DNA of 64,000 nt from a bacterium (GTDB taxonomy: Bacteria > Patescibacteriota > Minisyncoccia > Phycocordibacterales > Phycocordibacteraceae). The notes below the pieces were generated by a model. It saw only the letters and a list, made by a program, of their open reading frames with translations. It made no database searches and was not told the origin of the DNA. The DNA is taken from contig JAKBHL010000011.1 in the NCBI GenBank assembly GCA_021836725.1, forward strand, positions 18,210 to 82,209, written 5' to 3'. Below, piece after piece: positions 1-64,000 of the stretch; position 1 is the first letter of the stretch, and each line of letters opens with the position of its first letter. A program made the position numbers and the translations under genes.

Positions 1-263
1 AAAACCGGCACGCACGCACGCTCGGCAATCTGATTGCCGAGCGTGCGTGCGTCCTTCGCAATCGGATTCTCTCCGCCCGCGAGCGTACGCGATTCTCCGA
101 TGACCACCGCGCCGATGTGTTCTTTTTCTATGAGCGTACAAAGTTCTTCCAGAATCCGCGGAGTGTTAGGAATGACAGCATGAGGAAAACCCATGGTCCC
201 CGCATCGTCCGAGAGCGCGAGACCTATCTTGCTGCTTCCATAATCCACGCCGAGATACCGCAT
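1..263 (-). CDS. ruvX: Holliday junction resolvase-like protein RuvX/YqgF (C-terminal part runs off the window edge)
   Basis: Reverse-strand translation gives MRYLGVDYGSSKIGLALSDDAGTMGF...VVIGESRTLAGGENPIAKDARTLGNQIAERA, a YqgF/RuvX-family sequence. ATG is the complement of 261-263. Confidence 0.8.
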   Translation of the reverse strand, partial: MRYLGVDYGSSKIGLALSDDAGTMGFPHAVIPNTPRILEELCTLIEKEHIGAVVIGESRTLAGGENPIAKDARTLGNQIAERACVPV

Positions 264-292
264 GCGGAAAGTGTATGGTATAGTGCGCACAT

Positions 293-568
293 ATGCACGC
301 TTTCGCCCCGTTCTACTCTCCCTATATGCCAGGATTTACGAGCTTGTTCATCCCGTTCCTCTTCGCGATAACGCTGTGGACTATCGTTTTGAAAGGTTTC
401 GCGCTCTGGTATGCCGCGCGCGGCAGCCAGAAAGGGTGGTTTATCGCACTTCTCATCGTTAATACGCTCGGCATCCTTGAAATCATCTACCTTATTTGGT
501 TTCGCCCGAAAAATCAGCCTGCTACGCATGACGATGCGCCGGTGCACATATCATCATCGGCGCAGTAG
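293..568 (+). CDS. small hypothetical membrane protein (2 predicted TM)
   Basis: 91-aa ORF with hydrophobic segments (FIPFLFAITLWTIVLKGFALWY / FIALLIVNTLGILEIIYLIWF). It is divergent from ruvX. The exact start is uncertain. Confidence 0.45.
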   Translation: MHAFAPFYSPYMPGFTSLFIPFLFAITLWTIVLKGFALWYAARGSQKGWFIALLIVNTLGILEIIYLIWFRPKNQPATHDDAPVHISSSAQ

Positions 569-571
569 TTC

Positions 572-659
572 GGATGGTTGGCTGAGAGGTCTAAAGCAGC
601 GGACTTGAAATCCGCCGTACCGCAAGGTACCGCAGGTTCGAATCCTGCACCATCCGCCA
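572..659 (+). tRNA. tRNA-Ser(TGA), long variable arm, no encoded CCA
   Basis: Acceptor ggatggt/accatcc, anticodon loop cttgaaa, long variable arm, T-arm ggttcgaatcc. Confidence 0.85.
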
Positions 660-687
660 ATCGAAAAGAGACTGTGTATGTAAACAA

Positions 688-730
688 AAAAAGAGCCCTG
701 AATTGTAATTCAGAGCTCTTTTGGTTTTTG
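688..730. terminator. bidirectional intrinsic terminator hairpin
   Basis: agagccctgaatt-gta-aattcagagctct stem with one mismatch, flanked by an A-run upstream and ttttggttttt downstream. It lies between tRNA-Ser (+) and the minus-strand CDS ending at 733. Confidence 0.6.
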
Positions 731-732
731 AG

Positions 733-1413
733 CTAGAAGCTCACCGACGCCATCAGCGTGTCTGCGCCCCAGAAAATCGCGGGGACGCTGTCGCCACGGG
801 CCCGTACCGCATACAACTGATCCGTCAGCGTCCAACGGCCGAGCCGTACGCCAGCTCCGAAAACCTGAGCGACTTCCCAACGCGTATGGTGCGCAACGTA
901 CAGATTGCGGGCCGGAACCGACAATGACGGTTGCCAATGATACACGTGTTCTTCCCATCGTACTCGATTGATGTAGAGGCCGGCGCTCAAGAAGAACCAT
1001 CCGCCGCGGCCGAAGTGCCGCGCAAATGAAAGAGCCAGTCCGGACGTCGATCCGTTGCCTACGAAGCGGGCCATAGGAGCACACGTTCCGTAACAGCGGT
1101 GTTCCACGCGATTGTAATTCCCACCAGCTGACGTGTCCAATGAATTGGACGCCGCCGAACCCAAGGACACCCAATCGATATGCGCCGTAACATGACGCGT
1201 GAGCGGTTGCCGCCAGCCCACCATCCACGCGGCGCTGCGGAGTTTGAGATGATACGGGAATCCTTTTTCGTACCAGGTTCCGTTTGGAACGGCGCGGTAA
1301 TTCGTCATCCCCGCGCCGAACTCGAGAGTGCCGCTTGAGGCCCGAGCCGGGGCCGAGAATGCCGATAAGGCCGCTACGAAACAGCAGGATGCTGTGATAT
1401 GCACTATGTTCAT
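733..1413 (-). CDS. secreted hypothetical protein (signal peptide; C-terminal Phe; possible beta-barrel or acyloxyacyl-hydrolase-like fold)
   Basis: 226-aa ORF with N-terminal signal peptide MNIVHITASCCFVAALSAFSAPARA. It is rich in Gly/aromatic residues and ends in ...SVSF. The overlapping 710..1447 ORF in the other frame is judged spurious. Confidence 0.5.
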   Translation of the reverse strand: MNIVHITASCCFVAALSAFSAPARASSGTLEFGAGMTNYRAVPNGTWYEKGFPYHLKLRSAAWMVGWRQPLTRHVTAHIDWVSLGSAASNSLDTSAGGNYNRVEHRCYGTCAPMARFVGNGSTSGLALSFARHFGRGGWFFLSAGLYINRVRWEEHVYHWQPSLSVPARNLYVAHHTRWEVAQVFGAGVRLGRWTLTDQLYAVRARGDSVPAIFWGADTLMASVSF

Positions 1414-1601
1414 TACGCCCTCCAGGATGATACGTCGTTGATTCCAAAGAAAATTCTCCCTGCGAAGGCTTATGCCTCCGGAATATTTATATCAAATTAT
1501 GCTTTATTGTCAAGTCTACAGTGGCCCGATACCGCGGACGTTTGTACACAAACGGGCCCGCTGCGACAAAGCCGTAGTGCGCATTCTGGTATGATTCCTC
1601 T

Positions 1602-2075
1602 ATGCCACGAAGCGTTATTCTCGAATGGGAAGGTAGGGAGCACGATTATAATCCGAAAAGCGCCGATTGGTATTGGGTACTCGGCATCATCGCCACTGCT
1701 CTCGCCATTGCGTTGGTGCTCTTCAGTAATTATCTGCTTGCGGTCCTTGTCGTCGTTGCGGCAGCCGCGCTTGCGCTTCATGCGGCGAAGCATCCGTCCC
1801 TGCATCGTTTCCGTCTCGTCGAACAAGGGCTCTATGTCGGCGACGAACTGCACCCCTTTGGGCGGATGCTTTCTTTTTCCGTCCTTGAAGATATCGAAGG
1901 AGAGTTTCCGCCTATACTCTCCATAAAAAATGAGAGTTGGTTCTCGCCGCATTTGCTTGTACCGCTTGTGGGCGTTGATGCGGATGCGGTATACGCGTAT
2001 TTCCTCCAGCACGTTGACGAGAATGAACACCATCATACGTTTACCGACCTTGTGGCGGCATGGCTCGGATTTTGA
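1602..2075 (+). CDS. hypothetical membrane protein
   Basis: 157-aa ORF with one strong TM segment (WYWVLGIIATALAIALVLFSNYLLAVLVVVAAAALAL). Confidence 0.5.
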   Translation: MPRSVILEWEGREHDYNPKSADWYWVLGIIATALAIALVLFSNYLLAVLVVVAAAALALHAAKHPSLHRFRLVEQGLYVGDELHPFGRMLSFSVLEDIEGEFPPILSIKNESWFSPHLLVPLVGVDADAVYAYFLQHVDENEHHHTFTDLVAAWLGF

Positions 2076-2108
2076 AAAAACTCGCGTACGCGGTAGAGTC
2101 AACCGACC

Positions 2109-2180
2109 GCCCTCGTCGTTCAACGGATAGGACACCGGCTTGCGGAGCCGGCAATAGAGGTTCGATTCCTCTCGAGGGCA
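2109..2180 (+). tRNA. tRNA-Arg(GCG), no encoded CCA
   Basis: Acceptor gccctcg/cgagggc with discriminator a, anticodon stem ccggc/gccgg, loop ttgcgga, T-arm agaggttcgattcctct. Confidence 0.7.
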
Positions 2181-2203
2181 CTAAAATGGCGAAGCACACT
2201 TTT

Positions 2204-2367
2204 GTGCCCTCGAAGCAGGCCGTCTGCACGGCCTGCGAGAGGAATCGAAAGGCGGAGCGATGTTTGGCCAGCAGGCGAAACCGCGAGCCCTGCCCAGATA
2301 AACTTTTGCGGCGGCAAAAGTTTAATCGAGGGAGATACGGCGTATTCGCCGGTCCTCTCGAGGGCAC
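2204..2367. repeat. tRNA-Arg-derived structured element: an inverted 3'-end copy with a GC hairpin insert, plus a direct 3'-end fragment
   Basis: 2206-2249 is the reverse complement of a tRNA 3' half (T-loop, T-stem 3' side, acceptor 3' side) with the hairpin gcaggccgtctgcacggcctgc (2215-2236) inserted between T-stem and acceptor. 2353-2367 (tcctctcgagggcac) repeats the tRNA 3' end directly. Further hairpins lie inside (cttttgcggcggcaaaag). Confidence 0.5.
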
Positions 2368-2379
2368 CCTGTACTTCTC

Positions 2380-2721
2380 ATGATCGAGTACTTTTTCGCA
2401 TTTATCGCGGGCGGTGCGTTCACCATGATTGTAACCGCATTTCAGCTTTCCGGATTCCCGACGCTTTCGCGCATCGCGGCGCTCTTTCCGATTGTGACCT
2501 GGCTTTCGTACCTCTTCATTGGGCATATTGACGGCGCTCTGGCGGTTTCTCAGCATGCGCGTTTCGTCATATTTGGAACGATTGTCGCGTGGATACCGTA
2601 CATGTTCATCATTTATTATTTCGCGCCGCGCATCGGCGTCACGCGGGCGATAATGTTCGGCATCATTGTGTTTTTGCTGCTCGCATTCGCCTTTGCCGCG
2701 GTGTATAACAAGTGGGCTTAG
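2380..2721 (+). CDS. hypothetical 4-TM membrane protein
   Basis: 113-aa ORF, four hydrophobic helices, ATG at 2380 immediately after the structured element. Confidence 0.55.
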   Translation: MIEYFFAFIAGGAFTMIVTAFQLSGFPTLSRIAALFPIVTWLSYLFIGHIDGALAVSQHARFVIFGTIVAWIPYMFIIYYFAPRIGVTRAIMFGIIVFLLLAFAFAAVYNKWA

Positions 2722-2725
2722 GAAG

Positions 2726-2797
2726 GCTTCCGTCGTTCAATGGATAGGATATCTCCCTCCGAAGGAGGTGATACTGGTTCGATTCCAGTCGGAAGCA
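2726..2797 (+). tRNA. tRNA-Arg(CCG), no encoded CCA
   Basis: Acceptor gcttccg/cggaagc, anticodon stem tctcc/ggagg with loop ctccgaa, T-arm ctggttcgattccag. Confidence 0.8.
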
Positions 2798-2799
2798 CA

Positions 2800-2840
2800 A
2801 AAAACAACACGCGCCGTTTCGCGGCGCGTGTTGTTTTTTC
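2800..2840. terminator. intrinsic terminator (bidirectional)
   Basis: acaacacgcgccg-tttc-gcggcgcgtgttgt stem followed by tttttt, with an A-run on the other side. Confidence 0.75.
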
Positions 2841-2852
2841 TCCCTCTGCTTT

Positions 2853-3119
2853 TTACGCGCGTGCGCGGCGGATAATGCCCGCAACACGCGATTTCTTGCG
2901 GTTAGCGGTATTGTCTTTGATAACGCCGCGTTTGCACGCCTTGTCTATCGCGGCATACACCGCAGGCAGGAGTTTCTCGGCCTCGGCAACGTCTCGAGCG
3001 GCAAGCGCCTTCGTAAACGCTTTGACCGTGTCGCGCATAGCGTCCTTACGGCGCAGGTTAAAGACACGCTTCTTTGCCGAAGAACGGATAGCTTTCTTTG
3101 CTGAGCTGGTGATTGCCAT
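2853..3119 (-). CDS. rpsT: 30S ribosomal protein S20
   Basis: MAITSSAKKAIRSSAKKRVFNLRRKD...KRGVIKDNTANRKKSRVAGIIRRARA (88 aa) is a typical S20. The longer track ORF (to 3596) is an artefactual upstream extension that overlaps ruvA. Confidence 0.9.
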   Translation of the reverse strand: MAITSSAKKAIRSSAKKRVFNLRRKDAMRDTVKAFTKALAARDVAEAEKLLPAVYAAIDKACKRGVIKDNTANRKKSRVAGIIRRARA

Positions 3120-3194
3120 GTCCGCACAATCTACCGCTAACGCGCGTGAACTGCAAGTATGCGCCACCGGGCGCGGGAGTGCTAGGATACGCTT

Positions 3195-3740
3195 ATGATC
3201 CGGCAAATTCGCGGACACGTGCTTTCTATCGGTGCGGCAAGCGCCGTCGTTGAAGTCGCGGGCCTCGGCATCGAAGTGCGCATGAGCGCGCCGGAGACGC
3301 TTGCAGTGGGCAGTGAGGTGCAGCTTGTGACGCACCTTGCGGTCAAGCAAGACGGCATGGAACTCTACGGCTTCCTGGACGCGGCGGATCGCGATTTCTT
3401 TGAACGCATGCTTTCGGTCTCGGGCGTAGGGCCCAAGACGGCGCTTTCTCTGCTGCGCCGCGCGCCGCGCGCCGCGCTTGAAGGCGCCATCGGCAAGCGC
3501 GATCTTGCTTACCTCACCAAAGTTGTCGGCCTCGGCAAAAAAAGCGCAGAGAAAATGCTTGTCGAGCTTGCCGATAAGATCGGGCCGCACGGCCATGACG
3601 GCGCGGACGGCGAAGTTTTCGACACGCTTGTCGCACTCGGTTACACCGAACGCGAAGCTCGTGCAGCGCTCCGAACGATCCCCGAGAAAACGGTTGGCAA
3701 GGAAGCCCGCCTCAAGGCGGCGCTCTCTGCCGCTCTTTAA
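3195..3740 (+). CDS. ruvA: Holliday junction DNA helicase RuvA
   Basis: MIRQIRGHVLSIGAASAVVEVAGLGIEVRMS...LYGF...VSGVGPKTALSLL...GLGKKSAEKMLVEL: OB-fold then HhH motifs of RuvA. Confidence 0.9.
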   Translation: MIRQIRGHVLSIGAASAVVEVAGLGIEVRMSAPETLAVGSEVQLVTHLAVKQDGMELYGFLDAADRDFFERMLSVSGVGPKTALSLLRRAPRAALEGAIGKRDLAYLTKVVGLGKKSAEKMLVELADKIGPHGHDGADGEVFDTLVALGYTEREARAALRTIPEKTVGKEARLKAALSAAL

Positions 3741-3754
3741 ATCGATACGGCCTT

Positions 3755-5032
3755 ATGTACGAATTCGTTAATCGTATCGTCCATTTCCTCAAGAAGATCG
3801 TGCCTGAACCGCTCGTGCGCGTTCTGCGGCCCGCGTATCATCGCGCGCTCGCGTTTTTTATGGCGCTTTCCTACGGGTTCCCCGCTCAGCACCTCACGAT
3901 TATCGGCATCACCGGAACGAAAGGCAAATCGACGACCGCGGAGATGCTTTTCGCCATCCTGCGCGGAGCTGGCTACAACACTGCGCTCATTTCGACTATC
4001 CGTTTTGCGATCAATGACCTCTCGGAGCCGAATCTTTACAAGATGACGCTGCAAGGTCGCGGATTCGCCCAAGCGTTTATGCGCAAAGCGCTCCGCGCCG
4101 GCTGCACGCACATAGTCATAGAGATAACCTCTGAAAGCGTGCCGCAGCATCGGCATCTGTTCCTCAATCTCGACGGGCTCATCGTCACGAACATCCAGCG
4201 CGAACATATCGAGAGCCACGGATCGTTTGAAAATTACGTTGCGGCGAAACGTGCGATCGTACGGACGCTCGCCCGATCGCCCAAACGCGCCCGCATACTC
4301 GTCGCAAACGAAGATATACCGGAAAGCCGATCCTTTCTGTCGACGCGCGGCGCGCACGCCATAGGATTTAGCGCCCATGAGCTCAGCGCGTGCGAGAGCG
4401 ACGACGCGCGCGTGACCTGCACCTATGCCGGTGTCCCCGTCACCGTCCCTCTTCCCGGGAAATTCAATGCTTTGAATGCGCTTGCCGCGATGAAGATGAG
4501 CGAGGCGCTCGGTATGTCCGTTCCGGATGCCGCACGCGCGCTTGCGCATCTCCCCGTCGTCCGCGGACGCGTTGAACGCGTGGATTTGGGACAGGATTTT
4601 CTCGCTATCGTCGATTACGCGCACACGCCGGACTCATTGCAGGCGCTCTATGATGCGTTTCCGAAACGGAGGAAAATATGCGTCCTCGGAAATACCGGCG
4701 GCGGACGAGACCTGTGGAAGCGCCCCTTGATGGGCAAGATTGCGGACGAGGCGTGCGACAAAGTCATCCTGACGAATGAGGATCCGTATGACGAGGACCC
4801 GCGCGGCATCGTCGACGCCATGGCGCACGGCATGGAGCGTGCGCCCGAGATCATCATGGACCGACGCGCCGCCATACGCGCGGCGCTGGCGTATGCGCGG
4901 CAAGGCGATGCGGTTTTGATTTCCGGCAAAGGTACCGACCCATTTATCATGGAAGCGCATGGCGCTAAGACTCCCTGGAGCGACGCGCAGGTTGTGCGAG
5001 AGGAGCTTGCGCGGCTCCGCGCGCAAAATTGA
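3755..5032 (+). CDS. Mur ligase family protein (MurE/MurF-like)
   Basis: P-loop GITGTKGKSTT near the N-terminus, central Mur-ligase domain, C-terminal ...TNEDPYDEDPRGIVD. It lacks a MurE N-terminal domain, so the exact paralog is uncertain. Confidence 0.75.
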   Translation: MYEFVNRIVHFLKKIVPEPLVRVLRPAYHRALAFFMALSYGFPAQHLTIIGITGTKGKSTTAEMLFAILRGAGYNTALISTIRFAINDLSEPNLYKMTLQGRGFAQAFMRKALRAGCTHIVIEITSESVPQHRHLFLNLDGLIVTNIQREHIESHGSFENYVAAKRAIVRTLARSPKRARILVANEDIPESRSFLSTRGAHAIGFSAHELSACESDDARVTCTYAGVPVTVPLPGKFNALNALAAMKMSEALGMSVPDAARALAHLPVVRGRVERVDLGQDFLAIVDYAHTPDSLQALYDAFPKRRKICVLGNTGGGRDLWKRPLMGKIADEACDKVILTNEDPYDEDPRGIVDAMAHGMERAPEIIMDRRAAIRAALAYARQGDAVLISGKGTDPFIMEAHGAKTPWSDAQVVREELARLRAQN

Positions 5033-5055
5033 AGTTTCCCTGGTAGTATCTCTCT

Positions 5056-6012
5056 ATGGAGCACGACGCGTGGTTTTTTGTCGGGATATTCGCCTTTATA
5101 TTCCTCGTCTGGATCGCTACGGGCGGTCCATTGCATCCGATTGCGTTCTCCGGTCCCACTCTCGCCGAACCGGGCGCGCTCGGCGGCGGCACATACCTTT
5201 CGTTCCCGCGTGCCCCCTTTTCAGTCGGGAGCGGATACGTTTCCCTGCCGGGCTCCTCAAGCGGCGGCGGCATCCCGGGCAGTACGGGCGTATCGTTTCC
5301 CGCGCTTGTAGGAGGCGTCGGTTTTGGCACACCTTCTCCCTACTACGGGATCGTTTCGATGAATCACTATGTCTCGGGTGCCGGTTCGGCGAATCCCGGG
5401 AATGAATATATCGAGATAATGGTTGCTCAGAGTGCGACCGTGCCGGTCGACATCTCCGGATGGACGCTTGAGAGCGCCGCGACCGGCGCCGCGGCGATCA
5501 TTCCGAAAGGAACGGAAGTCCCGACCTCCGGTATCGTGAATGCCGTGCAGGACATCGTGCTTACTCCAGGCACGCAGGCGCTTATTATCTCCGGACAATC
5601 GCCCATCGGCGCGTCCTTCCGCGACAATAAATGCATCGGCTATTTCAGCACTTTTCAGAAATTCTCCCCGCCATTGCCTCAGAACTGCCCCCTGCCCTCC
5701 GACGAGCTTGCGTCATTTTATGGAGGTTCCGGCTATATCCGCGATGCCGCCTGTGTTGATTATGTGAATACCCTTTCGCGCTGCCAGGCAGTGCTCTCGC
5801 CGCCTGCAAACACCTCGGGCGCGTGCCAGAGCTTTTTGGTGAACTATCTGAACTACAACGGCTGCGTCAATGCGCATAAAAATGACGCCAATTTCGAGGG
5901 CGCCACGTGGCGCATCTACCTGGGCCGCACGAGCTCAATGTGGCGCCCCCAGAACGAAGTGGTGAAGCTTCTTGATGCGCAAGGGAAAACCGTCGACGCA
6001 TTCAGTTACTAG
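5056..6012 (+). CDS. membrane-anchored lamin-tail-domain (LTD) protein
   Basis: N-terminal TM (WFFVGIFAFIFLVWIA), then NEYIEIMVAQSATVPVDISGWTLES...QALIISG resembling an LTD fold. The C-terminus is Cys-containing. Confidence 0.6.
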   Translation: MEHDAWFFVGIFAFIFLVWIATGGPLHPIAFSGPTLAEPGALGGGTYLSFPRAPFSVGSGYVSLPGSSSGGGIPGSTGVSFPALVGGVGFGTPSPYYGIVSMNHYVSGAGSANPGNEYIEIMVAQSATVPVDISGWTLESAATGAAAIIPKGTEVPTSGIVNAVQDIVLTPGTQALIISGQSPIGASFRDNKCIGYFSTFQKFSPPLPQNCPLPSDELASFYGGSGYIRDAACVDYVNTLSRCQAVLSPPANTSGACQSFLVNYLNYNGCVNAHKNDANFEGATWRIYLGRTSSMWRPQNEVVKLLDAQGKTVDAFSY

Positions 6013-6061
6013 AAAAAACTACGCAGAGTGTTAGATTGGTAACGTTCTTTTCGTCTTGTCT

Positions 6062-6134
6062 TGCGCCCATAGCTCAGTTGGTAGAGCAGCTCCCTTTTAA
6101 GGAGACGGTCCCAGGTTCGAGCCCTGGTGGGCGC
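6062..6134 (+). tRNA. tRNA-Lys(TTT), no encoded CCA
   Basis: Acceptor gcgccca/tgggcgc, anticodon loop cttttaa, T-arm ccaggttcgagccctgg. Confidence 0.85.
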
Positions 6135-6138
6135 ACAT

Positions 6139-6840
6139 TCAGAGTGAAAGCGCGAAGCGCTCGAGGGAAAGGGAGAGATTCAGCCCGCCGCGGCGAGAGT
6201 CTTGCAGAAGCGTTATGAGTGTAAGCGATAGGCGCCGCGACTCTTCCGGTTTCCATGCGCGGCCGCCTGTAGATACGAGGTCGCGCGCTTTCCACTGCAA
6301 GAGACCGTGGAGCATTTCCGGCGCATCGCCGCGGCGAAGCGCGCGATTGATCTCCAGCCAGAGCTTCTCTCGATTCTTTGCCGCGAGCGCGTTTACCAGA
6401 TCGCTATTGAATCGGCGCGCGGTGGCTCTTTCGGGCGGGAGGTCGAATGCGTATTCCACTGTCGCCTGTGCTCCGAGCTTCTTTGCTTTCGCCGCCGCGA
6501 GCTTTGGCGCAAGAATGAGGATAGCGTTATCGGAAGCGGCGAGCGGCTCGATGTGGGCCTCGAGCACGCTCTCTGCCGGCTCTTCTCCGTCACTTTCGTT
6601 TTCATCCTGTTCGCTCGCTTTCGTCTGCGCCGAAGGAAACGGATCGTCGATGAGCACCAAAAGCCGTTTGGTGAAAAGGCTTGCCGAAAGCGCGGCGTCT
6701 TCGAGCGCGGCGGGGGTTATGTCTTCGCGAGAAAGGCGCACATACGTGAGACCTGGATCCTTCGCTTTCGCGGCCGCTACCCACGCAAACGCTTTCGCGC
6801 GCGTTTTCGCCACATCGGTGCCGTAAAAAAGATAGATCAT
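6139..6840 (-). CDS. holA: DNA polymerase III delta subunit (HolA-like)
   Basis: Begins MIYLFYGTD... and its ATG overlaps the polA stop as ATGA. The N-terminal extension in the track ORF is dropped. Confidence 0.6.
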   Translation of the reverse strand: MIYLFYGTDVAKTRAKAFAWVAAAKAKDPGLTYVRLSREDITPAALEDAALSASLFTKRLLVLIDDPFPSAQTKASEQDENESDGEEPAESVLEAHIEPLAASDNAILILAPKLAAAKAKKLGAQATVEYAFDLPPERATARRFNSDLVNALAAKNREKLWLEINRALRRGDAPEMLHGLLQWKARDLVSTGGRAWKPEESRRLSLTLITLLQDSRRGGLNLSLSLERFALSL

Positions 6841-9242
6841 GCTTCGTGCATGGCTCCCCAATCGGTTCCGGATTTCATGAGCGCGAGTATCGGCACGCCA
6901 TGCGTTTCCCTATCGAGGAGGACGGACTCCATAATCTGTTTTATTTGCATGCCGAGCGTGTTCGTGCGAGCGGTGCGTATCTCATACACGAGCTCATCGT
7001 GCACCTGGAGAAGCAGGTGCACGTCCTCGAGCGCGTTTTCCTTCGCGAGCAGGTCGTGCACGCGTACCATCGCAAGCTTGATGATGTCCGACTGCGTTCC
7101 CTGCAACGGCGCGTTGACGGCCATGCGTTCCGCTTGGGAGCGCACATAGGGCAGAGATGACTTTATTTCCGGGAATTGCCGGCGGCGCCCGAAGAGAGTC
7201 TCGGTGTACCCGTGTTTGCGCGCGAAACCTTTCGTCTTTTCCATATAGTCGGAAAGCGTCCCGAATTGGCCGAAATACTCCTCGTAAAAAGCGTGCGCCT
7301 CGGCGGTCGTGCTGACGAGCTGTTGCCGCAGCGCGTTCACGCCCATGCCATAGAGGATGCCGAAGTTTATGACTTTCGCTCGGCGGCGCATTTCCTGGTC
7401 GACCCGCTCTGGCGCAACATGAAAGACACGGGCCGCGACTTCCGTATGCACGTCGCGGCCGGTGCGAAAAATCTCGCACAGTTTTTCATCGCCTGAGAGG
7501 ATTGCCGCAAGCCGTAATTCTATCTGCGAGTAATCGAGCGCAACGAGCGTGAAATCGGGCGACGCGATAAACGCGTGGCGTACCGCGCGCCCGCGCTCTG
7601 AATGTAGCGGGATATTCTGGAGATTCGGATTCTGGGATGCGAGGCGACCGGTTGTCGTACCGGTCTGGAGAAATTCCGCATGGAGACGGTGCTCGGCATC
7701 GAGCATCGGCGGCAGATTCTCGATATAGGTCGAGAGAAGTTTCTTCAGTTCGCGATACTCGATGATATCGCCGACAATGGGATGTGCGTCGCGGATTTTC
7801 TCGAGCTCGCTTTCGCGCGTGGAGCGCTCGCCGAGCGCGGTTTTCTTTTGCCGTTGCGGAATGAGTTTGAGCTCGTCAAAGAGCACTTCGCCGAGCTGTT
7901 TCGGCGAGCTCACGTTGAACGTGCGGCCGGCGGCGGTGTGGATGCGGCCTTCGATCGTCTTGAGTTCGGCCCGATACTTTTCGCCAAGCGTCGTGAGCAC
8001 GTTCAAATCGATAAGGATGCCGCGCGTCTCCATCGCGCGCAAAATCGGCATGAGCGGTTTCTCTATGCGCTCATACACTTCTTTCACCTTTCCGAGCCCC
8101 GTCAATTGTTTTTCAAGAGCGGCGTAGGCGCCCGCAAACGAACGTTCTTTGGTAAATGCGAGGATATCGTCCAGGGACGGATTCGTAAATTCAGAAGAGA
8201 TGAGCCAGAGCATCAGCGCGGCCTCCGCGAGCCGTGTTTGATCCACCTCCTCAGGAGCGGGTTCGGGCGGGGCGTCCGTATCTGCCGGCGCATCCTCCTG
8301 TGCGAGGCGAGCTGACGAGGATTTCGTAAGGACGTTGCGTGCCCGTTCCCGAAGCGACCGGAAACCGAGCTCGTCAAGAAGCGACAGCACTTTCCGCGTA
8401 TCGACAGTTTCTCGCCAGGACCGATCGGGAAGCGCAAAAGCGATGGGCGCATCAAGGCGTATCGTTGCAAGCGCTTTCGAGAGACGAGCTTCCTCTTCGT
8501 GTTCTTTAAGCAGTGCAATCGTGCGCGGCTTGATGCCCTTTTTGCCGAGTAGCGCTTCATTTTTTGCGAGAGCCGCGTAGAGCTTCTCGAGCGTGCCGAA
8601 GTTCGTTACGAGTTCCGTTGCGATCTTCTCGCCGATGCCGGGAACGCCTTTTATGTTATCGGAGGGATCGCCGCGCAGCCCTTTCCAGTCCGGGATGAGC
8701 TCGGGCGGGAATCCGAATCGGGCCTGCACCGCTTTCTCGTCGTAGAGAATCGTGTCCTGTATGCCCCTCTTCAGCGTGTAGACGCGCACCTGTTCATCGA
8801 CCACCAGTTGCAACGTATCCATATCGCCCGAAGCGATGATGATGTCTACTCCCTTCTCCTTTCTCAGCTCATGTGCGATGGTGCCGAGAAGATCATCGGC
8901 TTCAAATCCCTCGCGCTCGTATCGAGGGATCCCGAACGCTTCAAAAACCTTGCGCGAGGTCTGCAACTGCAGCGCGAGCGCGTCATCGGTTTTCACTCGC
9001 GTCGCTTTATAGAGCGCGTATGCTTCGTGTCGCAGGGTCGGTTTGGGCAGGTCATAGCAGGCGGCTAGGTAATCCGGCGCGAGATCGGTAATGATTTTAA
9101 GCATCATTGAAACGAGACCATAGAGCGCGCCGACCGGCGCTCCGGAGGGACTGGTGAACTCCGGAAGCGCGTGATACGCGCGGTGGATAATCGCATGCGT
9201 ATCGAGAAGCACGATGCGTTTTTTTTGTGTTGATCTAGCCAT
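6837..9242 (-). CDS. polA: DNA polymerase I (5'-3' exonuclease plus polymerase domains; 3'-5' exonuclease domain appears missing or vestigial)
   Basis: MARSTQKKRIVLLDTHAIIHRAYHAL (5' nuclease), ...RRAKVINFGILYGMG..., ...VHDELVYE... polymerase motifs. Start chosen at ATG 9242, after the tsaE stop overlap. Confidence 0.9.
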   Translation of the reverse strand: MARSTQKKRIVLLDTHAIIHRAYHALPEFTSPSGAPVGALYGLVSMMLKIITDLAPDYLAACYDLPKPTLRHEAYALYKATRVKTDDALALQLQTSRKVFEAFGIPRYEREGFEADDLLGTIAHELRKEKGVDIIIASGDMDTLQLVVDEQVRVYTLKRGIQDTILYDEKAVQARFGFPPELIPDWKGLRGDPSDNIKGVPGIGEKIATELVTNFGTLEKLYAALAKNEALLGKKGIKPRTIALLKEHEEEARLSKALATIRLDAPIAFALPDRSWRETVDTRKVLSLLDELGFRSLRERARNVLTKSSSARLAQEDAPADTDAPPEPAPEEVDQTRLAEAALMLWLISSEFTNPSLDDILAFTKERSFAGAYAALEKQLTGLGKVKEVYERIEKPLMPILRAMETRGILIDLNVLTTLGEKYRAELKTIEGRIHTAAGRTFNVSSPKQLGEVLFDELKLIPQRQKKTALGERSTRESELEKIRDAHPIVGDIIEYRELKKLLSTYIENLPPMLDAEHRLHAEFLQTGTTTGRLASQNPNLQNIPLHSERGRAVRHAFIASPDFTLVALDYSQIELRLAAILSGDEKLCEIFRTGRDVHTEVAARVFHVAPERVDQEMRRRAKVINFGILYGMGVNALRQQLVSTTAEAHAFYEEYFGQFGTLSDYMEKTKGFARKHGYTETLFGRRRQFPEIKSSLPYVRSQAERMAVNAPLQGTQSDIIKLAMVRVHDLLAKENALEDVHLLLQVHDELVYEIRTARTNTLGMQIKQIMESVLLDRETHGVPILALMKSGTDWGAMHEA

Positions 9243-9678
9243 AGACAAGGATGCGCGAACCGTCCGGAAGCGCCGTAAGCGCGATACGGACAGCTGGCTC
9301 GGGTAGCCGATCGGAAACTTTTTCCGGCCACTCGAGGAGGATGAGATTCTCGGCGTCACGCATGAGCTCGTCGAACCCGAGCGCGGCGAGATCGGCGCCC
9401 GAGTCGAGCCGATACGCGTCAATATGGATGAGATGCTTAAAATGCTTGCCGTCGGGAAGTCTGTAGATTTTCTCAAGTACGAACGTTGGGCTACTCACCG
9501 TCTCTTCGACGGAAAGCGAGCGTGCAACCGCCTGGACGAAAGCGGTCTTCCCCGCCCCAAGCTCGCCTGAAAGCGTGATCAGCGTTGCCGTCTGCGCGTT
9601 TGGCGACAGAGCGCTTGCGAATGCGCCGGCTTCAAGCGAAAGCGCTTCGATGTCCGTTATGTGCGCATTTCTTTCCAT
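9235..9678 (-). CDS. tsaE: tRNA threonylcarbamoyladenosine biosynthesis protein TsaE
   Basis: P-loop TLSGELGAGKT in a ~148-aa protein. ATG is the complement of 9676-9678. Confidence 0.8.
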   Translation of the reverse strand: MERNAHITDIEALSLEAGAFASALSPNAQTATLITLSGELGAGKTAFVQAVARSLSVEETVSSPTFVLEKIYRLPDGKHFKHLIHIDAYRLDSGADLAALGFDELMRDAENLILLEWPEKVSDRLPEPAVRIALTALPDGSRILVYG

Positions 9679-9770
9679 GCATGGATTGTACCGCCGAATG
9701 GAAAATACGCCCGTCCTTCCGAAAGGACGGCGCACCTGCCGAGGGCGCGTAGCGATGGTATGATTCCCTC

Positions 9771-11441
9771 ATGGATTTGCCATTTGATGCCGAGCGCACG
9801 ACGAGAAAGCTTGCCGAAGTGCGTGAACAGGAAGAAGAGGACCTCACGCGCATCCTCTCGGAAAAGTACGCCATCCCTTACACCGACCTCTCGCTCCACG
9901 CGGTTGACGTCGAGGCGCTCCGCACGATCCCCGAAGAGAAAGCGCGGGCGGCCGAAGCGGCCGCTTTCGCCCGTACCGCAGAGGATCTTTCTCTCGCAGT
10001 CCATAATCCGAATAACCCGGCGCTTGCGGAACTTCGTGCCGAGCTCGCGCAAAACGGCTTCCGGGTTCGGGAATTCTTCGTTTCAAAAAAAGGCCTCGAT
10101 AAGGTGCTATCGCGTTATAGCGAGCTCTCTTTCGCGACAAAATCGAAGACGGGCGTCTTCGTTGTCCCGGAAAACGTATCCGCTGAGTTCGCGAAGGGAT
10201 CAGCGACCCGGGCGTCATTGGACCGGAAACTCACCGAGGCGGCCGCTTCCAAATCGCTTGAGCACGTCTCGAATCTCCTTGAAACCATTTTCGCGGGCGC
10301 GTTTGCGCTTCGCGCTTCTGACATTCATTTCGAGCCGGAAGAAAAAGAGACGCGTTTGCGCTTGCGGATTGACGGGCTTCTTGCCGACGCGCATTCCTTC
10401 GACCCGAATATTTCCCACCAGCTTAATTCGCGCCTGAAGCTTCTTTCGGGCGTGAAGCTCAATGTCACCAATCGGGCGCAAGACGGCCGTTTCAGCGTGT
10501 CGCGTTCGAGCGGCGAATTGGAGATGCGCGCTTCTTTTATTCCGGGCAAATACGGCGAAGCGATTGTGCTGCGCATTCTCGACCCCGAAACGACCAAGGT
10601 TTCCTATAAAGAGCTCGGTATCAACCCGAAGCTGCTCGCGCGCCTCGAAAAAGAGATCCGACGGTCAAACGGGATGCTGCTCACCACCGGCCCGACCGGA
10701 AGCGGTAAGACGACTACGTTGTATTCTTTCCTGCGAGAGATTTACGCGCCGGAAATAAAAATAATCACCATTGAAGATCCTATCGAATATCATCTGCGCG
10801 GTATCGTGCAAACGCAGGTGGAGGATAAGAAATACACTTTCGCCGAAGGGCTTCGCTCCATCGTGCGCCAGGACCCGGATATCATCATGGTCGGCGAGAT
10901 CCGAGACGGCGAGACGGCGAATATCGCCATCCAGGCGGCGCTCACGGGCCACTTCGTCTTCTCCACGCTCCACACCAACGACGCGGCCGGTACGTTCCCG
11001 CGTCTTGCCGATCTGGGCGCCGATCCGAAATCGTTCGGGTCGGCGGTTACCGTTTCGATGGCGCAGCGTCTTCTCCGGAAACTTGATCCCGACACAAAGA
11101 AGGAGAGAGCGCTCACGGACGAAGAGAAGCGGATAATCGCAAAAGTATTCGATTCGCTTGCCGACAAGACGCTTATTCCGGAAAAGATAGAGACGGTGTG
11201 GGAAGCGGCCCCTGCGCATGCCGAAGAGACCGGTTATAAAGGCCGCATCGGTCTCTATGAGGCCATTTTCATGGATGATGAGCTCGCGGAATTCTTGCGC
11301 GACAATCCTCCCGCAAACGAAATTGCGAAAGTCGCTGCAAAAAAGGGGTACCTGACCATGGCGCAAGACGGCATACTGAAAGCTCTCGCGGGCATCACCT
11401 CTCTCTCGGAGGTGGCCGCGACCGTTGATCTGCCGCAATAA
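9771..11441 (+). CDS. GspE/PilB-family secretion/pilus assembly ATPase (standalone copy)
   Basis: Walker A LLTTGPTGSGKTTTLY, Asp box, His box (FSTLHTN), and an N-terminal GspE-N-like domain. Confidence 0.85.
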   Translation: MDLPFDAERTTRKLAEVREQEEEDLTRILSEKYAIPYTDLSLHAVDVEALRTIPEEKARAAEAAAFARTAEDLSLAVHNPNNPALAELRAELAQNGFRVREFFVSKKGLDKVLSRYSELSFATKSKTGVFVVPENVSAEFAKGSATRASLDRKLTEAAASKSLEHVSNLLETIFAGAFALRASDIHFEPEEKETRLRLRIDGLLADAHSFDPNISHQLNSRLKLLSGVKLNVTNRAQDGRFSVSRSSGELEMRASFIPGKYGEAIVLRILDPETTKVSYKELGINPKLLARLEKEIRRSNGMLLTTGPTGSGKTTTLYSFLREIYAPEIKIITIEDPIEYHLRGIVQTQVEDKKYTFAEGLRSIVRQDPDIIMVGEIRDGETANIAIQAALTGHFVFSTLHTNDAAGTFPRLADLGADPKSFGSAVTVSMAQRLLRKLDPDTKKERALTDEEKRIIAKVFDSLADKTLIPEKIETVWEAAPAHAEETGYKGRIGLYEAIFMDDELAEFLRDNPPANEIAKVAAKKGYLTMAQDGILKALAGITSLSEVAATVDLPQ

Positions 11442-11442
11442 C

Positions 11443-11476
11443 AAAGACCGCGGGAACACCGCGGTCTTTGCTTTCC
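11443..11476 (+). terminator. intrinsic terminator after the PilB-like gene
   Basis: aaagaccgcgg-gaacac-ccgcggtcttt stem followed by gctttcc. Confidence 0.6.
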
Positions 11477-11672
11477 CGCACATACTCCTCCAGGCAGAAC
11501 CCGCAGTAACGCGGGGTAGACAAAACACCTGAGGAGATTCCCAGAACCGCCGCCCGAAAGCAGCAGCCCAGAAAGTCCTTGGGGAGTCGCCCTGAAGCCG
11601 TCAAGCCTTGCCCAGAGGAGTATGAACAGGAACAAGAAAACTGTGATAGAATGCTAGCACTACACCATTTAT

Positions 11673-12653
11673 ATGTCAACCCCTCCGCGAAAGTCCGAGC
11701 CCCTTCCCCAAGCGCTCGATGCTGCGCTCCGGCCGGCGCATTGGGATGACTATGTCGGTCAGAAACAGATAAAAGCGAATATACGCATCGCCATTGACGC
11801 CGCTAAAAAGCGCGGCGGGATGCCCGAGCATATCCTCTTCTACGGCCCGCCGGGAGTCGGGAAAACGACCCTTGCCCATCTTGTCGCCGCGACGCTCGGA
11901 TCCCAGCTCAAAAGCACCTCCGGAGTTGCCATAGAGCGTGCCGGAGATCTTGCGGCGATACTTACCGCTCTCGAACCGAATACGGTTCTTTTTATCGACG
12001 AGATTCACCGCCTCTCGCGCAAAATCGAGGAACTTCTCTACCCCGCGCTCGAGTCTGGGCATCTCGACATTGTGCTGGGGAAAGGTCCCTCGGCGCGTAC
12101 CGTCGAACTCGCGCTTCCGCCTTTCATGCTCATCGGCGCGACAACGCGCGTCGCGGAGCTGTCGGGCCCGCTGCGTTCCCGTTTCGGCGGCGGCGTGTAC
12201 CAGCTCGATTTTTACAGTGACGACGACTTGCGCGACATCATCCGCCGCTCGGCTCTCCTTCTGGAGCTTTCGGCTCCCGAGGAAGTCATTGAACGCATCG
12301 CGGCGCGCAGTCGCGCCACCCCCCGCGTCGCGAATGCGCTTCTGAAACGCGTGCGCGACTTTTCCGAAGTGCATGAGCGCGCGCTCTCCGCCGCGCTCTG
12401 CGATGAGGCATGTGCGCTTTTTGGCATTGATTCATGCGGGCTGACAAAAGATGACCGCCGCTATCTCCTTACGCTCGCCGAGGGTTTCCGCGGCGGCCCT
12501 GCGGGTATCCGCGCGCTCGCGGCTGCTTTGCATGAAGACCCCGACACGGTTGAGTACATGTACGAGCCTTTTTTGCTTCGACTTGGTTTTATCGAACGCT
12601 CCGCACGCGGCCGCGTGCTCACCTCAAAAGGCCGTTCCTATCTCCAAAACTGA
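11673..12653 (+). CDS. ruvB: Holliday junction DNA helicase RuvB
   Basis: HILFYGPPGVGKTTLAHLVA Walker A, LFIDEIHRL, sensor motifs. An extended -10 element tgtgatagaat sits at 11642-11652. Confidence 0.95.
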   Translation: MSTPPRKSEPLPQALDAALRPAHWDDYVGQKQIKANIRIAIDAAKKRGGMPEHILFYGPPGVGKTTLAHLVAATLGSQLKSTSGVAIERAGDLAAILTALEPNTVLFIDEIHRLSRKIEELLYPALESGHLDIVLGKGPSARTVELALPPFMLIGATTRVAELSGPLRSRFGGGVYQLDFYSDDDLRDIIRRSALLLELSAPEEVIERIAARSRATPRVANALLKRVRDFSEVHERALSAALCDEACALFGIDSCGLTKDDRRYLLTLAEGFRGGPAGIRALAAALHEDPDTVEYMYEPFLLRLGFIERSARGRVLTSKGRSYLQN

Positions 12654-12693
12654 CTCGCACCGCGCGGTGCTCCGTATTTGCTATAGTGCAGGC

Positions 12694-13251
12694 ATGTCAG
12701 GGCACAGCAAATGGTCTCAAATCAAGAGACAGAAATCGGCAACCGATGCGGCAAAAAGCCGGATTTTTGCGCGCTACGCGCGCCTGATAGCCCTTGAATC
12801 GAAAAAAGCCGCGGGAAATGCCTCGGCGCCATCCCTATCCGTTGCCATTTCCCGAGCAAAAGCGGCGAATATGCCGAAAGAAAATATAGAGCGGGCAGTG
12901 GCGAAAGGAATGGCAAAAGATTCCGGCGACTTTGAGCGGGTACTCTACGAAGCGTTCGGCCCGGGTGGCGCCGCACTGCTCATTGACGCGCTCACCGACA
13001 ACAAGAATCGTACGACGCAAGAGATAAAACACTTGCTTATAACGCATGGGGTCGAACTCTCCGCCCCGGGCGCGGCAAGCTGGGCTTTCAGCAAGACCTC
13101 GGACGGTTCCTATGCGCCGCATGAACCGTATGTCGATGTCGTCGGTCCCGATGAGGAACGGCTCGAGACCATCCTGACGGAGCTCGACGAACATGCCGAT
13201 GTGCAGAGGGTGTTTAGCAATGCGCGGGGTTATGAGAATACTGGCGATTGA
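12694..13251 (+). CDS. yebC: YebC/PmpR-family DNA-binding regulator
   Basis: MSGHSKWSQIKRQKSATDAAKS... is the canonical YebC N-terminus. Confidence 0.9.
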   Translation: MSGHSKWSQIKRQKSATDAAKSRIFARYARLIALESKKAAGNASAPSLSVAISRAKAANMPKENIERAVAKGMAKDSGDFERVLYEAFGPGGAALLIDALTDNKNRTTQEIKHLLITHGVELSAPGAASWAFSKTSDGSYAPHEPYVDVVGPDEERLETILTELDEHADVQRVFSNARGYENTGD

Positions 13252-13708
13252 TCCTGGGTACGATCGCCTCGGCATCGCGGTCATCGAAGGCAATCCGTCG
13301 CGTCCGACGCTCCTTTGGAGCGATTGTGTGCTGCCGGAGAAAGGCGCGCCCGAGCGCCGTCTCGCCGATGTCACCGGTGCCGTCACTGCTGCGCTTCATG
13401 CTTATGCGCCCGATGCGCTTGCTATCGAGACGCTCTTTTTTGGGAAAAATAAAAAAACCGCGCTCGGCGTTGCGGAGGCGCGCGGCGCGGTTTTTGCCGC
13501 CGCCGGCATGGTTTCGGTTCCGGTCGTGGAATATTCTCCGCAACAGATAAAACTCGCGGTTACCGGCTACGGCGGCGCGAACAAAACCGCAATCGCGCAG
13601 ATGATTCCCCGGCTTCTCTCGCTCTCCGAGAAAAAACGGATGGATGATGAAATCGATGCTATAGCCATCGGCATCACCGCGCTTGCCGTCGGATCTCAAA
13701 AACACTAA
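13232..13708 (+). CDS. ruvC: crossover junction endodeoxyribonuclease RuvC
   Basis: MRILAIDPGYDRLGIAVIEG...AIETLFF...DAIAIGITAL. The start overlaps the yebC 3' end. Confidence 0.85.
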   Translation: MRILAIDPGYDRLGIAVIEGNPSRPTLLWSDCVLPEKGAPERRLADVTGAVTAALHAYAPDALAIETLFFGKNKKTALGVAEARGAVFAAAGMVSVPVVEYSPQQIKLAVTGYGGANKTAIAQMIPRLLSLSEKKRMDDEIDAIAIGITALAVGSQKH

Positions 13709-13866
13709 ACCCATCTCAAACCCCCGCTCCCCCGCGAAGGGCATGCGGCAGAAAGAGGCTTACGGAGCGCGGCGGCGCGAGTACGAGCCGCTTTTTCAGC
13801 AGAAAAAGACGGCGTACTCCTTTCTGCCGCATGCCCTTCGCGGGGGTTTTGATTGTTCTAATCCAC
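13709..13866 (+). mobile_element. MITE-like palindromic repeat, copy A
   Basis: ccatctcaaaccccc...gggggttttgattg terminal inverted repeats with internal nested palindromes (gcgaagggcatgcggcagaaag...ctttctgccgcatgcccttcgc). Related copies lie at 29527, 45021, 49410 (partial) and 51088. Confidence 0.7.
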
Positions 13867-13956
13867 ACCAGGGAAGAAAAGTGCTTGCATTGGTAATTTT
13901 TTTTGCTCAAATATATGCGCCCCTTGTCGCGGGGTTAAATCAAATAATGTATTCGC

Positions 13957-14049
13957 ATGGACGAGGATGAAATTCGTGAAGAGGACGATCTGTATGACGA
14001 AGAGGACGAGTTGGAGAGTCCTGACGAGGAGGAAGACGAGCAGTATTGA
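13957..14049 (+). CDS. possible 29-aa highly acidic peptide (MDEDEIREEDDLYDEEDELESPDEEEDEQY)
   Basis: ATG...TGA ORF with 19 of 29 residues D/E, and no obvious SD. It is followed by a perfect 16-bp-stem hairpin (14065-14097) just upstream of PBP1A. Coding status is uncertain. Confidence 0.2.
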   Translation: MDEDEIREEDDLYDEEDELESPDEEEDEQY

Positions 14050-14111
14050 ATACGAGCGTTCCTGCATGCGCGGCCCGGTATTACCGGGCCGCGCATGGTA
14101 GCATACGCACT

Positions 14112-16271
14112 ATGGTCTCATTCCGGCATACATCATGGCGGCACGTTTTTTTGGCGATTACTCTCGCATTCTTCGGGCTCGGATTTCTTGCGGCGGGCGG
14201 TATCCTCATTGCCGTCATCCTTACGCCGGCGCCCGATATCGGCTCTTTCGCCGCGCGCCAGGTTGATCAGTCCACCAAGATTTACGATCGCACCGGCCAG
14301 GTATTGTTGTACGACTACAATCGGGACGCGAAACGGAATGTCGTCCCGCTTTCGGCCATAGCGCCGAATGCCATAAACGCGACCGTCGCGATCGAGGATT
14401 CGAGTTTTTACGAGCATGGGGCAATCCGCATCACGTCGATTATCCGCGCGATGCTTGCCGACATTTTCAGCGGTTCGCTTTCCCAGGGCGGTTCAACCAT
14501 CACGCAACAGGTTGTAAAAAACACTCTCCTCACCGATACGAAAAGCATCATCCGTAAGATACACGAGTTGGTGCTGGCGATAAAACTTGAACAGGTGTAT
14601 TCGAAAAACCAGATTTTGGCGACGTATCTTAACGATATACCGTACGGAGGAACGTTGTACGGCATTGATGCCGCTGCGGAAGCGTATTTCAATATCCCCG
14701 CAAAAGATCTTTCTCTGGCACAATCGGCGTATCTTGCGGCGATGATTCAAGCTCCGACGTATTACTCTCCGTACGGTACGCACCGCGCAGAACTCGATGC
14801 CCGGAAAAATCTTGTCCTTGAGCGGATGCATACGCTCGGTTTTATAGATACCGCCGCCTACACCGCGGCGAAGAACGAGGTGGTCTCTTTTGCTCCGGCA
14901 GGTCATAACTCGATCATTGCCCCGCATTTCGTCTTTTATATCCTCAATCAGCTCGAACAGACCTATGGACCGAACGCGCTCGTCTCGGGACTGAAGGTGA
15001 CGACGACCCTTGACGCGAATCTTGAGCTGCAGGCGGAATCGATCGTGCATCAGTATGCGCCGGGAAATGAAAAGGATTTCAAGGCCTCAAACGCTTCGTT
15101 GGTCGCTATTGATCCGCCCACGGGGCAAATACTGGCAATGGTCGGTTCGCGGAATTTTTTCGATACCAAGATTGACGGGCAGTTCAATTCCGCGCTCGCA
15201 TTGCGGCAACCCGGCTCAACGATGAAGCCCTTTATCTATGCGCTCGCCCTTATGAAGGGTTATACGCGCGATACGGTCGTATTTGATGTACCAACACAGT
15301 TTTCAACCGCTTGCCCGATTTCTGCAGTCACCGACAGCACTCCGCCCTGCTATGCGCCGGTCGATTATGACAACAGGTTCCGGGGGCCGATGACTTTCGA
15401 GACCGCCTTGGCCCAATCGATCAATGTTCCTGCGGTCAAAGTGCTGTATCTGGTCGGCATACAAAATGCCATCAACTTGGCAAAATCGTTCGGCTTGACC
15501 TCGCTTGGCGACCCGAATCAATACGGCCTTACCTTAGTGCTTGGCGGAGGCGAGGTGCGCCTTCTTGACCTTGTGGGCGCTTACGCGGCATTCGCTAATG
15601 ATGGCGTGAAGAATACGCCCACTGGCATCCTTGAGGTCGATAATTCGCAGGGACAGGTTCTTCAGAAATATACTCCTCAGCCGGTGCGTGTGATTCCGGC
15701 GCATATCGCGCGCGACATATCGGCGATGCTCTCGGATGCTCCCGCGCGCTTGCCGGAATATTCGCTTAATTCACCGCTTTCTTTCCCGGGATACGACGTT
15801 GCGGTTAAGACCGGTACGACCAATGATACGCGCGACGCATGGGTGATCGGTTATTCTCCTTCGATAGCGCTCGGCGTGTGGGCCGGCAATAACAACGATA
15901 CTCCTATGGTGAAGTCGATCGCGGGTTTCATTGCGGCACCAATGTGGCATGCGGCGATGGCGTACGCGCTTTCAAAATATCCGAAGATGTATTTCGGAGA
16001 ACCGGATCCTATCCCGGCCACCGTGCCTCCGATGCTCCAAGGGAATTGGCGCATACCGGATAAAAACGGCATGATCGTACCGCACAGCCTGTTGTACTGG
16101 GTCGATAAAAATAATCCGCTCGGACCGCCGCCTGTAAACCCTTCGAGTGACCCACAATTCGCGTACTGGGAGTACGGTATTTCGGCATGGTACGCTTCTC
16201 ATCCGAACGATTTCTCCGGCGGAGTCATGCTTCCGGTCCCCCTCTCGACCGCCGCAACGACCACGCCCTAA
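14112..16271 (+). CDS. mrcA: bifunctional class A penicillin-binding protein (transglycosylase/transpeptidase, PBP1A)
   Basis: TM anchor, a GT51 motif (GGSTITQQVVKN), transpeptidase SxxK (PGSTMKPF) and KTGT. Start chosen at the in-frame ATG 14112 rather than the track's TTG at 14046. Confidence 0.9.
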   Translation: MVSFRHTSWRHVFLAITLAFFGLGFLAAGGILIAVILTPAPDIGSFAARQVDQSTKIYDRTGQVLLYDYNRDAKRNVVPLSAIAPNAINATVAIEDSSFYEHGAIRITSIIRAMLADIFSGSLSQGGSTITQQVVKNTLLTDTKSIIRKIHELVLAIKLEQVYSKNQILATYLNDIPYGGTLYGIDAAAEAYFNIPAKDLSLAQSAYLAAMIQAPTYYSPYGTHRAELDARKNLVLERMHTLGFIDTAAYTAAKNEVVSFAPAGHNSIIAPHFVFYILNQLEQTYGPNALVSGLKVTTTLDANLELQAESIVHQYAPGNEKDFKASNASLVAIDPPTGQILAMVGSRNFFDTKIDGQFNSALALRQPGSTMKPFIYALALMKGYTRDTVVFDVPTQFSTACPISAVTDSTPPCYAPVDYDNRFRGPMTFETALAQSINVPAVKVLYLVGIQNAINLAKSFGLTSLGDPNQYGLTLVLGGGEVRLLDLVGAYAAFANDGVKNTPTGILEVDNSQGQVLQKYTPQPVRVIPAHIARDISAMLSDAPARLPEYSLNSPLSFPGYDVAVKTGTTNDTRDAWVIGYSPSIALGVWAGNNNDTPMVKSIAGFIAAPMWHAAMAYALSKYPKMYFGEPDPIPATVPPMLQGNWRIPDKNGMIVPHSLLYWVDKNNPLGPPPVNPSSDPQFAYWEYGISAWYASHPNDFSGGVMLPVPLSTAATTTP

Positions 16272-16277
16272 TTTAAT

Positions 16278-17378
16278 TTATTGATTCATCGGTGAAATGA
16301 GATAGAGGAGGGAAGGGTCGCCGACTCCTTTTATAATGAGCGGGCGCCCGATACCGGCGGCGGTGAGCGAAAGGCTTTCTGTATTTGTGAGCGCAAGCAC
16401 GGCTGAAAGGTAACGGTGGTTAAAAGAGAGATCGAGAGCGCTTCCGGTTATTTGCGCAGAAAGCGTTTCTGCCGATTCTCCGATATCGGTATTGTGTGCA
16501 AAGAAAGAAAAGTGATTTTTTTTAGGATCGAAATTGATGCGTATTTTTTGGAAAGAATCTGAAAAAATAGCCGTTCTTTTTAGCGCGGTTTCAAAATCCC
16601 TCCTAAGAACCATAGCTTCGACGATGGATTCCTTCGGAATAATCTGCCGGTAATCGGGATAGGCGGCGTTTGTAAGCCGTGAGACAATCATCCCGGCCGC
16701 GCTGGTGAATGCGCATTGATGCTCATCAAACACAATGGTAACGTCGCCATCGGGCAGGGCTTGCGCGATTTCTACGGCATTTTTTGCCGGGATGAGGAGT
16801 TTTCCTTGTATCCCTTTATTGCCGAGTGTTATTTTCTTTTCAGCAAGCCGGAATGAGTCCGTTGCGACCGCTATGAGCATCCCTCCTTCCAGGGAAAGGT
16901 AAATGCTTGAGAGTTCAGGGCGTATGGTTGAGTTTGATGCGCAGGAGGCGATCGAGGTGAAAAGGGTGCGGAGGAGGGTTCCGGAAAGGATTATTTTATT
17001 TTTTTGATTTTCAGGAAATGGGATTGAGGGGAAATCGTCGTGGGGTACTGTTTTTACCGAGCTTTTGCCGGTACCGCTTGCAAGAGAGACGATGTCACCA
17101 GTATGTTCGAGTGTTATTTTCCCTTCCTGAGTGAGTGATCCTGCTATTTGTTGCAGAATAGCCGCCGGAATGGCGACAACCCCCTTGCTTTTACATTCTC
17201 CCTCGAGTGTGAGATCGATGCCGGTCTCGAGATTTGTCGCGCGCATTTTTATTCCATCATCTCCGGCGATGATAAGGATAGAAGAGAGGGCGGGGAGAGA
17301 AGCGCTTTTGCGTTCGGCGAATCGAGCGACTTTATACACTGCCTCAATAAATATCTTTTTTTCTATTGAAATATACAT
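16278..17378 (-). CDS. dnaN: DNA polymerase III beta sliding clamp
   Basis: 366 aa in three clamp-like domains, begins MYISIEKKIFIEAVYKVARFAERK, and sits just downstream of dnaA. Confidence 0.9.
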   Translation of the reverse strand: MYISIEKKIFIEAVYKVARFAERKSASLPALSSILIIAGDDGIKMRATNLETGIDLTLEGECKSKGVVAIPAAILQQIAGSLTQEGKITLEHTGDIVSLASGTGKSSVKTVPHDDFPSIPFPENQKNKIILSGTLLRTLFTSIASCASNSTIRPELSSIYLSLEGGMLIAVATDSFRLAEKKITLGNKGIQGKLLIPAKNAVEIAQALPDGDVTIVFDEHQCAFTSAAGMIVSRLTNAAYPDYRQIIPKESIVEAMVLRRDFETALKRTAIFSDSFQKIRINFDPKKNHFSFFAHNTDIGESAETLSAQITGSALDLSFNHRYLSAVLALTNTESLSLTAAGIGRPLIIKGVGDPSLLYLISPMNQ

Positions 17379-17489
17379 ACGACTTTTATTAAGGCTGTTG
17401 ATAAGGGGATAAACGAAAATCAGAACTCAATGACTCGATATTTTTACAACCACGGAACACATAATGTGTGGATAAAGGGAGTGAAAGGT
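17379..17489. promoter_or_regulatory. putative oriC core (dnaA-dnaN spacer with DnaA boxes)
   Basis: AT-rich spacer containing a perfect DnaA box TTATCCACA (minus strand, 17467-17475) and the near-consensus TTATCAACA (17396-17404). Confidence 0.55.
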
Positions 17490-18845
17490 TCATACAAGAA
17501 GCGTACGGATATTTTGAATCTCTTTTGCGAGCTCACTATCCACAACAACTTCACGTTTTATCTTCTCACAAGAGTGGATAACTGTCGTGTGGTCTCTACC
17601 ACCAAGTTTCACACCGATCGTTGGGTATGAAATACTAAAATCTTCACGAAGAATGTACATAATAACCTGACGCGGCCGCACCACCTCTCTCCGCCGCGTC
17701 TTTTCATAGATGCTTTCCTCATCAATGCCGTAAAATTCAGCAACCTTATCCACCACATTCTTTACGGATATATTCTTCTGCGGCCGCGTAAACGAACGCA
17801 GCGACTGACGCACCTCCGCTATATCAGGCGCAAAACCCTTTACTTGAGCATGGCAGATAATGCTGTTTACCATGCCTTCCAATTCCCGTATGGACCCGCT
17901 CATAGAGGTCGCCACATACTCAACAACCTCATCGGAAAGCATCACCCCATGAGAGGCGGCCTTTTTCCGCACTATGGCCATACGCGACTCCGGATCCGGT
18001 TCCCCGATATCGATGGCCATACCGCTCGCTAAACGGCCCTTCAGCCGCTCCGCGACGTCTGGAATGGCCGCCGGAGCCCGGTCTGAGGAGAAGATAATCT
18101 GCTTGTTTGTATCATGAAGCGCATTGAAAAGGTGGAAAAGCTCCTCCTGTGTCCGGTCTTTTTTTGAAAGAAACTGCACATCATCCATGATAAGTAGATC
18201 GTACTGACGATATTTATCCTTGAAGCGATTCGCGGTGCCTGCCTGAACGGAGTCGGTATAATCAACCGCGAATTTCTCCGAAGTAAGGTAGAACACCTTC
18301 CGACCCGGGTATTGTTTCTTAAAATGGTTCCCGATGGCCTGGATAAGATGTGTTTTTCCGCGCCCCGTGTCGCCATAAATGAAGAGTGGGTTATAAGAGA
18401 TGCCTGGGCGCTGCAAGGTCGCCTGCGCAGCGGCATACGCGAGATTATTGAAAGAACCAATAACAAACGTATCAAACGTGTAACGGGGGTTCAGGTTATC
18501 ACTCTTGTTTATGTAAAACTCATCGAGCGGAAGCTCAAGCGCTCCCCGCACGTTCTTGGCCTCCTTTGAGGGCAGTTTACGGCGTTCATCCTTCACAATG
18601 AGATATTCGATATTGCGGAATTCATAGGACACATCCCGCAGGATCTTCAAAAGAAGCGTATGGAACTTCTTCAGATACCAATCCTTGAAGAATTGGCTCG
18701 GCACGCCGATGTACACCACCCCATCCTCGCCTATTTTCACGATAAAACTGTTCCGGAACCACGTATTGAAATTCGCGGGCGATATCGAAAGCTCAACTTG
18801 CGTGAGCACGTATTCCCACAACTCCTTCGGGTTCCCTTTGTCCAT
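17490..18845 (-). CDS. dnaA: chromosomal replication initiator DnaA
   Basis: GDTGRGKTHLIQAIGN Walker A, IDDVQFL, C-terminal DNA-binding domain. Start at MDKGNPKELWEYV... (ATG complement of 18843-18845). Confidence 0.95.
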   Translation of the reverse strand: MDKGNPKELWEYVLTQVELSISPANFNTWFRNSFIVKIGEDGVVYIGVPSQFFKDWYLKKFHTLLLKILRDVSYEFRNIEYLIVKDERRKLPSKEAKNVRGALELPLDEFYINKSDNLNPRYTFDTFVIGSFNNLAYAAAQATLQRPGISYNPLFIYGDTGRGKTHLIQAIGNHFKKQYPGRKVFYLTSEKFAVDYTDSVQAGTANRFKDKYRQYDLLIMDDVQFLSKKDRTQEELFHLFNALHDTNKQIIFSSDRAPAAIPDVAERLKGRLASGMAIDIGEPDPESRMAIVRKKAASHGVMLSDEVVEYVATSMSGSIRELEGMVNSIICHAQVKGFAPDIAEVRQSLRSFTRPQKNISVKNVVDKVAEFYGIDEESIYEKTRRREVVRPRQVIMYILREDFSISYPTIGVKLGGRDHTTVIHSCEKIKREVVVDSELAKEIQNIRTLLV

Positions 18846-18937
18846 GATACCCAAGAGTATACGCTTTTGGAGGCGGAGCGGCACACTGGTGTTTCGGGGA
18901 GAACCTGTTACTATCATGTGCATAACCAAATTTCGAC

Positions 18938-19075
18938 ATGGCCAAACAAACCTATCAACCGAAGAAACGCAAGCGTGCCCGAACCCACGGGTTTCGTGCG
19001 CGTATGAAAACGAGCGCCGGCCGTAAAATAGTGCAGAGCCGCCGCCGCACCGGCCGTACGCGCCTCACGGCCTGA
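18938..19075 (+). CDS. rpmH: 50S ribosomal protein L34
   Basis: [45 protein letters not shown], 45 aa. It is too short for the ORF track but canonical, and sits at the classic position divergent from dnaA. Confidence 0.9.
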
Positions 19076-19082
19076 TTTTTCC

Positions 19083-19394
19083 GTGTTTCCGCGCAAAGAA
19101 CGGCTTGCGCGCGACGCGTTTCCCGCGCTGCTTTCAGGCGGAAAAAGGTTCTCGTCGGCGAACTTCACCGCGCTCGCTTCAAGCGAAGGAAAGGGATACG
19201 CAGTCGTCGTATCGAAAAAGGTTGCGCGGCTCTCGGTCACGCGACACCGCATAAAACGCCGCGTTCTTGAAGCGCTGCGCACCCTCCCCCTCCCCCGATC
19301 CCTGGTCCTTTTCCCAAAATCCGCAACAAATTCTATGAGTTTTCAAGATATCCAAAAAGAGCTGTCCGGTCTCCTTTCAAAAATCCGCCACTAA
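19083..19394 (+). CDS. rnpA: RNase P protein component
   Basis: 103-aa basic protein after rpmH with ...VVVSKKVARLSVTRHRIKRRVLEAL. Confidence 0.8.
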   Translation: MFPRKERLARDAFPALLSGGKRFSSANFTALASSEGKGYAVVVSKKVARLSVTRHRIKRRVLEALRTLPLPRSLVLFPKSATNSMSFQDIQKELSGLLSKIRH

Positions 19395-19408
19395 CGTAGA
19401 ATGAACTT

Positions 19409-20173
19409 GTGATATCGACTTTCTTCCACGCGGTTTTCTACAATCCGATTTACAACGCGCTCGTCGCGCTCGTCGCGCTCGTTCCCGGGTCGAATGTGGG
19501 TGTCGCGGTCATTCTCATCACGATCGTTATCCGGCTCGTGCTCCTTCCCTTCTCGCTTTCGGCAGCCCGCACTCAGCGGGCAATGAAGTTTTTGGAGCCG
19601 AAAATAAAAGATCTGAAAGAGAAGCATAAGGGCGACAAAGAAAAAGAAGCGCTCGAAACCCTCGCGCTCTATCGCGAAGCGCGCGTGAATCCTTTCGCAA
19701 GCATCCTGACGGTCTTTATACAGATCCCCGTTCTCCTCGCGCTCTACTGGGTGTTCCTTTACGAACCGTTTTCAACGATCGATACCGCACGGCTCTACGC
19801 ATTCACCCCCATTCCGCACGCCGTTTCGCTCGAGTTCCTCGGACTCGCTTCGATCGCCGGCAAAAGCATAGTTCTCGCGGCGCTCGCGGGCTTCACCCAG
19901 TTTCTTCAGGCGCATATGGCTCTCTCGGGCACGATGAAACCCTCAGCAACCGGCGGCATGCAGGGGGATTTCCAAAAGGTAATGGGCATGCAGCTCAAGT
20001 ACGTCTTCCCGTTCCTTATCGCAACTATTTCCTACACCACCTCCGCCGCCATCGCCCTTTACTTCATCACGACGAACCTCGCCGGATCATTGCAGGAATG
20101 GCATGTCCGCCGAAAAATCCACGCGGAGTTCGGGCCGCAAAATCCGATTCCCGAAACAGTCTCCGCGGCGTAA
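19409..20173 (+). CDS. yidC: membrane protein insertase YidC (short form)
   Basis: 254-aa polytopic protein with ...IRLVLLPFSL...KFLEPKIKDLKEKHKGDKEK...LYREARVNPFAS (YidC/Oxa1 core). GTG start. Confidence 0.85.
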   Translation: MISTFFHAVFYNPIYNALVALVALVPGSNVGVAVILITIVIRLVLLPFSLSAARTQRAMKFLEPKIKDLKEKHKGDKEKEALETLALYREARVNPFASILTVFIQIPVLLALYWVFLYEPFSTIDTARLYAFTPIPHAVSLEFLGLASIAGKSIVLAALAGFTQFLQAHMALSGTMKPSATGGMQGDFQKVMGMQLKYVFPFLIATISYTTSAAIALYFITTNLAGSLQEWHVRRKIHAEFGPQNPIPETVSAA

Positions 20174-21388
20174 TCAGAGCTTATACGACCACAACGACCC
20201 GTCGTTTTTGTTTATAAAAGCGAGAACGGTGCCGGAAGGATCGATCGCGAGCGCTTCAGCGTCAAGCGGGCTACTCGTCTCTTTCGAGAAATCGAGCACA
20301 AGCTGCGCAAAGCGGCCCGCAACATCTATCTTCCAGATGCGATCGGAGAAGTGCACCGCGCCCTGGTACCAGTCGTCGGGGTATGCGTAATTTTTAGGCG
20401 GGTTCATGGGGATACCGCAATACACTGCGGAATTGTCAGCCGCCCACACGCACTTGTCCGCGATGGTCGCTACGGGGAGCGGCACCACTGCGCCCGTTGC
20501 CACGTTCACAAGCTCCATCTGCATGCCTTGCGGGAGCGTATAGCTTACCAACACCCACTTCCCGGACGGGCTTGCGAGGGCGACAAGGCCGTTCAAGGGC
20601 CCCGCGATGCGCGAAAAGCGTCCGGCGCTATCAACGATGAACGCATCGCCCGGAAGCGTTGCCGAAGGTTTTGTGAACGCAAGATACTGATTCTTCCCCG
20701 CAAAGGAGACGCGGAGCGAGGAGAGCGGCGTGGTGAATATCTCCGAGGAGTGCGTGCCGTCCGTGCGCATGAGCGAGGCGGATGAACCGTTCACTCCGGA
20801 GGCGAGTGCGAGCACGCTTGTCGAGGAAACGGCCAGGTCGGAAAGGTTTTGCGGCAGGAAGAAGCCGTTTCCGTCGTTTGCCGAGAGCGCGTAGGTATTG
20901 ATGGTAGAAAAGTCAGCGCCCGAAAGATAACGCACGAAAGCTAAAGAAGCATTCGGAAGCCACGAGGCCTCCTCGATGCCCGGGAGAGTTTTGTTTGAGG
21001 TGCGGGTGAGCACGCCCGTGCCGATTTGATATGAAAATACATTGCCGCTTTGCCGCTCGATATACGTAACTACGGTATCCGGAGAAGAACTCGCGTTTTT
21101 CGCAGAAATATCCACGACGGCCTCTCCTGGTACGACCGGGCCGGCGCTTATCTTCACTAGCCGCGCAGAAACCACGGTAGGCACGGGCGCACTGGAGGCT
21201 GAGGAAGTCGGTGTTTGACTGGTAGATGTCGGCACCGCTCCCTGCCCTGCCGTGGGCAGATTCGCACTTCCGCTCGGCGCCACTGTCACGCCCGGGGCGT
21301 TTGCGAAGAAATAAAAATACGCGACCACCCCCGCCCCGAGGGCGACTATCACAAGCGCGGCGATGATGAGGTAGCGGCGCATACTCAT
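20174..21388 (-). CDS. membrane-anchored hypothetical protein (possible periplasmic beta-propeller)
   Basis: N-terminal TM (RRYLIIAALVIVALGAGVVAYFYFF), a Ser/Thr-rich linker, and a C-terminal region ending ...DGSLWSYKL. The start could also be 21382. Confidence 0.55.
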   Translation of the reverse strand: MSMRRYLIIAALVIVALGAGVVAYFYFFANAPGVTVAPSGSANLPTAGQGAVPTSTSQTPTSSASSAPVPTVVSARLVKISAGPVVPGEAVVDISAKNASSSPDTVVTYIERQSGNVFSYQIGTGVLTRTSNKTLPGIEEASWLPNASLAFVRYLSGADFSTINTYALSANDGNGFFLPQNLSDLAVSSTSVLALASGVNGSSASLMRTDGTHSSEIFTTPLSSLRVSFAGKNQYLAFTKPSATLPGDAFIVDSAGRFSRIAGPLNGLVALASPSGKWVLVSYTLPQGMQMELVNVATGAVVPLPVATIADKCVWAADNSAVYCGIPMNPPKNYAYPDDWYQGAVHFSDRIWKIDVAGRFAQLVLDFSKETSSPLDAEALAIDPSGTVLAFINKNDGSLWSYKL

Positions 21389-22353
21389 TGGAATGGCGTC
21401 CAACTTGGATTGTCGGCACATTTAGTATCCAAATTACCGTACCAAGAGACGTCTTCGCACGTTAATTTTTCAGGATAACATTTCCAAGATGTTCCATACG
21501 AGGGATCATTTTTTGTCAACTGACAAGGAACTGAAGAATAGGTTATGTGTAGACCAGAAGTCGGGTCATCACTCACGCAAGTTTTGAATCCAACATTTGC
21601 AGCATGGCATATGTTTGCGAAAGCCATAGCGTCAGCTCCATTGTTCGGTCTTGAAGGATAGTGAACCAAGGGCTGTAATATGTTGATTGTGAGTGAAAAG
21701 AAGCTCTGGTCGTATATGAATACATACCCTTGTTTCCCGGTACAAGTTGCCACATATGTCGGTACTCCGTTCGAAGAATTAGTTATGGAAGTGACAGACA
21801 GGTTTCCATCGGTACAATTCTGCTGACCCCATGTTGTGGCCTGATTATTGGTAAAACACTTTGCTATTTGGAGAATGCCGGGCGTACCGTTCACTGAACA
21901 TTGAGACGGTGTTGGACTGGTAGGTCCCGACCCGCTCCCGCCTCCTGCCGGAGCTGTCAGGTTGACCGGCGACATGCCGATGGAGAGGTTCAGGATGCTC
22001 GGATTGATGATGGAGAAAACGAGCACGGGCAACAAGACAAGAACAAGACCGAAAATAGCGTTATATATCCTCCCTTTGCTGTCCAAAATCTTGCTGACAT
22101 TGTCTTTATTCGTCGCTATCTCAAGACCGCCCCAAATGATCATGATGACCGCGAGAACCGCGGCGGCTCCGATGAGGAACTTGTAGAGATTGTTGAGAAA
22201 AGAGGCAATGCCGCCCGAGGTCGCTTGAACGCCCTGAGTGAGGCCGGGGATGCCCGCGAGCGGAACAAATCCCTGATTATTAGTCTGGGCTAGGGCATGA
22301 GGCACAAATGCGAGAAACGCAAAGAAAATCGACATGATCAGTATTTTTTTCAT
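21385..22353 (-). CDS. T4SS-pilin-like (TrbC/VirB2-type) protein fused to a Cys-rich secreted domain; low-GC gene
   Basis: Signal peptide MKKILIMSIFFAFLAFVPHALA, then ...FLNNLYKFLIGAAAVLAVIMIIWGGLEIATN...FGLVLVLLPVLVFSIINPSIL (two TM hairpin typical of conjugative pilins), then a ~200-aa domain with 12 Cys. GC is about 42% against ~60% flanking. Confidence 0.6.
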   Translation of the reverse strand: MKKILIMSIFFAFLAFVPHALAQTNNQGFVPLAGIPGLTQGVQATSGGIASFLNNLYKFLIGAAAVLAVIMIIWGGLEIATNKDNVSKILDSKGRIYNAIFGLVLVLLPVLVFSIINPSILNLSIGMSPVNLTAPAGGGSGSGPTSPTPSQCSVNGTPGILQIAKCFTNNQATTWGQQNCTDGNLSVTSITNSSNGVPTYVATCTGKQGYVFIYDQSFFSLTINILQPLVHYPSRPNNGADAMAFANICHAANVGFKTCVSDDPTSGLHITYSSVPCQLTKNDPSYGTSWKCYPEKLTCEDVSWYGNLDTKCADNPSWTPFQ

Positions 22354-23354
22354 AGGCCGAAGAGATTACCGCCCGTCTGCGCTCCGAAAGAGAGCGAAAG
22401 ATTCGCCGTCGCCTTGATGAAGTCGCCGGAAGAGGCGACGAGCGAGAGCGACGCGCTCCCTCCCCCGCTTCCGGTCGGACGCAGTGTGATGGAGTTCCCC
22501 GTCTGCGCCGCGGCGCCGTTCAAGAACCACTCCAGGGCAGGCGCCGCGGCGCTGGTCGGGAAAGAAAACGGCGCCGCGTAGAGCGAAGCTTCCGTTCCCG
22601 TGATCGCATAACTGTCGGCAAGAGCGTGATCATACAGGATGCCGAGCAAGGGATCATTTTTATAGATGCGCACCACCGGCTCTTCGGCGGTGAGTGAGGA
22701 CGATGCGCCGCCCGTGATGCTACCGCTTGGGTTTTCGACCGCTACCGAGACCGTACTTTCACGGTACTGTAGCGGCGAGGCGACGATGATCGCGTCCTTG
22801 CCGATGCCCGAAGCGCTTGCGATTTGCGTGCCATTGACCGTCCAGGTGTATGAAAGCGTTCCGGGATCGAGCGTTCGTCCGTTTCCGTCCCGCAGATTCG
22901 CTACAGCGACCATTCGCGTACTCCCTTCGAGCGGTACAAGCGGTTTACCGGCGTAAAGCGGCGGGGCCGAGGAGACCGGTTCAGCGATGAGGCTGACATC
23001 CTGGGGACGGATCGAAAGCGTCTGGCTGTATTGTGTTCCGTTTATGGAAATAACCACTTTTACGTTCATGAGAACTCCCGCTCCGCCGAGCGTCACGGCG
23101 ACCGGCTGCACGTTGCCGCGGTACACCTGTGTGCCGCCGGCAAAGACGGCCATCGTCGCGCCGGAAAGATCGAGCGACGAGGAAAGCTCGGACACCGTAA
23201 CTTGGCTATAGGGCGCCGGATACTGCGGACTCACCGATAGCGTAAAGGATTGAGAGGTATTGATATTGAAGGATTGTGCGCTTGCCGCAAAAGGCGCGGA
23301 AAAAGCCAGTATGACAAGAGCACCGAGAAGCGGTCGCAAAGAGTGCGCGGGCAT
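22350..23354 (-). CDS. secreted hypothetical protein (T4SS-module associated)
   Basis: 334-aa ORF with signal peptide MPAHSLRPLLGALVILAFSAPFAASA and a Ser/Thr/Gly-rich body. Confidence 0.55.
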   Translation of the reverse strand: MPAHSLRPLLGALVILAFSAPFAASAQSFNINTSQSFTLSVSPQYPAPYSQVTVSELSSSLDLSGATMAVFAGGTQVYRGNVQPVAVTLGGAGVLMNVKVVISINGTQYSQTLSIRPQDVSLIAEPVSSAPPLYAGKPLVPLEGSTRMVAVANLRDGNGRTLDPGTLSYTWTVNGTQIASASGIGKDAIIVASPLQYRESTVSVAVENPSGSITGGASSSLTAEEPVVRIYKNDPLLGILYDHALADSYAITGTEASLYAAPFSFPTSAAAPALEWFLNGAAAQTGNSITLRPTGSGGGSASLSLVASSGDFIKATANLSLSFGAQTGGNLFGL

Positions 23355-23383
23355 GCCTCCAGTATATCGCGTGTGCGGGGTCG

Positions 23384-24025
23384 TTATGCCGCTTCGCGAG
23401 TGTCGGCGGGGATTTCCTCGCCGCCATAATCCTCGTCATTTGCGGCCTGCTCTTCCTCCGCCGCGCGCATTTGCATGACTTGCATGACCTGCCGCGCCTG
23501 TATTTCCCGTTCTTGCTCTCGCACGGCAGCCTGTTCTTTTTCATACTGTTTCAGAGCCTTCCTTTCTTTCTTTATCTGAGCGTGATACATCTTCCAGGTT
23601 GTAGCGGTCAATACTGGCACCGTACCCACAAGCGGCACCTCGCTTACGCCGAGACTGAACAGCATCCACAGCGCGTTACCCGCATTCTCCTTGAATATGC
23701 GCGCATCGGTGATCACCAGCATGAGTCCGACCGTCATCCATCCGAGGAATCCGACCGCCATGGCCATGACGATCCCGAGCACTTCAATCGCACCGGCGCC
23801 GAAAATACCCGCCGCGCCGCCCACGACCGTCCCCGCGACATGCCCAGCAGTCCCGCCGCCCACAAGCGCGCTTGTCCCGACGCCGATAAAAAGCGGCGCG
23901 AAAAGCCAGAATTGTTCGAACATGAAACGCAGCGCGTCGAAGATGAGACAGACGACGAGGACCGGCACCGCTTTCGCCCAGGTCATCGTCTTGGGCGGCT
24001 GATTACTGTTTCTGCGCGAGGGCAT
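23384..24025 (-). CDS. polytopic membrane protein (VirB6/TrbL-like candidate)
   Basis: 4-5 TM helices, Gly-rich (GGTAGHVAGTVVGGAAGIFGAGAIEVLG), and a charged C-terminal tail. It lies immediately downstream of the VirB4-like ATPase. The start may be at M14 (MTWAKAV). Confidence 0.5.
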   Translation of the reverse strand: MPSRRNSNQPPKTMTWAKAVPVLVVCLIFDALRFMFEQFWLFAPLFIGVGTSALVGGGTAGHVAGTVVGGAAGIFGAGAIEVLGIVMAMAVGFLGWMTVGLMLVITDARIFKENAGNALWMLFSLGVSEVPLVGTVPVLTATTWKMYHAQIKKERKALKQYEKEQAAVREQEREIQARQVMQVMQMRAAEEEQAANDEDYGGEEIPADTREAA

Positions 24026-25823
24026 GGCGTTCCTTCTCCTCTTTCATCGCAAGAAGCTGCGAAGGATCGGACGTGATGATCTGGTCTTCGGTGTAGCTTG
24101 CGACGACTTTTATGGCAACATGCTTCAATCCCGCGAAAAAGAGGCCCTCGCCCACCCCGGCCTCGAGAAGAAGATATTTTTCCTCATCGGTCAGATTGAA
24201 CGTCTCCTGGAGCACCCCGATCGTCGTTGGCGATTGTTTCAACAGCAATTGCAGGGAAGAGTTGGTGAGAATCGGCCTGCCGTACGGGCTCTTGAGGAAG
24301 TCCTCCACATCCTGCGTTATGGTGCAGACGCCAAGGTAATACTTGCGTCCGCGTTTGGCGACGGAATATAGGAAGGAGGCGGTATCTTCGCTCTTCATCA
24401 TCCACCATGCCTCATCAATTACCAGGAGGCGTTTCTTGAGTTCGTGACGCACCGCGTTCCAGATGTAGTGCGTGATGATATACATAGCCGCAGGCTTGAG
24501 CTCGTCCTCCATATCGCGCACCGAAAAGACCGCGAACTGCTGGTTGATATCGATATTGGTCGGCTGGTTGAGGAATCCGGACCACGTGCCACGCGTGTAT
24601 TTTGAAAGCCGCTCCACCAAGGATTCGCTTCCCTCCATGCCGGAGAGCACTTGTTCGAAATCGGACAGAAGCGGCGGCTCGGCGCCGGTGAAATCCGCAT
24701 CGCCTGTGATGTCTTTGAGCGCATACGTCTCGCTGATGGCACGGTCGACGATAGCATCTTCCTCCGGCGACAATCCCGAGAGCATGATGCGGAAAAGTCC
24801 GACGAGCGCGATGATGTTGGAGCGCAGGATGTCTTTTGGGTCCTCGTCTTCTTTGACGGGCGGGAGGTCGAAAGGATTGATATGGTGTTCCGAAGAAAGC
24901 GAGATGTGGAAGGAGCGGCCGCCGGTCGCCTCGGCAAGCTGCTCGTACTCGTGCTCGGGGTCGATGACGATGACGTCGGTGCCGAACATGAGGGAACGGA
25001 GTATCTCGAGCTTCGTCGCGTAGCTCTTCCCGCTTCCGGACTTCGCGAAGATGACCGAATTGTAGTTCTCAAGCGAGAAGCGATCGAAGAGGATGAGCGA
25101 AGAATTGTGCCGGTTGATGCCGTAGAGGATGCCGCGGTCGCTCGTGAGGTCGAAGGAGATGAATGGGAAGATCGAGGAAAGCGGCGAGGAGTTCAGCTTT
25201 GAATTGACGAGGAGCTCGTCGCTGCCGAGCGGCAGGCAGGAACGGAACCCTTGCTCCTGCTGGAAGAGCGCGGGTTTGGTGTAGACAAGCTTCGCATCAA
25301 GAATGCCGCGGATATCGCCCTCGGTCTTATTAATCTCTTCCTTGGAGTCACCATAGAGCGCAAGGTACAGGCCGACATCGAAAAGCTTTTCCTGCGCCTG
25401 CTGGAGGTTGTCGCGCAGATTTTCAAGATCCTGGTATGCGGTATCGAGCAAGGGGTCGCGCACAAGCCCCCTCGCTTCGCGCTCGCTTATCTGGCTTTGC
25501 ACCTCGGCGACTTTTTTCTGGAATCCGCGGAGCGCCTGCGCCGTCTCTATCGGGTGGATGAATATCGATACGTCAAGCACCTTGTCGAGATTGATGACCG
25601 GCGAGAACCAGCTGTCGGAAAGAAACCGCGGGTAGGAGACGGTATAAAAAGCGCGGACGAATTTTTCTCCGAGCTCAAGCTCGCGCGAACCGATCTTGAG
25701 CGCGGTCGGGGCGATGGTGTCGATGAGATTCAAAGAACCTTGCCGGTAAATGTCTCTCGGCAAGACCGGGACTATGGCCGGCGCCTCCTCTTTTTTACGG
25801 TTTAGGAAGTTGAGAAGTGACAT
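24003..25823 (-). CDS. VirB4/TrbE-family type IV secretion ATPase (core and C-terminal part)
   Basis: Walker A FAKSGSGKSYATK, Walker B LLVIDEAWWMMK, plus DUF87-like features, 606 aa. Confidence 0.8.
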   Translation of the reverse strand: MSLLNFLNRKKEEAPAIVPVLPRDIYRQGSLNLIDTIAPTALKIGSRELELGEKFVRAFYTVSYPRFLSDSWFSPVINLDKVLDVSIFIHPIETAQALRGFQKKVAEVQSQISEREARGLVRDPLLDTAYQDLENLRDNLQQAQEKLFDVGLYLALYGDSKEEINKTEGDIRGILDAKLVYTKPALFQQEQGFRSCLPLGSDELLVNSKLNSSPLSSIFPFISFDLTSDRGILYGINRHNSSLILFDRFSLENYNSVIFAKSGSGKSYATKLEILRSLMFGTDVIVIDPEHEYEQLAEATGGRSFHISLSSEHHINPFDLPPVKEDEDPKDILRSNIIALVGLFRIMLSGLSPEEDAIVDRAISETYALKDITGDADFTGAEPPLLSDFEQVLSGMEGSESLVERLSKYTRGTWSGFLNQPTNIDINQQFAVFSVRDMEDELKPAAMYIITHYIWNAVRHELKKRLLVIDEAWWMMKSEDTASFLYSVAKRGRKYYLGVCTITQDVEDFLKSPYGRPILTNSSLQLLLKQSPTTIGVLQETFNLTDEEKYLLLEAGVGEGLFFAGLKHVAIKVVASYTEDQIITSDPSQLLAMKEEKERHALAQKQ

Positions 25824-25825
25824 GG

Positions 25826-26461
25826 CTAATTGTCGAGACGGATAGGATTCTCGAGTTCTCCCGGATTGAACGAACGATACAAGAGCTCGATGATCTCTTC
25901 GGTACCAAGCGAAACCGCTCGCACACCCGTGCCGGAGAGCCCGCTCGCGACAAGCGCAAGCCGCTGCTCCAGTTGCGCGCGATCCTCTTCGAAAGAAGTT
26001 TCGGCAACGCCGTCTTTCGCGCCCGCGCCGCTGCGCCGCAAAAAACCGACGGCACCCGTCGTAGAAACGTGCGGCGCATACGACACGACGACATAGAACG
26101 ATTTCGTCATGATATTCGCCTGATCGGCGAACGAGCGGACAAACTCGATGTACTCATGCAGCTGAATGCGCAAAAGCTCGGTTTTCTGTTCCGGCATCTT
26201 ATCGGCGAGCAGTGCGAGGTAGGGCCGCAAGTCCATTTTGCGCGAATTCACTACGATTTGAATCGAGAAATCGAGCATGTTGAGGAAATTTTGGAAACCG
26301 AGAGTGATCGCGTGCTGTTCATCTGCTGACTTCAGTCCGAAATTTATCGACGAGCAGATGAGTATGCCGCGATAGCTGCCGTCCTTGAGGACAATGACGC
26401 CGTTCCGAATTTCTTTGATCGGGACGAATTGCTGTGTTGCACCCGGGGCGGAGGTTGCCAT
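25826..26461 (-). CDS. VirB4 N-terminal-domain-like protein (VirB4 split into two ORFs)
   Basis: 211-aa ORF ending 3 nt upstream of the ATPase ORF. Its N-terminus ...FVPIKEIRNGVIVLKDGSYRGILICSSINFGLKSADEQ resembles the N-terminal domain of Gram-positive VirB4 homologs. The two ORFs total ~817 aa, the size of a full VirB4. Confidence 0.5.
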   Translation of the reverse strand: MATSAPGATQQFVPIKEIRNGVIVLKDGSYRGILICSSINFGLKSADEQHAITLGFQNFLNMLDFSIQIVVNSRKMDLRPYLALLADKMPEQKTELLRIQLHEYIEFVRSFADQANIMTKSFYVVVSYAPHVSTTGAVGFLRRSGAGAKDGVAETSFEEDRAQLEQRLALVASGLSGTGVRAVSLGTEEIIELLYRSFNPGELENPIRLDN

Positions 26462-26463
26462 AG

Positions 26464-26910
26464 CTAGGATTCTACACTGCGACGGCTGCCGTCCATAGAT
26501 TTTACATCAAGCGACCATGCGAGCTCCGAGAGTTTCCCTCGCGTGAGTTTCGGCGTGCCGCGCGGCGTGCGCGCCTGCGCATCGGCCGCCGCGGCCGCCG
26601 CGGCCGCGGCGTTTTTCTCCGCCGCTTTCGGTTCGGCGTGTTTCCAGAGAAAGAGTTTGCCGCTTGTGTAGTAATTGAATCCGGCTTCAAGCACTTCAAT
26701 GAAGGGTTTCCCGTTCATTTTATAGAAAGAGAGCGCCACCGCGAGCGCCACCACCGGCGCCGAAAAGAGAAGCGCGAGCACTATCGGCAGATAAACGAAG
26801 AGGACAATGCATATGCCGCCCGCGCCGGCGACATATATGAACTGTTTCAGGGTCAAGGGCCCGATTATCTTGTCCTCGACATCGATAAATTGCGGCACTT
26901 GATATTCCAT
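26464..26910 (-). CDS. PrgI/VirB3-like small two-TM protein
   Basis: MEYQVPQFIDVEDKIIGPLTLKQFIYVAGAGGICIVLFVYLPIVLALLFSAPVVALAVAL..., directly upstream of the VirB4 ORFs, which is the PrgI-family pattern. Start chosen at ATG 26910. Confidence 0.55.
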   Translation of the reverse strand: MEYQVPQFIDVEDKIIGPLTLKQFIYVAGAGGICIVLFVYLPIVLALLFSAPVVALAVALSFYKMNGKPFIEVLEAGFNYYTSGKLFLWKHAEPKAAEKNAAAAAAAAADAQARTPRGTPKLTRGKLSELAWSLDVKSMDGSRRSVES

Positions 26911-26999
26911 CCCGTACAGTATAGCAGTTGCCGCCGCGGCATACTGTCGAGTATAGCCGCCGCGGCATATCGCCGGGCGCACGTTCAATCCTCGCCGCG

Positions 27000-28328
27000 T
27001 CAATCCCGGGAATTCTTCCGGAGCACCTGTTCCGGCGACGCGCCCCGCGGATATTCTATGAGCGTATCGGCGCCCGACTCCCAGGATTTCCGAACCGCAT
27101 CAACGATGCGCCACGATTCGAGCACTTCCCCGCTTGAGGCGAAGAGCGTATGGTCGCCGCACAAAGCATCGAGAAGGACGCGCCCATACGCGTCCGGAAG
27201 CGCGTCGAAATGATCCGCGTAGGTAAATGCGAGCGGTACGCGCTCGATCGTGCGGTCATAGCCCGGACGTTTGGCAAAAAAACAAAGCTCGACGCCTTCG
27301 TTTGGCTGGAGCCTGAGCGTAAGCCGGTTTTGCTGCGGAGCGCCGTCGCGGCGATAGGTGACGACGATATCCGTTCTCTTTTCCGACAAGGCCTTGCCGG
27401 TGGTAAGGGTGATCGGCACGTCCTGCCAGCGCGGGTCCGAGGAAAAAAGAGTGAGCGAGACGAACGTCTCGACTAGGGAAGCCGGGTTGGCGACTTCGGT
27501 GCGGTAATCCTCATACTGTCCGCGCCCCACACTTCCGGGGTCTACCCTGAGCGTTTCGAGGAGCGCGCGGCGCGCTTCCGGGATGCGTCCGAGTTCCCTG
27601 TCCGGCGGCAGGGTCATAAGCGTAAGCGCCGCAAGCTGCAACAGATGGCTCTGCACCAGATCGCGCAGAGCGCCGGTTTGTTCGTAAAAAGCGGCGCGAC
27701 CCTCGATGCCGATCGTTTCGCTCGCGAGAATATCGATGCGTTCGATGGCATCCCGATTCCATGTCCGTTCAAAAAGCGGATTATCTTGGCGGAAGACGAC
27801 GATATTCTGAACCGTTTCCTTGGCGAGATAGTGATCAATGCGATACACCTGCTCTGCCGCAAACGAACGTTCGACATGCGCGACAAGCTCCTCGGCGCTT
27901 ACGCGGTCGATCCCGAATGGTTTTTCAAGGAGCAGCTTTGTGTTTGGCAGACGCGCGAGCCCCGAGTTTCCGAGTCGTTCGATGATAGGCCACGCGGTTG
28001 TCGGCGGGACCGCGAGATACCACAGGCATTGCGCGGCGTCATCCCACAGCTGAGCAATCGTGCGCAGATGCGCCCCCAAACGCTCATAGTCCGCGGCGTC
28101 TTCAAGCGACATCGGAAATACTTCAAGGTGCTCCCGTATATACCCGGCAGCGCGGACTCCCTCGAGAATGTTCGACGGAGTGACCGCGCGTTGCCGCGTG
28201 ATCCCAACGATGCGGAATCGTTTGGGTAAAACGCCGGCAGCGGCCATGTCGCCGATGGCAGGCAGTAATTTGCGTCTTGAAAGATCGCCCGTTACGCCGA
28301 TAATGATGAGGATAGTCGGCGTGTCCAC
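27000..28328 (-). CDS. zwf: glucose-6-phosphate 1-dehydrogenase
   Basis: ...ILIIIGVTGDLSRRKLLPAI...EKPFG...RIDHYLAKE... The start is uncertain. GTG at 28328 avoids overlapping the upstream small gene, while the track ATG is at 28424. Confidence 0.85.
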   Translation of the reverse strand: MDTPTILIIIGVTGDLSRRKLLPAIGDMAAAGVLPKRFRIVGITRQRAVTPSNILEGVRAAGYIREHLEVFPMSLEDAADYERLGAHLRTIAQLWDDAAQCLWYLAVPPTTAWPIIERLGNSGLARLPNTKLLLEKPFGIDRVSAEELVAHVERSFAAEQVYRIDHYLAKETVQNIVVFRQDNPLFERTWNRDAIERIDILASETIGIEGRAAFYEQTGALRDLVQSHLLQLAALTLMTLPPDRELGRIPEARRALLETLRVDPGSVGRGQYEDYRTEVANPASLVETFVSLTLFSSDPRWQDVPITLTTGKALSEKRTDIVVTYRRDGAPQQNRLTLRLQPNEGVELCFFAKRPGYDRTIERVPLAFTYADHFDALPDAYGRVLLDALCGDHTLFASSGEVLESWRIVDAVRKSWESGADTLIEYPRGASPEQVLRKNSRD

Positions 28329-28332
28329 AGCG

Positions 28333-28593
28333 CTACTCGCCGCTCCCGATGATGTCTTTGGATTGGATGGGACTTTCGATGCCGGGCGACCATTTTGCGT
28401 CGATAGTGCCGAATTTTTGTTCATATTCCGCTACCTGATGCGAGAGACTCTGCACAAGCCGCTTCATATGGGGCGGTGTCAGCGCATAGGCATGCGCATT
28501 CTCGCCGACGCTCATGATTACGACAAAATTCTCCTGCGAGTGCCCCGCGACGACATTCTCGCAAAACTGTTTGGGGATTTTATTGAAGTCCAT
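28333..28593 (-). CDS. small hypothetical protein (86 aa)
   Basis: MDFNKIPKQFCENVVAGHSQENFVVIMSVGENAHAYALTPPHMKRLVQ... sits between the M50 protease and zwf on the same strand. The start is at the internal ATG. Confidence 0.4.
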   Translation of the reverse strand: MDFNKIPKQFCENVVAGHSQENFVVIMSVGENAHAYALTPPHMKRLVQSLSHQVAEYEQKFGTIDAKWSPGIESPIQSKDIIGSGE

Positions 28594-28600
28594 AGCGCCA

Positions 28601-29236
28601 CTATATACCCTTGCCGACGAGGAGTCCAAAAATCCAGGAGACAAAATTAAAAAAGGGTCCGACAAAGACAAACGAGAAGATAAGAAGGAAAAGAATGAGC
28701 GAAAGCGTGCCCATCGCGCGGATCCTGTTTTCAAACCGCGCAAGACCAGAAGAGAGATGCCACGGAAGCGCCGCGCGGAGCGCCGTGAAGCCGTCTAAGG
28801 GAGGAAACGGGATAAGATTGAAAAAACCGAGAAAGAGATTGATGAACGCGATGACCGCAGCCAAGGAGAGCGCCATCGCATCAAATCCGAAATAGGCGCC
28901 GAAACGCACGACGAGCGCGAAAATAATCGCAAGAAGGATATTCGTTGCCGAACCCGCGACAGCAACGAATGCCTCTCCCCAGCGCTTATTCTTGAGGTTA
29001 TAGGGATTGTACGGCACCGGTTTCGCCCAGCCGAAAAGTATCGGCGAGCCCGTAAAAACTAGAAGCGCGGGAAGTATGATCGAACCCATGAGATCGATAT
29101 GCGGGAGCGGGTTCAGCGTAAGGCGGCCGGCGAGGCGCGCGGTCGGGTCGCCAAGCGAGTCGGCAGCATAGCCATGCGCCACCTCGTGCGCGATGATAGA
29201 AAGAATGAGGATGATGAGAGGGAGGACGACGGTCAT
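28601..29236 (-). CDS. site-2 protease family (M50) zinc metalloprotease
   Basis: HEVAHG zinc motif in TM1, polytopic protein, 211 aa. Confidence 0.8.
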   Translation of the reverse strand: MTVVLPLIILILSIIAHEVAHGYAADSLGDPTARLAGRLTLNPLPHIDLMGSIILPALLVFTGSPILFGWAKPVPYNPYNLKNKRWGEAFVAVAGSATNILLAIIFALVVRFGAYFGFDAMALSLAAVIAFINLFLGFFNLIPFPPLDGFTALRAALPWHLSSGLARFENRIRAMGTLSLILFLLIFSFVFVGPFFNFVSWIFGLLVGKGI

Positions 29237-29273
29237 ATTGCTCGTTTAGAATCCTATGCTACCATGAGCGGCC

Positions 29274-29516
29274 ATGGCACGCGTCTGCGAGATAACCGGC
29301 AAAAGCACCCAAATAGGCGGGCGGTATTCCAACCGTACCCGCGCGACGCAATTCAATCCGACCGGCAAGGTCCGTAGGAAGGCGAATCTCCAAAGACGCC
29401 GCATCTATGTGAGCGAACTCGGGAAGACGGTCATCGTTGATGTCTCAATGAAGGGCCTGAAGACCATAAAGAAGCACGGTGCGTATGCGGCGCTCAAAAA
29501 AGCGGGAGCTATTTAA
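29274..29516 (+). CDS. rpmB: 50S ribosomal protein L28
   Basis: MARVCEITGKSTQIGGRYSNRTRATQFNPTGKVRRKANLQRRRIYVSELGKTV... Confidence 0.85.
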   Translation: MARVCEITGKSTQIGGRYSNRTRATQFNPTGKVRRKANLQRRRIYVSELGKTVIVDVSMKGLKTIKKHGAYAALKKAGAI

Positions 29517-29526
29517 TTAACAAGTA

Positions 29527-29712
29527 GGGCCGCTCCCCCGCTCGGGTATGCGACAGAAAGGAGTACGCCGTCTTTTTCTGCTCAAAAAGCGGCTCGTACT
29601 CGCGTCGTCACGCTCCGTAAGCCTCTTTCTGCCGCATACCTCTCGCGGGGAGAGGGTCACTCCTAAGCTGACATCTTAGGAGACGCATACCCGAGCGGGG
29701 ATTTGAAACGGA
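29527..29712 (-). mobile_element. MITE-like palindromic repeat, copy B (opposite orientation, right end extended)
   Basis: Reverse complement of the copy A/E core (gcgacagaaaggagtacgccgtctttttctgctcaaaaagcggctcgtactc...cctctttctgccgcatacc), ending ggggatttgaaacgg. Confidence 0.65.
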
Positions 29713-29714
29713 TT

Positions 29715-30284
29715 TTAGCTCTGCGTGATTGTTTCTCCGTCCGACACATACGTACTCCTAGGCGTAGAGGAGGAAATGGAAAGTGTTGTAGCGCCGTAGG
29801 AAATAGCAAGCGTTCCAGGCGCACGAATTTCAATACGCACACCACCAAACATAAACGATGCTCCGTAAGGGACGCTGCGAGTGCCCGCTTGCACGCGCGT
29901 CGAGACGGCATACCGGCTCTCCACATCCGGTAGTCCGCCGGCAAAAAGGGTCCCGGGGTCGGTAAGGATGACGGCGTCGATGCTTCTCTGCCACATCGGT
30001 AACGTCTCTCCAAGGGCGCGCAAAATACTCGCATCCGGCCCGGTATCGATAAGAAGCGTCCGGCCATGCGGCGTGCGCACCAAAACCGGATGGTTTTTCT
30101 TTCCTGCGTCGAGTACGGATACGGTTACTACAGGTGGCGCGAATATCTCTCGGTATACGCCAATATTCCCGAGCACGAGCACAAAACACAGGAGAAGCCA
30201 AAAGCGCAGTGGCCACTGGTTCTCCTTGGAGGGAATAGAGTGTGCTTCGACTGTGTTTTCTAGAGCACTCCCGTGGTGCACCAT
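29715..30284 (-). CDS. membrane-anchored metallo-beta-lactamase-fold protein (ComEC C-terminal-domain-like)
   Basis: TM anchor, then ...VLVRTPHGRTLLIDTGPD...DAVILTDP..., resembling the beta-lactamase-like domain normally fused to ComEC. Confidence 0.55.
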   Translation of the reverse strand: MVHHGSALENTVEAHSIPSKENQWPLRFWLLLCFVLVLGNIGVYREIFAPPVVTVSVLDAGKKNHPVLVRTPHGRTLLIDTGPDASILRALGETLPMWQRSIDAVILTDPGTLFAGGLPDVESRYAVSTRVQAGTRSVPYGASFMFGGVRIEIRAPGTLAISYGATTLSISSSTPRSTYVSDGETITQS

Positions 30285-30313
30285 ACGCGAAGTATATGGT
30301 ACATTTTCTTTCT

Positions 30314-30919
30314 ATGACCTACTCAACAAAAACGTTCAACTTTCCCGCCCTTACGGGGCTTTCGGAAGAACAGATCAAGGTGCATCTCGGTCTCTACGAA
30401 GGCTATGTGAAGCATGCGAATCTCATCATGGAGAAGATACACGCGCTCAAAGAAGCGGATGCCGAAGGGAATGCATACCTTATCGCGGAACTTCGACGCC
30501 GTTTCGCGTTTGAATTCAACGGCATGCGCATGCATGAATACTACTTCTCGCAATTTGAAGGCGAGAAGGGAGGGAGTCCTTCATCAGCGCTTGCCGCGGT
30601 CGCAACAAAGAAATACGGGAGCGGAGAGAACTTCATCAAGCATATAAAAGAAGTCGCGGGAAGCCGCGGCATCGGCTGGGTCGTCGTCTATAGCGACCCG
30701 AGCGTGGAGACGCTCCACACCGTCTTCGTGAACGATCACGAGCTCGGACAGCTTGCAGGATTGCCGGTCATCCTCGCGCTTGATCTCTGGGAGCATGCGT
30801 ACATGGTGGACTACGTCCCGGCGGAAAAGAAAAATTATATCGATGCTTTTTTCGCCAATCTCAATTGGAGCGTCATCGAGAAGCGTTTTGACGACGCACT
30901 GAAAGCGAGCGCGGCATAA
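30314..30919 (+). CDS. sodA: Fe/Mn superoxide dismutase
   Basis: DLWEHAYMVDY metal-binding motif, ...NLNWSVIEKRF C-terminus. Start at MTYSTKTFNFPAL (ATG 30314). Confidence 0.9.
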   Translation: MTYSTKTFNFPALTGLSEEQIKVHLGLYEGYVKHANLIMEKIHALKEADAEGNAYLIAELRRRFAFEFNGMRMHEYYFSQFEGEKGGSPSSALAAVATKKYGSGENFIKHIKEVAGSRGIGWVVVYSDPSVETLHTVFVNDHELGQLAGLPVILALDLWEHAYMVDYVPAEKKNYIDAFFANLNWSVIEKRFDDALKASAA

Positions 30920-32334
30920 GCGACAAGTACGAGCCAGAACGGGAAGACGGGAAGCGTAAAAGCCGCCAGCGGAAGCGCCGCGGCTTTTTGCGCGACAAGC
31001 ACGAGGTATGCGTTTGCAAGATACGCGGGGAACGCAAGCGCGATGCCGGCAAATGGCGCAACGGTGCCGAGCAACATGCCGGCAAAACCGGCGAGTGCCG
31101 ACAGGCCCATCGCGAGAGGAACGACCGGCGCCACGAGGATATTTGCCGGCAGCGCGACGATCGAGAAAAGACCCATGTCATAGGCGAGAAGCGGAAGAAC
31201 GGCGAGTTGCGCGGCGAGCGTTGTCGCGACGGCATTTCTCCAAAAAGCATTTTTGAGAAATGAAAGAAGCGTTTCAATGCGAGGCGCGAGCCAGATGAGT
31301 CCGGCAGTCGCCGCCACCGAGAGATCAAAACCGGGATCAAAGACGAGATAGAGCGGATTCCAAAGGAGCATGAGGCACACGACGACGAGGAGCGCGCGAC
31401 CGGCCGCGTAGGATCGGCCGGTCGCGCGCGCATAAAGCGCTATGAATGCCATGAGCATGGCGCGAAGCGCGGTCGCCGATGCGCCGGCGATGAAGACGAA
31501 GAGAAGCACGGCAAGCACAGCCGCGAGAGCTCCCCACCGTCGCGGTAGCTTCGTAAGCGCAAGCGCCGCGAGTACCCATTCCGCCACGACCATCACGTTA
31601 TAGCCGGAGAGAACGATTATTTGTACGAGTCCGGAACGGACGAACGCATCTTGCAAATCTTTCCCAAGACCGGTCTTCCCGCCGATGACGATGCCGCCGG
31701 CAAGCGAGGAATACGGCTCAGGGAGCGTCGCGGAAAGCCCGCCGAGAAACGCATGCTTCACGCGCGCGAGCGCGGCGGGCGGCGAATACCACGGTGCGTT
31801 CGACTCGACGCGAATGAATGCGTAGTTGAGGATGAACTGCACGCCCTCGCGCGCAAGATATTTGTCGTAGCGGAAGACGCGGCCGTTCTCGCTCGTGAAA
31901 GGTTGCGGCACAAGGAGCGTGCCCGAAACTTTCACACGGTCGCCGACGGCAACCACGGGGGAACGGGGAGCGACCGCAAGCATCTTCGTCGACTGCCCGT
32001 CCGACCCAATACGGATCGTCACGCGCTGATTGGCATCGCGCACATCGGGATCGCTCACGACGACGCCCTCATAGGACACGCGGTGCCGAATCTGGTTCGC
32101 GAATGTTCCCGGCAACGGTGCGTCGGCGTAGAGCGTGCGCAACATGCCGAGCGCGCTGAAGACGCAACAGAGCGCACCAAGCGAGTAGGCATGGCGCGGC
32201 TTCAGAAATGCGGCCGCGCCCAAAAGCGTCGCAAGCAAAAGGACGAACGCGACCGGTTCCCAGCCGAACGCGAAAAGCGAACGAAGAAACACCCCGCTTG
32301 CGAGTCCACCAACTGCAAAGAGCAAAAAGATCAT
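30835..32334 (-). CDS. comEC: competence protein ComEC/Rec2 (membrane channel part)
   Basis: About 12 TM helices plus an N-terminal OB-like/DUF4131 region and the ComEC competence domain. Its 3' end overlaps the sodA 3' end by ~85 bp on the opposite strand. Confidence 0.8.
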   Translation of the reverse strand: MIFLLFAVGGLASGVFLRSLFAFGWEPVAFVLLLATLLGAAAFLKPRHAYSLGALCCVFSALGMLRTLYADAPLPGTFANQIRHRVSYEGVVVSDPDVRDANQRVTIRIGSDGQSTKMLAVAPRSPVVAVGDRVKVSGTLLVPQPFTSENGRVFRYDKYLAREGVQFILNYAFIRVESNAPWYSPPAALARVKHAFLGGLSATLPEPYSSLAGGIVIGGKTGLGKDLQDAFVRSGLVQIIVLSGYNVMVVAEWVLAALALTKLPRRWGALAAVLAVLLFVFIAGASATALRAMLMAFIALYARATGRSYAAGRALLVVVCLMLLWNPLYLVFDPGFDLSVAATAGLIWLAPRIETLLSFLKNAFWRNAVATTLAAQLAVLPLLAYDMGLFSIVALPANILVAPVVPLAMGLSALAGFAGMLLGTVAPFAGIALAFPAYLANAYLVLVAQKAAALPLAAFTLPVFPFWLVLVAYAALAFSASSKRFSMTLQLRLAKKASI

Positions 32335-32750
32335 GCGCCCCGATCCATCGCATCGTTCGCGAGGGCGTCGGCGTCTTTATTTTGCGCACGCGGAACATGG
32401 GAAAAAGAGACGTTTTTGAAAGTCGCGGCGAGCGAAGCGAGCCGCGCGTGCTGCCCCTTCAAGACCGGATGTTTCACTTTGTATTCTCCGCGCATCTGCT
32501 TTACGACAAGCTCGCTGTCCATCTTCACAGTTACGTCGATCACGTCCGCCTTCCCCGTCCCGACGAGTTTCGCGAGCGTCTCGAACGCAAGGATCACCGC
32601 TTCGTACTCCGCAAAATTATTCGTGCGCGTTCCGAGAAATTGCGAGACGCTCGCGACCGAATTGCCAAACTCGTCGCGGATCATCGCGCCGGCTCCGGCC
32701 GGCCCCGGGTTCCCTCTTGCGCCGCCGTCGGCATGAATGGTGAAATGCAT
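32331..32750 (-). CDS. rnhA: ribonuclease HI
   Basis: MHFTIHADGGARGNPGPAGAGAMIRDEFGN...NNFAEYEAVILAFE...DSELVVKQM. The N-terminal track extension is dropped. Confidence 0.85.
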   Translation of the reverse strand: MHFTIHADGGARGNPGPAGAGAMIRDEFGNSVASVSQFLGTRTNNFAEYEAVILAFETLAKLVGTGKADVIDVTVKMDSELVVKQMRGEYKVKHPVLKGQHARLASLAATFKNVSFSHVPRAQNKDADALANDAMDRGA

Positions 32751-32757
32751 ACGTCCA

Positions 32758-34479
32758 CTATAGCAAGCGGATATCGAGAAGCCGCAGGCGCACCAGGGCA
32801 CCGCGCGAGAAGGTGTCGCGCTCGAGATGCGCAAGCAGATTCGCGCGGCTCCCCGCCACAAGCGTGTCCGCCGCGCGCGCGACGGTCCCTTTTGCAAAGA
32901 AGGTGACCGCATCGATATCCCCTTTTCCTTTGACATCGATTTTTAATTTCAAATGTTCCGCTCCTTTCCCAAAACGTGAAATCTCTCTTGCAACGACTTC
33001 GCGTAACAGAAACACCGGCTTTGGATTTTGCATACCGAACGGGGCGAACGACTCTATTTTTTTCAAGAACGCGCTCGTCGCCTCTTCCGGCGCGATCTCG
33101 GCATCGGCGCGCACCGAAAAAGCGTCGTGCGTCGTGCCGTCTTCAGCCAGGCGCGCATACGCCGCGACCAACCGATCCTCAAGAAAGAAAACCGCGTCGT
33201 CGCGCACGGTGAAACCGCCCGCGGCTTTGTGGCCGCCGAATTCGACGAAGGTGTCTTCCGTCGCGCGCATGAGTTCAAGCGCGTGGATGCTGCCGCTGCG
33301 CACCGATCCTTTGATGCTCATGTTCCCTTCGCGCCCCCAGAGGAACACCGGCCGTCCGTATTCTTCCGCGATGCCGTTCGCGACAAGACCGAGAAGCGCC
33401 GGCCGCCACGCAGGGTCGCCAAGCGCGATGACGCTGCGCAACTCTCCGCGCTCTTTCAAGCGCGCGTGCACCGCGCGGGTGAGCGCGCCCGCTTGCGCTT
33501 TGCGCTCCCGATTCGCCTTTTCCAATTTCTTCGCGAGCAGGTCGGCATCGTCTTCGTTCAAAGTGGTAAAAAGGTCGAAGGCATCGCGCGCGTCACCCAT
33601 GCGGCTCGCCGCATTCACGCGCGGCGCGATCATGAAGCCGATATCGTCTTCAGTAAGCGCGCGCTGGTCGGCGCGTATCGTGCGGCATAGTTTTTGGAGG
33701 CCGATACGCGGCGACTTGCGCATCACAAGGAGCCCGTACGTCGCGAGCACCCTGTTTTCGCCGACAAGCGCCACCATGTCGGCGACGGTCGCGAGAGCGA
33801 CCATATCGAGAAGCCATTTTTCCCATCCGACCGGGACCCGCTCGCGGACATCCGGCGCGACAGCAAGCGTTGCGCATACGAGTTTCCACGCGACTCCCGC
33901 GCCGCAGAGATCGCGGAAAGGATATGTCTCATCGGCGCGCGCATTGGGGTTTACAACGGCAAACGCCTCCGGCAATGCCGCGCCCGGAAGGTGGTGATCG
34001 GTCACGATGACTTCCATGCCAAGTTCGTTCGCCCGTGCGACGGCCTCGACGTCGGTGATGCCGGAATCCACCGTAACGATGAGTTTCACGCCTTTCTCGG
34101 CAAGTTTTTCTACACCGGCGACGTTCACGCCGTAGCCTTCCGCATGGCGGTGCGGAATATAATTTTCAAAATGCGCACCCGCTTTTTTCAGGAAATCGTG
34201 CAGCAGGACGCCGCCCGGGATGCCATCGCAGTCGTAATCGCTCCAGACGGCGATGCTTTCTCCGGAGCGTATCGCGTCCGCAAACCGCCGTGCCCCCTTT
34301 TCCATATCGCGCATGAGAAGCGGATCATGCAGATGTTTTTCGTAGGAAGGGTGCAAAAACCGTTCGGCCTCTTCTTCCGTTTCGACGCCGCGGCGCGCGA
34401 GAAGCGCCGCGGTGAGATCGTCGTAGGAAGCGAGCTCCGCGCGGACGTTTTCATCGAGCGGATCATGAAGCGGGGACAT
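32758..34479 (-). CDS. recJ: single-stranded-DNA-specific exonuclease RecJ
   Basis: DHH motifs (SDYDCDGI, TVDSGITD, VIVTDHH) and DHHA1. Start at MSPLHDPLDENV. Confidence 0.9.
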   Translation of the reverse strand: MSPLHDPLDENVRAELASYDDLTAALLARRGVETEEEAERFLHPSYEKHLHDPLLMRDMEKGARRFADAIRSGESIAVWSDYDCDGIPGGVLLHDFLKKAGAHFENYIPHRHAEGYGVNVAGVEKLAEKGVKLIVTVDSGITDVEAVARANELGMEVIVTDHHLPGAALPEAFAVVNPNARADETYPFRDLCGAGVAWKLVCATLAVAPDVRERVPVGWEKWLLDMVALATVADMVALVGENRVLATYGLLVMRKSPRIGLQKLCRTIRADQRALTEDDIGFMIAPRVNAASRMGDARDAFDLFTTLNEDDADLLAKKLEKANRERKAQAGALTRAVHARLKERGELRSVIALGDPAWRPALLGLVANGIAEEYGRPVFLWGREGNMSIKGSVRSGSIHALELMRATEDTFVEFGGHKAAGGFTVRDDAVFFLEDRLVAAYARLAEDGTTHDAFSVRADAEIAPEEATSAFLKKIESFAPFGMQNPKPVFLLREVVAREISRFGKGAEHLKLKIDVKGKGDIDAVTFFAKGTVARAADTLVAGSRANLLAHLERDTFSRGALVRLRLLDIRLL

Positions 34480-34504
34480 GTGCGAACTATTGTATACTTC
34501 CCGG

Positions 34505-34915
34505 ATGGAAGACACTATTTTCATGAAAATCATCCGGCGCGAGATTCCCGCGGACATCGTCTACGAAGACGAAGATACGCTTGCCTTTCTTGACGCAAAA
34601 CCGGTCGTGCCCGGCCACACGCTGGTGATACCGAAGAAGTACGCGCAGAATATTTTCGATATAGATGACGCATCGCTTGCCGCGACGATGCGTACGGTGC
34701 GGAAGATCGCGCCCGCGGTGCGCGACGCGGTCGGCGCGCGCGGCGTGCATATCAATTCAAACCATGGCGCCGCCGCCGGACAGATCGTCTTTCACATGCA
34801 TTTCCACATCATTCCGCGCCGCGACCGGAGTGAATTTTCTTTTTGGCCCCAGAAAGAATACCCCGCGGGTAGTGCGGCGGGCATAGCCGAAAAGATCCGT
34901 CAGGCGCTCGTGTAA
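34505..34915 (+). CDS. HIT-family (histidine triad) hydrolase
   Basis: HxHxHxx motif FHMHFHIIPR and an IFCKI-like N-terminus. Confidence 0.8.
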   Translation: MEDTIFMKIIRREIPADIVYEDEDTLAFLDAKPVVPGHTLVIPKKYAQNIFDIDDASLAATMRTVRKIAPAVRDAVGARGVHINSNHGAAAGQIVFHMHFHIIPRRDRSEFSFWPQKEYPAGSAAGIAEKIRQALV

Positions 34916-36063
34916 AGTTCGAGCGCCTCGATGCCGACGAGCGTTCCTTTTGCGAGGAAGTCGAGCATGGCGCCGCCGCCGGTCGAGACGAAAGAGAAAT
35001 GCGGCAAGAGCCCGAGGTTCTCAATAGAGGCGACCGTATCGCCTCCGCCGACGACCGAATGCGCGCCGGAGGCGGCGATGGCGCGCGCGAGAGCGTCCGT
35101 CGCATCGATGAATCCGTTCTCGTAATTCCCGAGCGGGCCGTTCCAGAGGATGTTTTTCATTTTCCGCGTGAGAGCGGCGAGGAGCGCGCTCGTCGCCGGC
35201 CCGTGATCGAGTATGATCTCGTCCTTCGCCACCTGCTCCACGGGCACTACCCGCGCCTCCGCCCGCGCATTGAGAGTATCGAGCGCATCCGCGTGTATGA
35301 CGAGCGCGTCGACCGGAATGACGAGTTTCGGATTGGCGAGCAGCTCCTTCACCCGAGCCGGATCGGCATCCGAGGCGAGCGACTTCCCCACTTCTTTTCC
35401 CGCCGCCTTCAGAAAATCATTTGCGAGCGCGCCGCCGACAAAAACATGATCGTAGCTCGCAAGGAGCGCCGTCAACACCGCTTCTTTTGTCTTGAATTTC
35501 GCCCCGCCGATAACCGCGAATGCGGGATGCGCGGGATGCAGCGCCCCGCGAAGCGCCACGGTCTCCTCTTCAAGCAGGAGCCCCGCGTAGGCGGGCAGGA
35601 ATTTCGGCACGCCGATTATCGATGCGTGCGCCCGATGGCAGGTATCGAACGAGTCCTCGACGAAAACATCGGCGAGCGCCGCGAGCTCTCTCGAAAACGC
35701 GGGATCGTTCGCCTGCTCTCCCGCATTGCGGCGCAGATTCTCGAGCACGAGTATGTCGCCGGGCGCCATAGCGCGAATCGCTTCGCGCGCACCGGCGCCG
35801 ATCGTCTCCGAACAAAACGAGACTCCCCGTATGAGTGTCGCAAGCGCGCGCGCAACGGGCGCGAGCGTCTCGGTTCCTTTGTTTCCAATGTGGCTTATGA
35901 GTATGACTTTTGCTCCCCGCTCGGTGAGGAAGCGAACCGTCGACAACGCGCGGCGGAGGCGATAGTCGTTCACCACATGATCATTTTCAACAGGTACGTT
36001 GAGCGCTGAGCGTACCAGTATCGGGATATTTTCGAATGCGGGGATAGAGCGGACGGAACGCAT
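34900..36063 (-). CDS. pgk: phosphoglycerate kinase
   Basis: ...RVDFNVP-like N-terminus (ALNVPVEND), ...GGGASLE-like..., 387 aa. Confidence 0.9.
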   Translation of the reverse strand: MRSVRSIPAFENIPILVRSALNVPVENDHVVNDYRLRRALSTVRFLTERGAKVILISHIGNKGTETLAPVARALATLIRGVSFCSETIGAGAREAIRAMAPGDILVLENLRRNAGEQANDPAFSRELAALADVFVEDSFDTCHRAHASIIGVPKFLPAYAGLLLEEETVALRGALHPAHPAFAVIGGAKFKTKEAVLTALLASYDHVFVGGALANDFLKAAGKEVGKSLASDADPARVKELLANPKLVIPVDALVIHADALDTLNARAEARVVPVEQVAKDEIILDHGPATSALLAALTRKMKNILWNGPLGNYENGFIDATDALARAIAASGAHSVVGGGDTVASIENLGLLPHFSFVSTGGGAMLDFLAKGTLVGIEALELYTSA

Positions 36064-36065
36064 AC

Positions 36066-36809
36066 CTAAGCAAGATTTTTTACCAGTGCTCCGAATGCGT
36101 GCACGTCGACCGAGGCATGTCCGATGAGGAAACCGTCAATGCCGGAATTCTCCGCGAGAGTGCGTACATTCTCCGGTTCGACCGAGCCGCCATAGAGAAC
36201 GAGAAAGCGTTCGCCGCGCTTCCCGGGCACAAGTTCCGCGAGGACCTTGCGAATGTACAGCACCATTTCCGCGAGGTCGTCGCTCGCTATGGCATCGGCG
36301 GCCGTTTTACCGATCGCCCATATCGGTTCGTAGGCAACAATCACTTTCCCGCGTTCCTTGGGCATGAGCGATTCGAGAGCGACAGTAAGCTCTTCCCGTA
36401 TAAAAGAGAGATAGCGTCCCTCACCGTCGCGCGCTCGCTCGCCGACGCAGAGGATAGGCACGAGGCCGTGCGAGAGAGAGAGCGCAAGCTTTTGGGCGAC
36501 GAGCGCATCCGTATCGCCCGCCGCCCGCCGCTCTGAGTGCCCGATGATGGCGTAGGTGGCACCGGCGCCTGCATATGCCGGCGCGGTCGCTTCGCCGGTC
36601 TGCGCGCCTCCGAGAGTAGCGGACACATCTTGCGCCGCAAAGGCGACCGCGGAGGTATTCCCCGCCGCAAGCGCCCCGAGAAATGGTGCGGGCGGCGCCA
36701 GTACGATGGTGCTGATGTTTCTTTTCGCGAGACTTTTGCTCGTCGCAAAAAGCTTCTTCGCTTTCGGCAGATCTTCAACGTACGCTTTCCAATTGGCGAC
36801 AATGAGCAT
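36066..36809 (-). CDS. tpiA: triosephosphate isomerase
   Basis: MLIVANWKAY... and ...IAYEPIWAIGTGKTA-like (YEPIWAIGKTAA). Confidence 0.9.
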   Translation of the reverse strand: MLIVANWKAYVEDLPKAKKLFATSKSLAKRNISTIVLAPPAPFLGALAAGNTSAVAFAAQDVSATLGGAQTGEATAPAYAGAGATYAIIGHSERRAAGDTDALVAQKLALSLSHGLVPILCVGERARDGEGRYLSFIREELTVALESLMPKERGKVIVAYEPIWAIGKTAADAIASDDLAEMVLYIRKVLAELVPGKRGERFLVLYGGSVEPENVRTLAENSGIDGFLIGHASVDVHAFGALVKNLA

Positions 36810-36844
36810 GTACAGAGTATAGCAGTACGCTCACGCTGCGGCGC

Positions 36845-38260
36845 TCACATCTGTTTCCAGTCCACAAACTGCCATTGCGTCGAGGTCGTGGGCGTGAAAG
36901 GCGGCGGGTTAGTCGAATTCTGCCTGTCGAACACCGACGTGCCGCCCGAATAGCCGGATATTCCGTTGGCGCACGAGCCACCCACGAGCCACGCGGTAAC
37001 AGGACGCAGCGTCGAAACGACGGTACCGAATTGGTTGAGATCCGATCGAGAGGCATACGGACTGCTGCAAGAATAAAAATTGCGCCCAAATACGCCTGAT
37101 TGCGCGACAAAGATACCGTCCATAGTGAGATTTGTAGGCGTGTTCGGACCGATGAGGAGATCGTGTGACGCGATAGCAGTGAGGCCGGCGGAACCGTCGA
37201 AAGCGGTATAGGTGATGTTGTTCGGCACCACGATGTTTGGATAGACGCCTTGATCGGTGACGTCGGCGGCGACTACCGTCACTTTCGAGGAAATAGATCC
37301 CTCAATCCAGGCATTGTCCTCGATAAAGATGACTCCGCACTGCGAAGGGATCGTGTAGGTACCAAGCGTTGTTTCGCTTGAAATGAGCGAGTAGTCGTTT
37401 ACAAACCAATTTGCGGAGCCATCAGCCGGATAGGAATACAGATTCTGATCCACCGCAGTCACCTGCTTCACGGTTACGGTGCCATCGCCGTTGAAAATGA
37501 GGTGATAACCAAGATTTGGATTGTTGTTCGTTGAAACGCGCGGGAAATAGAGGCCGGAAGTCTGGGCTATCGTTTTTAGAGAGGAGAAACTTGAAGCGAT
37601 AGCAGCGAAATCGACTTGCGGCGTCGGATAATTCCAGAAATCCTGGTTCGTTCCGTTGCCGAAAACGCCCGGAACGGTCTGACCGGGATTACAGCCGAAA
37701 GAATAGTCGCAGTACCATGAGGAGAGCGACGAAGTGACAGGAGCGTTGGGAGATCCGTCCATGCGAAGACCGCCATTGCTGTGCACCGGTCCGTAAATCG
37801 GTCCGGCCCCGAACCACGTGCTCGCATTGAGAACCATATTGTAACGGGCGACGGAAGGTTCCGCGTAGCGCGCCCAGAGCGTCGTTGAGACGCCGGGCGC
37901 ATCGCTCGGCACGCCGGTACTCGTGACGTCAATCGACTGCACAACGTTGCAGGCGACATTGCCCGTTATGGAGAGCGAGTACGTTCCCGCCGTGCCGCCC
38001 TGCGGGTCGGCATACGAAGTCACGTATGGGCCGGCGTGGCCGGTACCGTCCTGCGTATTACCGGGGAAATGCGAAAGGAACCAGCGATAGTATTCGAGGC
38101 CGGCGTCGGCGATGCTGAAGCCCTCCGCGCGCGCGCGGGTAATATCCTGCGCGTGATTTTGAGCCAGAACGAAGCCGGAAAGCGCGGCGAGCACCGTAAA
38201 AAATATGCCGCCGAAAATGAGCACGAGGAGAACGATTGAACCGCGCAGTCGATTTTTCAT
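36845..38260 (-). CDS. pilus-associated large secreted/anchored protein
   Basis: N-terminal TM (SIVLLVLIFGGIFFTVLAALSGFVLA), 471 aa, first gene of the pilus operon. The body is rich in N/T/S/G repeats. Confidence 0.55.
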   Translation of the reverse strand: MKNRLRGSIVLLVLIFGGIFFTVLAALSGFVLAQNHAQDITRARAEGFSIADAGLEYYRWFLSHFPGNTQDGTGHAGPYVTSYADPQGGTAGTYSLSITGNVACNVVQSIDVTSTGVPSDAPGVSTTLWARYAEPSVARYNMVLNASTWFGAGPIYGPVHSNGGLRMDGSPNAPVTSSLSSWYCDYSFGCNPGQTVPGVFGNGTNQDFWNYPTPQVDFAAIASSFSSLKTIAQTSGLYFPRVSTNNNPNLGYHLIFNGDGTVTVKQVTAVDQNLYSYPADGSANWFVNDYSLISSETTLGTYTIPSQCGVIFIEDNAWIEGSISSKVTVVAADVTDQGVYPNIVVPNNITYTAFDGSAGLTAIASHDLLIGPNTPTNLTMDGIFVAQSGVFGRNFYSCSSPYASRSDLNQFGTVVSTLRPVTAWLVGGSCANGISGYSGGTSVFDRQNSTNPPPFTPTTSTQWQFVDWKQM

Positions 38261-38850
38261 AATTGGTTCTTGAGATTACGCAGCGTCGCGGCTCCGGAGA
38301 GTGTGAAGGCGACCGGTGCCCGGTTCACGTTCACGTCGACGACGACCGTCGTCTCAACCGATGCTATCTTCGAGATATTTATCGGTGCGGTGAGCTCGGC
38401 CCCGGTATCGTCGAAGTAGCGGAAGACGGGCGTTGCGGCGTCGTTGACGACCGAGGTCGCTATGGTCGTCGTCGCCGAAGGCGTGCCGGCGTACGAGGGC
38501 GGATTCCCCGCTGAGGATTGGACCACCCGGTACAACGTACCTTGCTGGAGCGTGTAGGTCACGCGTGCGATGGAAGGACTTGCACCATTTATGTTTGCGT
38601 AGAAGGTAATGGATGAAGTCGCGACACTCTCGATAGGGTACGATCCATCGTCCCCATAGGACGCCTCGCGCAGATATTTCATTGCATCCTCGACGCCGAG
38701 CCGCGCCTGTCCTACGGCGATGGATTGTTGAAGCGTATAGGCGTTTGTTTTGTAGAAATAAGCGAGGAGCGTGCCAAGCGTGACCATGATAAGCGCTGTC
38801 ATTGCTATGACGACTATGGTTTCTATCAAAGTGAAGCCGCGGTAGATCAT
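38257..38850 (-). CDS. type IV pilin-like protein (major pilin candidate)
   Basis: Prepilin class III leader MIYRGFTLIETIVVIAMTALIMV (G|FTLIE motif). Confidence 0.75.
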   Translation of the reverse strand: MIYRGFTLIETIVVIAMTALIMVTLGTLLAYFYKTNAYTLQQSIAVGQARLGVEDAMKYLREASYGDDGSYPIESVATSSITFYANINGASPSIARVTYTLQQGTLYRVVQSSAGNPPSYAGTPSATTTIATSVVNDAATPVFRYFDDTGAELTAPINISKIASVETTVVVDVNVNRAPVAFTLSGAATLRNLKNQL

Positions 38851-40550
38851 GGCAATGTTACGGTGGTCGTCGCGGTTTGCCCGGAAACATTTATTGCGGG
38901 AATCGTCGTTGTCGCGTATCCCGGGGCGGAAACCGTCGCTGCGTAGGTGCCGGCAGTAAGACCATTAAAGTAAGCGAGACCGCACGAAGAAGTCGGAATG
39001 GTCGCCGCATAGCCGCTTGTCGTGAGCACGACTTTGGCATCGCCGATGGAGCTGCTGGCGGTATTTTCGACCAAAATCGGAAGCGTATTAGTCGAGGGCA
39101 CTCCGACGATAAGCGCGGTACTCGTCGCTGAGGCGGGCGCGAGTTGATACGGCGCGCTCGGACAGCTTTCGATGAGCGACGTGCCGAGCGTGAGCGCATA
39201 GGCGTCCCATTCGAGCGATTCGGTTTTCTGCCCCGCGGCGCCTGTGGTGTCATTCACGACCGTTTTATAGATTGGGGTACTGCTCGCATCGGTACCGATG
39301 GTCTTGGTACCCGTCAGCGTGAAGGCAATATTTGGAAGCGGAAGCGGGCCGGAAGTGTGCGAGAGCGACCAATCGAGAAGCGACGGCGTCGTTGTCGTCG
39401 AGTTGCTCGTGAGCGAGGCGAGAAGCGTGAGCTCAGGATAGCTTGACGTGGCGATGCCGGTGAGCGACACCGGGAACGTTGAAAACCCGTCGCCATTGCC
39501 CGGGAGCACGGTATCGGGGAGCGGGTTGCCTGCGGCATCCGCGACACGGACGAGTACTGAGGTGCCGGAGGGAGTCGAGATATCCGCCGAGAGGATGCCC
39601 CAGCCATCAAGTCCGTTTGGCGCGATCGGTATCGAGAGTGCCGATCCGGCAAGCGACTGACTGGTAAGCACAAGCGCGCCGCCTGCAACCTGCGTGTTCG
39701 TCTCTCCGGAAAGATTGGACGCGTCGGCGAACGTATCGCTGAAGGCGGTCGTTGCCGCCGGCGAAAAGGTCGAGAGCGTGAGCGACGCAAGCAGATCAAT
39801 GGCGAATGTCGCGCTCGTCGTCTGGTCCAGCGTTACGGTGAGATAGCCCGGATTCGGGTTCACGTTCTGGCTCGTGCGCGCATAGGTCTGCGCGCTCGAA
39901 TACCCCGCACGCGATACATATACTTGATATTCCGAAGACGTGGCGGCGCCGCCGATGGTGACAAAGCCATCCGTGTTAGTGAATGTGGTGAAGTTGATCG
40001 TAGGGGAAGTCGAGGCATTGACGATTTGTACGCTCGCGCCACTTACCCCAACGCCGCCGGCATTCACAACGTGCAGGGAGAGCGTGCCGCCGCTCGTGTT
40101 TGATTCGATGCCCGGCGGCGCGAAGTTCGATACCAGTACGACCGATTTCGCGAGTCCGCCGATGGAGTACGAGACGGTCACTTCCCCTATTTTATAATCG
40201 GTCGTAATGCCGTTGGTATCGTTTGCTCCGAGCCCGTCGGCCGGATCGTCGTAGTATTCGATAAAGGTATGCGTCACATACGTCACGCCGTCGACCGTCG
40301 AGGTCGCCGTTTGGGGCACTGCTCCCGCCGGTATGCCGCCGACCGTGCCGATGGAATCGTAGGAAAGGCCGCGCAGGTATTCCATCTGCGTGCTCGCGAG
40401 CTCGACCGCGGCCGCCTTCGCCTTCGCGAAGGTCGAGAGCATGAGCGATGCCCGCAGAACGCCGAACAGCGAGAGAAACAAGATGAGCATGAGCGCGATG
40501 CCGACGATGACATCGATAAGGCCGAATCCTCGGTGCGCGCGCGTCATCAA
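38847..40550 (-). CDS. large pseudopilin-like protein
   Basis: N-terminal prepilin-like motif MMTRAHRGFGLIDVIVGIALMLILFL, then 567 aa of Thr/Ser/Gly-rich sequence. Confidence 0.65.
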   Translation of the reverse strand: MMTRAHRGFGLIDVIVGIALMLILFLSLFGVLRASLMLSTFAKAKAAAVELASTQMEYLRGLSYDSIGTVGGIPAGAVPQTATSTVDGVTYVTHTFIEYYDDPADGLGANDTNGITTDYKIGEVTVSYSIGGLAKSVVLVSNFAPPGIESNTSGGTLSLHVVNAGGVGVSGASVQIVNASTSPTINFTTFTNTDGFVTIGGAATSSEYQVYVSRAGYSSAQTYARTSQNVNPNPGYLTVTLDQTTSATFAIDLLASLTLSTFSPAATTAFSDTFADASNLSGETNTQVAGGALVLTSQSLAGSALSIPIAPNGLDGWGILSADISTPSGTSVLVRVADAAGNPLPDTVLPGNGDGFSTFPVSLTGIATSSYPELTLLASLTSNSTTTTPSLLDWSLSHTSGPLPLPNIAFTLTGTKTIGTDASSTPIYKTVVNDTTGAAGQKTESLEWDAYALTLGTSLIESCPSAPYQLAPASATSTALIVGVPSTNTLPILVENTASSSIGDAKVVLTTSGYAATIPTSSCGLAYFNGLTAGTYAATVSAPGYATTTIPAINVSGQTATTTVTLP

Positions 40551-41761
40551 AATGCCGATGAGAGCGAATAAATCGGCGCGATCATCGCGACGGCGAAAAT
40601 ACCGACAACGGTGCCGATAAGGAGCATAAGGACCGGCTCGATAATGGTCGACAGATCTTTGGTCTTCTCGCTGACATCGGCCTCGTAAAATTCAGCGATC
40701 TGTTTCAGCATCAGAGCGACCTTTCCAGTCTCCTCCCCCACAGAAAGCATCTCGCTCATCAAGATAGGATAGAGCTTTGTGTGTTCGGAGAAAGCAGTCG
40801 AAAGGAGTTCGCCTTTTTTGACGCGCGCTTCCGCTTCCGCCACTACGCGTGCGAAAACTTCCGCATGTACGACATCTTTCGTTATGGAAAGCGCGTCGAG
40901 CACCGGCACGCCGGAAGAGAGCAGTGACGAGAGCGTTCGCGCGGCGCGCGCCGTATAGGTTTCACGCACGAGTTCGGCTACAACCGGCAGGTGAAGCGCG
41001 AGAAAGATCACCGTCCTATTCCCCCGCCGCGAGCGCAGGAAAGCGCTACCGCCGACGACAAGCGCGACAAGCGCGCCGAGCACCAGCACGATGTTCCCCA
41101 CGAGGAAGTTCGACAGAGCGACTATGATGCGCGTGGCAAGCGGCACTTGCACCCCCAGTTCAGTGAAGGTTTTCGTCAAGGTCGGCACGACATAGATGAG
41201 CATGAGGATGCCGACGATGACGATCGCCGTGATGACGATCGCCGGATAGATCATCGCGCCGCGTATCTTGCCCACCAGCTGTTCCGAACGCTCCATCTGG
41301 AGAGCGACGACAGTGAGCGCGTCGGAGAGGGAGCCGGATTCTTCGCCCGCGCGCGCCATCGCGACGAATAATTCGGGGAACACATGGGGATACAGGGCCA
41401 ACGCTTCATGGAATGAAGAACCTTTTTTGACCGATTCCGAAAGCCCCGTCAAAATAGCTTTCAAGTTCTTATTCCCCGATTGCCGTTCGATAACCGAGAG
41501 CGCGCGCGAAAGGGAGAGACCGGCGGAAAGCATCGCGGAGAGGTTCTTCGCCACCCGGATTATTTCGGCATGCTTCACGCCGGTACCGAAGGAGATGGAA
41601 AACCATGACGGGAGTTTCAGTTTCCCTTCGCCTTCCGTAAGCTCGACGACGAATCCGCCATCTTTCTGCACTTGGTCGTATACCGCAAAACGTGACGGCG
41701 CTTCGATGACGCTTATCTGATCCGGAGCGCCCTCTTTTCGTATCGTTGCGCGGAATTTCAT
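40547..41761 (-). CDS. pilC: type IV pilus/T2SS platform protein PilC/GspF
   Basis: Two GspF-type repeats with conserved polytopic topology, 404 aa. It is translationally coupled to pilB. Confidence 0.85.
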   Translation of the reverse strand: MKFRATIRKEGAPDQISVIEAPSRFAVYDQVQKDGGFVVELTEGEGKLKLPSWFSISFGTGVKHAEIIRVAKNLSAMLSAGLSLSRALSVIERQSGNKNLKAILTGLSESVKKGSSFHEALALYPHVFPELFVAMARAGEESGSLSDALTVVALQMERSEQLVGKIRGAMIYPAIVITAIVIVGILMLIYVVPTLTKTFTELGVQVPLATRIIVALSNFLVGNIVLVLGALVALVVGGSAFLRSRRGNRTVIFLALHLPVVAELVRETYTARAARTLSSLLSSGVPVLDALSITKDVVHAEVFARVVAEAEARVKKGELLSTAFSEHTKLYPILMSEMLSVGEETGKVALMLKQIAEFYEADVSEKTKDLSTIIEPVLMLLIGTVVGIFAVAMIAPIYSLSSAF

Positions 41762-41762
41762 G

Positions 41763-43604
41763 TCATTCGCTTATGGCGCGCAGCACCTCTTCGAGACTCG
41801 TAATGCCGCGCGCGGCCTTGTAGAGCCCGTCCTCAAGCATGGTGAGCATGCCCTCCTTTTTTGCCTGCGCCTCGATGGCCTCGCTCGTGCTCGAATGAAG
41901 CATGATCTCCCGAATGGCGGACGAGACTGCGAGGACTTCATGAATGCCGATGCGGCTCTTGTACCCCTCTTCGCATTCAGGCGAGGCGACCGGCCGATAG
42001 AAAGAGAGGTCGTCAAGGCGGGTGTTCTCCTTCACGAGCTTTTCATCGCGGAGCGTCTTGAGCGCGACATCGAATTCCGCTTCGCTCGCGATCTTCGCGC
42101 GCATGGCCTTATCGACCGCATACGTTTCCTTGCTCTCGCAGAGTTTCCGCACAAGCCGCTGGCCGACGATGACGCGGATGGTAGAGACGAGGAGAAACGG
42201 TTCGACGCCCATATCGATGAGCCGCGGGATGGCGCCCGCGGCGCTGTTGGTGTGGATGGTCGAGAGCACCAAGTGGCCGGTTAAGGCGGCATTGATCGCG
42301 AGCGAGGCCGTTTCGCCGTCGCGGATCTCGCCGATCATGATGATATTCGGGTCCTGGCGCACGAGCGCCCGCAACCCGTTCGCGAAAGTGAACCCTATCT
42401 GCGGATTCACCTGCGTCTGATTGACCCGCTTCATCTGGTATTCAATCGGATCCTCGATAGTCGAGATGTTCACATCCGGCTTGTTGAGGATATCAAGCAT
42501 GGTGTAGAGCGTCGTCGTCTTCCCCGAGCCGGTCGGTCCCGAAATAAGGATGATGCCGGTCGTCTGCTTGAGCGCATGGTGTATGCGTTCCATATTCTCG
42601 CCGTGGAGCCCGAGCACCTCGAGCGTGAACCCCTCGCCTGTTTCGCGCAAAAGACGCATCACGATTTTCTCGCCGAAGAATGTAGGCAGTATCGAAACGC
42701 GGAACGAAACCCTGTCGGCCTCGGTTTCCATTTTGAAACGGCCGTCCTGAGGGAGACGCTTTTCATCGAGCTTCAGATTCGAAAGAACTTTGATGCGCGC
42801 CGCGATGCCCGCGGCGGCGACTTTTGGCAGCGTCATGGCGTCGTGGAGGATGCCGTCGATTCGATAACGGACGAGCACCTCGTCTTCCATCGGCTCGATA
42901 TGCACATCGGAGGCGCTTTGCACGATAGCGTGCCGCAGCAACGTATCGACGATGCGCACGATAGGCAAGTCCTCAGCCATCTTTTTGAGATCGTCGCTCG
43001 AAAGGTCCTTGTCGTTTTCTGCAACAACGCGGATTTTTTCCGTTTCGGTCGAGATGATGTCTCCGAACTCGTCCTTCAGCGACTTCTGGTATTCCAACAG
43101 CGCGTGCTTGATGCTCTCGGTATCGGTGAGACGCGGGAGTATCTTGAGACCCGTTTTCTTGCGCATTGCCTCGATTGAAGCGAGATCATCGACGTCGAGC
43201 ATCGCGACTTCAAGCTCGTTCCCCTCTTTTTTGAAGGCGATGATATTGTGCGTGCGCGCGATCGGTTCCGGGATAAGCGCGAGAATTTCCACGGGAATGC
43301 GATGATCTTTCAAATTTACGAAAGGTATGCCGAGCACATACGCTTGGATGCGCCGCAGAGCGTCCTCGGTGAGAGATCCTCGTGCGACGAGCAAGTTGCC
43401 GACCGACTGTCCCCGCTTCTTCGCTTCCTCGGCGGCGGCATCGACTTCCTTCTTGGCGACAAGGCCGGAGTCGGTGATGAATTCCTTCAGCTCTCCTTCC
43501 GAAACGTGCATGATACTTGAAAGTATAGCGTGCATTGCCGCCGCCCGGGCGCGTATTTCACAGAGCATTGACTCGGAGGGGCGTATCTGGTATCGTATGA
43601 GCAT
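41763..43604 (-). CDS. pilB: type IV pilus assembly ATPase PilB/GspE
   Basis: Walker A ILISGPTGSGKTTTLY, Asp/His boxes, and a GspE-N domain. The start may be an internal Met. Confidence 0.9.
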   Translation of the reverse strand: MLIRYQIRPSESMLCEIRARAAAMHAILSSIMHVSEGELKEFITDSGLVAKKEVDAAAEEAKKRGQSVGNLLVARGSLTEDALRRIQAYVLGIPFVNLKDHRIPVEILALIPEPIARTHNIIAFKKEGNELEVAMLDVDDLASIEAMRKKTGLKILPRLTDTESIKHALLEYQKSLKDEFGDIISTETEKIRVVAENDKDLSSDDLKKMAEDLPIVRIVDTLLRHAIVQSASDVHIEPMEDEVLVRYRIDGILHDAMTLPKVAAAGIAARIKVLSNLKLDEKRLPQDGRFKMETEADRVSFRVSILPTFFGEKIVMRLLRETGEGFTLEVLGLHGENMERIHHALKQTTGIILISGPTGSGKTTTLYTMLDILNKPDVNISTIEDPIEYQMKRVNQTQVNPQIGFTFANGLRALVRQDPNIIMIGEIRDGETASLAINAALTGHLVLSTIHTNSAAGAIPRLIDMGVEPFLLVSTIRVIVGQRLVRKLCESKETYAVDKAMRAKIASEAEFDVALKTLRDEKLVKENTRLDDLSFYRPVASPECEEGYKSRIGIHEVLAVSSAIREIMLHSSTSEAIEAQAKKEGMLTMLEDGLYKAARGITSLEEVLRAISE

Positions 43605-43669
43605 CTGAGATGTCCGTGCGCGGACATTTTTGTTAGAGTGGGAACATTAGCTAGACATACATATTCCAT

Positions 43670-45019
43670 ATGATTGATTTGAAAACCATCAATGCAGTGC
43701 TCGGGGAGTTCGAGGATCGCGGCATCGGCCGCGCGACGATGATCGATGCTATCGAAAGCGCCATGGCGACCGCCTACAAGCGCGAGTACGGCAAGCGCGG
43801 ACAAGTCGTACGGGCAAAACTTGATCTCGATACGGGCACGGTCTCTTTCGAACAGGTGAAAACCGTCGTGGATGACACCACAGCGCGCTTCCCGACCGAA
43901 GGCGAAGAGCACGAAAAACACGCGCATGGATTCTATCCGGAAGAGGAGCAGCTTGCCGAGGGCGAATTGCCACGTTTTGATCCCGAGAAGCACATACTGC
44001 TCGCCGATGCGAAACGCATGAAGCGCGGCGCCGCTTTAGGCGAGGAAATCGTATTCCCGCTTGAATCGCAGGACGACTTCGGCCGCATCGCGGCGCAGAC
44101 CGCAAAACAGGTGGTCATCCAGAAGGTGCGCGAGGCCGAAAAGCTTTCAATGATGGAGGAGTTCGGCGAAAAGAAGGGCAAGATCGTCAGCGGTATCGTG
44201 CAGCGCATGGAGCGCGGCGCGATTTTCGTCGATCTCGGGCGTACGACCGGCATCATTCCCTACGAAGAGCAGATCCCGGGCGAGCGCTACCGCATGGGCG
44301 AACGCATTCGCGCATACCTTTACGCGGTTGACGAAGGTTTCCGCGGCGTGTATCTTCGGCTCTCGCGCGCACATCCGAAATTCGTCGTAAAACTTTTCGA
44401 ACTCGAAGCGCCGGAACTCGCGGCGGGATCAATCGAAGTAAAAGCGCTTGCACGCGAGCCGGGCAGCCGCACCAAGATCGCGCTCGTGTCCCTCGACCCG
44501 CACGTGGATCCGGTGGGTTCCCTGGTCGGACAACGGGGCGTACGCGTCTCGACCGTGATGAGCGAGCTCGGCGGCGAGCGCATCGATATCATCGAATGGA
44601 GCGAGGACGCGAAGGAATTCGTGAAAGAGTCGCTCTCGCCCGCAACGCCGATCGATGTCGTGCTCGACGAGGCCGCGCATCGCGCGACAGTCACCGTCTC
44701 CGGCGACGAGCAGTCGCTTGCCATCGGCCGCGGCGGCCAGAACGTCCGTTTGGCGGCGAAGCTCACCGGCTGGAATATCGATATCGTGTCGATAGACGGC
44801 AATGAGATTGCCGAATCCGACGGCGAATCGGCGGCGATCGCCACGGAGGATCCCGCCGAAGCGGCAGGGGTTATGCCGACCGAAAGCGCGGAGGTCATCG
44901 CCGACGCGCCGGCGGAGAAGACCGAGCTCCCCGCCGAGGAAGAATTGACCGAGCTCCCCGCTTCAGACGAAACTATCGCTGACAAGGAGGAGGATCGCGA
45001 TACGGCGAAAGATGATTAG
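43670..45019 (+). CDS. nusA: transcription termination/antitermination factor NusA
   Basis: N-terminal domain, S1 domain (KIVSGIVQRMERGAIFVDLG), two KH domains, and an acidic C-terminal tail. Confidence 0.9.
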   Translation: MIDLKTINAVLGEFEDRGIGRATMIDAIESAMATAYKREYGKRGQVVRAKLDLDTGTVSFEQVKTVVDDTTARFPTEGEEHEKHAHGFYPEEEQLAEGELPRFDPEKHILLADAKRMKRGAALGEEIVFPLESQDDFGRIAAQTAKQVVIQKVREAEKLSMMEEFGEKKGKIVSGIVQRMERGAIFVDLGRTTGIIPYEEQIPGERYRMGERIRAYLYAVDEGFRGVYLRLSRAHPKFVVKLFELEAPELAAGSIEVKALAREPGSRTKIALVSLDPHVDPVGSLVGQRGVRVSTVMSELGGERIDIIEWSEDAKEFVKESLSPATPIDVVLDEAAHRATVTVSGDEQSLAIGRGGQNVRLAAKLTGWNIDIVSIDGNEIAESDGESAAIATEDPAEAAGVMPTESAEVIADAPAEKTELPAEEELTELPASDETIADKEEDRDTAKDD

Positions 45020-45020
45020 A

Positions 45021-45170
45021 ACTCATTTCAAACTCCCCGCTCGGGTATGCGGCAGAAAGGAGTACGCCGTCTTTTTGTGCTCAAAAAGCGGCTCGTACTC
45101 GCGTCGTCACGCTCCGTAAGCCTCTTTCTGCCGCATACCTCTCGCGGAGATATGGGGTTTTGAAATGAGT
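45021..45170 (-). mobile_element. MITE-like palindromic repeat, copy C
   Basis: Terminal inverted repeats actcatttcaaactcccc / ggggttttgaaatgagt and a core about 95% identical to copy B. Confidence 0.7.
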
Positions 45171-45202
45171 TCCAGTACGTTTATAAGGTATACTTGATTC
45201 AT

Positions 45203-45727
45203 ATGAACTTGTGGCACGACATAGACCCCGGTACGAAAGAAGAGATGAACATCATCATCGAGATTCCGAAAGGATCGCACAATAAATACGAGATCGATAA
45301 AAAGACCGGCATGATCAAACTCGATCGGGTCATGCACAGCGCGCAGGACTATCCTTTCGACTACGGTTTCATACCGCAGACACTCTGGGACGACGGCGAC
45401 GCGCTTGATGTCGTACTGCTCACCACGCATCCGCTTGCGATCGGCATCCTCGCTCCCGCACGGCCGATCGGCATCATGCATATGGTGGACGGCGGCGATC
45501 CGGACGAAAAAATCATCGCCGTCGCCTCAGGCGATCCGCGCTACGCGGAAGTAAAGGATATCCGGGACGCGAATCAGCATGTGCTCAAGGAAATAGCGCA
45601 TTTCTTCGCAACGTATAAGCAAATTCAGAAGAAAGAAGTTTCGGTCGGCGATTTTGAAGGCCGTTCTTTCGCCGAGGCGGCATATCTGCGCGCGCGAAAA
45701 ATGTACGATGATAAAAATAAAAAATGA
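45203..45727 (+). CDS. ppa: inorganic pyrophosphatase
   Basis: ...EIPKGSHNKYEIDKKTGMIKLDRVMHSAQDYPFDYGFIPQTLWDDGDALDVVLL... Confidence 0.9.
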   Translation: MNLWHDIDPGTKEEMNIIIEIPKGSHNKYEIDKKTGMIKLDRVMHSAQDYPFDYGFIPQTLWDDGDALDVVLLTTHPLAIGILAPARPIGIMHMVDGGDPDEKIIAVASGDPRYAEVKDIRDANQHVLKEIAHFFATYKQIQKKEVSVGDFEGRSFAEAAYLRARKMYDDKNKK

Positions 45728-45906
45728 GTATTATGGATGATGAAAAAACCCTTCCCGCCGGCGTCCCGTCGCCCAAAGCTCAGTCCTGGGGGGCGGTCAT
45801 TTCCATCGTGCTCATCATGCTTATGGTCATTATCGGAGCCTTCTATGCGTGGGGACAGCGGATTGCGCAGGAGCGATCATTTCCCGTATCATCCACGACA
45901 CCTTAA
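45724..45906 (+). CDS. small hypothetical membrane protein (60 aa)
   Basis: Single TM ([22 protein letters not shown]). ATGA overlap with the ppa stop. Confidence 0.4.
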
Positions 45907-45947
45907 GATGCACTTCCATGTATAAACACACTCAGCCGCATTCTTCG

Positions 45948-46520
45948 ATGCTCGTACCGATGGTCATAGAAAAAAGCCAGTTCGGCGAGCGCGCGTATGA
46001 TATCTACTCGCGCCTTCTCAAGGAACGCATCGTTTTCCTCGGAGGGCCGATAGACGATGACACGGCGAACCTGGTGATTGCGCAGCTGTTGTTCCTCGAG
46101 GCTGAAGATCCAAAAAAAGATATTTCGCTCTATATAAACTCGCCCGGCGGTTCAGTCACCGCGACTCTGGCGATGGTTGATACCATGAATCATGTAAAGC
46201 CGGCGGTCTCTACCGTATGCGTCGGCATGGCGGCTTCGGGCGCGGCCATCCTCCTTTCTGCAGGTGAGAAAGGGAAACGGTTCGCTCTTCCAAATGCCGA
46301 GATCATGATCCACCAGCCGCACGGCGGCGCCGAGGGGCAGGCGACCGATATCGAGATCACCGCGAAACAGATCATAAAGCTCCGCGAACGGCTCAATAAA
46401 ATTCTCGCAAAAAATACCGGCCAGTCGCTTGAGAAAATTGAGAAGGATGTGGAACGCGATTTCTTCATGACCGCGGAGGAAGCGAAGAAGTACGGCCTCG
46501 TCGATCAGGTATACAAGTGA
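45948..46520 (+). CDS. clpP: ATP-dependent Clp protease proteolytic subunit
   Basis: [33 protein letters not shown]...[10 protein letters not shown]...MIHQP. Start chosen at the canonical Met. Confidence 0.9.
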
Positions 46521-46532
46521 TAGAAATTGAAG

Positions 46533-46577
46533 CCATGAAAAACAGCGCGGCGCAAAGCGCCGCGCTGTTTTTCATGG
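46533..46577 (+). terminator. intrinsic terminator after clpP
   Basis: Perfect 21-bp inverted repeat ccatgaaaaacagcgcggcgc / gcgccgcgctgtttttcatgg. Confidence 0.7.
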
Positions 46578-46680
46578 TAGAGTCCAGTGACGCCGTTCCG
46601 CTGCCCGACCTCGCCCTCTGCCCGACCGCACGCCCCTTTTAGAATCTCGCCCCGCAGGATCGGGGATAATTGAACGGGTT

Positions 46681-48210
46681 ATGTCATTTAACATCGTATT
46701 GCTGCTGCTTGCGCTTTCGGGCGTAGGCGGCGTCGCGCTCGGCTATGTGCTGCGCGTCCTCATCGGTCTCGCGCAACGCGGCTCGGTCGAGCTCGATATC
46801 AAACAGAAACTGCTGCAGGCAAAGGAGCAGGCGGCAAAGATACTGGCCGACGCTGAATACAGAGGAGCCGTCATCGAAACGGAGCGTCTCGCGCCCATCG
46901 AGGAGCGCGAAGAGAAAGTCGCGTTACGGGAAGATCGCCTGGCCTCGCGCGAAGAATTCCTCGACTCCCGGCAGCGCGACCTAGATGACAAGGAAAATGA
47001 AGTGCGCTCGCGCGAGCAGACGGTGGCGCGCACGAAAAGCGAAGCGGAGGATCTCGTCGCAGAGCGTTCGAAAGAACTCGCGAAGGTCGCGCATCTTTCA
47101 GAGACGGCGGCGCGCGAAGAACTTTTTTCCGAAATCGAACGCACCCATGAAGAGGCCATCCTGCTGCGGCTGCAGAAACTCGCCGCAAACGGCCGCGAAC
47201 GTCTCGAGGATAAAGCGCGCGCCATCCTCATAAACTCGATCCATCGCCTCGGGAATGCGGTGAATGCCGAGGTCATGTCGCTCTCAGTCGCGCTCCCTTC
47301 CGAGGAAGTAAAGGGAAAAATAATCGGGAAAGAGGGCCGCAATATCAAAGCTTTCGAGCGCGCTACCGGAGTCGACGTCCTCATCGATGACGCTCCGGAT
47401 CGGATAGCGCTTTCGTCTTTCGACCCGCTGCGCAGGGCGATCGCAAAGATTGCGCTTGAAAAACTCATAGCCGACGGCCGTATCCAGCCTGCCAAGATAG
47501 AGGAGACGGTGGAGAAAACGCGCGTCGAGGTTGCGGATATCATGAAGCAGAAAGGCGAAGCCGCAGCGTTTGAAAGCGGCGTCATAGGGCTCGATCCGAA
47601 ACTTATCGCGCTCTTGGGGCGCCTCCATTTCCGGACGAGCTACGGGCAGAACGTACTTCAGCACTCTATCGAAATGGCTCATATCGCCGGCATGCTTGCC
47701 ACGGAGCTCGGCGTTGATGCTTCCGTTGCGCGCACGGGGGCCCTCCTGCATGACATCGGCAAAGCGGTCGATCATGAGGTCCAGGGCACGCACGTCGAGA
47801 TAGGGCGCAGGATCCTTGAGAAATTCGGCGTCGACAAGCGTGTCATCCAGGCGATGCAATCGCACCATGAGGAGTACCCGTACGAGACGCCCGAAGCCAT
47901 CATCGTACAGGTGGCGGACGCCATTTCAGGCAGTCGTCCGGGCGCCCGCCGCGACACGGTCGATCGCTATCTCGAACGTCTCAGCGATCTCGAGCGTCTT
48001 GCCGGCACGTTCGAGGGTGTCGAGAAAGTCTATGCCATTTCGGCAGGCCGCGAACTGCGGGTCTTCGTAAATCCCGGGAAAGTTTCTGATCTCGCGATGC
48101 ACGCACTCGCGCGCGCTATAGCGACGCGCATACAGGCCGAGCTGAAGTACCCGGGTGAGATCAAAGTGAACATCATCCGCGAAAATCGGGTCGTGGAATT
48201 CGCCCGCTGA
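46681..48210 (+). CDS. rny: ribonuclease Y
   Basis: N-terminal TM, coiled coil, KH domain and HD domain (LLHDIGKAVDHE). Confidence 0.9.
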   Translation: MSFNIVLLLLALSGVGGVALGYVLRVLIGLAQRGSVELDIKQKLLQAKEQAAKILADAEYRGAVIETERLAPIEEREEKVALREDRLASREEFLDSRQRDLDDKENEVRSREQTVARTKSEAEDLVAERSKELAKVAHLSETAAREELFSEIERTHEEAILLRLQKLAANGRERLEDKARAILINSIHRLGNAVNAEVMSLSVALPSEEVKGKIIGKEGRNIKAFERATGVDVLIDDAPDRIALSSFDPLRRAIAKIALEKLIADGRIQPAKIEETVEKTRVEVADIMKQKGEAAAFESGVIGLDPKLIALLGRLHFRTSYGQNVLQHSIEMAHIAGMLATELGVDASVARTGALLHDIGKAVDHEVQGTHVEIGRRILEKFGVDKRVIQAMQSHHEEYPYETPEAIIVQVADAISGSRPGARRDTVDRYLERLSDLERLAGTFEGVEKVYAISAGRELRVFVNPGKVSDLAMHALARAIATRIQAELKYPGEIKVNIIRENRVVEFAR

Positions 48211-48249
48211 CTTTATTGCGCATTATCCACGAGGTCTTGTAAAGACCTC

Positions 48250-48277
48250 TTGCATAATGTGGCGCATTTCCTATACT
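48250..48277 (+). promoter_or_regulatory. sigma-70-like promoter for hup
   Basis: TTGCAT - 16 nt - TATACT. A stem gaggtctt-gta-aagacctc lies upstream of the -35. Confidence 0.45.
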
Positions 48278-48332
48278 TTCCCGCATACCCGCTTACACAC
48301 CGTGCCGCGGGGTTACCAGTTAGCAGATACTC

Positions 48333-48605
48333 ATGAACAAAGCAGATATTGTCGACAAGGTGCATGGCGTTCTCGGCTCTACGAAAGCCGACGCCGAACG
48401 CGCCGTTGAGACGGTCATAGACTCCATTGTTTCCGGCCTCAAATCGGGCGACGAGGTTTCTATCGCGGGACTTGGTATCTTTGCAACGAAAGCGCGCCAG
48501 GCGCGCGAAGGCCGCAACCCCCGCACCGGTGAGACGATCCACATCGCGGCTTCGCGGACGGCAAAGTTCCGCCCGGCCAAAGCGCTCAAGGACGCGGTAA
48601 AATAA
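48333..48605 (+). CDS. hup: DNA-binding protein HU
   Basis: MNKADIVDKVHG...IAGLGIFATKARQAREGRNPRTGETIHIAASRTAKFRPAKALKDAV. Confidence 0.95.
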   Translation: MNKADIVDKVHGVLGSTKADAERAVETVIDSIVSGLKSGDEVSIAGLGIFATKARQAREGRNPRTGETIHIAASRTAKFRPAKALKDAVK

Positions 48606-48657
48606 GCCAATAAGACCAACGCTCGCCTGGCGATAAGGACTGCCGGCAGCTATGTGC

Positions 48658-48697
48658 GGAGAAAACCGCGGCACCCGAGGGTGCCGCGGTTTTCTCC
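48658..48697 (+). terminator. intrinsic terminator after hup
   Basis: ggagaaaaccgcggcaccc-gag-gggtgccgcggttttctcc, an 18-bp stem. Confidence 0.65.
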
Positions 48698-48747
48698 GCA
48701 AGGCGTCGCATTTGCTGAACCAACCATGCCACGCTACAATCGGAGCC

Positions 48748-49410
48748 ATGAACTATATTCGGAAAGTAGAAAATGCGAAAAAATTGATACGGGAATCGAT
48801 CGCTACCTATCCGAAAATCATTCTCGGTTCCTCTTTCGGCAAGGATTCGATGGTAACGTTGCATCTCACCTTGTCGGTAAAGCCCGATATCCCCGTATTC
48901 TCGGTCCTTGCCGACACAGAATTCCCGGAAACGTATGCATTTGCGGAAGAAATGGTCCGTAAATACGGATTGAATTACACGCCGTACGTATTCGAGCAGG
49001 TGCAAGGCAAGAAATGCTGCGGAGAGTCCAAAGTTGAAAAAACCAGGGAAGCCCTCAAGCCTTATGACGCCTGGATTTCCGGAGTAAGAAAAACGGAGGG
49101 CATCACCAGAGCCAATTTCAATCCGGTGGAAGAAAAAAACGGGCTGACAAAAATCAATCCGATACTCGAGTTCACGGAATTGGACATCTGGAGATATCTC
49201 GCACTCAATGAGGTTCCGGTAAATCCGAAATACAAAGAGGGTTACAGAAGTCTGGGGTGCAGCCTTTGTTCTTTCCCCGAAGAGGACGAATCCGAAAGTG
49301 AACGCGCGGGAAGGTGGAAAGGGACGACGGACGCCTGCGGCGAATGCGGCATCCATACGCAGCCCCTCAGGAACTCGTTTTCGGAGCCCAGGGAGGCACA
49401 GGTTGCATAG
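48748..49410 (+). CDS. PAPS-reductase-family (CysH/DndC-like PP-loop) protein; standalone, lower GC
   Basis: PP-loop ILGSSFGKDS and a C-terminal Cys cluster (CSLCSF...CGECG). It has its own promoter (TTGCTG - 17 nt - TACAAT, 48712-48740) and a leaderless-type start. GC is about 48%. Confidence 0.7.
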   Translation: MNYIRKVENAKKLIRESIATYPKIILGSSFGKDSMVTLHLTLSVKPDIPVFSVLADTEFPETYAFAEEMVRKYGLNYTPYVFEQVQGKKCCGESKVEKTREALKPYDAWISGVRKTEGITRANFNPVEEKNGLTKINPILEFTELDIWRYLALNEVPVNPKYKEGYRSLGCSLCSFPEEDESESERAGRWKGTTDACGECGIHTQPLRNSFSEPREAQVA

Positions 49411-49497
49411 CCTCTTTCTGCCGCATACCCCTCGCGTCACCCTGTAAATTATATGTTTAACATTTAATTACTCGCGTCGCCCTGGAGTTTTGAAATC
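49410..49497 (-). mobile_element. MITE-like repeat, partial copy D (one half only)
   Basis: cctctttctgccgcatacccctcgcg ... gagttttgaaatcg matches the right half and terminal inverted repeat of copies B/C. Confidence 0.5.
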
Positions 49498-49564
49498 GAA
49501 GCTTACAGCTTCAGTACACCTTGTGGATATTTTGCTTCAGGAAATCGCAAAATATGCTCACAAG

Positions 49565-49797
49565 GTTTTCGATTCTCCTACGCAGGCCTCCCAGGCCTGC
49601 TATCCCGCACAATTTCTCACCAGGTTCTAAATTGTGCGGGATAGGAGAACCGTGATTACACTTTCGGTCACGCATAATTTCTTGCTAGAAATTTGCGCGA
49701 CCCCGCCTCGCGCCGTCGCGCTCCGGCCTTCGATTCTCCGTGCAGGACGCGGAGCGTCCTGCACAATCCCGCACCTCCTCGCTAGAGGGCTCGTCGG
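49565..49797. repeat. tRNA-Gly 3'-end-derived inverted repeats with GC-hairpin inserts
   Basis: Plus-sense fragments at 49568-49614 and 49729-49777 have the form ttcgattctcc[hairpin]atcccgcac. The hairpins are gcaggcctcccaggcctgc and gtgcaggacgcggagcgtcctgcac. Each faces a minus-sense tRNA 3' end (49633-49649; the real tRNA at 49798) across a ~20-nt spacer. Confidence 0.6.
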
Positions 49798-49868
49798 TGC
49801 GGGATAGGAGAATCGAACTCCTGCTCTCAGTTTGGAAAACTGACGTTCTACCATTAAACTAATCCCGC
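49798..49868 (-). tRNA. tRNA-Gly(TCC), no encoded CCA
   Basis: Reverse complement gcgggat...tcagt-tttccaa-actga...aggagttcgattctcct-atcccgc-a. Confidence 0.85.
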
Positions 49869-49906
49869 CTAGAGCGAGAATACCATTTTTAGGATAGTGT
49901 AGTCAC

Positions 49907-51085
49907 ATGTCGCGCTTCGCGCACTATCTCAGCATCATCGCAGCTCTCATCCTCGGAGCTTTCATCGTTGCTTTCTCGAGCCATCCGGCTGTTTCGCATA
50001 CCCCTGTAGCGGCTACCCCTGCCGCCTCTTCAACCCTTTCCGTGGTGTCCGGCTCTGTCGCCTCCACGAGCATTGATTTGAGAGGGAGCGCGACGACGAC
50101 TCGTTCTGAGCAAACGGCTCCTGAGCCCGCTCAGAAAAAGACTGCCGCTCCGAGCGCTCCTACGTCCAAACCCGCTCCCGCTACGCCTGTTTCGACGTCC
50201 ACGCCGCCTGCATCAGAATCGGTTTCCGCTCCATCCCCGCTTCCTTCATCCGGAAGTGCGGAATTTGATGCTTCCGCTGCGGCGCTGCGCGCCGCACTCG
50301 TAAACATCATCTGTTACGCTCCCGCCGGAAGCGGTCTACATTCCATTTCCGGCAGCGGCGTTTTCATCAGTCCCAAGGGGATCATCCTCACCAATGCGCA
50401 TATCGCGCAGTATTTCCTTCTCTTCAATCGCGGCGTTTCCTGCACCATACGTTCCGGAAGCCCCGCAGTGAGCCGCTATACCGCAAAACTCATCTTTATT
50501 TCAAGCGCCTGGGTGCACGCCAATGCGAGAGTGCTCACTGAAGCGACTCCAAGCGGCACGGGCGAATACGATTTTGCCCTCCTCGCCATAGACGCGAGCG
50601 TTACGGCCGACCCGCTCCCCGATCCGTTCCCCTTTGTGCCGCTTGCCACGACCCCTCCGCCCTCCGGCACCCCGGTCGTCATCGCCTCCTATGGCGCGCA
50701 ATTCCTTGACCCAAGCCAAGTGCAGCACGATCTCTTTCCGACGATCGTTTTCGGTTCGGTAAAGAATGTATTCACCTTCGGCACGAACACTATCGATGTG
50801 CTCGCGCTTGGAGGTTCTGCGGCGGCGCAAGAAGGGTCCTCGGGCGGCGGCGTCTCCAATGCCTCCGGCACGCTTGTCGGCACTATCACCACAAGCACGG
50901 TGCAAGGCGCAACCGCCACCCGTTCTCTGAGCGCGATAACCGCTTCCTATATCCGCGCCGAGTATGCAAGTGAAACAGGACAAGCGCTTGATCTCCTGCT
51001 TGCGGAATCGACTTCGACCGCCATCGCAAATTTCGCGCCGCAGATGCCTCCGCTCGAATCAGTATTAACCGCTGCCTTGCCCTAA
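49907..51085 (+). CDS. membrane-anchored trypsin-like serine protease (S1 family)
   Basis: N-terminal TM, a Pro/Ser/Thr-rich linker, then catalytic His (ILTNAHIAQY), an Asp region, and Ser (GSSGGGV). Confidence 0.7.
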   Translation: MSRFAHYLSIIAALILGAFIVAFSSHPAVSHTPVAATPAASSTLSVVSGSVASTSIDLRGSATTTRSEQTAPEPAQKKTAAPSAPTSKPAPATPVSTSTPPASESVSAPSPLPSSGSAEFDASAAALRAALVNIICYAPAGSGLHSISGSGVFISPKGIILTNAHIAQYFLLFNRGVSCTIRSGSPAVSRYTAKLIFISSAWVHANARVLTEATPSGTGEYDFALLAIDASVTADPLPDPFPFVPLATTPPPSGTPVVIASYGAQFLDPSQVQHDLFPTIVFGSVKNVFTFGTNTIDVLALGGSAAAQEGSSGGGVSNASGTLVGTITTSTVQGATATRSLSAITASYIRAEYASETGQALDLLLAESTSTAIANFAPQMPPLESVLTAALP

Positions 51086-51087
51086 AG

Positions 51088-51244
51088 CCATTTTCAACCC
51101 CCAATCTCCCCGCGAAGGGTATGCGGCAGAAAGAGGCTTACGGAGCGCGACGGCGTAAGTTCGAGCTGCTTTTAGAGCAGAAAAAGACAGCGTACTCCTT
51201 TCTGTCGCATACCCTTCGCGGGGGAAGCGAAGTTTTGAAATGGA
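51088..51244 (+). mobile_element. MITE-like palindromic repeat, copy E
   Basis: Terminal inverted repeats ccattttcaaccccc / gttttgaaatgg. The core is about 90% identical to copy A. Confidence 0.7.
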
Positions 51245-51296
51245 TTCTAATCTCGGGCGAATGCTCCGCATTCTCGCCCTCCTTCATTTCTTTCAG

Positions 51297-51367
51297 TCGG
51301 GCCGCCGAGAATTGAACTCGGTCTGCTTGCTCCCAAAGCAAGTGTACTACCGGCATACTCCGGCCCG
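51297..51367 (-). tRNA. tRNA-Pro(TGG), no encoded CCA
   Basis: Reverse complement cgggccg...cttgc-tttggga-gcaag...ccgagttcaattctcgg-cggcccg-a. Confidence 0.75.
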
Positions 51368-51388
51368 TGAATGGCCATTTTAGCAGTT

Positions 51389-51784
51389 TTAGGCTATATG
51401 CGGCAGATAGCGAACCAACGCTTTGCCATCTCCGCGCCGCAGCCATACGAGACACCCGTCTATCTGCCAATCCCCTTCCCATCCTTTTTCAAGAACATAC
51501 CATTCTCCCGTTCGCGCGACCTTCCGTATCTTTGCTTCATGGAGATTGAGCGACGGATCATACTCGTCCCGCGCATTTCTTTCGTCAGGGAATTCACCGG
51601 CGAGAACGGTCTTCACTTCTACAACATGCAGTACGCCGACTTTCTCCGCAACGATGTCGAGCTCTCCGGTTTTACGAGCGACATTGCGATCAACGATCCT
51701 AAATCCATGCCGCCGCAGGTACTCTGCGGCAACCCGTTCCCCCAAAGCACCAATTTCTTTCCGACTTTTAGCCGAGACGTTCAC
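51389..51784 (-). CDS. yraN: YraN-family (UPF0102) predicted endonuclease
   Basis: ...LRRHGFRIVDRNVARKTGELDIVAEKVGVLHVVEVKT... is the PD-(D/E)xK-like YraN signature. Confidence 0.8.
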   Translation of the reverse strand: MNVSAKSRKEIGALGERVAAEYLRRHGFRIVDRNVARKTGELDIVAEKVGVLHVVEVKTVLAGEFPDERNARDEYDPSLNLHEAKIRKVARTGEWYVLEKGWEGDWQIDGCLVWLRRGDGKALVRYLPHIA

Positions 51785-51936
51785 GACCTTTAGAAATACG
51801 GCTCATTTCCTAAGTATACTCTAGGGTCAATCATTTTTGTCATTACAGACAGGTGTCCTTTATCCCCATTGTGCACAGGTTTGTACACAGTTCAAAAATC
51901 GTTTTGTAATCACTATTTATTCGTCTTTTCCCTCGG

Positions 51937-52007
51937 TGCGGGCAAGGGTAATCGAAACCCTGTCTCGTGCTTGGCAAGCACGCGTTCTGCCACTGAACCA
52001 TGCCCGC
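51937..52007 (-). tRNA. tRNA-Gly(GCC), no encoded CCA
   Basis: Reverse complement gcgggca...cgtgc-ttgccaa-gcacg...agggtttcgattaccct-tgcccgc-a. Confidence 0.85.
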
Positions 52008-52013
52008 AGGCTG

Positions 52014-52745
52014 TTATATACTCTCATAATATCCTTCGTTCATCAATTCCCCCGGGAATATCTTTAGCCACTCGAGCACTTTCTCTTTAAAATACGTACT
52101 GGAAACCGCGACGAGGCATACTCCCCACAGTAGCCGTTTAGTCTTATGCCGGCCGATGATTTGCGTGCATTTTGTAAAGTTCGATACCGGTAATCCTGAT
52201 GCTTCCGCCCAATACCGTACACACCTCTCTTTATTCAAATCAGGATACACGAGTATGTGTGCCCTGATTCTATCAATTGGAATTCGGCAGGCATGAGTTA
52301 AGAAGAAAACATATAATTTAATGAGTTGTGGATCAGTATTGGCGAGTCTTACACCGTTTCGTACTTGGCTCTTGTCGCCCTCTCCCCAATAGAGCATGAG
52401 GCCGGCGATAAAAAGAGGGTTGTGTTTCAGTTCTAGAAAGTCGTTTCTGGCCTCTTCTCGTGCCTCTTCATACGCGCGTTTGAGATGTGTTCCCCGTATT
52501 TTGTCCAGTTCAATTAATCGGACGATGTGTTGCTTTTGTACTGCGGCCGCTAATTTTTTGGCCATAGCATTTGACCAATCGATTTTACTGAACCAATCCG
52601 ACAAAGTTGCTTTCGGAATTTTCAGTGCGGCGTGTATCTCATTGTAGCTCTTTCCATTCCTACGCATATCGAAAGCAATTTCCTTGTCTTTTCGCATACA
52701 GTAATTATACCCCAATGAGGGTTCATTTATGGATAGCACACTCAA
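52014..52745 (-). CDS. free-standing homing-endonuclease-like protein (N-terminal HTH; LAGLIDADG-like motif); low GC
   Basis: 243-aa ORF. The N-terminus MRKDKEIAFDMRRNGKSYNEIHAALKIPKATLSDW is HTH-like, and ...NPLFIAGLMLYWGEGDKSQ... resembles a LAGLIDADG box. GC is about 44%. It is wedged between tRNA-Gly(GCC) and tRNA-Arg(TCG). Confidence 0.5.
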   Translation of the reverse strand: MSVLSINEPSLGYNYCMRKDKEIAFDMRRNGKSYNEIHAALKIPKATLSDWFSKIDWSNAMAKKLAAAVQKQHIVRLIELDKIRGTHLKRAYEEAREEARNDFLELKHNPLFIAGLMLYWGEGDKSQVRNGVRLANTDPQLIKLYVFFLTHACRIPIDRIRAHILVYPDLNKERCVRYWAEASGLPVSNFTKCTQIIGRHKTKRLLWGVCLVAVSSTYFKEKVLEWLKIFPGELMNEGYYESI

Positions 52746-52767
52746 TCAAGGCAGCGGAAAACTTTTG

Positions 52768-52839
52768 TGCCCTCGCCAGGATTCGAACCCGGAACGTCTG
52801 ATCCGAAGTCAGATGTGATATCCATTTCACCACGAGGGC
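52768..52839 (-). tRNA. tRNA-Arg(TCG), no encoded CCA
   Basis: Reverse complement gccctcg...tctga-cttcgga-tcaga...ccgggttcgaatcctgg-cgagggc-a. Confidence 0.85.
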
Positions 52840-52893
52840 GTGCGTTTATAGTACGGCACAAATACTAAAAAACCAGACATATCGTGGTACGAT

Positions 52894-54363
52894 TTGAGGA
52901 TGCATTATCGCGTTCCGGAGGAGGTCTCAAGAGTCGGGAAAGACCTGCGGGGCGCAGGCTATGAAGCATATCTTGTCGGCGGGTGTGTCCGCGACCTGCT
53001 CATCGGCCGAGAACCGAAGGATTGGGACATCACCACAAACGCGACACCGGAACAGATTCAGGGTGTATTTCCTGACTCTTTTTATGAAAATGACTACGGC
53101 ACCGTCGGTGTAAAAACAGGCAGCGGAGATGAACGGACGGCCATAATCGAGGTAACGCCTTACCGTACCGAATCCGCATATTCGGATAGACGCCGACCGG
53201 ACAAAGTTGAATTCGGCACTTCCCTTCTTGAAGACCTCGCCCGTCGCGACTTCACCATCAATGCCATCGCACTCGATGATTCTAAAGGACATCTAGTCGA
53301 TCCTTACGACGGTCAAAAGGACATAAAGGACATGATAGTGCGGACTGTCGGCGACCCATCCGAGCGTTTTAACGAAGATGCATTGCGTATGCTTCGCGCG
53401 GTTCGTTTTGTCGCCGAACTTGGGTTCGGGATAGATGGCAACACCGCTGCTGCAATAAGCGAAAATAGCAAGCATTTAAGTGGCGTTTCACGTGAAAGGG
53501 TTCGAGATGAACTCGTTAGAATACTCAATTCGAACCAACCGATGAATGCGCTCGTTCTCGCACAGCAACTCGGTATTCTTGTGTTTATAGCGCCGGATCT
53601 TACGCGCGGTATCGGTGTTGAACAGAACCAGGCGCACAGTTATGACGTTTTTGGGCACCTTATGCGAACCATGCAACACGCCGCAGACAAAAATTGGAAC
53701 TTCGATATACGTCTTGCCGGGCTTTTCCATGATGTCTCAAAACCGGAAACGCGTCGATGGTCTGATGAAAAGAAAGATTGGACATTCCATGGACATGAGG
53801 TTGTTGGTTCACGTGTAACAAAGAAAATACTCGAGGATTTGCACTTTTCACGCGAAACAACTGAAAAAGTCGTAAAATTGGTGCGCTGGCACATGTTTTT
53901 CTCAGATCCAGAGCAAATAACGCTTTCTGCGGTTCGAAGGATGATAAAGAATGTCGGAGAAGAGAATATATGGGATTTGCTAAATCTGCGCATCTGCGAC
54001 CGTATCGGTACGGGAAGACCGAAAGAACAACCGTTCCGATTCAGAAAATATAAAGCAATGGTCGAACAAGCTCTCCGTGACCCTATTTCAGTATCTATGC
54101 TCAAAACGGATGGGAAGCGCATAATGGACTTATTCAAAGAGAAACCAGGGCCAAAAATAGGTTACACGCTCCACGCTCTCCTCGAGGAAGTATTGGATGA
54201 TCCGGATAGGAATACCGAAGAATATATCGATAAACGCACGAAGGAGCTTCTCTCTATGCCTGAGGACGCTCTCAAGAAGCTTGGGGAAGCGGGTAAAAAA
54301 CGTCGTGAAGCGGCAGAAGACGAGGAAATAAAGCAAATAATGGAGAAACACCACGTTTGTTAA
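52894..54363 (+). CDS. cca: CCA-adding tRNA nucleotidyltransferase with HD domain
   Basis: GGCVRDLLIGREPKDWDI head motif, ...RDFTINAIA..., and a C-terminal HD region (HDVSKPE). GC is about 47%. It is consistent with tRNA genes lacking an encoded CCA. Confidence 0.85.
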   Translation: MRMHYRVPEEVSRVGKDLRGAGYEAYLVGGCVRDLLIGREPKDWDITTNATPEQIQGVFPDSFYENDYGTVGVKTGSGDERTAIIEVTPYRTESAYSDRRRPDKVEFGTSLLEDLARRDFTINAIALDDSKGHLVDPYDGQKDIKDMIVRTVGDPSERFNEDALRMLRAVRFVAELGFGIDGNTAAAISENSKHLSGVSRERVRDELVRILNSNQPMNALVLAQQLGILVFIAPDLTRGIGVEQNQAHSYDVFGHLMRTMQHAADKNWNFDIRLAGLFHDVSKPETRRWSDEKKDWTFHGHEVVGSRVTKKILEDLHFSRETTEKVVKLVRWHMFFSDPEQITLSAVRRMIKNVGEENIWDLLNLRICDRIGTGRPKEQPFRFRKYKAMVEQALRDPISVSMLKTDGKRIMDLFKEKPGPKIGYTLHALLEEVLDDPDRNTEEYIDKRTKELLSMPEDALKKLGEAGKKRREAAEDEEIKQIMEKHHVC

Positions 54364-54378
54364 TCGCGTATAAAACAA

Positions 54379-54429
54379 GCCGCCCGTCCCATCCCCGCAG
54401 CGAAGCTGACGGGGTATTGGGCGGGCGGC
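54379..54429 (+). terminator. GC-rich hairpin after cca (possible terminator)
   Basis: gccgcccg...cgggcggc outer stem with inner pairing, followed by gtgttttg. Confidence 0.4.
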
Positions 54430-54801
54430 TACCAGGGTGTTTTGCTGGACAAAGTGCGGCCTCCGCCGCACATATTCTATTTCGGCCATTCATCCCCGCT
54501 GCAAAGCAGTCGGGGGATTCTGGCCGATTCCAGTAAAAATGTTCCACGTGGAACAATGGAAATAAAAAACCGCCCTAAGCGGTTGGATAAAAAAGGAGCG
54601 GGGGCGTAAATGATAGGTATCCAACCAGAGAATTAAGGGCGGTTTTTTAAACATCGGCGCTTTCACGTGGAACACCGTGCGCAGTCGTTTAGTGCGGATC
54701 GCCGCGGCGTAAGCAGGTGTCTCGCTGAGCGCACTGATAACGGACAGAACAACAAAGAACTTCCTGTCCTCAAATCAAGATATACCTGTAAAAGACAATG
54801 T

Positions 54802-54829
54802 AAAGGACACGTTGTGGATAATGTCCTTT
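54802..54829 (-). terminator. hairpin overlapping the xth stop codon (probable xth terminator); its loop carries a DnaA-box-like 9-mer
   Basis: aaaggaca-cgttgtggataa-tgtccttt, an 8-bp stem. The loop contains TGTGGATAA (54813-54821). Confidence 0.45.
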
Positions 54830-55598
54830 AGAGTGCGAGCGTTACCGAAAGAGGGCAGTGATCCGAACCGTATATGTCGGCATGGATTTCAGCTTTTTTT
54901 ACATGCCGCATGAATTCATTTGCAACAAAAAAATAATCAATACGCCAGCCGACATTTCGATCGCGTGCATGGGTCTTCATATCCCAATACGTATACGCAT
55001 GCGCCATATGGGGGTGGAAATGACGAAATGAATCGATATAGCCGGTTCGCACCACTTCGTCGATCCATGCACGTTCTTCGGGAAGAAAGCCCGTATTCCC
55101 TTCATTTTCTTTCGGGCGCGCGAGGTCGATCACTTCGTGGGCGGTATTCACATCTCCGCAAAATATGACCGGTTTCTTTTCGCGGAGTTTCTCCGCGAAT
55201 GCGAGAAAGGCGTCATAGAAGCGCATTTTGTAATCAAGCCGTTCGGGGCCTTGCCCCCCGTTGGGGAAGTACGCGTTCAACAACCAGAAATCCTCATATT
55301 CCGCTCCCACGAGCCGCCCCTCCCGGTCGAACTCTTTGATGCCCATGCCATAGATGACGAACAGTGGCTCGATTTTTGAATAAATCGCGACGCCGCTATA
55401 GCCTTTTTTGACCTGCGCGGAAGAAAAGAAAGAGGAGAAACCGGCGCCATCGCGCATGGCATCCGGAACTTGTTCCGGGTTCGCCTTAGTCTCTTGCAAG
55501 CAGAATATATCGGGCTTCGTTCCTTTCAAAAACGCTTCCCAATAGCCGTTTTTCCCGAGCGATCGGATCCCGTTCACGTTCCAAGAGACGATTTTCAT
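54828..55598 (-). CDS. xth: exodeoxyribonuclease III
   Basis: MKIVSWNVNGIRS...FCLQETK...GDVNTAHE...SDHCPLSV. Confidence 0.95.
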   Translation of the reverse strand: MKIVSWNVNGIRSLGKNGYWEAFLKGTKPDIFCLQETKANPEQVPDAMRDGAGFSSFFSSAQVKKGYSGVAIYSKIEPLFVIYGMGIKEFDREGRLVGAEYEDFWLLNAYFPNGGQGPERLDYKMRFYDAFLAFAEKLREKKPVIFCGDVNTAHEVIDLARPKENEGNTGFLPEERAWIDEVVRTGYIDSFRHFHPHMAHAYTYWDMKTHARDRNVGWRIDYFFVANEFMRHVKKAEIHADIYGSDHCPLSVTLAL

Positions 55599-55625
55599 GC
55601 GCGTATTGTATACCTTCCGTGCGTC

Positions 55626-56543
55626 CTACGCGCGATTTTTACCGTGATATTTCTTATGGATTTCGCGCAGATGCGTATCGGTGACATGAGTGTATATCTG
55701 GGTGGTATTGATCGAGGCGTGCCCGAGAAGCTGCTGGACAGAACGGATATCGGCGCCGTTGCTCAAAAGGTCGGTTGCAAAAGAATGGCGCAATACATGG
55801 GGCGTGACTTTTTTCGTGATCCCCGCTTTTGCCGCAGCGCGTTTGATGATACGTTCGATGGAACGAGGCGTAAGACGCGAAGGAATCTGGGTACCGGTTG
55901 GCATATTCACGAAGAGCGCGTCCGCCATATCCTTGCGCGCTTCGAGATAGGCGGCAATGGCGCTTCGAGCGGTATCGGAAAGGAAAACAACGCGCACTTT
56001 CTCGCCTTTGCCGCGTACCGAGAAGGAATCTCGCGTAAGATCAAGATCATTATCAAGCGCACAAAGTTCGGAAACGCGCAGCCCGGTTGAGAAAAGCGTC
56101 TCAAGTATCGCGGTATCGCGCAGATCCCTTTCCCCGACTCCCCGCGCGGATTTCAAGAGACGCTCAAGCTCAACGGGCGTTATGAGGTCGAGTTCACGCT
56201 CGGGGAGTTTTGCAAGCTCGATGCGTTCAGGAGAAATGCACTCGATCTCGCGCTTGCGCAAGAATTTTAGAAACGCACGAAGCGCGATCATGTAGTAATT
56301 CTGCGTTCGGCGCTTCATGCCGCCGCCGCCGGCACCCGGTTGGCGGTTCAGCCATTGGCGGAACTCGCGTATGTTCTGCTCGGTGATATCGGTGACTCTC
56401 GCAACGCCGGTCTGCGCGAAATAACGCGTCAGATAATGATCATAATTCTCGATGGTTTTCACCGCGCGCCCCCGCTCAATCTCGATGTATTCGAGAAATT
56501 GCCGTTTCGCAGCCTCAGCTTCCATCGAAACAGTATAACGCAC
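55626..56543 (-). CDS. xerC: tyrosine site-specific recombinase (XerC/XerD-like)
   Basis: N-terminal SAM-like domain (...YLTRYF...), catalytic RHxxR...Y (VTPHVLRHSFATDLL...IYTHV). The start may be at the downstream Met (56525). Confidence 0.85.
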   Translation of the reverse strand: MRYTVSMEAEAAKRQFLEYIEIERGRAVKTIENYDHYLTRYFAQTGVARVTDITEQNIREFRQWLNRQPGAGGGGMKRRTQNYYMIALRAFLKFLRKREIECISPERIELAKLPERELDLITPVELERLLKSARGVGERDLRDTAILETLFSTGLRVSELCALDNDLDLTRDSFSVRGKGEKVRVVFLSDTARSAIAAYLEARKDMADALFVNMPTGTQIPSRLTPRSIERIIKRAAAKAGITKKVTPHVLRHSFATDLLSNGADIRSVQQLLGHASINTTQIYTHVTDTHLREIHKKYHGKNRA

Positions 56544-56599
56544 GCAATATTGTGCGACACTTGCATATATGGATAAGCCGTGGTAAGGTAGTGAAATCC

Positions 56600-56866
56600 A
56601 TGCTTACCACAAAGAAAAAGGCGGCAATCATAAAGAATACCGCCCGTCATGACGCGGACACCGGTTCTCCGGACGTGCAGGTCGCGCTTCTTTCGAAACA
56701 AATTGACGAGCTCGCCAAGCATCTCAAGAAGAACCCGAAAGATTTTCACTCGCGCCGCGGCCTTCTCCAGATGGTCGCCGATCGCCGGACGCATTTGCGC
56801 TACCTTGAGACGAACGACAAGCGCCGCTACAGCGCGATCGTAAAAAAGCTCGGTCTCAAGAAGTAA
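56600..56866 (+). CDS. rpsO: 30S ribosomal protein S15
   Basis: MLTTKKKAAIIKNTARHDADTGSPDVQVALLSKQIDELAKHLKKNPKDFHSRRGLLQMVADRR... Confidence 0.9.
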   Translation: MLTTKKKAAIIKNTARHDADTGSPDVQVALLSKQIDELAKHLKKNPKDFHSRRGLLQMVADRRTHLRYLETNDKRRYSAIVKKLGLKK

Positions 56867-57060
56867 GACTTTCTAAAAGCTTCATCTGCGGCGTTGCGGG
56901 TCCCGAAGATTTTCTCGCCGTACATCAGAGTACGTCTCCGAAAATCTTCCTCCCGCGCCTTGCATCTAAAGCTTTTCGAGAAGTCTTTAGAAGGCGGGGA
57001 AGTGGTAGAATGGTCGTAGGCAGGTATTTTATTATTTCGTTTTCATAAGTACTTATTTTT

Positions 57061-57576
57061 ATGGCAGTCATCAAACATCCGGCGCAGCGCGTAGGAGTGT
57101 TCATCGATACCCAGAACCTCTACCACAGCGCCAAGCACCTCTATAAGGCGCGCGTTAATTTCGGTAAAATCCTCGAGGAGGCCGTCGGCGGCCGCATTCT
57201 CGTGCGCGCTATCGCCTACGTCATTTCAACCGAAAGCGGCGAGGAGAAAAACTTCTTCGAAGCGCTCACCAAGATGGGCATAGAGACGAAAGTGAAGGAT
57301 CTCCAGATATTCGCCGACGGCGCGAAGAAAGCCGACTGGGATGTCGGGCTCGCCATTGACGCGGTCAAGCTCGCGCCGAAACTCGATACGGTCGTCCTTG
57401 TGACCGGCGACGGCGACTTCATCCCGCTCATCCAATACCTCGACATGAATGAGGGGTGCCAAGTCGAAGTCATTTCCTTCGGGAAATCTTCCTCCGGCAA
57501 GCTGAAGGAAGCGGCGCATGCGTTCACTGACTTGTGCGACGATCCGCACAAGTTCACCATTGCGTCGCGCGGATAA
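57061..57576 (+). CDS. NYN/LabA-like domain protein (predicted PIN-like RNase)
   Basis: ...VGVFIDTQNLYHSAK...VLVTGDGDFIPLIQYL... is the NYN (DUF88) signature. It occupies the position downstream of rpsO where pnp usually sits. Confidence 0.7.
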   Translation: MAVIKHPAQRVGVFIDTQNLYHSAKHLYKARVNFGKILEEAVGGRILVRAIAYVISTESGEEKNFFEALTKMGIETKVKDLQIFADGAKKADWDVGLAIDAVKLAPKLDTVVLVTGDGDFIPLIQYLDMNEGCQVEVISFGKSSSGKLKEAAHAFTDLCDDPHKFTIASRG

Positions 57577-57596
57577 CTTGCCGCAGGGCGCATCGG

Positions 57597-58781
57597 ATGC
57601 GCTACTATAAGTACCAAATGGACACGAATGCATCCGTAGCGAACGACGTTCCCGAGGAAGAACAGCCGAAGAAGTATATTCGCACGTTCGAGAGCGATAT
57701 GGCGACCCTGCAAAAAGGCGGCGTTCCCGATCTCGCCCCGTTTGCAGGAAGTTCGACGGCGCCGAATGCCGCCGATCATCCGTTGCCAGCTGCGGAGACC
57801 CCGGCGGCTCCCGCGCAAACTCCTCCTCCGCCCGCGGCCATTCCCACTCTGGCGCCGAAGCCGGAACCGTTGCCGCGCCCCGAACCCGTTGCGCCGCCGC
57901 CTCCGGCGAAGCCCAATCCGGCTGAAACATACGCAAGTGATTTTTCAGACCGGATGAAAGAAGCCAACGCCTCAACCCTGACAGTGCTCGCGGCAGAGGA
58001 GGATTCGGCGCCGCGCGCAGCGCAGAAGACAGAACAGAAATCCGCCCATACCGGTCTCTACGTTTCCGTCAGCGTAGCGCTTCTTGTCGCGGGCGCGGCG
58101 GGCGTATACCTCGCCTATGCGCGCTATCACGCCAATACGGCGCCGGTCGCCATCGCGCCAGCGGTCGTGGCGCCAATATTCGTCGACGAACGCGAACAAG
58201 TCTCGGGTACGGGGTCCGTGCTTGCAAACGCAATCGAACAGTCGGTTACCCGTCCGGTGCAGGGTGTCGTCCGGCTCCTGTACCTCACAAACGCAACGAC
58301 CACGGACAATAACGTGTTCCTCGCACTCAATGTGCCGGCTCCCGATATCCTTCTGCGCAACGTGGATGCCATGGGCGGCATGGCCGGCGTCATAAATGTG
58401 AACGGCGCGCAAAGCCCATTTTTCATACTTTCCGTCGCCTCCTACAGCGATACGTTTGCCGGCATGCTTTCGTGGGAAAGCACGATGCCAGGCTCGCTCG
58501 CTGCGCTCTTTCCTCCTTATGCAAATACGACCGCGACGACGACCGCGACAACTACCCAGGCAACGAAACAAAAAACGGCGGCGACGGGCGCCCCCGGCCC
58601 GCAACAGGGTTTCCAGGATGAAATCGTGAGCAATCACGACGTGCGTGTCTATCGCGACGCCTCGGGACGGAGCATCCTCCTCTACGGCTACTGGAACCAG
58701 AGCACGCTTATCATCGCGCGCAATAGCGCGGCGTTTTCCGAGATAGTGCAGCGGCTCGCGACATCGCGCGCGCAAGGCTGA
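57597..58781 (+). CDS. hypothetical Pro-rich membrane-anchored protein
   Basis: Pro/Ala-rich N-terminal region and one TM (GLYVSVSVALLVAGAAGVYLAY). The start is uncertain. Confidence 0.5.
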   Translation: MRYYKYQMDTNASVANDVPEEEQPKKYIRTFESDMATLQKGGVPDLAPFAGSSTAPNAADHPLPAAETPAAPAQTPPPPAAIPTLAPKPEPLPRPEPVAPPPPAKPNPAETYASDFSDRMKEANASTLTVLAAEEDSAPRAAQKTEQKSAHTGLYVSVSVALLVAGAAGVYLAYARYHANTAPVAIAPAVVAPIFVDEREQVSGTGSVLANAIEQSVTRPVQGVVRLLYLTNATTTDNNVFLALNVPAPDILLRNVDAMGGMAGVINVNGAQSPFFILSVASYSDTFAGMLSWESTMPGSLAALFPPYANTTATTTATTTQATKQKTAATGAPGPQQGFQDEIVSNHDVRVYRDASGRSILLYGYWNQSTLIIARNSAAFSEIVQRLATSRAQG

Positions 58782-58804
58782 TACTCTGTTATCATCTGCG
58801 CACG

Positions 58805-59164
58805 ATGAATAAACTTATGAAAACCGAACATTTCAAGCAGAAGCTTTTGGCGGAGAAGGAAAAACTGGAGACGGAGATGGGAAGCGTCGGGCGCAAGAAT
58901 CCGGCGGTACCAAATGATTGGGAGCTTGCACCCTCTGAGACGGGCACGGAATCGGACATCATCGACCAAGCCGATGCGGTGGTGAGCCGCGAGAACAGCG
59001 CGGCAATCCTCGCCGACCTGGAAGCGCGATATGACACTATCCTTGAAGCTCTTGCAAGAATCGAGAAAGGAACATACGGGAAATGCGAGGTATGCGCTCA
59101 GGAAATAGAGGAAGCGCGCCTTGAAGCCGATGCCGCCAGCACGACCTGCGTCGCGCATTTATAA
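58805..59164 (+). CDS. DksA/TraR-family C4 zinc-finger protein
   Basis: Coiled-coil N-terminus and a C-terminal region ...GTYGKCEVCAQEIEEARLEA...C..H. Confidence 0.7.
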   Translation: MNKLMKTEHFKQKLLAEKEKLETEMGSVGRKNPAVPNDWELAPSETGTESDIIDQADAVVSRENSAAILADLEARYDTILEALARIEKGTYGKCEVCAQEIEEARLEADAASTTCVAHL

Positions 59165-59173
59165 CGCTCACTC

Positions 59174-60754
59174 GTGTCTGCACCGCCCTCAAAACGCGTG
59201 CCCAAACAAACGCATTCTTCCGCTCACACCGCGGTGGCAGGGCGCGGATATGCTAAAACGCTCGCCGCGCAGCCGGTCGGGGCGGGAGCGGAAATGGTCA
59301 GCGTCGAGGCCGATCTCATGCGCGGGCTGCACGCTTTCTCGATTGTAGGGCTTGCCGACAAGGCGGTGGAGGAAGCGCGCGACAGGATAAGCGCGGCGAT
59401 ACGCCACTGCGGTTACAAATCTCCCAAACAGCACAACAAGCGGATCGTACTGTCGCTTTCGCCCGCGGATCTGAAGAAAGAGGGTTCGCACTATGATCTT
59501 GCGCTTGCGCTCGCATACCTCATCGCGGCGGGCGACCTCGCGGCGCTTGCGGAAGAGACGCTCTTCATCGGCGAACTTGCTCTTGATGGGACGCTGCAAA
59601 CAGTGCGCGGCGTCCTCCCGCAGGTGCTTGCCGCCAAGCGTCGCGGTGTGAAGACGATCTTCGTTCCGCCGGGGAATGCGCGCGAAGCGCTTCTAGCCGA
59701 GGGAAGCGCCGTGTATGCGCCCGCATCGCTTTCGGAACTTTTGCGGCACTTGAAGGGCGAAAGACCCTTGCCGCGTCTTGTGCGCGACCGTCATGCGCCG
59801 CCTTCACCGGCCGCCATTGACCTAGGCGATATAAAAGGCCAGGAAAGCGCGAAGCGCGCGCTCGAGATAGCCGCTACCGGCCGACATAACATCGTCTTCT
59901 ACGGGCCGCCGGGCACCGGCAAGACCATGCTCGCCCGCGCACTCCCGGGCATCCTCCCGCCGCTCACCGACGATGAGGTGCTTGAGGTGACCGCCATACA
60001 TTCGACCGCGGGACTGCTCGGAGAGGGCGAGGCGATATACTGGCCCCCGTTTCGCGCGCCGCATCACTCGGTATCGCATGTGGCGATCGTGGGCGGCGGC
60101 ACCTTCCCGAAGGCGGGCGAGGTAACGCTCGCGCACAAAGGCGTGCTTTTTCTCGATGAATTCCCAGAATTCGAGTCCCGTTCGCTTGAGGCGCTGCGGC
60201 AGCCGCTTGAGGATCGTGTCGTTACCGTCTCGCGGGCGCGTGCGACCGTCACGTTCCCGGCCGATTGCATGATCGTCGCGGCGATGAATCCCGCGGACAC
60301 CCTCTCAGGCGATGCGCGGGTGGCAGAGCGCGCCGCGCTCAGGCAGGCGCGCCGCATCTCGCGGCCCATTGTCGACCGGCTCGATCTTTGGATCGAAGTG
60401 CCGCTCGTTCCGCATGATACGCTCGCAGAGCTTGCGCGCGGCGAGCCCTCCGCCCTTGTGCGGGAACGCGTCATCACGGCGCGCAAATTTTCCGAAAAGC
60501 GCGGCGGCGCATCGGGCGTGACAAATGCCGCGCTTACAAGCCGCGAGCTTGACGAGAAGAGCAATTTCAGCGCGGCGGCGAAAGAAGCGCTCACGAATGC
60601 CGCGGCACGGATGCATCTCTCGCCGCGCAGTTACCACCGCACCATGCGCGTTGCGCGCACCATCGCGGATCTCGCCGGCTCGCAGTCCGTCATGCCGGCC
60701 CACGTCCACGAGGCTTTGCAGTATCGTCCGCGCGGGCTGTTCCCGTCCGAGTGA
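59174..60754 (+). CDS. comM: Mg-chelatase-like AAA+ protein ComM/YifB
   Basis: Lon-like N-domain, then AAA+ ([35 protein letters not shown]), then a C-terminal domain. Confidence 0.9.
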
Positions 60755-60834
60755 TGCGCAATTAAAAACTTTGAATTACGAAACTCCATTTGCGACCGTC
60801 CGCAAGGCGCTGAGCTTGCTATTCGAGCTCGAGA

Positions 60835-61752
60835 CTACTGCGGGGAGCAGATGCTGCCGACCGGACATTGCGCAAAAGGATTTTTTGCGCCGCGGACTTC
60901 GAAATGGAGGTGTGGCCCGGTCGCCATGCCGGTCATACCGACATAGCCGATGACCTGACCGCCGAGAACCGCCTGCCCGGGCGAAACGATCGCATGGGTC
61001 ATGTGAGCATAGAGCGTCTCGGTATTGTTATCGTGAGTGATGACGACGTAGTTTCCGTAACCGCCATTCCAAGCGCCGTTGCTGCGCGCCACGATGACCG
61101 TGCCGCCCGCGGCTGCGTGGATCGGCGTACCGCGCGGGGCACCGATATCAACCGCGTTCCATCCGTGGATGGATTGTGTGATGATGCCGCCCGGCAGCGG
61201 ATTGTCATAATAACCGGGTTGAGCCGGGCCGCTGCCGCCAAGATAGGGTTCGTAGATGACGCGCCCCGACGAAAATCGTATCCCCGCTCCGGTCCTGGAC
61301 GGTATCGGCGTAGCGACTTCGCCTCCCGGGATTATGATTTTTGAACCGACAACGAGCGGCGTTTCCGGATCAAGGCCGTTGAATTGGGCGATTTCGGTCG
61401 CATCGGCCCGATACTTTTTCGCGATTGATTTGAGCGTATCGCCCTTCACGACCATATGCTCGATTCCGGAAACCGGCAGAATGATAAGCATATCGCCGGG
61501 GTGCACGTCCCGCGTGCTTTTGAGGTTGTTCGCCCATATGATGGTATTCACCGAAACGCCGAACATGTCGGCGATCTCAGAGAGCGTATCTCCCGGGCGT
61601 ACCTCATATACCGAGATGCGGTCCGGCGGGGCTACTTTCGAAATATCGGCGATCGTGCCGCCGGGGCCGCTGTAGGGAACGAGCGCAGAACCGTCGGAAG
61701 TCGCAAGCGCAAGCGGCGCGCCTATGTTCGGATCGGTATTCACCGCCGCCAC
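60835..61752 (-). CDS. LysM domain plus M23 (LytM-type) peptidase; start unresolved
   Basis: Two LysM repeats (YEVRPGDTLSEIADMFGV, MVVKGDTLKSIAKKY) and an M23 domain (HxxxD...GPHLHFEV). The frame stays open upstream through a TM helix with no in-frame ATG/GTG/TTG before the stop at 62014, so the true start is likely non-canonical. Confidence 0.7.
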   Translation of the reverse strand: MAAVNTDPNIGAPLALATSDGSALVPYSGPGGTIADISKVAPPDRISVYEVRPGDTLSEIADMFGVSVNTIIWANNLKSTRDVHPGDMLIILPVSGIEHMVVKGDTLKSIAKKYRADATEIAQFNGLDPETPLVVGSKIIIPGGEVATPIPSRTGAGIRFSSGRVIYEPYLGGSGPAQPGYYDNPLPGGIITQSIHGWNAVDIGAPRGTPIHAAAGGTVIVARSNGAWNGGYGNYVVITHDNNTETLYAHMTHAIVSPGQAVLGGQVIGYVGMTGMATGPHLHFEVRGAKNPFAQCPVGSICSPQ

Positions 61753-62148
61753 GAGCGCAGGCGTCGAGGCACTCGGGACAAACGCGTTCGTCGCCGCATC
61801 CGCGCTCGAGAACGGCCAAAAAGCATTCGCGCGATTCGGCAGAAGCGCTATCGAGAGGGCGACAACCGCGCATCCTGTGATGAACAGGGCGGCTTGTTCG
61901 AATACCCGATATATATCCCGTTTCGTGCACGTCCGCAGCGAATCGGGAAGTTTAGGTTTTGATTCGATAAGGGAAACGAGGGCTGTCGGCGGTTCCGCGC
62001 ATACAAAAATGGCTTACATACCCTGTATATAAGCCATTTCTTGAATACTTCCGTATCAGAAGATGTTGCTAATCTAACGCGAATTGCCCTTCAAATCAAC
62101 CCGGTTTCGTAAGGGTTGGGGAAATCGGCAAAATGCTACAGTGCTCAA

Positions 62149-64000
62149 GTGAAATACCTGGAAGGATTGAATGACGCGCAACGACGCGCGGTTCTCGCCG
62201 TAGACGGTCCGGTATCGGTTCTTGCGGGAGCGGGGAGCGGGAAAACGCGCGTGCTTACGACGCGCATCTATCACCTCGTCCGCGAAGGCGTTCCTCCGGA
62301 AGAGATACTCGCGGTTACGTTTACCAATAAGGCCGCGCGGGAGATGCGCGAGCGGGTCCGCGCGATGCTCGGGGAAGAACATGCCGCGACAGCCCCTTTC
62401 ATAGCGACCTTTCACGGTCTCGGGCGCGAGCTTCTCGAGTCCTACGGAAGCGCAATCGGCATACCGCGTTTTTTCAGCGTCTACGATCGCGATGATTCGG
62501 AGAAAGCGATTGCCGCGGCGCTCAAAGCGCTCGATGTCTCGGCGAAAGAGCTTTCGCCGCGCGCAGTGTTGAGCCGCATCTCGCGCTCAAAGGGCGAGGG
62601 GGTTCGCGCGCGCGAGTTCTACGAGAAACACGCGCGCGGCAGCTTCGGCGGACGCATTGTCGCGGAGGCGTGGCTTCGCTACGAGACAACGCTCAAAGAA
62701 GAGAAGGCGCTCGACTTCGACGATCTCATCGCCGTACCGTTACGGCTCCTTGAAGAGCATGCCGATATCCGCGAACGTGCGCAGAATCGCTGGCGCTATA
62801 TCCACATCGACGAATACCAGGACACGAACGCGCTGCAGGGACGCCTCGCCGACCTGCTCACGCAGAAGCACCGGAATATCTTTGTCGTCGGTGATATCGA
62901 TCAATGCCTCGTTGCCGGGACCAAAGTCACATTGCCGGATGGTTCAACGTCTTCGATAGAGAGTATCAAGAAGAACGATCTCGTCCTCTCGAACTACGGT
63001 AGCGGCGACCTGCGCCCGTCTCGCGTCACGCGCGTCTCGTCGAGGAAGGTGTCAGGCGAGCTCATCCGCATGGTGACAAAGAGCGGCCGCGTTCTCGTGA
63101 GCACGGCAGACCATATGCATTTTGCGGGCTATCGACTCGGTATCACGCCGCAACTCCACTTCACATACCTTATGTTTAAGAAAGGGAAAGGATGGCGGCT
63201 CGGCGTCTCGCAAACGTACACGAACGGCCAACGCGCGTCGATGATCGGATTTCAGCAGCGTTGCAATCAGGAACACGGCGATATGGTCTGGGTTGTCGGC
63301 ACGCACCGGACGTCGCAGGAAGCGCACGTGCTCGAGTACCAGCTTTCGCTTCGGTACGCGATTCCGACATTGCCGTTTATCGCGCGAAAAGGGAGCACGG
63401 GAGGATATGTGCATGACCAGGAGATGCTTGACCGGATATTCGCCTCGTTCGATACGGAAACGGGAGCGCGGCGGCTCTTGAAGGATCATGGGCTTTCGAG
63501 AGAATACTCGCACCATCGTGCGCAGGCGACGCGAAGCGACCGGCGCAATATCGTCGTTACGTTGTGCGGCGACCGTCGTGCCACAGCGCCGCTGCACCAG
63601 ATTTCTATTGTCGGTAGCGATCCGAAAGGGAAGCGAGCGCTTCAAGCGGCCGGATTTTCCGTGCGCCGCGCGAAAGCGGGATCAAAAGCGTGGCGATTCG
63701 AAACGGCATATAAAGAATACGGAAAGCTCCTCGCAGTGGTCGGCAGGCTGCAGGAAATATTTCAGGACGCCGTACTGGTGCGTACAGCTCGACTCGGCGG
63801 GAGAAAAATGCGTCTGAAAGACGGCAATTCGCTACCCCTCCTTCCCGCGGCAAGCGTGCGTCCGGGCATGGCGCTCTTCGACGAGGAGGGCGGGTTCGAT
63901 ATCGTGCAGGAAGTGACACGCGTGGCCTCCGCGCTCACGCGCGTCTACGACCTTGACATCGAGTATACGCATAACTTCATAGCGAATGGCATCGTGACGC
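62149..64000 (+). CDS. uvrD: ATP-dependent DNA helicase PcrA/UvrD, interrupted by an intein (runs off the 3' window edge)
   Basis: VKYLEGLNDAQRRAV...LAGAGSGKTRVLT (motif I), ...IHIDEYQDTN (motif II), ...FVVGDIDQ then CLVAGTKVTL... (intein block A) ... VYDLDIEYTHNFIANGIVT (intein C-terminal block) at the window end. No Met start; GTG at 62149 is assumed. Confidence 0.8.
   Translation, partial: MKYLEGLNDAQRRAVLAVDGPVSVLAGAGSGKTRVLTTRIYHLVREGVPPEEILAVTFTNKAAREMRERVRAMLGEEHAATAPFIATFHGLGRELLESYGSAIGIPRFFSVYDRDDSEKAIAAALKALDVSAKELSPRAVLSRISRSKGEGVRAREFYEKHARGSFGGRIVAEAWLRYETTLKEEKALDFDDLIAVPLRLLEEHADIRERAQNRWRYIHIDEYQDTNALQGRLADLLTQKHRNIFVVGDIDQCLVAGTKVTLPDGSTSSIESIKKNDLVLSNYGSGDLRPSRVTRVSSRKVSGELIRMVTKSGRVLVSTADHMHFAGYRLGITPQLHFTYLMFKKGKGWRLGVSQTYTNGQRASMIGFQQRCNQEHGDMVWVVGTHRTSQEAHVLEYQLSLRYAIPTLPFIARKGSTGGYVHDQEMLDRIFASFDTETGARRLLKDHGLSREYSHHRAQATRSDRRNIVVTLCGDRRATAPLHQISIVGSDPKGKRALQAAGFSVRRAKAGSKAWRFETAYKEYGKLLAVVGRLQEIFQDAVLVRTARLGGRKMRLKDGNSLPLLPAASVRPGMALFDEEGGFDIVQEVTRVASALTRVYDLDIEYTHNFIANGIVT
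62905..64000 (+). mobile_element. intein (Hint N- and C-terminal blocks, at least 365 aa) inserted in helicase motif III
   Basis: Cys1 at 62905-62907 directly after VGDIDQ. Block B ...VLVSTADHMHFAG. The C-terminal ...THNFIANGIVT continues past the window. Central endonuclease motifs are not clearly recognisable. Confidence 0.7.

Follow-up and report, generated by a model that had tools for sequence, protein, structure and literature searches.

A VirB2-like pilin gene in a Patescibacteria type IV secretion operon carries an exchangeable cysteine-rich head, a candidate host-recognition module

The gene at 21385..22353 (minus strand) of the window, the whole 64-kb stretch of DNA analysed here, combines pilin homology and a type IV secretion system (T4SS) operon context with a disulfide-type cysteine scaffold, a family-wide diversity of C-terminal modules that are replaced by recombination, and a low GC3 specific to the module. 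We consider it somewhat probable that its product is the only VirB2-like pilin of the T4SS in an ultrasmall, Kaiserbacteria-like member of the Patescibacteria, displaying an exchangeable, disulfide-stabilised binding head. Polymerisation, surface display, the binding function and a link to host range are what we infer from these observations. The head is a plausible candidate for a built-in host-recognition module, since a disulfide-rich outer domain is exchanged in a cassette-like manner by natural strains. The gene and its segments are as follows.

21385..22353, minus strand: complete pilin gene, 322 aa and stop, with VirB2-like core, linker and Cys-rich head (ORF call, PF18895 above cut-off, full-length homologs)
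22288..22353, minus strand: Sec-type signal peptide, aa 1-22 (MKKILIMSIFFAFLAFVPHALA, with putative cleavage before Q), from the hydrophobic N-terminus and an A-L-A motif
22219..22287, minus strand: N-terminal segment of the mature protein, aa 23-45, free of charged residues and containing a conserved GFVPLAxIPGLT motif
22111..22218, minus strand: helix 1 (TM1), aa 46-81 (AF2 helix 46-81; Kyte-Doolittle stretch 52-82; PF18895 match aa 46-109)
22069..22110, minus strand: basic inter-helix loop, aa 82-95, predicted to be cytoplasmic, and lumen-facing if a filament forms (4 K/R versus 2 D/E in aa 79-96)
21982..22068, minus strand: helix 2 (TM2) and junction motif IINPSILNLS, aa 96-124, with the lowest mean column entropy
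21901..21981, minus strand: flexible G/S/P/T-rich linker, aa 125-151 (pLDDT <50 for aa 125-149; GC 65%)
21388..21900, minus strand: Cys-rich head, aa 152-322, 18.6 kDa, 10 Cys, alpha/beta fold, C-terminal PSWTPFQ, low GC3
21000..22250, minus strand: recombination hot-spot tract, running from the 3' part of the core through linker and head into the downstream gene, of which it includes the first ~130 codons

In the ORF list the gene is a single ATG-started frame of 322 aa, and among the 120 listed of 503 matches dozens of homologs cover 100% of the query with core and head in one frame. It is therefore not a frameshift fusion, and the concern that the ORF might be two genes can be set aside. 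Nor is the fusion of pilin and head peculiar to this genome; the architecture is widespread, with hundreds of homologs in Kaiserbacteria/Paceibacteria.

The assignment of the core as a T4SS pilin is based on Pfam. The protein matches PF18895 (T4SS_pilin) with 31.8 bits, above the cut-off of 26.6, at aa 46-109, and PF04956 (TrbC/VirB2) with 25.1 bits (E = 2.1e-5), just below the cut-off of 27.9. Likewise, among the carriers of the head domain 43/55 match PF18895 and 16/55 match TrbC at E < 1e-3. As read from these profile scores, the kinship of the core with TrbC/VirB2 is at the clan level only. The layout is that of VirB2-type proteins, a leader followed by a pair of hydrophobic helices with a basic loop between them, whereas the size is not: VirB2-type pilins consist of the hairpin alone (~70-120 aa), while the mature protein here has 300 aa (31.7 kDa), 198 residues of which follow helix 2 as linker and head. 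The sequence-only reading had proposed a composite pilin, and the PF18895 score, the VirB4/PrgI operon and the separately folding head bear this out; its concern that the N-terminus might fail T4SS pilin profiles is answered by the same score.

No BLAST-level relative was found by tblastn among 72,556 plasmids, and phages gave no tblastn match. Foldseek of the full model against the PDB gave no match of the N-terminal hairpin to solved pilins, a PDB sequence-profile search with the full-length alignment returned no pilin and nothing meaningful, no NCBIfam model matches the pilin, and the type IV pilin N-methylation motif (PF07963) has no match in the protein. Only one pilin-core gene is present in the 64-kb window.

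Conservation within the core is uneven. Residues F29, I35, L38 and T39 are invariant in the alignment of 50 homologs, and K, R, D and E are absent from aa 23-57. In the AF2 model the second helix spans aa 86-116, and the second hydrophobic stretch is 94-126. Helix 2 and the junction form the best-conserved segment of the protein, with a mean column entropy of 0.34 bits, a pairwise dN/dS of 0.02-0.11 and, in the same alignment, invariant I116, N117, P118, I120, L121, N122, L123 and S124. The following linker is the most variable segment (2.08 bits) and the largest site of indels. The inside orientation of the basic loop would follow from the positive-inside rule and the analogy with VirB2/TraA.

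The operon runs in the order PrgI/VirB3, TrsD-like, VirB4, TM protein, secreted protein, pilin and 404-aa protein, adjoins yidC, rnpA and dnaA, and has an identical gene order in six other loci. Its genes and neighbours, apart from the pilin, are given below.

26464..27003, minus strand: PrgI (VirB3-like) membrane protein (PF12666, 38.7 bits versus cut-off 27)
25826..26461, minus strand: TrsD/TraC-like, split VirB4 N-terminal domain (weak NCBIfam VirB4-N/TrsD matches, E = 4.5e-4, below cut-off; orthologs carry PF26593)
24003..25823, minus strand: VirB4-type T4SS ATPase, 606 aa, Gram-positive CD1110 type (NF045971, 373 bits versus cut-off 325; P-loop_TraG, 88 bits)
23384..24025, minus strand: polytopic membrane protein, 213 aa, no family (ORF; position kept in all loci)
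22350..23354, minus strand: upstream secreted protein, 334 aa, no family (signal-like N-terminus; weak BiPBP_C match only; position kept in all loci)
20174..21388, minus strand: downstream protein, 404 aa, with TM anchor, S/T/P-rich linker and beta-rich domain (no family or PDB match)
19409-20173: yidC, beside the operon
19083-19394: rnpA-like ORF, beside the operon
17490-18929: dnaA, near the operon
16278-17378: dnaN, near the operon

VirB4 lies ~1.7 kb and PrgI ~4.1 kb upstream of the pilin, on the same strand and with coupled genes between. The stop of the 334-aa gene overlaps the pilin start by 4 nt, and the 404-aa gene starts on an ATGA overlap with the pilin stop; this second 4-nt overlap was called independently in two other loci (L089, L001). 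PrgI probably begins ~30 codons after the TTG given in the ORF list, its orthologs having 143-148 aa. Promoter-like sites in the operon are fewer than in shuffles and no convincing terminator lies between the genes, which is compatible with one operon. The 404-aa protein is 92-93% identical (aa) to its close relatives, with its first ~130 codons hypervariable. NCBIfam has no model for the 334-aa, 404-aa or 213-aa proteins, and no PDB relatives were found for the two proteins flanking the pilin (334 aa and 404 aa). The scan of ~50 ORFs of the window revealed neither a relaxase nor a VirD4 family member. By its gene content and position, the operon is the known chromosomal, origin-proximal, monoderm-type T4SS (FATA-like VirB4) of Patescibacteria, described by Quinonero-Coronel et al. 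(2025; PMC12102498).

The C-terminal domain had been described as a 12-Cys domain; the protein has 10 cysteines (152, 166, 180, 204, 249, 259, 277, 292, 299 and 312), all of which are invariant or at least 90% conserved in the 50-homolog alignment. The number of cysteines is even in 145/148 proteins and 77/78 loci, and we predict five disulfides in this conserved disulfide-type scaffold. The ORFs scanned in the window include no disulfide-forming enzyme, which counts against a disulfide-bonded head. Modelled alone by AF2, the head gives a pLDDT of 86.8 and a pTM of 0.84, and on this model it is a separately folding unit. The fold, although confident, has no match to any solved fold: neither the PDB nor the viral BFVD gave a significant hit, a sequence-profile search of the PDB with the head returned nothing meaningful, and aa 125-322 match no Pfam or NCBIfam family. 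Because these fold and profile searches (PDB and BFVD, and PDB, respectively) detected no similarity to known adhesins, binding by the head is suggested by its position, disulfides and variability alone.

The invariant positions of the head are Cys, Gly and Phe, and the alignment contains no invariant catalytic-type residues. Pairwise dN/dS is 0.08-0.27 for the scaffold and 0.13-0.66 for the loops, implying that the head is a functional domain with variable loops; the values never exceed 1 (maximum 0.66, in the loops), and pairwise dN/dS thus gives no positive selection. A word-indexed search with the head alone returned a single protein, which reflects the limit of its prefilter, and the family was revealed by full-length and exhaustive profile searches. 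The exhaustive profile search of 1.84 billion proteins with the head alone found 67 cluster representatives, every one of them a pilin with the head at its C-terminus. For the scan of the genome collection the full-length alignment served as the seed, as the head alignment is too variable.

The sequence-only reading gave the gene a GC content of ~42%. The whole gene has 47.5%, and the low value holds for the C-terminal domain, where aa 151-322 have a GC of 43.2% and a GC3 of 0.40. The pilin core (aa 1-120) has a GC3 of 0.62 and ordinary codon GC, the neighbouring genes have a GC of 55-60% and a GC3 of 0.66-0.74, and the whole 64-kb window has a GC of 56%. Across the 64 kb, only 3.6% of 969-nt segments are as GC-poor as the pilin gene, and a single locus of the window has a lower GC than the 400-nt stretch at 21401. 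When amino-acid composition is controlled for by means of the codon usage of the locus itself, the observed GC3 of the head is 0.386 versus an expected 0.640 (z = -6.8), whereas the N-terminal part does not deviate from expectation (z = -0.2). The deviation exceeds chance and is confined to the head, and the same control rules out amino-acid composition as its cause. The dip recurs in the C-terminal modules of 70/73 homologous loci (p=2.5e-13) and spans genomes of 46-64% GC. Since it is a family-wide property of the modules, the low GC3 is no sign that the gene was recently acquired.

The same conserved core bears ~20 unrelated Cys-rich modules in different genomes. Between the window and locus L008 the identity is 100% outside the hot-spot tract and 45-95% inside it. 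In strains with 100% identical flanks it is precisely the linker and head that are replaced, either by a head of 47% aa identity or by a non-homologous module. Locus L012 carries such a non-homologous module at the same site, between 21931 and 21384, and this type of module was likewise found on a pilin only. Loci L094 and L091 have other internal breakpoints, giving a mosaic. The identity of the heads shows no correlation with that of the cores (r = 0.22), and in some pairs the heads are 86-88% identical while the cores are only 73% identical. Head alleles recur in independent samples and co-occur within one sample; three independent contigs carry the exact allele of the window, and three more samples contain a variant with 99% identity. 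Judged from these comparisons, which depend on metagenome assemblies for linking the alleles to distant flanks, linker and head are a cassette that is swapped among natural strains by recombination. The 64-kb window was searched with the core, the head and five alternative modules for silent cassettes or paralogs and has none, and a mechanism resembling pilS of Neisseria is therefore unsupported within it.

We propose the following sequence of events. Sec/YidC would insert the pilin and the signal peptide would be removed, leaving a two-helix hairpin in the membrane with the basic loop inside and the mature N-terminus and C-terminal part outside, where a flexible linker of ~27 residues would tether the 18.6-kDa alpha/beta head with its five disulfides. 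The VirB4 machine may then extract and polymerise the subunits as in other VirB2-type pili, placing a head on each at the filament surface, and the head would serve as the built-in adhesin module of the T4SS for the host cell. Two conserved flanks, the highly conserved core and, opposite it, the gene end with the downstream gene, would provide the arms for recombination, so that strains could swap the head for diverged or unrelated modules. An earlier suggestion of an adhesin-tipped pilin is probably mis-stated: as the window contains only one pilin-core gene, every subunit would carry the head, and it is expected on each of them rather than at the tip alone. We know of no filament demonstrated for this clade, which counts against the filament part of the proposal, as do the usual lack of a pilus in Gram-positive-type T4SSs, the large size of the mature subunit and the PDB searches by fold and by profile that returned no solved pilin.

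This proposal has to be weighed against other explanations. It is fairly unlikely, in our judgement, that the protein is a membrane-anchored surface protein, in which the hairpin is only an anchor or a T4SS dock and the head a receptor, an adhesin or a phage shield. Such a protein would suit the general lack of pili in Gram-positive-type T4SSs (PMC12102498, PMC10633639), to which the CD1110-type VirB4 belongs, as well as the unusually large subunit and the lack of a structural match between solved pilins and the model. However, the conservation of helix 2 and the junction is beyond the need of a passive anchor and fits tight subunit-subunit or subunit-machine packing. In addition, the gene is translationally coupled in the T4SS operon in all loci, and pilin genes are essential in the sole Patescibacteria T4SS tested (PMC10633639). 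We regard as quite unlikely a polymorphic effector or processed pro-protein, with the core and INPSILNLS acting as a platform from which the Cys-rich module is cleaved and released as an effector, toxin or signal. Cassette replacement and lower-GC modules, both seen here, are characteristic of polymorphic toxin loci, TrbC of RP4 is a precedent for a T4SS pilin trimmed at its C-terminus, and the conserved N-terminus, the invariant demarcation motif and the many unrelated C-terminal modules also point in this direction. Nevertheless, Pfam and NCBIfam detect no toxin or enzyme family in the head, which also has no invariant catalytic-type residues. Moreover, no small immunity gene co-varies with it, the downstream gene being the 404-aa ortholog, which is conserved apart from its variable linker region, and the heavy disulfide content would suit an extracellular binding scaffold better than a membrane-crossing protein.

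The sequence-only reading had suggested recent horizontal acquisition, and a low-GC donor of the whole gene would account for its GC of 47.5% against 56% for the window. We find this very improbable, as the locus is chromosomal and syntenic in every relative examined, with identical gene order even where the VirB4 of relatives is only 91% identical to that of the window, the codons of the core are native (GC3 0.62-0.64; z = -0.2), and the dip is restricted to the head and recurs in 70/73 homologous loci. The evidence favours another process, in which recombination has repeatedly replaced the linker and head only. Hardly credible is an artefact, either frameshift-joined genes or chimeric assembly mimicking allele swaps. 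Every sequence does come from metagenome assemblies, and in MAG BP9.bin55 the contig of L009 ends inside the gene and that of L012 ends ~120 nt past it. On the other hand, the one-frame architecture occurs in dozens of independent proteins among the matches listed, the exact allele and its 99% variant recur in independent contigs and samples as described above, and the divergent tracts are internal to contigs of at least 33 kb with identical flanks on both sides, which is the signature of alternative haplotypes and not of mis-joins.

Few systems have been shown to be essential to Patescibacteria as epibionts, and the T4SS is among them; in a Saccharibacterium the T4SS and its pilins are essential (Wang et al. 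2023; PMC10633639). The survey of 3,035 genomes detected no adhesin in Patescibacteria T4SSs (PMC12102498); the fused head would fill this gap and provides a concrete candidate recognition element for the Kaiserbacteria/Paceibacteria branch. If the proposal is true, the design range of VirB2-type pilins would no longer be limited to minimal hairpins but would include subunits of four times their size, and display of the head, binding and a correlation between allele and host are predicted. Cassette replacement in otherwise clonal backgrounds indicates that strong diversifying pressure acts on the locus in nature, and the head locus is usable as a strain-tracking marker in metagenomes. The GC3 deficit of the modules is also a natural case of within-gene composition decoupled from the host genome.

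Compared with the chromosomal T4SSs described for Patescibacteria (PMC12102498, PMC10633639), the locus is alike in its monoderm-type VirB4, PrgI/VirB3, TrsD and PF18895/PF04956 pilin near virB4, and in its position next to dnaA/dnaN/rnpA/rpmH with no relaxase or coupling protein nearby. In contrast, VirB2 is taken to be a small protein in those papers, and the variation they describe consists of 2-11 divergent small pilin genes in arrays, mostly from Saccharimonadia and Microgenomatia, whereas here a single pilin gene varies in an exchangeable fused Cys-rich head. We found no description of a pilin with such a head in the searchable literature.

The TrbC/VirB2/TraA pilins share with this protein the cleaved leader, the two hydrophobic helices, the basic loop and the location of the gene in a VirB4 operon. 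They differ in that this pilin is below the TrbC threshold, has no plasmid relative and no PDB match, and has a mature mass of ~31.7 kDa. Mature VirB2/TraA pilins are ~7-8 kDa, and to our knowledge all characterised ones are far smaller than the present protein. Head-to-tail cyclisation in the VirB2/TrbC style is unlikely because of the 198-residue C-terminal extension, unless the head is removed.

In type IV pilins such as PilA/PilE, a conserved hydrophobic polymerisation module is joined to a variable, disulfide-bonded C-terminal part at the surface, which is diversified by recombination. The present pilin seems to follow the same plan, although the machinery is another one, the family is unrelated, and neither a class III signal nor the N-methylation motif is present; the silent donor cassettes of PilE variation in Neisseria also have no counterpart in the window. 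A separate type IV pilus cluster lies at 38257-43604, with an N_methyl pseudopilin gene at 38257-38850.

Flagellin also builds the core of its filament from a conserved part, while strains exchange its variable domain, which covers the filament surface. The likeness is in this division of conserved core and exchanged domain; the fold and secretion route are unrelated, and here the variable domain is terminal, linker-tethered and disulfide-rich. The CdiA-CT/Rhs-CT toxins, as generally known, have a conserved N-terminal part, an invariant junction and many unrelated lower-GC modules with recombination, all of which are found here as well, whereas the present locus lacks both a toxin domain and a cognate immunity gene, and its modules are Cys-rich and of an extracellular type. 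A broader and rather doubtful extension of our proposal is that the core and the invariant INPSILNLS junction form a general presentation or delivery platform for at least ~20 unrelated disulfide-rich modules shuffled by homologous recombination, some of which may be released as effectors, such that the pilin locus, and not a separate adhesin or effector gene, would set which hosts the epibiont attaches to or manipulates. Such a platform would be the T4SS counterpart of the swapping of receptor-binding proteins in phages or of CdiA-CT/Rhs-CT polymorphism.

The pilin gene is a single ATG-initiated ORF of 322 aa on the minus strand (21385..22353), and every cysteine of the protein falls within its C-terminal 171 residues. 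We count 10 of them (152, 166, 180, 204, 249, 259, 277, 292, 299 and 312), not the 12 that the sequence-only reading had assigned to the head. The protein is laid out as follows, with the two-helix pilin part ahead of the linker referred to as the core:

aa 1-22, Sec-type signal peptide
aa 23-45, segment free of charged residues, GFVPLAxIPGLT motif invariant
aa 46-81, helix 1
aa 82-95, basic loop (four K/R versus two D/E in aa 79-96)
aa 96-124, helix 2, with the invariant IINPSILNLS as its C-terminal end
aa 125-151, G/S/P/T-rich linker (pLDDT < 50 over aa 125-149)
aa 152-322, head, an alpha/beta domain

A head-only model with 32 homologs as input reaches a pLDDT of 86.8 and a pTM of 0.84. The pilin scores above the cut-off of Pfam T4SS_pilin PF18895 (31.8 versus 26.6 bits) and narrowly below that of TrbC/VirB2 PF04956 (25.1 versus 27.9 bits), so that the proposed VirB2/TrbC-like N-terminus on a Cys-rich domain is upheld through the former family.

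The gene is the sixth in a run of seven co-directional genes, several of which overlap:

gene 1, PrgI/VirB3-like (38.7 bits, cut-off 27)
gene 2, TrsD-like, a split VirB4 N-domain
gene 3, VirB4 (NCBIfam conju_CD1110, 373 bits, cut-off 325)
gene 4, 213-aa membrane protein
gene 5, 334-aa secreted protein
gene 6, pilin
gene 7, 404-aa membrane-anchored protein

The pilin gene overlaps both the 334-aa and the 404-aa gene by 4 nt, and yidC, rnpA, dnaA and dnaN come after the operon. Gene order is identical in six loci of other assemblies, with VirB4 identity down to 91%. The locus is the chromosomal, origin-proximal, monoderm-type type IV secretion system (T4SS) that Quinonero-Coronel et al. 2025 (PMC12102498) described for Patescibacteria. 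A scan of about 50 window ORFs found no relaxase, VirD4 coupling protein or DsbA/VKOR/thioredoxin-type oxidoreductase; the sole cell-wall hydrolase seen there is an M23+LysM peptidase (60835-61752).

Type IV pilus (T4P) genes form a cluster of their own at 36845-43604 on the minus strand:

41763-43604, minus, PilB-like ATPase
40547-41761, minus, PilC/T2SSF
minus, 567-aa protein with CarboxypepD_reg repeats
38257-38850, minus, N_methyl pseudopilin
minus, 471-aa protein without family match

With T4P and T4SS, the organism thus has both surface machines; 9771-11441 encodes a second T2SSE ATPase. Elsewhere, a UvrD-type helicase ORF (62116-64000) extends past the window end and scores slightly under the cut-off of Intein_splicing (33.7 versus 35.8 bits). 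The ribosomal protein S20 ORF (2853-3596, 247 aa) has its S20 domain confined to aa 163-239; the protein has a long N-terminal extension, or else the ORF was called too long. A small ORF (293-568) matches DUF5652 at 86 bits, a family that is, to our knowledge, largely restricted to Patescibacteria; its presence would agree with the taxonomy suggested by the labels on homologs.

The fusion of pilin and head is a widespread family and no singleton. A full-length search matched 503 proteins, and dozens among the 120 matches listed are 300-350 aa long, share 40-55% identity with the query and cover 100% of it. Labels on homologs, where given, are Kaiserbacteria, Paceibacterota, Parcubacteria or Minisyncoccota. 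In an alignment of 50 sequences, the invariant head positions are nine of the cysteines together with G156, F212 and F245; conservation of the tenth cysteine is at least 90%. An exhaustive search of 1.84 billion representatives with a head-only HMM retrieved 67 proteins and no more, in which the head forms the C-terminal part of proteins of ~215-550 aa, except for a few short, fragment-like entries (105-171 aa); PF18895 is matched by 43 of 55 head-domain carriers.

Core identity and head identity show almost no correlation (r = 0.22 across 50 proteins with the window's head type). Where two cores are at least 95% identical, head identity ranges from 44% to 100%, and in two pairs the heads are 86-88% identical although the cores reach just 73%. 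Compared with a homologous metagenome contig (L008), the window is 100% identical in nucleotides over 24200 to ~22250 and ~21000 to 19300; between these tracts, identity is 90-95% in the 3' half of the core, 45-66% in linker and head, and 70-87% in the opening ~400 nt of the downstream gene. Two more alleles (L094 and L091) sit in the same background with different internal breakpoints; L091 has exactly the window's head and differs in the initial 180 nt of the pilin gene and at the start of the gene downstream, in its 5' end. With a sister population (L012), which is ~90% identical in nucleotides, homology ends at 21931 in the linker and restarts at 21384 at the stop codon, the interval being filled by a non-homologous 12-Cys module. 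No donor cassettes were found elsewhere in the 64-kb window.

The window's exact allele recurs on three independent contigs, drawn from two or more assemblies, a 99% variant occurs in three further samples, and two different alleles co-occur in one sample. In MAG BP9.bin55, two contigs carry different pilin alleles: JAJYCP010000003.1 (L009), with a window-like head, ends inside the pilin gene, and JAJYCP010000006.1 (L012) ends ~120 nt past it. The locus appears to break assemblies owing to strain heterogeneity. In a comparison of four close alleles, the core gives a dN/dS of 0.02-0.11, the head scaffold 0.08-0.27 and the head loops 0.13-0.66, and these values imply that the head is functional. 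Head diversity stems mainly from replacement and relaxed loops, not from detectable point-wise positive selection. The first ~130 codons of the downstream 404-aa gene (20174-21388), encoding an N-terminal TM and an S/T/P-rich linker, are also hypervariable (63-95% nucleotide identity between otherwise identical strains) and share a recombination tract with the pilin head; the remaining gene is 100% identical.

Shorter and longer relatives have a near-identical core and junction motif with unrelated Cys-rich tails. The tails of 78 species-level loci, collected by core motifs, fall into about 20 Cys-containing clusters without mutual relationship, the window's type being the commonest (40/78). 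Of the 78 loci, 77 have an even number of cysteines, as do 145 of 148 database proteins; this would be expected if every cysteine is disulfide-paired outside the cell. The L012-type module was found again solely on a protein annotated as pilin. A few members carry a module N-terminal to the core or a tandem pair, and cargo seems to be tolerated at both outward-facing core termini. Ig-like repeats (P0156) or Cys-rich segments (P0028, P0157) precede the core in individual proteins, and tandem Cys-rich modules follow it in P0028 and P0047.

The low-GC gene that the sequence-only reading had reported (~42% against ~60%) is real as a deficit and inexact as a figure: the whole gene has 47.5% GC (window 56.4%, adjacent genes 55-60%), and the dip is confined to the C-terminal part. 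Codons 1-120 have a GC3 of 0.62 (neighbours 0.66-0.74), and codons 151-322 have 43.2% GC and a GC3 of 0.40. When amino-acid composition is controlled with codon usage from 13 neighbouring genes, GC3 of the head is 0.386 against 0.640 expected (z = -6.8); that of the N-terminal part does not deviate from expectation (z = -0.2). Low GC3 is a general property of the modules: core exceeds module in 70 of 73 loci (means 0.62 and 0.41; Wilcoxon p = 2.5e-13) from genomes with 46-64% flanking GC, with which module GC3 correlates (r = 0.71). This generality argues against recent acquisition of the pilin gene in this genome, leaving that earlier suggestion unsupported, and we regard horizontal transfer of the whole gene as very improbable. 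The pattern fits a shared, often exchanged allele pool that sets module composition, very divergent alleles escaping the forces that hold GC3 high elsewhere in the genome, or selection acting on how a disulfide-rich secreted domain is translated. The hypervariable 5' part of the 404-aa gene dips mildly (0.60 versus 0.71). Separately, a second low-GC island (51837-54363; GC3 0.43-0.47 versus ~0.66) holds a 243-aa protein with at most a faint HTH match (52014-52745) and a CCA-adding/PolyA_pol+HD enzyme (52894-54363), close to a XerC/D-type integrase (55626-56543). GC3 is also unusually low in dnaN (0.48; region 16278-17490), and the window's lowest-GC spot (17100-17400, 0.395), adjoining dnaA, is probably the neighbourhood of the replication origin.

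We lean slightly towards the pilin being a VirB2-like subunit that uses a flexible tether to display an exchangeable head, a putative binding module with five predicted disulfides. If the VirB4 machine polymerises the subunit, a head would project on the filament surface from every subunit, because this is the sole pilin-core gene in the window. By a rough surface-area estimate with published F-type pilus dimensions as input, a larger radius could leave room for the 18.6-kDa domain on its 27-residue tether. The positive-inside rule predicts a cytoplasmic loop with N-terminus and head both outside, and VirB2/TraA pilins have this same topology. That the protein is a non-polymerising surface protein anchored in the membrane seems unlikely to us. 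A polymorphic effector, processed or delivered, is more doubtful still; no conserved catalytic-type residues were seen in the head across the 50-sequence alignment. Assembly chimerism may affect the long-range linkage of alleles, and, since the divergent tracts are internal with identical sequence at both sides, it is not their source; an artefact is scarcely credible.

The Patescibacteria T4SS and the VirB2-like pilins within it are already known, and T4SS pilin genes are, with other parts, essential for epibiotic growth of a Saccharibacterium (PMC10633639). The 2025 survey reports no adhesin in these systems and takes VirB2 as small (PMC12102498). In the searchable literature we found no description of a pilin fused to a large disulfide-rich head, a range of unrelated heads borne by one core, cassette-like head replacement between otherwise identical strains, or a module-specific GC3 deficit. 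Such a head would surprise T4SS specialists. Classical conjugative pilins are small, hairpin-only subunits, a feature from which the window pilin departs. The fused head could be a candidate for the missing recognition element of Patescibacteria T4SSs, whose host recognition thereby becomes testable.

Follow-up and report, generated by a model that had tools for sequence, protein, structure and literature searches.

The elements e14 and phage 21 integrate at icd, in the 3' end of a protein gene, by means of tyrosine integrases. In Prochlorococcus, tRNA genes are reportedly hot spots flanked by cargo arrays with partial tRNA repeats between them; these tycheposons are said to be of kilobase scale with recombinases of their own, and neither an inverted target arm nor a structured core is reported to have been described for them. 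The bridge RNA of IS110 elements and the seekRNA of IS1111 elements are programmable guides, and the primer-binding site of retroviruses pairs with the 3' end of a tRNA. In the bridge RNA each of the two guide segments pairs with a different strand, and the duplication is limited to a 2-nt core (PMC11208158). Islander islands have a regenerated target gene and a displaced direct copy of its 3' fragment at the far end (PMC4383910). Finally, the attP(+) of the CTX phage is a folded single-stranded attachment site used by XerCD (PMC3442271, PMC3089051), and the attC sites of integrons are strand-specific folded recombination sites with a structure conserved beyond the sequence (PMC2727003, PMC2095811).

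The window analysed here is a stretch of 64,000 nucleotides from a patescibacterial contig. Beside its tRNA-Gly(TCC) gene, a first-pass annotation had noted two plus-sense fragments that face minus-sense tRNA-Gly 3' ends, the second of these partners being the real tRNA. Both fragments are present, and ARAGORN and Rfam confirmed the intact tRNA at 49796-49868. We attribute these convergent pairs to the tRNA-proximal ends of two stacked, small insertion modules without ORFs, members of a non-autonomous, self-healing CPR family, an attribution to which we give an even chance of being right. The family is apparently undescribed. A module is about 110-190 nt long, contains no ORF and consists of a short conserved loop, an arm complementary to the target, a conserved core and a direct copy of the 3' part of the tRNA. 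The features at the tRNA-Gly(TCC) locus are the following:

48652-49410, plus strand: PAPS-reductase-domain gene (PF01507, E = 2.4e-38), outer end of the stack
49409-49495, minus strand: left end of a MITE copy (ATTTCAAAAC...CGCGAGGGGTATGCGGCAGAAAGAGGC), replacing the 3' end of module 2b
49496-49633, minus strand: module 2b, 3'-truncated, in tandem with 2a
49496-49567, minus strand: module 2b core, type 2 (AACCTTGTGAGC...CACAAGGTGTACTGAAGCTGTAAGCTTCGA), aligned with 9 other type-2 units
49568-49610, minus strand: module 2b arm (inverted repeats I1, I2, I3)
49568-49580, minus strand: 2b arm, complement of T-stem and T-loop
49581-49600, minus strand: 2b arm, 20-nt GC hairpin GCAGGCCTGGGAGGCCTGCG
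49601-49610, minus strand: 2b arm, complement of the acceptor strand
49611-49633, minus strand: module 2b loop (AATTTAGAACCTGGTGAGAAATT), a loop type also present in the relative L070
49634-49795, minus strand: module 2a, complete, in tandem with 2b beside tRNA-Gly(TCC)
49634-49649, minus strand: distal direct copy, tRNA positions 59-73 plus C (TTCTCCTATCCCGCAC), direct repeat family D1
49650-49728, minus strand: module 2a core, type 1, four-way junction (covariance model, RNAalifold)
49729-49775, minus strand: module 2a arm (inverted repeats I7, I8, I10)
49729-49739, minus strand: 2a arm, complement of the T-stem 3' strand and T-loop
49740-49764, minus strand: 2a arm, 25-nt GC hairpin
49766-49775, minus strand: 2a arm, complement of the acceptor 3' strand
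49776-49795, minus strand: module 2a loop (GACGAGCCCTCTAGCGAGGA)
49796-49817, minus strand: proximal (sense) target copy, tRNA-Gly(TCC) positions 54-73
49796-49868, minus strand: intact tRNA-Gly(TCC) (ARAGORN; Rfam RF00005, 72.8 bits)

The direct repeat D1 is exact over 16 nt between 49634-49649 and 49797-49812 and extends to 19 nt with one mismatch; the interval 49633-49649 first given for one of its copies is one base too long. Its comparison with attL/attR was apt in that the repeat marks both ends of an inserted element. The distal copy closes module 2a and doubles as the sense copy of 2b. The plus-sense sequences TTCGATTCTCC (49568-49578 and 49729-49739) and ATCCCGCAC (49601-49610 and 49766-49775) repeat the tRNA 3' end in inverted orientation; taken earlier for a second convergent att-like set, they represent the element's own target-complementary arm, the first plus-sense fragment being the arm of 2b and the second that of 2a. 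The GC hairpins, described at first as inserts, are not incidental either, but conserved parts of the family modules: locus 1, module 2b and many relatives all contain the hairpin AGCAGGCC...GGCCTGCG. Copies of TATCCCGCAC with no more than one mismatch number 11 in the window compared to 3.9 expected, and none of 100 shuffles reached 11. As single-stranded DNA the region is predicted to fold into two large forked hairpins (−91.8 kcal/mol; z = −12.6 for the tRNA-Gly region against 200 shuffles, none of which was as good), which correspond to the two large palindromes of the first-pass annotation. Sense copy, loop and arm together form a forked hairpin whose duplex part has the sequence of the tRNA 3' end. 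For module 2a, a fold energy of −85.1 kcal/mol was found (z = −8.9). Chance is excluded most strongly by the presence of the same architecture at 2182-2368 and at dozens of tRNAs in related genomes.

Since the tRNA 3' end forms part of a long hairpin, the structure could be a non-mobile host feature of the tRNA operon, namely a terminator or a 3'-processing hairpin, and in the relatives L011, L075 and L189 the loop itself is a terminator. No terminator was called on the minus strand downstream of tRNA-Gly, however, and no T-run follows the hairpins in the window, whereas the other tRNAs of the window have ordinary terminators. In addition, most orthologous sites are empty, and modules also occur in a protein gene. 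This explanation is contradicted by the insertion polymorphism described below, and we find it hardly credible.

Comparison with locus 1, as had been proposed, revealed the same architecture there, with tRNA-Arg(GCG) as the source of the 3' end:

2109-2181, plus strand: tRNA-Arg(GCG), the target at locus 1 (ARAGORN, Rfam)
2182-2368, plus strand: module built from the 3' end of tRNA-Arg(GCG)
2182-2202, plus strand: loop, containing GCGAAGC
2203-2249, plus strand: arm
2203-2213, within the arm: acceptor complement
2214-2236, within the arm: GC hairpin
2237-2249, within the arm: T complement
2250-2352, plus strand: core, diverged type 1
2353-2368, plus strand: distal copy TCCTCTCGAGGGCACC

Two different tRNAs among the eight of the window thus carry modules of the same anatomy, and each arm matches its own tRNA. 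Between the direct repeats lie 146-187 nt without an ORF.

The 2a core consists, in this order, of GGCCGGAGC, hairpin 1, GCGAGGCGGGGTCGCG, hairpin 2, CGTGACCGAAAG, hairpin 3 and GG. Its fold, a four-way junction, forms on the tRNA-sense strand only. RNAalifold yielded 22 pairs for the core, 14 of them with compensatory changes. One pair is an invariant G.U and a further one is either G.U or G-C; on the opposite strand these would become C.A mismatches. A covariance model, R1, was built from 30 cores. It recovered module 2a at 49641-49741 with 109.2 bits and E = 1.5e-31, 2a being one of its training sequences, and locus 1 over 2237-2360 with 38.2 bits and E = 8e-10. The 2b core is without hairpin 3 and without a distal copy, and a full-length relative of this type-2 core was found at tRNA-Arg(TCG) in L035. 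The loop carries a conserved GCGAAGC or GYGAG motif, and the motif ACGARC...GYGAGRA of the 2a loop is common to the relatives L035, L042, L038 and L226. Part of the core is shared by the genome-specific MITE of the window.

These features might also be expected of a family of structured non-coding RNA genes linked to tRNAs and co-transcribed with them, mobility being secondary. The closing helix of such RNAs would mimic the acceptor/T minihelix of the tRNA next to it, so that they would be excised by RNase P, RNase Z and the CCA-adding enzyme, and the four-way-junction core would act at the RNA level, in regulation, as a decoy or as a ribozyme. The strand-specific fold with its compensatory changes agrees with this, as does the predicted fold of the whole unit, with an acceptor-like helix, a side hairpin, a T-stem-like helix and a cloverleaf-like junction. 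Modules are always co-oriented with the tRNA and usually lie between tRNA and terminator. The invariant G.U pair and the GC-rich core, which stays GC-rich even within AT-rich genomes, are typical of functional RNAs and weigh against our preferred reading. On the other hand, of the 43 modules next to a tRNA, 9 have a terminator-like hairpin and T-run between tRNA and arm, in L230 the arm comes after the terminator of a protein gene, and related MITE copies point either way with respect to the genes around them. Selfish DNA is the better fit for the polymorphism, the arrays, the decayed copies and the truncated 2b. In Rfam, only the tRNAs reached the gathering threshold; over 49400-49900 the sole non-tRNA match at E ≤ 10 was a chance match to sar (13.6 bits, threshold 43). 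Hammerhead, HDV-like and twister ribozymes were considered and rejected, with neither core motifs by inspection nor an Rfam match. Altogether, an RNA gene family appears unlikely to us, although it retains some real chance.

With the covariance model and pattern scans, about 80 members were found in relatives among the Kaiserbacteria and in groundwater metagenomes, at a minimum of 19 target tRNA species; as far as seen, the family is confined to Patescibacteria (CPR). R1 gave two strong matches in the window; at a score of 30 bits or more it gave 19 matches in the 80 related loci and 56 in the 51 metagenome loci. For 55 of these 77 matches, a tRNA on the same strand lies at most 700 nt upstream, and most of the others are at contig ends. 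In some relatives the modules form tandem arrays, and decayed copies exist in addition to the truncated 2b. The tRNA-Gly(TCC) site is occupied in only about 11 of 50 related species, contrary to the refuting case named in the first-pass annotation, the same repeats everywhere with no insertion polymorphism; presence or absence varies at orthologous tRNA-Gly(TCC) and tRNA-Gly(GCC) sites. Ten contigs of close strains with the same proteins were 100% identical across the locus and hence uninformative on polymorphism. Neither an excised form nor an empty/filled pair within one population was seen. In viral contigs, all 91 pattern matches were due to chance and none matched the element HMM, and phage and plasmid collections contained no match to the module. 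GC skew over the 64 kb gave no orientation of the locus relative to replication.

The first-pass annotation had regarded the direct repeats as scars of an integrated element of which about 130 bp were left. In that case attL and attR would stem from a once-large, integrase-borne island, and the inverted copies would be debris. Direct repeats of a tRNA 3' end are indeed the classical signature of tRNA islands (PMC4383910), and accessory genes are near, both at this locus (PAPS reductase) and in the ORF-bearing relatives L055 and L080. The interval, however, is about 146 bp long and a complete member of a conserved small family, which scores 109 bits, has a covarying structure and recurs at similar length in about 80 cases at 19 tRNA species. 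Independent decay would not converge on one structured core of 100 nt. The census thus contradicts island scars, which we consider very improbable. What stands of the proposed degraded integration hot spot is the hot spot, given the stack of 2a, 2b, MITE and PAPS-reductase gene, and not the decay of a larger element.

The two junctions of the modules differ in precision. On the right the core ends with GACC, directly followed by G57 of the T-loop, and this junction always lies after (G)TTC of the T-loop, or after GCAC in topA. The left junction is variable, with duplications of 12-83 nt at tRNAs and about 100 nt at the protein gene. A direct repeat with an intact tRNA was also found in 27 relatives (median 17 nt). 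Duplications include locus-specific trailers and terminators, as in L085 (55 nt), L055, L202 and L229, and the direct copy spans the target from the T-loop to past the gene end. Hairpins lie near both module ends. The gene is kept intact by the proximal copy, and later insertions stack beside the tRNA. As to whether the distal copy is brought by the element or made in place, pairing of the two copies with the tRNA 5' strand gave no information, since in most cases they do not differ and it is always the functional one that pairs better.

Across the insertion point, the arm is the complement of the uninterrupted target, reaching from T54 to the end of the acceptor plus a few trailer bases; the conserved GC hairpin often divides it. 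Its T-loop complement follows the TTCGATT, TCCGATT and TTCAATT variants of the target. In 22 of 43 modules the five bases ahead of the T-loop complement are a perfect match to the module's own T-stem, compared to 0.7% of non-cognate pairings, and an acceptor complement is present in 19 of 43 compared to 6.7%. Two origins of the arm were rejected. In L231, where the acceptor stem contains a G.U pair, the arm is the complement of the 3' strand, so it was not copied directly from the 5' acceptor strand of the tRNA. An origin by snap-back copying is excluded by L187 and L230, in which the arm complements the first bases of the duplication, some 90 nt away from the loop, and is further countered by the conserved GC hairpin inside the arm. 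Roughly one arm in two is cognate in part only: a generic arm is common to eight tRNA-Glu elements, and the two tRNA-Arg(TCT) elements are almost armless, so that the arm cannot be strictly required in every case. Near-identical cores at different tRNAs within one contig or metagenome (L229, L196) call for either frequent retargeting or homogenisation of cores by recombination. Frequent retargeting would also have to preserve the internal GC hairpin, a difficulty for the mobile-module reading. The different origin of arms and distal copies in L229 and L055 indicates that recombination between copies blurs the record.

Two modules, in L187 and L230, are located in the 3' end of a topoisomerase-like (topA-like) gene. 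There, about 100 nt are duplicated in such a way that the ORF stays open, and the arm, 13 nt long, is the complement of the first part of the duplication and spans the breakpoint. Species-specific repeat tails and different core subtypes show that the two insertions are independent.

An arm that complements the undivided target on both sides of the breakpoint, as seen at tRNAs and at the protein gene, would also be expected if the modules carried a guide for an RNA- or DNA-guided recombinase or a retroelement. The arm would then be a programmable guide or a primer-binding site for the tRNA 3' end, and the variable duplication would arise from target-primed synthesis. The hairpin-split arm superficially resembles the two guide segments in the loops of bridge RNA, and one precise and one variable junction with duplications of 12 to about 100 nt are expected for polymerase-dependent insertion. 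Yet, unlike in the bridge RNA (PMC11208158), one and the same strand is complemented by both arm segments and the duplication measures 12-100 nt, no IS110-type, TnpB-type or reverse-transcriptase ORF was found in or beside the modules examined, and the tRNA-Glu and tRNA-Arg(TCT) arms are non-cognate. We judge this explanation to be quite unlikely.

According to the mobile-module reading, the module would be a non-autonomous element with one DNA strand of the T-loop as its point of entry. Re-synthesis or replacement of the gene's 3' part would render the insertion harmless (self-healing). The active form would be a folded single strand, more probably DNA than RNA, and pairing of arm and target may help to select the site, as with the folded attP(+) of the CTX phage or the attC of integrons. 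The chemistry would be done by a recombinase or nickase encoded elsewhere. More specifically, integration may be guided by nucleic acid, the arm picking the site in a tRNA T-loop or, now and then, in the 3' end of a protein gene, a structure-specific enzyme acting in trans joining one strand at an exact position and target-primed synthesis rebuilding the 3' end; this we propose tentatively, as a course less likely than not.

The failure to find a mobilising enzyme near the modules examined counts against the mobile-module reading. There is no recombinase inside the module and no integrase beside any target tRNA examined, and among 126 ORFs within 1.5 kb of elements no partner enzyme recurs. 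The ORFs inspected near elements, only seven of which were scanned against Pfam, included no TnpA gene. Single, scattered finds near elements comprise a fragment of a large serine recombinase, an IS630-like DDE gene, an HNH gene and LAGLIDADG genes near tRNA-Ile, which we assume to belong to introns of rRNA operons. In the window, a XerD-like gene (55626-56543) lies 6 kb away and is syntenic in near-identical strains with listed gene calls. The ORF at 52014-52745, a candidate LAGLIDADG enzyme by its motif IAGLMLYWGEGDK, was not confirmed by Pfam and PDB sequence searches.

On the outer side of the locus, a partial MITE copy and a PAPS-reductase-like gene had been noted, and both were confirmed, the former at 49409-49436. 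Module 2b, on which 2a is stacked, is interrupted by the MITE copy, and that copy is in turn cut off at the stop codon of the PAPS-reductase gene. A tblastn search found this gene in none of 80 related RNase Y loci, in line with the earlier suspicion that it is not core; it is accessory cargo. Among the ORF-bearing versions of the module, the cargo of L055 is a C39-like peptidase.

Compared to the systems outlined above, the modules share with the islands of tyrosine integrases the insertion in the 3' half of a gene, the regeneration of that gene, the direct 3' fragment at the far end and the stacking of cargo by repeated use of one tRNA. Unlike these islands, they measure 110-190 nt, have neither an integrase nor any other ORF, and contain an inverted target copy beside the regenerated end as well as a core conserved as a single-strand fold; their duplications range from 12 to about 100 nt and include locus-specific trailers. 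As in attP(+) of the CTX phage, two inverted target-like copies make up a forked hairpin resembling the target duplex, the integrated order is site, element, inverted copy, loop and site, and the CTX enzyme likewise acts in trans. The targets, however, are the T-loops and 3' ends of many tRNAs and a protein gene instead of dif, and there is no phage genome. With integrons the modules have in common a strand-specific covarying fold, of the attC kind if it acts as DNA, hairpin structure conserved above sequence, and the stacking of units, some with an ORF (L055), beside a fixed site. They differ in that there is no intI/attI platform, R''/R' boxes (RYYYAAC/GTTRRRY) were not found by inspection, the closing helix is the target's own sequence, and modules are dispersed over many tRNA genes.

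MITEs and the palindrome-associated elements derived from IS200/IS605 are similarly small, non-coding, multi-copy and hairpin-rich, with the enzyme in trans. Unlike in MITEs, the "terminal inverted repeat" of the modules, made up of arm and distal copy, is derived from the target and differs among 19 tRNA species, the duplication is long and variable instead of a fixed short target-site duplication, and insertion repairs the gene. IS200/IS605 elements have subterminal hairpins and insert 3' of a 4-5-nt motif without duplication; the modules are comparable in the hairpins near both ends and in the constant position of the right junction, whereas their duplication is long. Like the IS110 bridge RNA and the IS1111 seekRNA, the modules hold a target-complementary sequence split by a stem-loop inside the element; unlike IS110, they have no DEDD/Tnp recombinase gene and duplicate at least 12 nt. 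The tRNA hot spots, arrays and partial tRNA repeats reported for tycheposons are similar as well.

CPR bacteria have tiny genomes with single-copy tRNA genes. Even so, on some of the contigs examined several tRNA genes carry modules (up to all three of one contig), some of them arrayed, which makes the modules a noticeable, apparently unrecognised component of these genomes. They are also likely to cause wrong annotations and assemblies that break off at long palindromes. The four-way-junction core is a good candidate for a new Rfam-type family. If guided self-healing integration holds true, insertion into essential single-copy genes would be free of cost to the host, and if the arm really directs insertion, the modules would constitute a natural system for placing DNA at chosen sites within essential genes that nevertheless stay functional, of interest for mobile-element biology and genome engineering. 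Finally, the stacks are landing pads for accessory genes, such as those for the PAPS reductase and the C39-like peptidase, and would hence be one route of gene gain for the streamlined genomes of the CPR.

The tRNA-Gly(TCC) site, locus 2, carries two small ORF-less insertion units, here called modules, of which 2a is complete and 2b is truncated at its 3' end. The layout of repeats, inverted repeats and hairpins described in the first-pass annotation was recovered by a repeat finder, and the region folded far better than shuffled sequences (z = −12.6). Its parts, and the target of the related module at locus 1, are as follows.

49796-49868, minus: tRNA-Gly(TCC)
49795-49776, minus: module 2a loop, 20 nt, the first part 3' of the tRNA
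49775-49766, minus: module 2a acceptor complement, exactly complementary to the acceptor 3' strand
49764-49740, minus: module 2a GC hairpin, perfect, 25 nt
49739-49729, minus: module 2a T complement (T-stem 3' strand and entire T-loop)
49728-49650, minus: module 2a core, 79 nt of conserved sequence
49649-49634, minus: module 2a distal direct copy, 16 nt (tRNA positions 59-73 plus C)
49633-49611, minus: module 2b loop, beginning directly after 2a
49610-49601, minus: module 2b acceptor complement
49600-49581, minus: module 2b GC hairpin, 20 nt
49580-49568, minus: module 2b T complement
49567-49496, minus: module 2b core, 72 nt, unlike the 2a core
2109-2181: tRNA-Arg(GCG), target of the locus-1 module

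Locus 1 (2182-2368) shows the parts in the order of locus 2 (loop, arm with GC hairpin, core, direct copy), made from Arg sequence. Since the two loci can be aligned beyond their tRNA-derived parts (GGAGCG..., ...AAAGTnTAATC), they are relatives and not coincidences.

A scan of 80 loci syntenic at RNase Y in related species (1.25 Mb with 160 tRNAs) revealed the same architecture at about 17 more tRNAs (Gly-TCC, Gly-GCC, Arg-TCG, Pro-TGG). Orthologous sites were mostly empty; the tRNA-Gly(TCC) site was filled in about 11 of 50 species, with a similar occupancy pattern at tRNA-Gly(GCC), and close strains were identical at locus 2. A 25-base core pattern retrieved 51 metagenome contigs, some of high and some of low GC content, all except one or two being genuine members (L200 is an apparent chance match; L-numbers denote these contigs and the 80 related loci). 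R1, a covariance model of the type-1 core built from 30 cores, gave 109 and 38 bits for the window copies, the former being 2a, itself one of the 30, and matches of at least 30 bits numbered 19 in the related loci and 56 in the metagenome loci. For 55 of 77 R1 hits a same-strand tRNA lay at most 700 nt upstream, the remainder being mostly at contig ends, and the targets comprised 19 tRNA species. Nothing comparable was found in Rfam, IMG/VR, phage collections or plasmid collections, and a literature search returned no description of such elements.

The cores fall into three types. Type 1 (module 2a and locus 1) consists of GGCCGGAGC, hairpin 1, GCGAGGCGGGGTCGCG, hairpin 2, CGTGACCGAAAG, hairpin 3 and GG; type 2 includes module 2b, with ten distinct units altogether, and type 3 occurs in L080, L085, L055 and L059. 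RNAalifold on 30 type-1 cores predicted 22 pairs, 14 of them with double compensatory changes. One pair was G.U in all 30 sequences and the adjacent one G.U or G-C; on the opposite strand these would be C.A mismatches, and we therefore attribute the fold to the tRNA-sense strand. Whole unit 2a has a fold energy of −85 kcal/mol (z = −8.9). Its predicted fold comprises a helix of 9 bp that reproduces the acceptor stem, the GC hairpin where the acceptor and T parts meet, a helix resembling the T-stem and lengthened by pairing of the conserved GG with the start of the T-loop complement, and a four-way junction.

The arm was compared with its target in 43 tRNA-adjacent modules. The five bases preceding the T-loop complement were fully complementary to the module's own T-stem in 22, versus 0.7% of non-cognate pairings, and an acceptor complement was present in 19, versus 6.7%. 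The T-loop complement tracks the target variants TCCGATT and TTCAATT. The acceptor stem of L231 contains a G.U pair, and there the arm complements the 3' strand and does not repeat the 5' strand sequence, so that it is a true inverted copy. Other arms are not local: one generic arm is common to eight tRNA-Glu modules, an arm is nearly absent from Arg(TCT) modules, the arms of L194 and L213 match a different Gly(GCC) allele, and the Gly(TCC) site of L055 bears a Gly(GCC)-type arm. L229 (1229-1500 and 3464-3900, plus) has near-identical cores at two tRNA-Ala genes of one contig, with a distal copy of Ala(CGC) type and a duplicated loop-plus-arm in the Ala(GGC) module, which speaks for recombination or template switching among copies. 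It follows that the arm is largely element-borne and that copies recombine with one another.

One junction is precise. In forms without hairpin 3 (tRNA-Ala, Pro and, in L038, Gly) the core end GTGACC directly abuts T-loop G57 (GAAACCCC..., GATTCCCGG...). The arm end is constant at the complement of T54, three bases left of this junction. The other junction is variable, with duplications of 12-83 nt (median 17, n = 27) which may take in a locus-specific trailer or an entire terminator (L085, 55 nt; L055, L202, L229). Two type-1 modules lie within the 3' end of a zinc-finger ORF that resembles topoisomerase.

L187 5043-5135, minus: type-1 module
L230 3130-3259, minus: type-1 module

The target is therefore not restricted to tRNA. 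Here about 100 nt of coding sequence and the stop codon are directly duplicated, and the ORF is intact, reading through the proximal copy; mismatches in the distal copy amount to about 10% for L187 and, within the gene part, about 5% for L230. Species-specific repeat tails and differing core subtypes point to independent insertions at the same site. The 13-nt arm (AATAGTTTTTGTG) complements the start of the duplicated segment, spanning the breakpoint (CAC|AAAAACTATT). This start lies about 90 nt away from the loop, which rules out fold-back copying at the loop as the origin of the arm; by the same comparison, tRNA sites look palindromic because only a short segment is duplicated there. Insertion is self-healing, the 3' end being restored in whichever gene is hit.

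Module 2b, which lacks hairpin 3 and a distal copy, meets the left end of a MITE at 49495. This MITE copy ends at 49409, where it is cut by the stop codon of a PAPS-reductase gene.

13725-13850, plus: full MITE copy
29535-29650, minus: full MITE copy
45043-45147, minus: full MITE copy
51108-51224, plus: full MITE copy
49409-49436: partial MITE copy
48652-49410, plus: low-GC gene with PAPS_reduct domain, between the HU gene and tRNA-Gly(TCC)

The MITE is genome-specific, with four full copies in the window versus none in the 80 related loci. It measures about 125 nt, not counting outer ATTTCAAAAC/GTTTTGAAAT flanks, and has terminal inverted repeats of 27 bp. Homology links its interior (ACGGAGCGCGRCGGCGCGAGT...TTTTTCAGCAGAAAAA...GCGTACTC) with the type-1 core of the modules at tRNAs, with covariance model scores of 15.6-17.7 bits and blastn matches in L220, L187 and L216; the core module can thus move with arms other than tRNA-derived ones as well. 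The PAPS-reductase gene, which bounds the insertion stack on its outer side, had no homologue in the 80 related RNase Y loci and is therefore accessory cargo. Of the degraded integration hot spot proposed in the first-pass annotation, the hot spot stands on this absence, whereas only 2b and the MITE fragment are degraded.

Other features were noted nearby and in relatives. In most relatives about 40 nt separate tRNA-Arg(TCG) from tRNA-Gly(GCC); in the window a 243-aa ORF (52014-52745, minus) lies between the two. Only 5 of 81 loci have this ORF at that position, and a weak HTH domain was its sole Pfam detection. Its motif IAGLMLYWGEGDK resembles LAGLIDADG, an assignment that Pfam and PDB sequence searches did not confirm. 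Conserved DnaA-box-like repeats (TGTGGATAA, TGGGGATAAAGGACA) lie downstream of tRNA-Gly(GCC) in many of L012-L087, and at about 51840-51900 in the window (TCCTTTATCCCCA); the region may be a replication origin or DnaA-regulated. Core-less hairpins downstream of tRNA-Gly(GCC) (L015 ~15000-15087, L043 ~12630-12722, also L045 and L022), with acceptor complement and acceptor copy around only 4-6 nt (GTGCGGGTATGG GCATTT CCATACACGCAC), may be remnants of core loss, or else a minimal module form. ORF-bearing versions have a C39-like peptidase gene between tRNA-Gly(TCC) and module (L055 8400-9420, minus) or a 263-aa ORF between two tRNA 3' repeat copies downstream of the module (L080 19440-20500, minus). 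In L074 (~12380-12431, minus) a second, partial tRNA-Gly of a different allele, running from the anticodon arm to the 3' end, follows tRNA-Gly(TCC), a pattern classically marking replacement by integrating elements. In a single case, L210, the C-terminal part of a large serine recombinase (309-1118, minus; Recombinase and Zn_ribbon_recom domains) adjoins an element array, whose final distal tRNA copy is cut off there.

A mechanism must fit one precise and one variable junction, long variable in-place duplications, a fold confined to one strand, complementarity of the arm to the intact site, the lack of an ORF and stacking beside the tRNA. These data are best fitted by a non-autonomous element that would enter a nick after C56 in folded, single-stranded form, the downstream gene part then being re-synthesised from the free 3' end. 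Alternatively, a single-stranded element might bring along a copy of the gene end and take part in a one-strand exchange, for which CTX phage with XerCD (PMC3442271) and integron cassettes via attC (PMC2727003) are precedents. No candidate enzyme emerged among 126 ORFs neighbouring the elements. Loops such as GCGAAGC form unusually stable DNA mini-hairpins, and a terminator separates tRNA and arm in 9 of 43 cases; on these grounds we lean towards DNA rather than RNA as the active form. We could not find a mechanism that jointly explains the near-identical cores at many tRNAs and the preserved internal GC hairpin. The cores may stem from target-specific lineages homogenised by recombination, for which L229 provides direct evidence, or from a retargeting step.

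Classical tRNA-integrating islands share the regenerated gene and displaced fragment with the module, which however lacks an integrase. CTX attP(+) has a target-mimicking hairpin as well, but the module target is not dif, and attC resembles the module in stacking and in a strand-specific fold, predicted for the module, whereas integron platform and R boxes are absent here. MITEs are alike in size and copy number, unlike the module in their constant inverted repeats and fixed duplication. The IS110 bridge RNA (PMC11208158) also has a split target-complementary sequence, but its strand geometry and 2-nt duplication are not matched. The modules are therefore best filed as a new form of small non-autonomous site-specific elements, with a modest but real probability that the underlying mechanism is new in kind.
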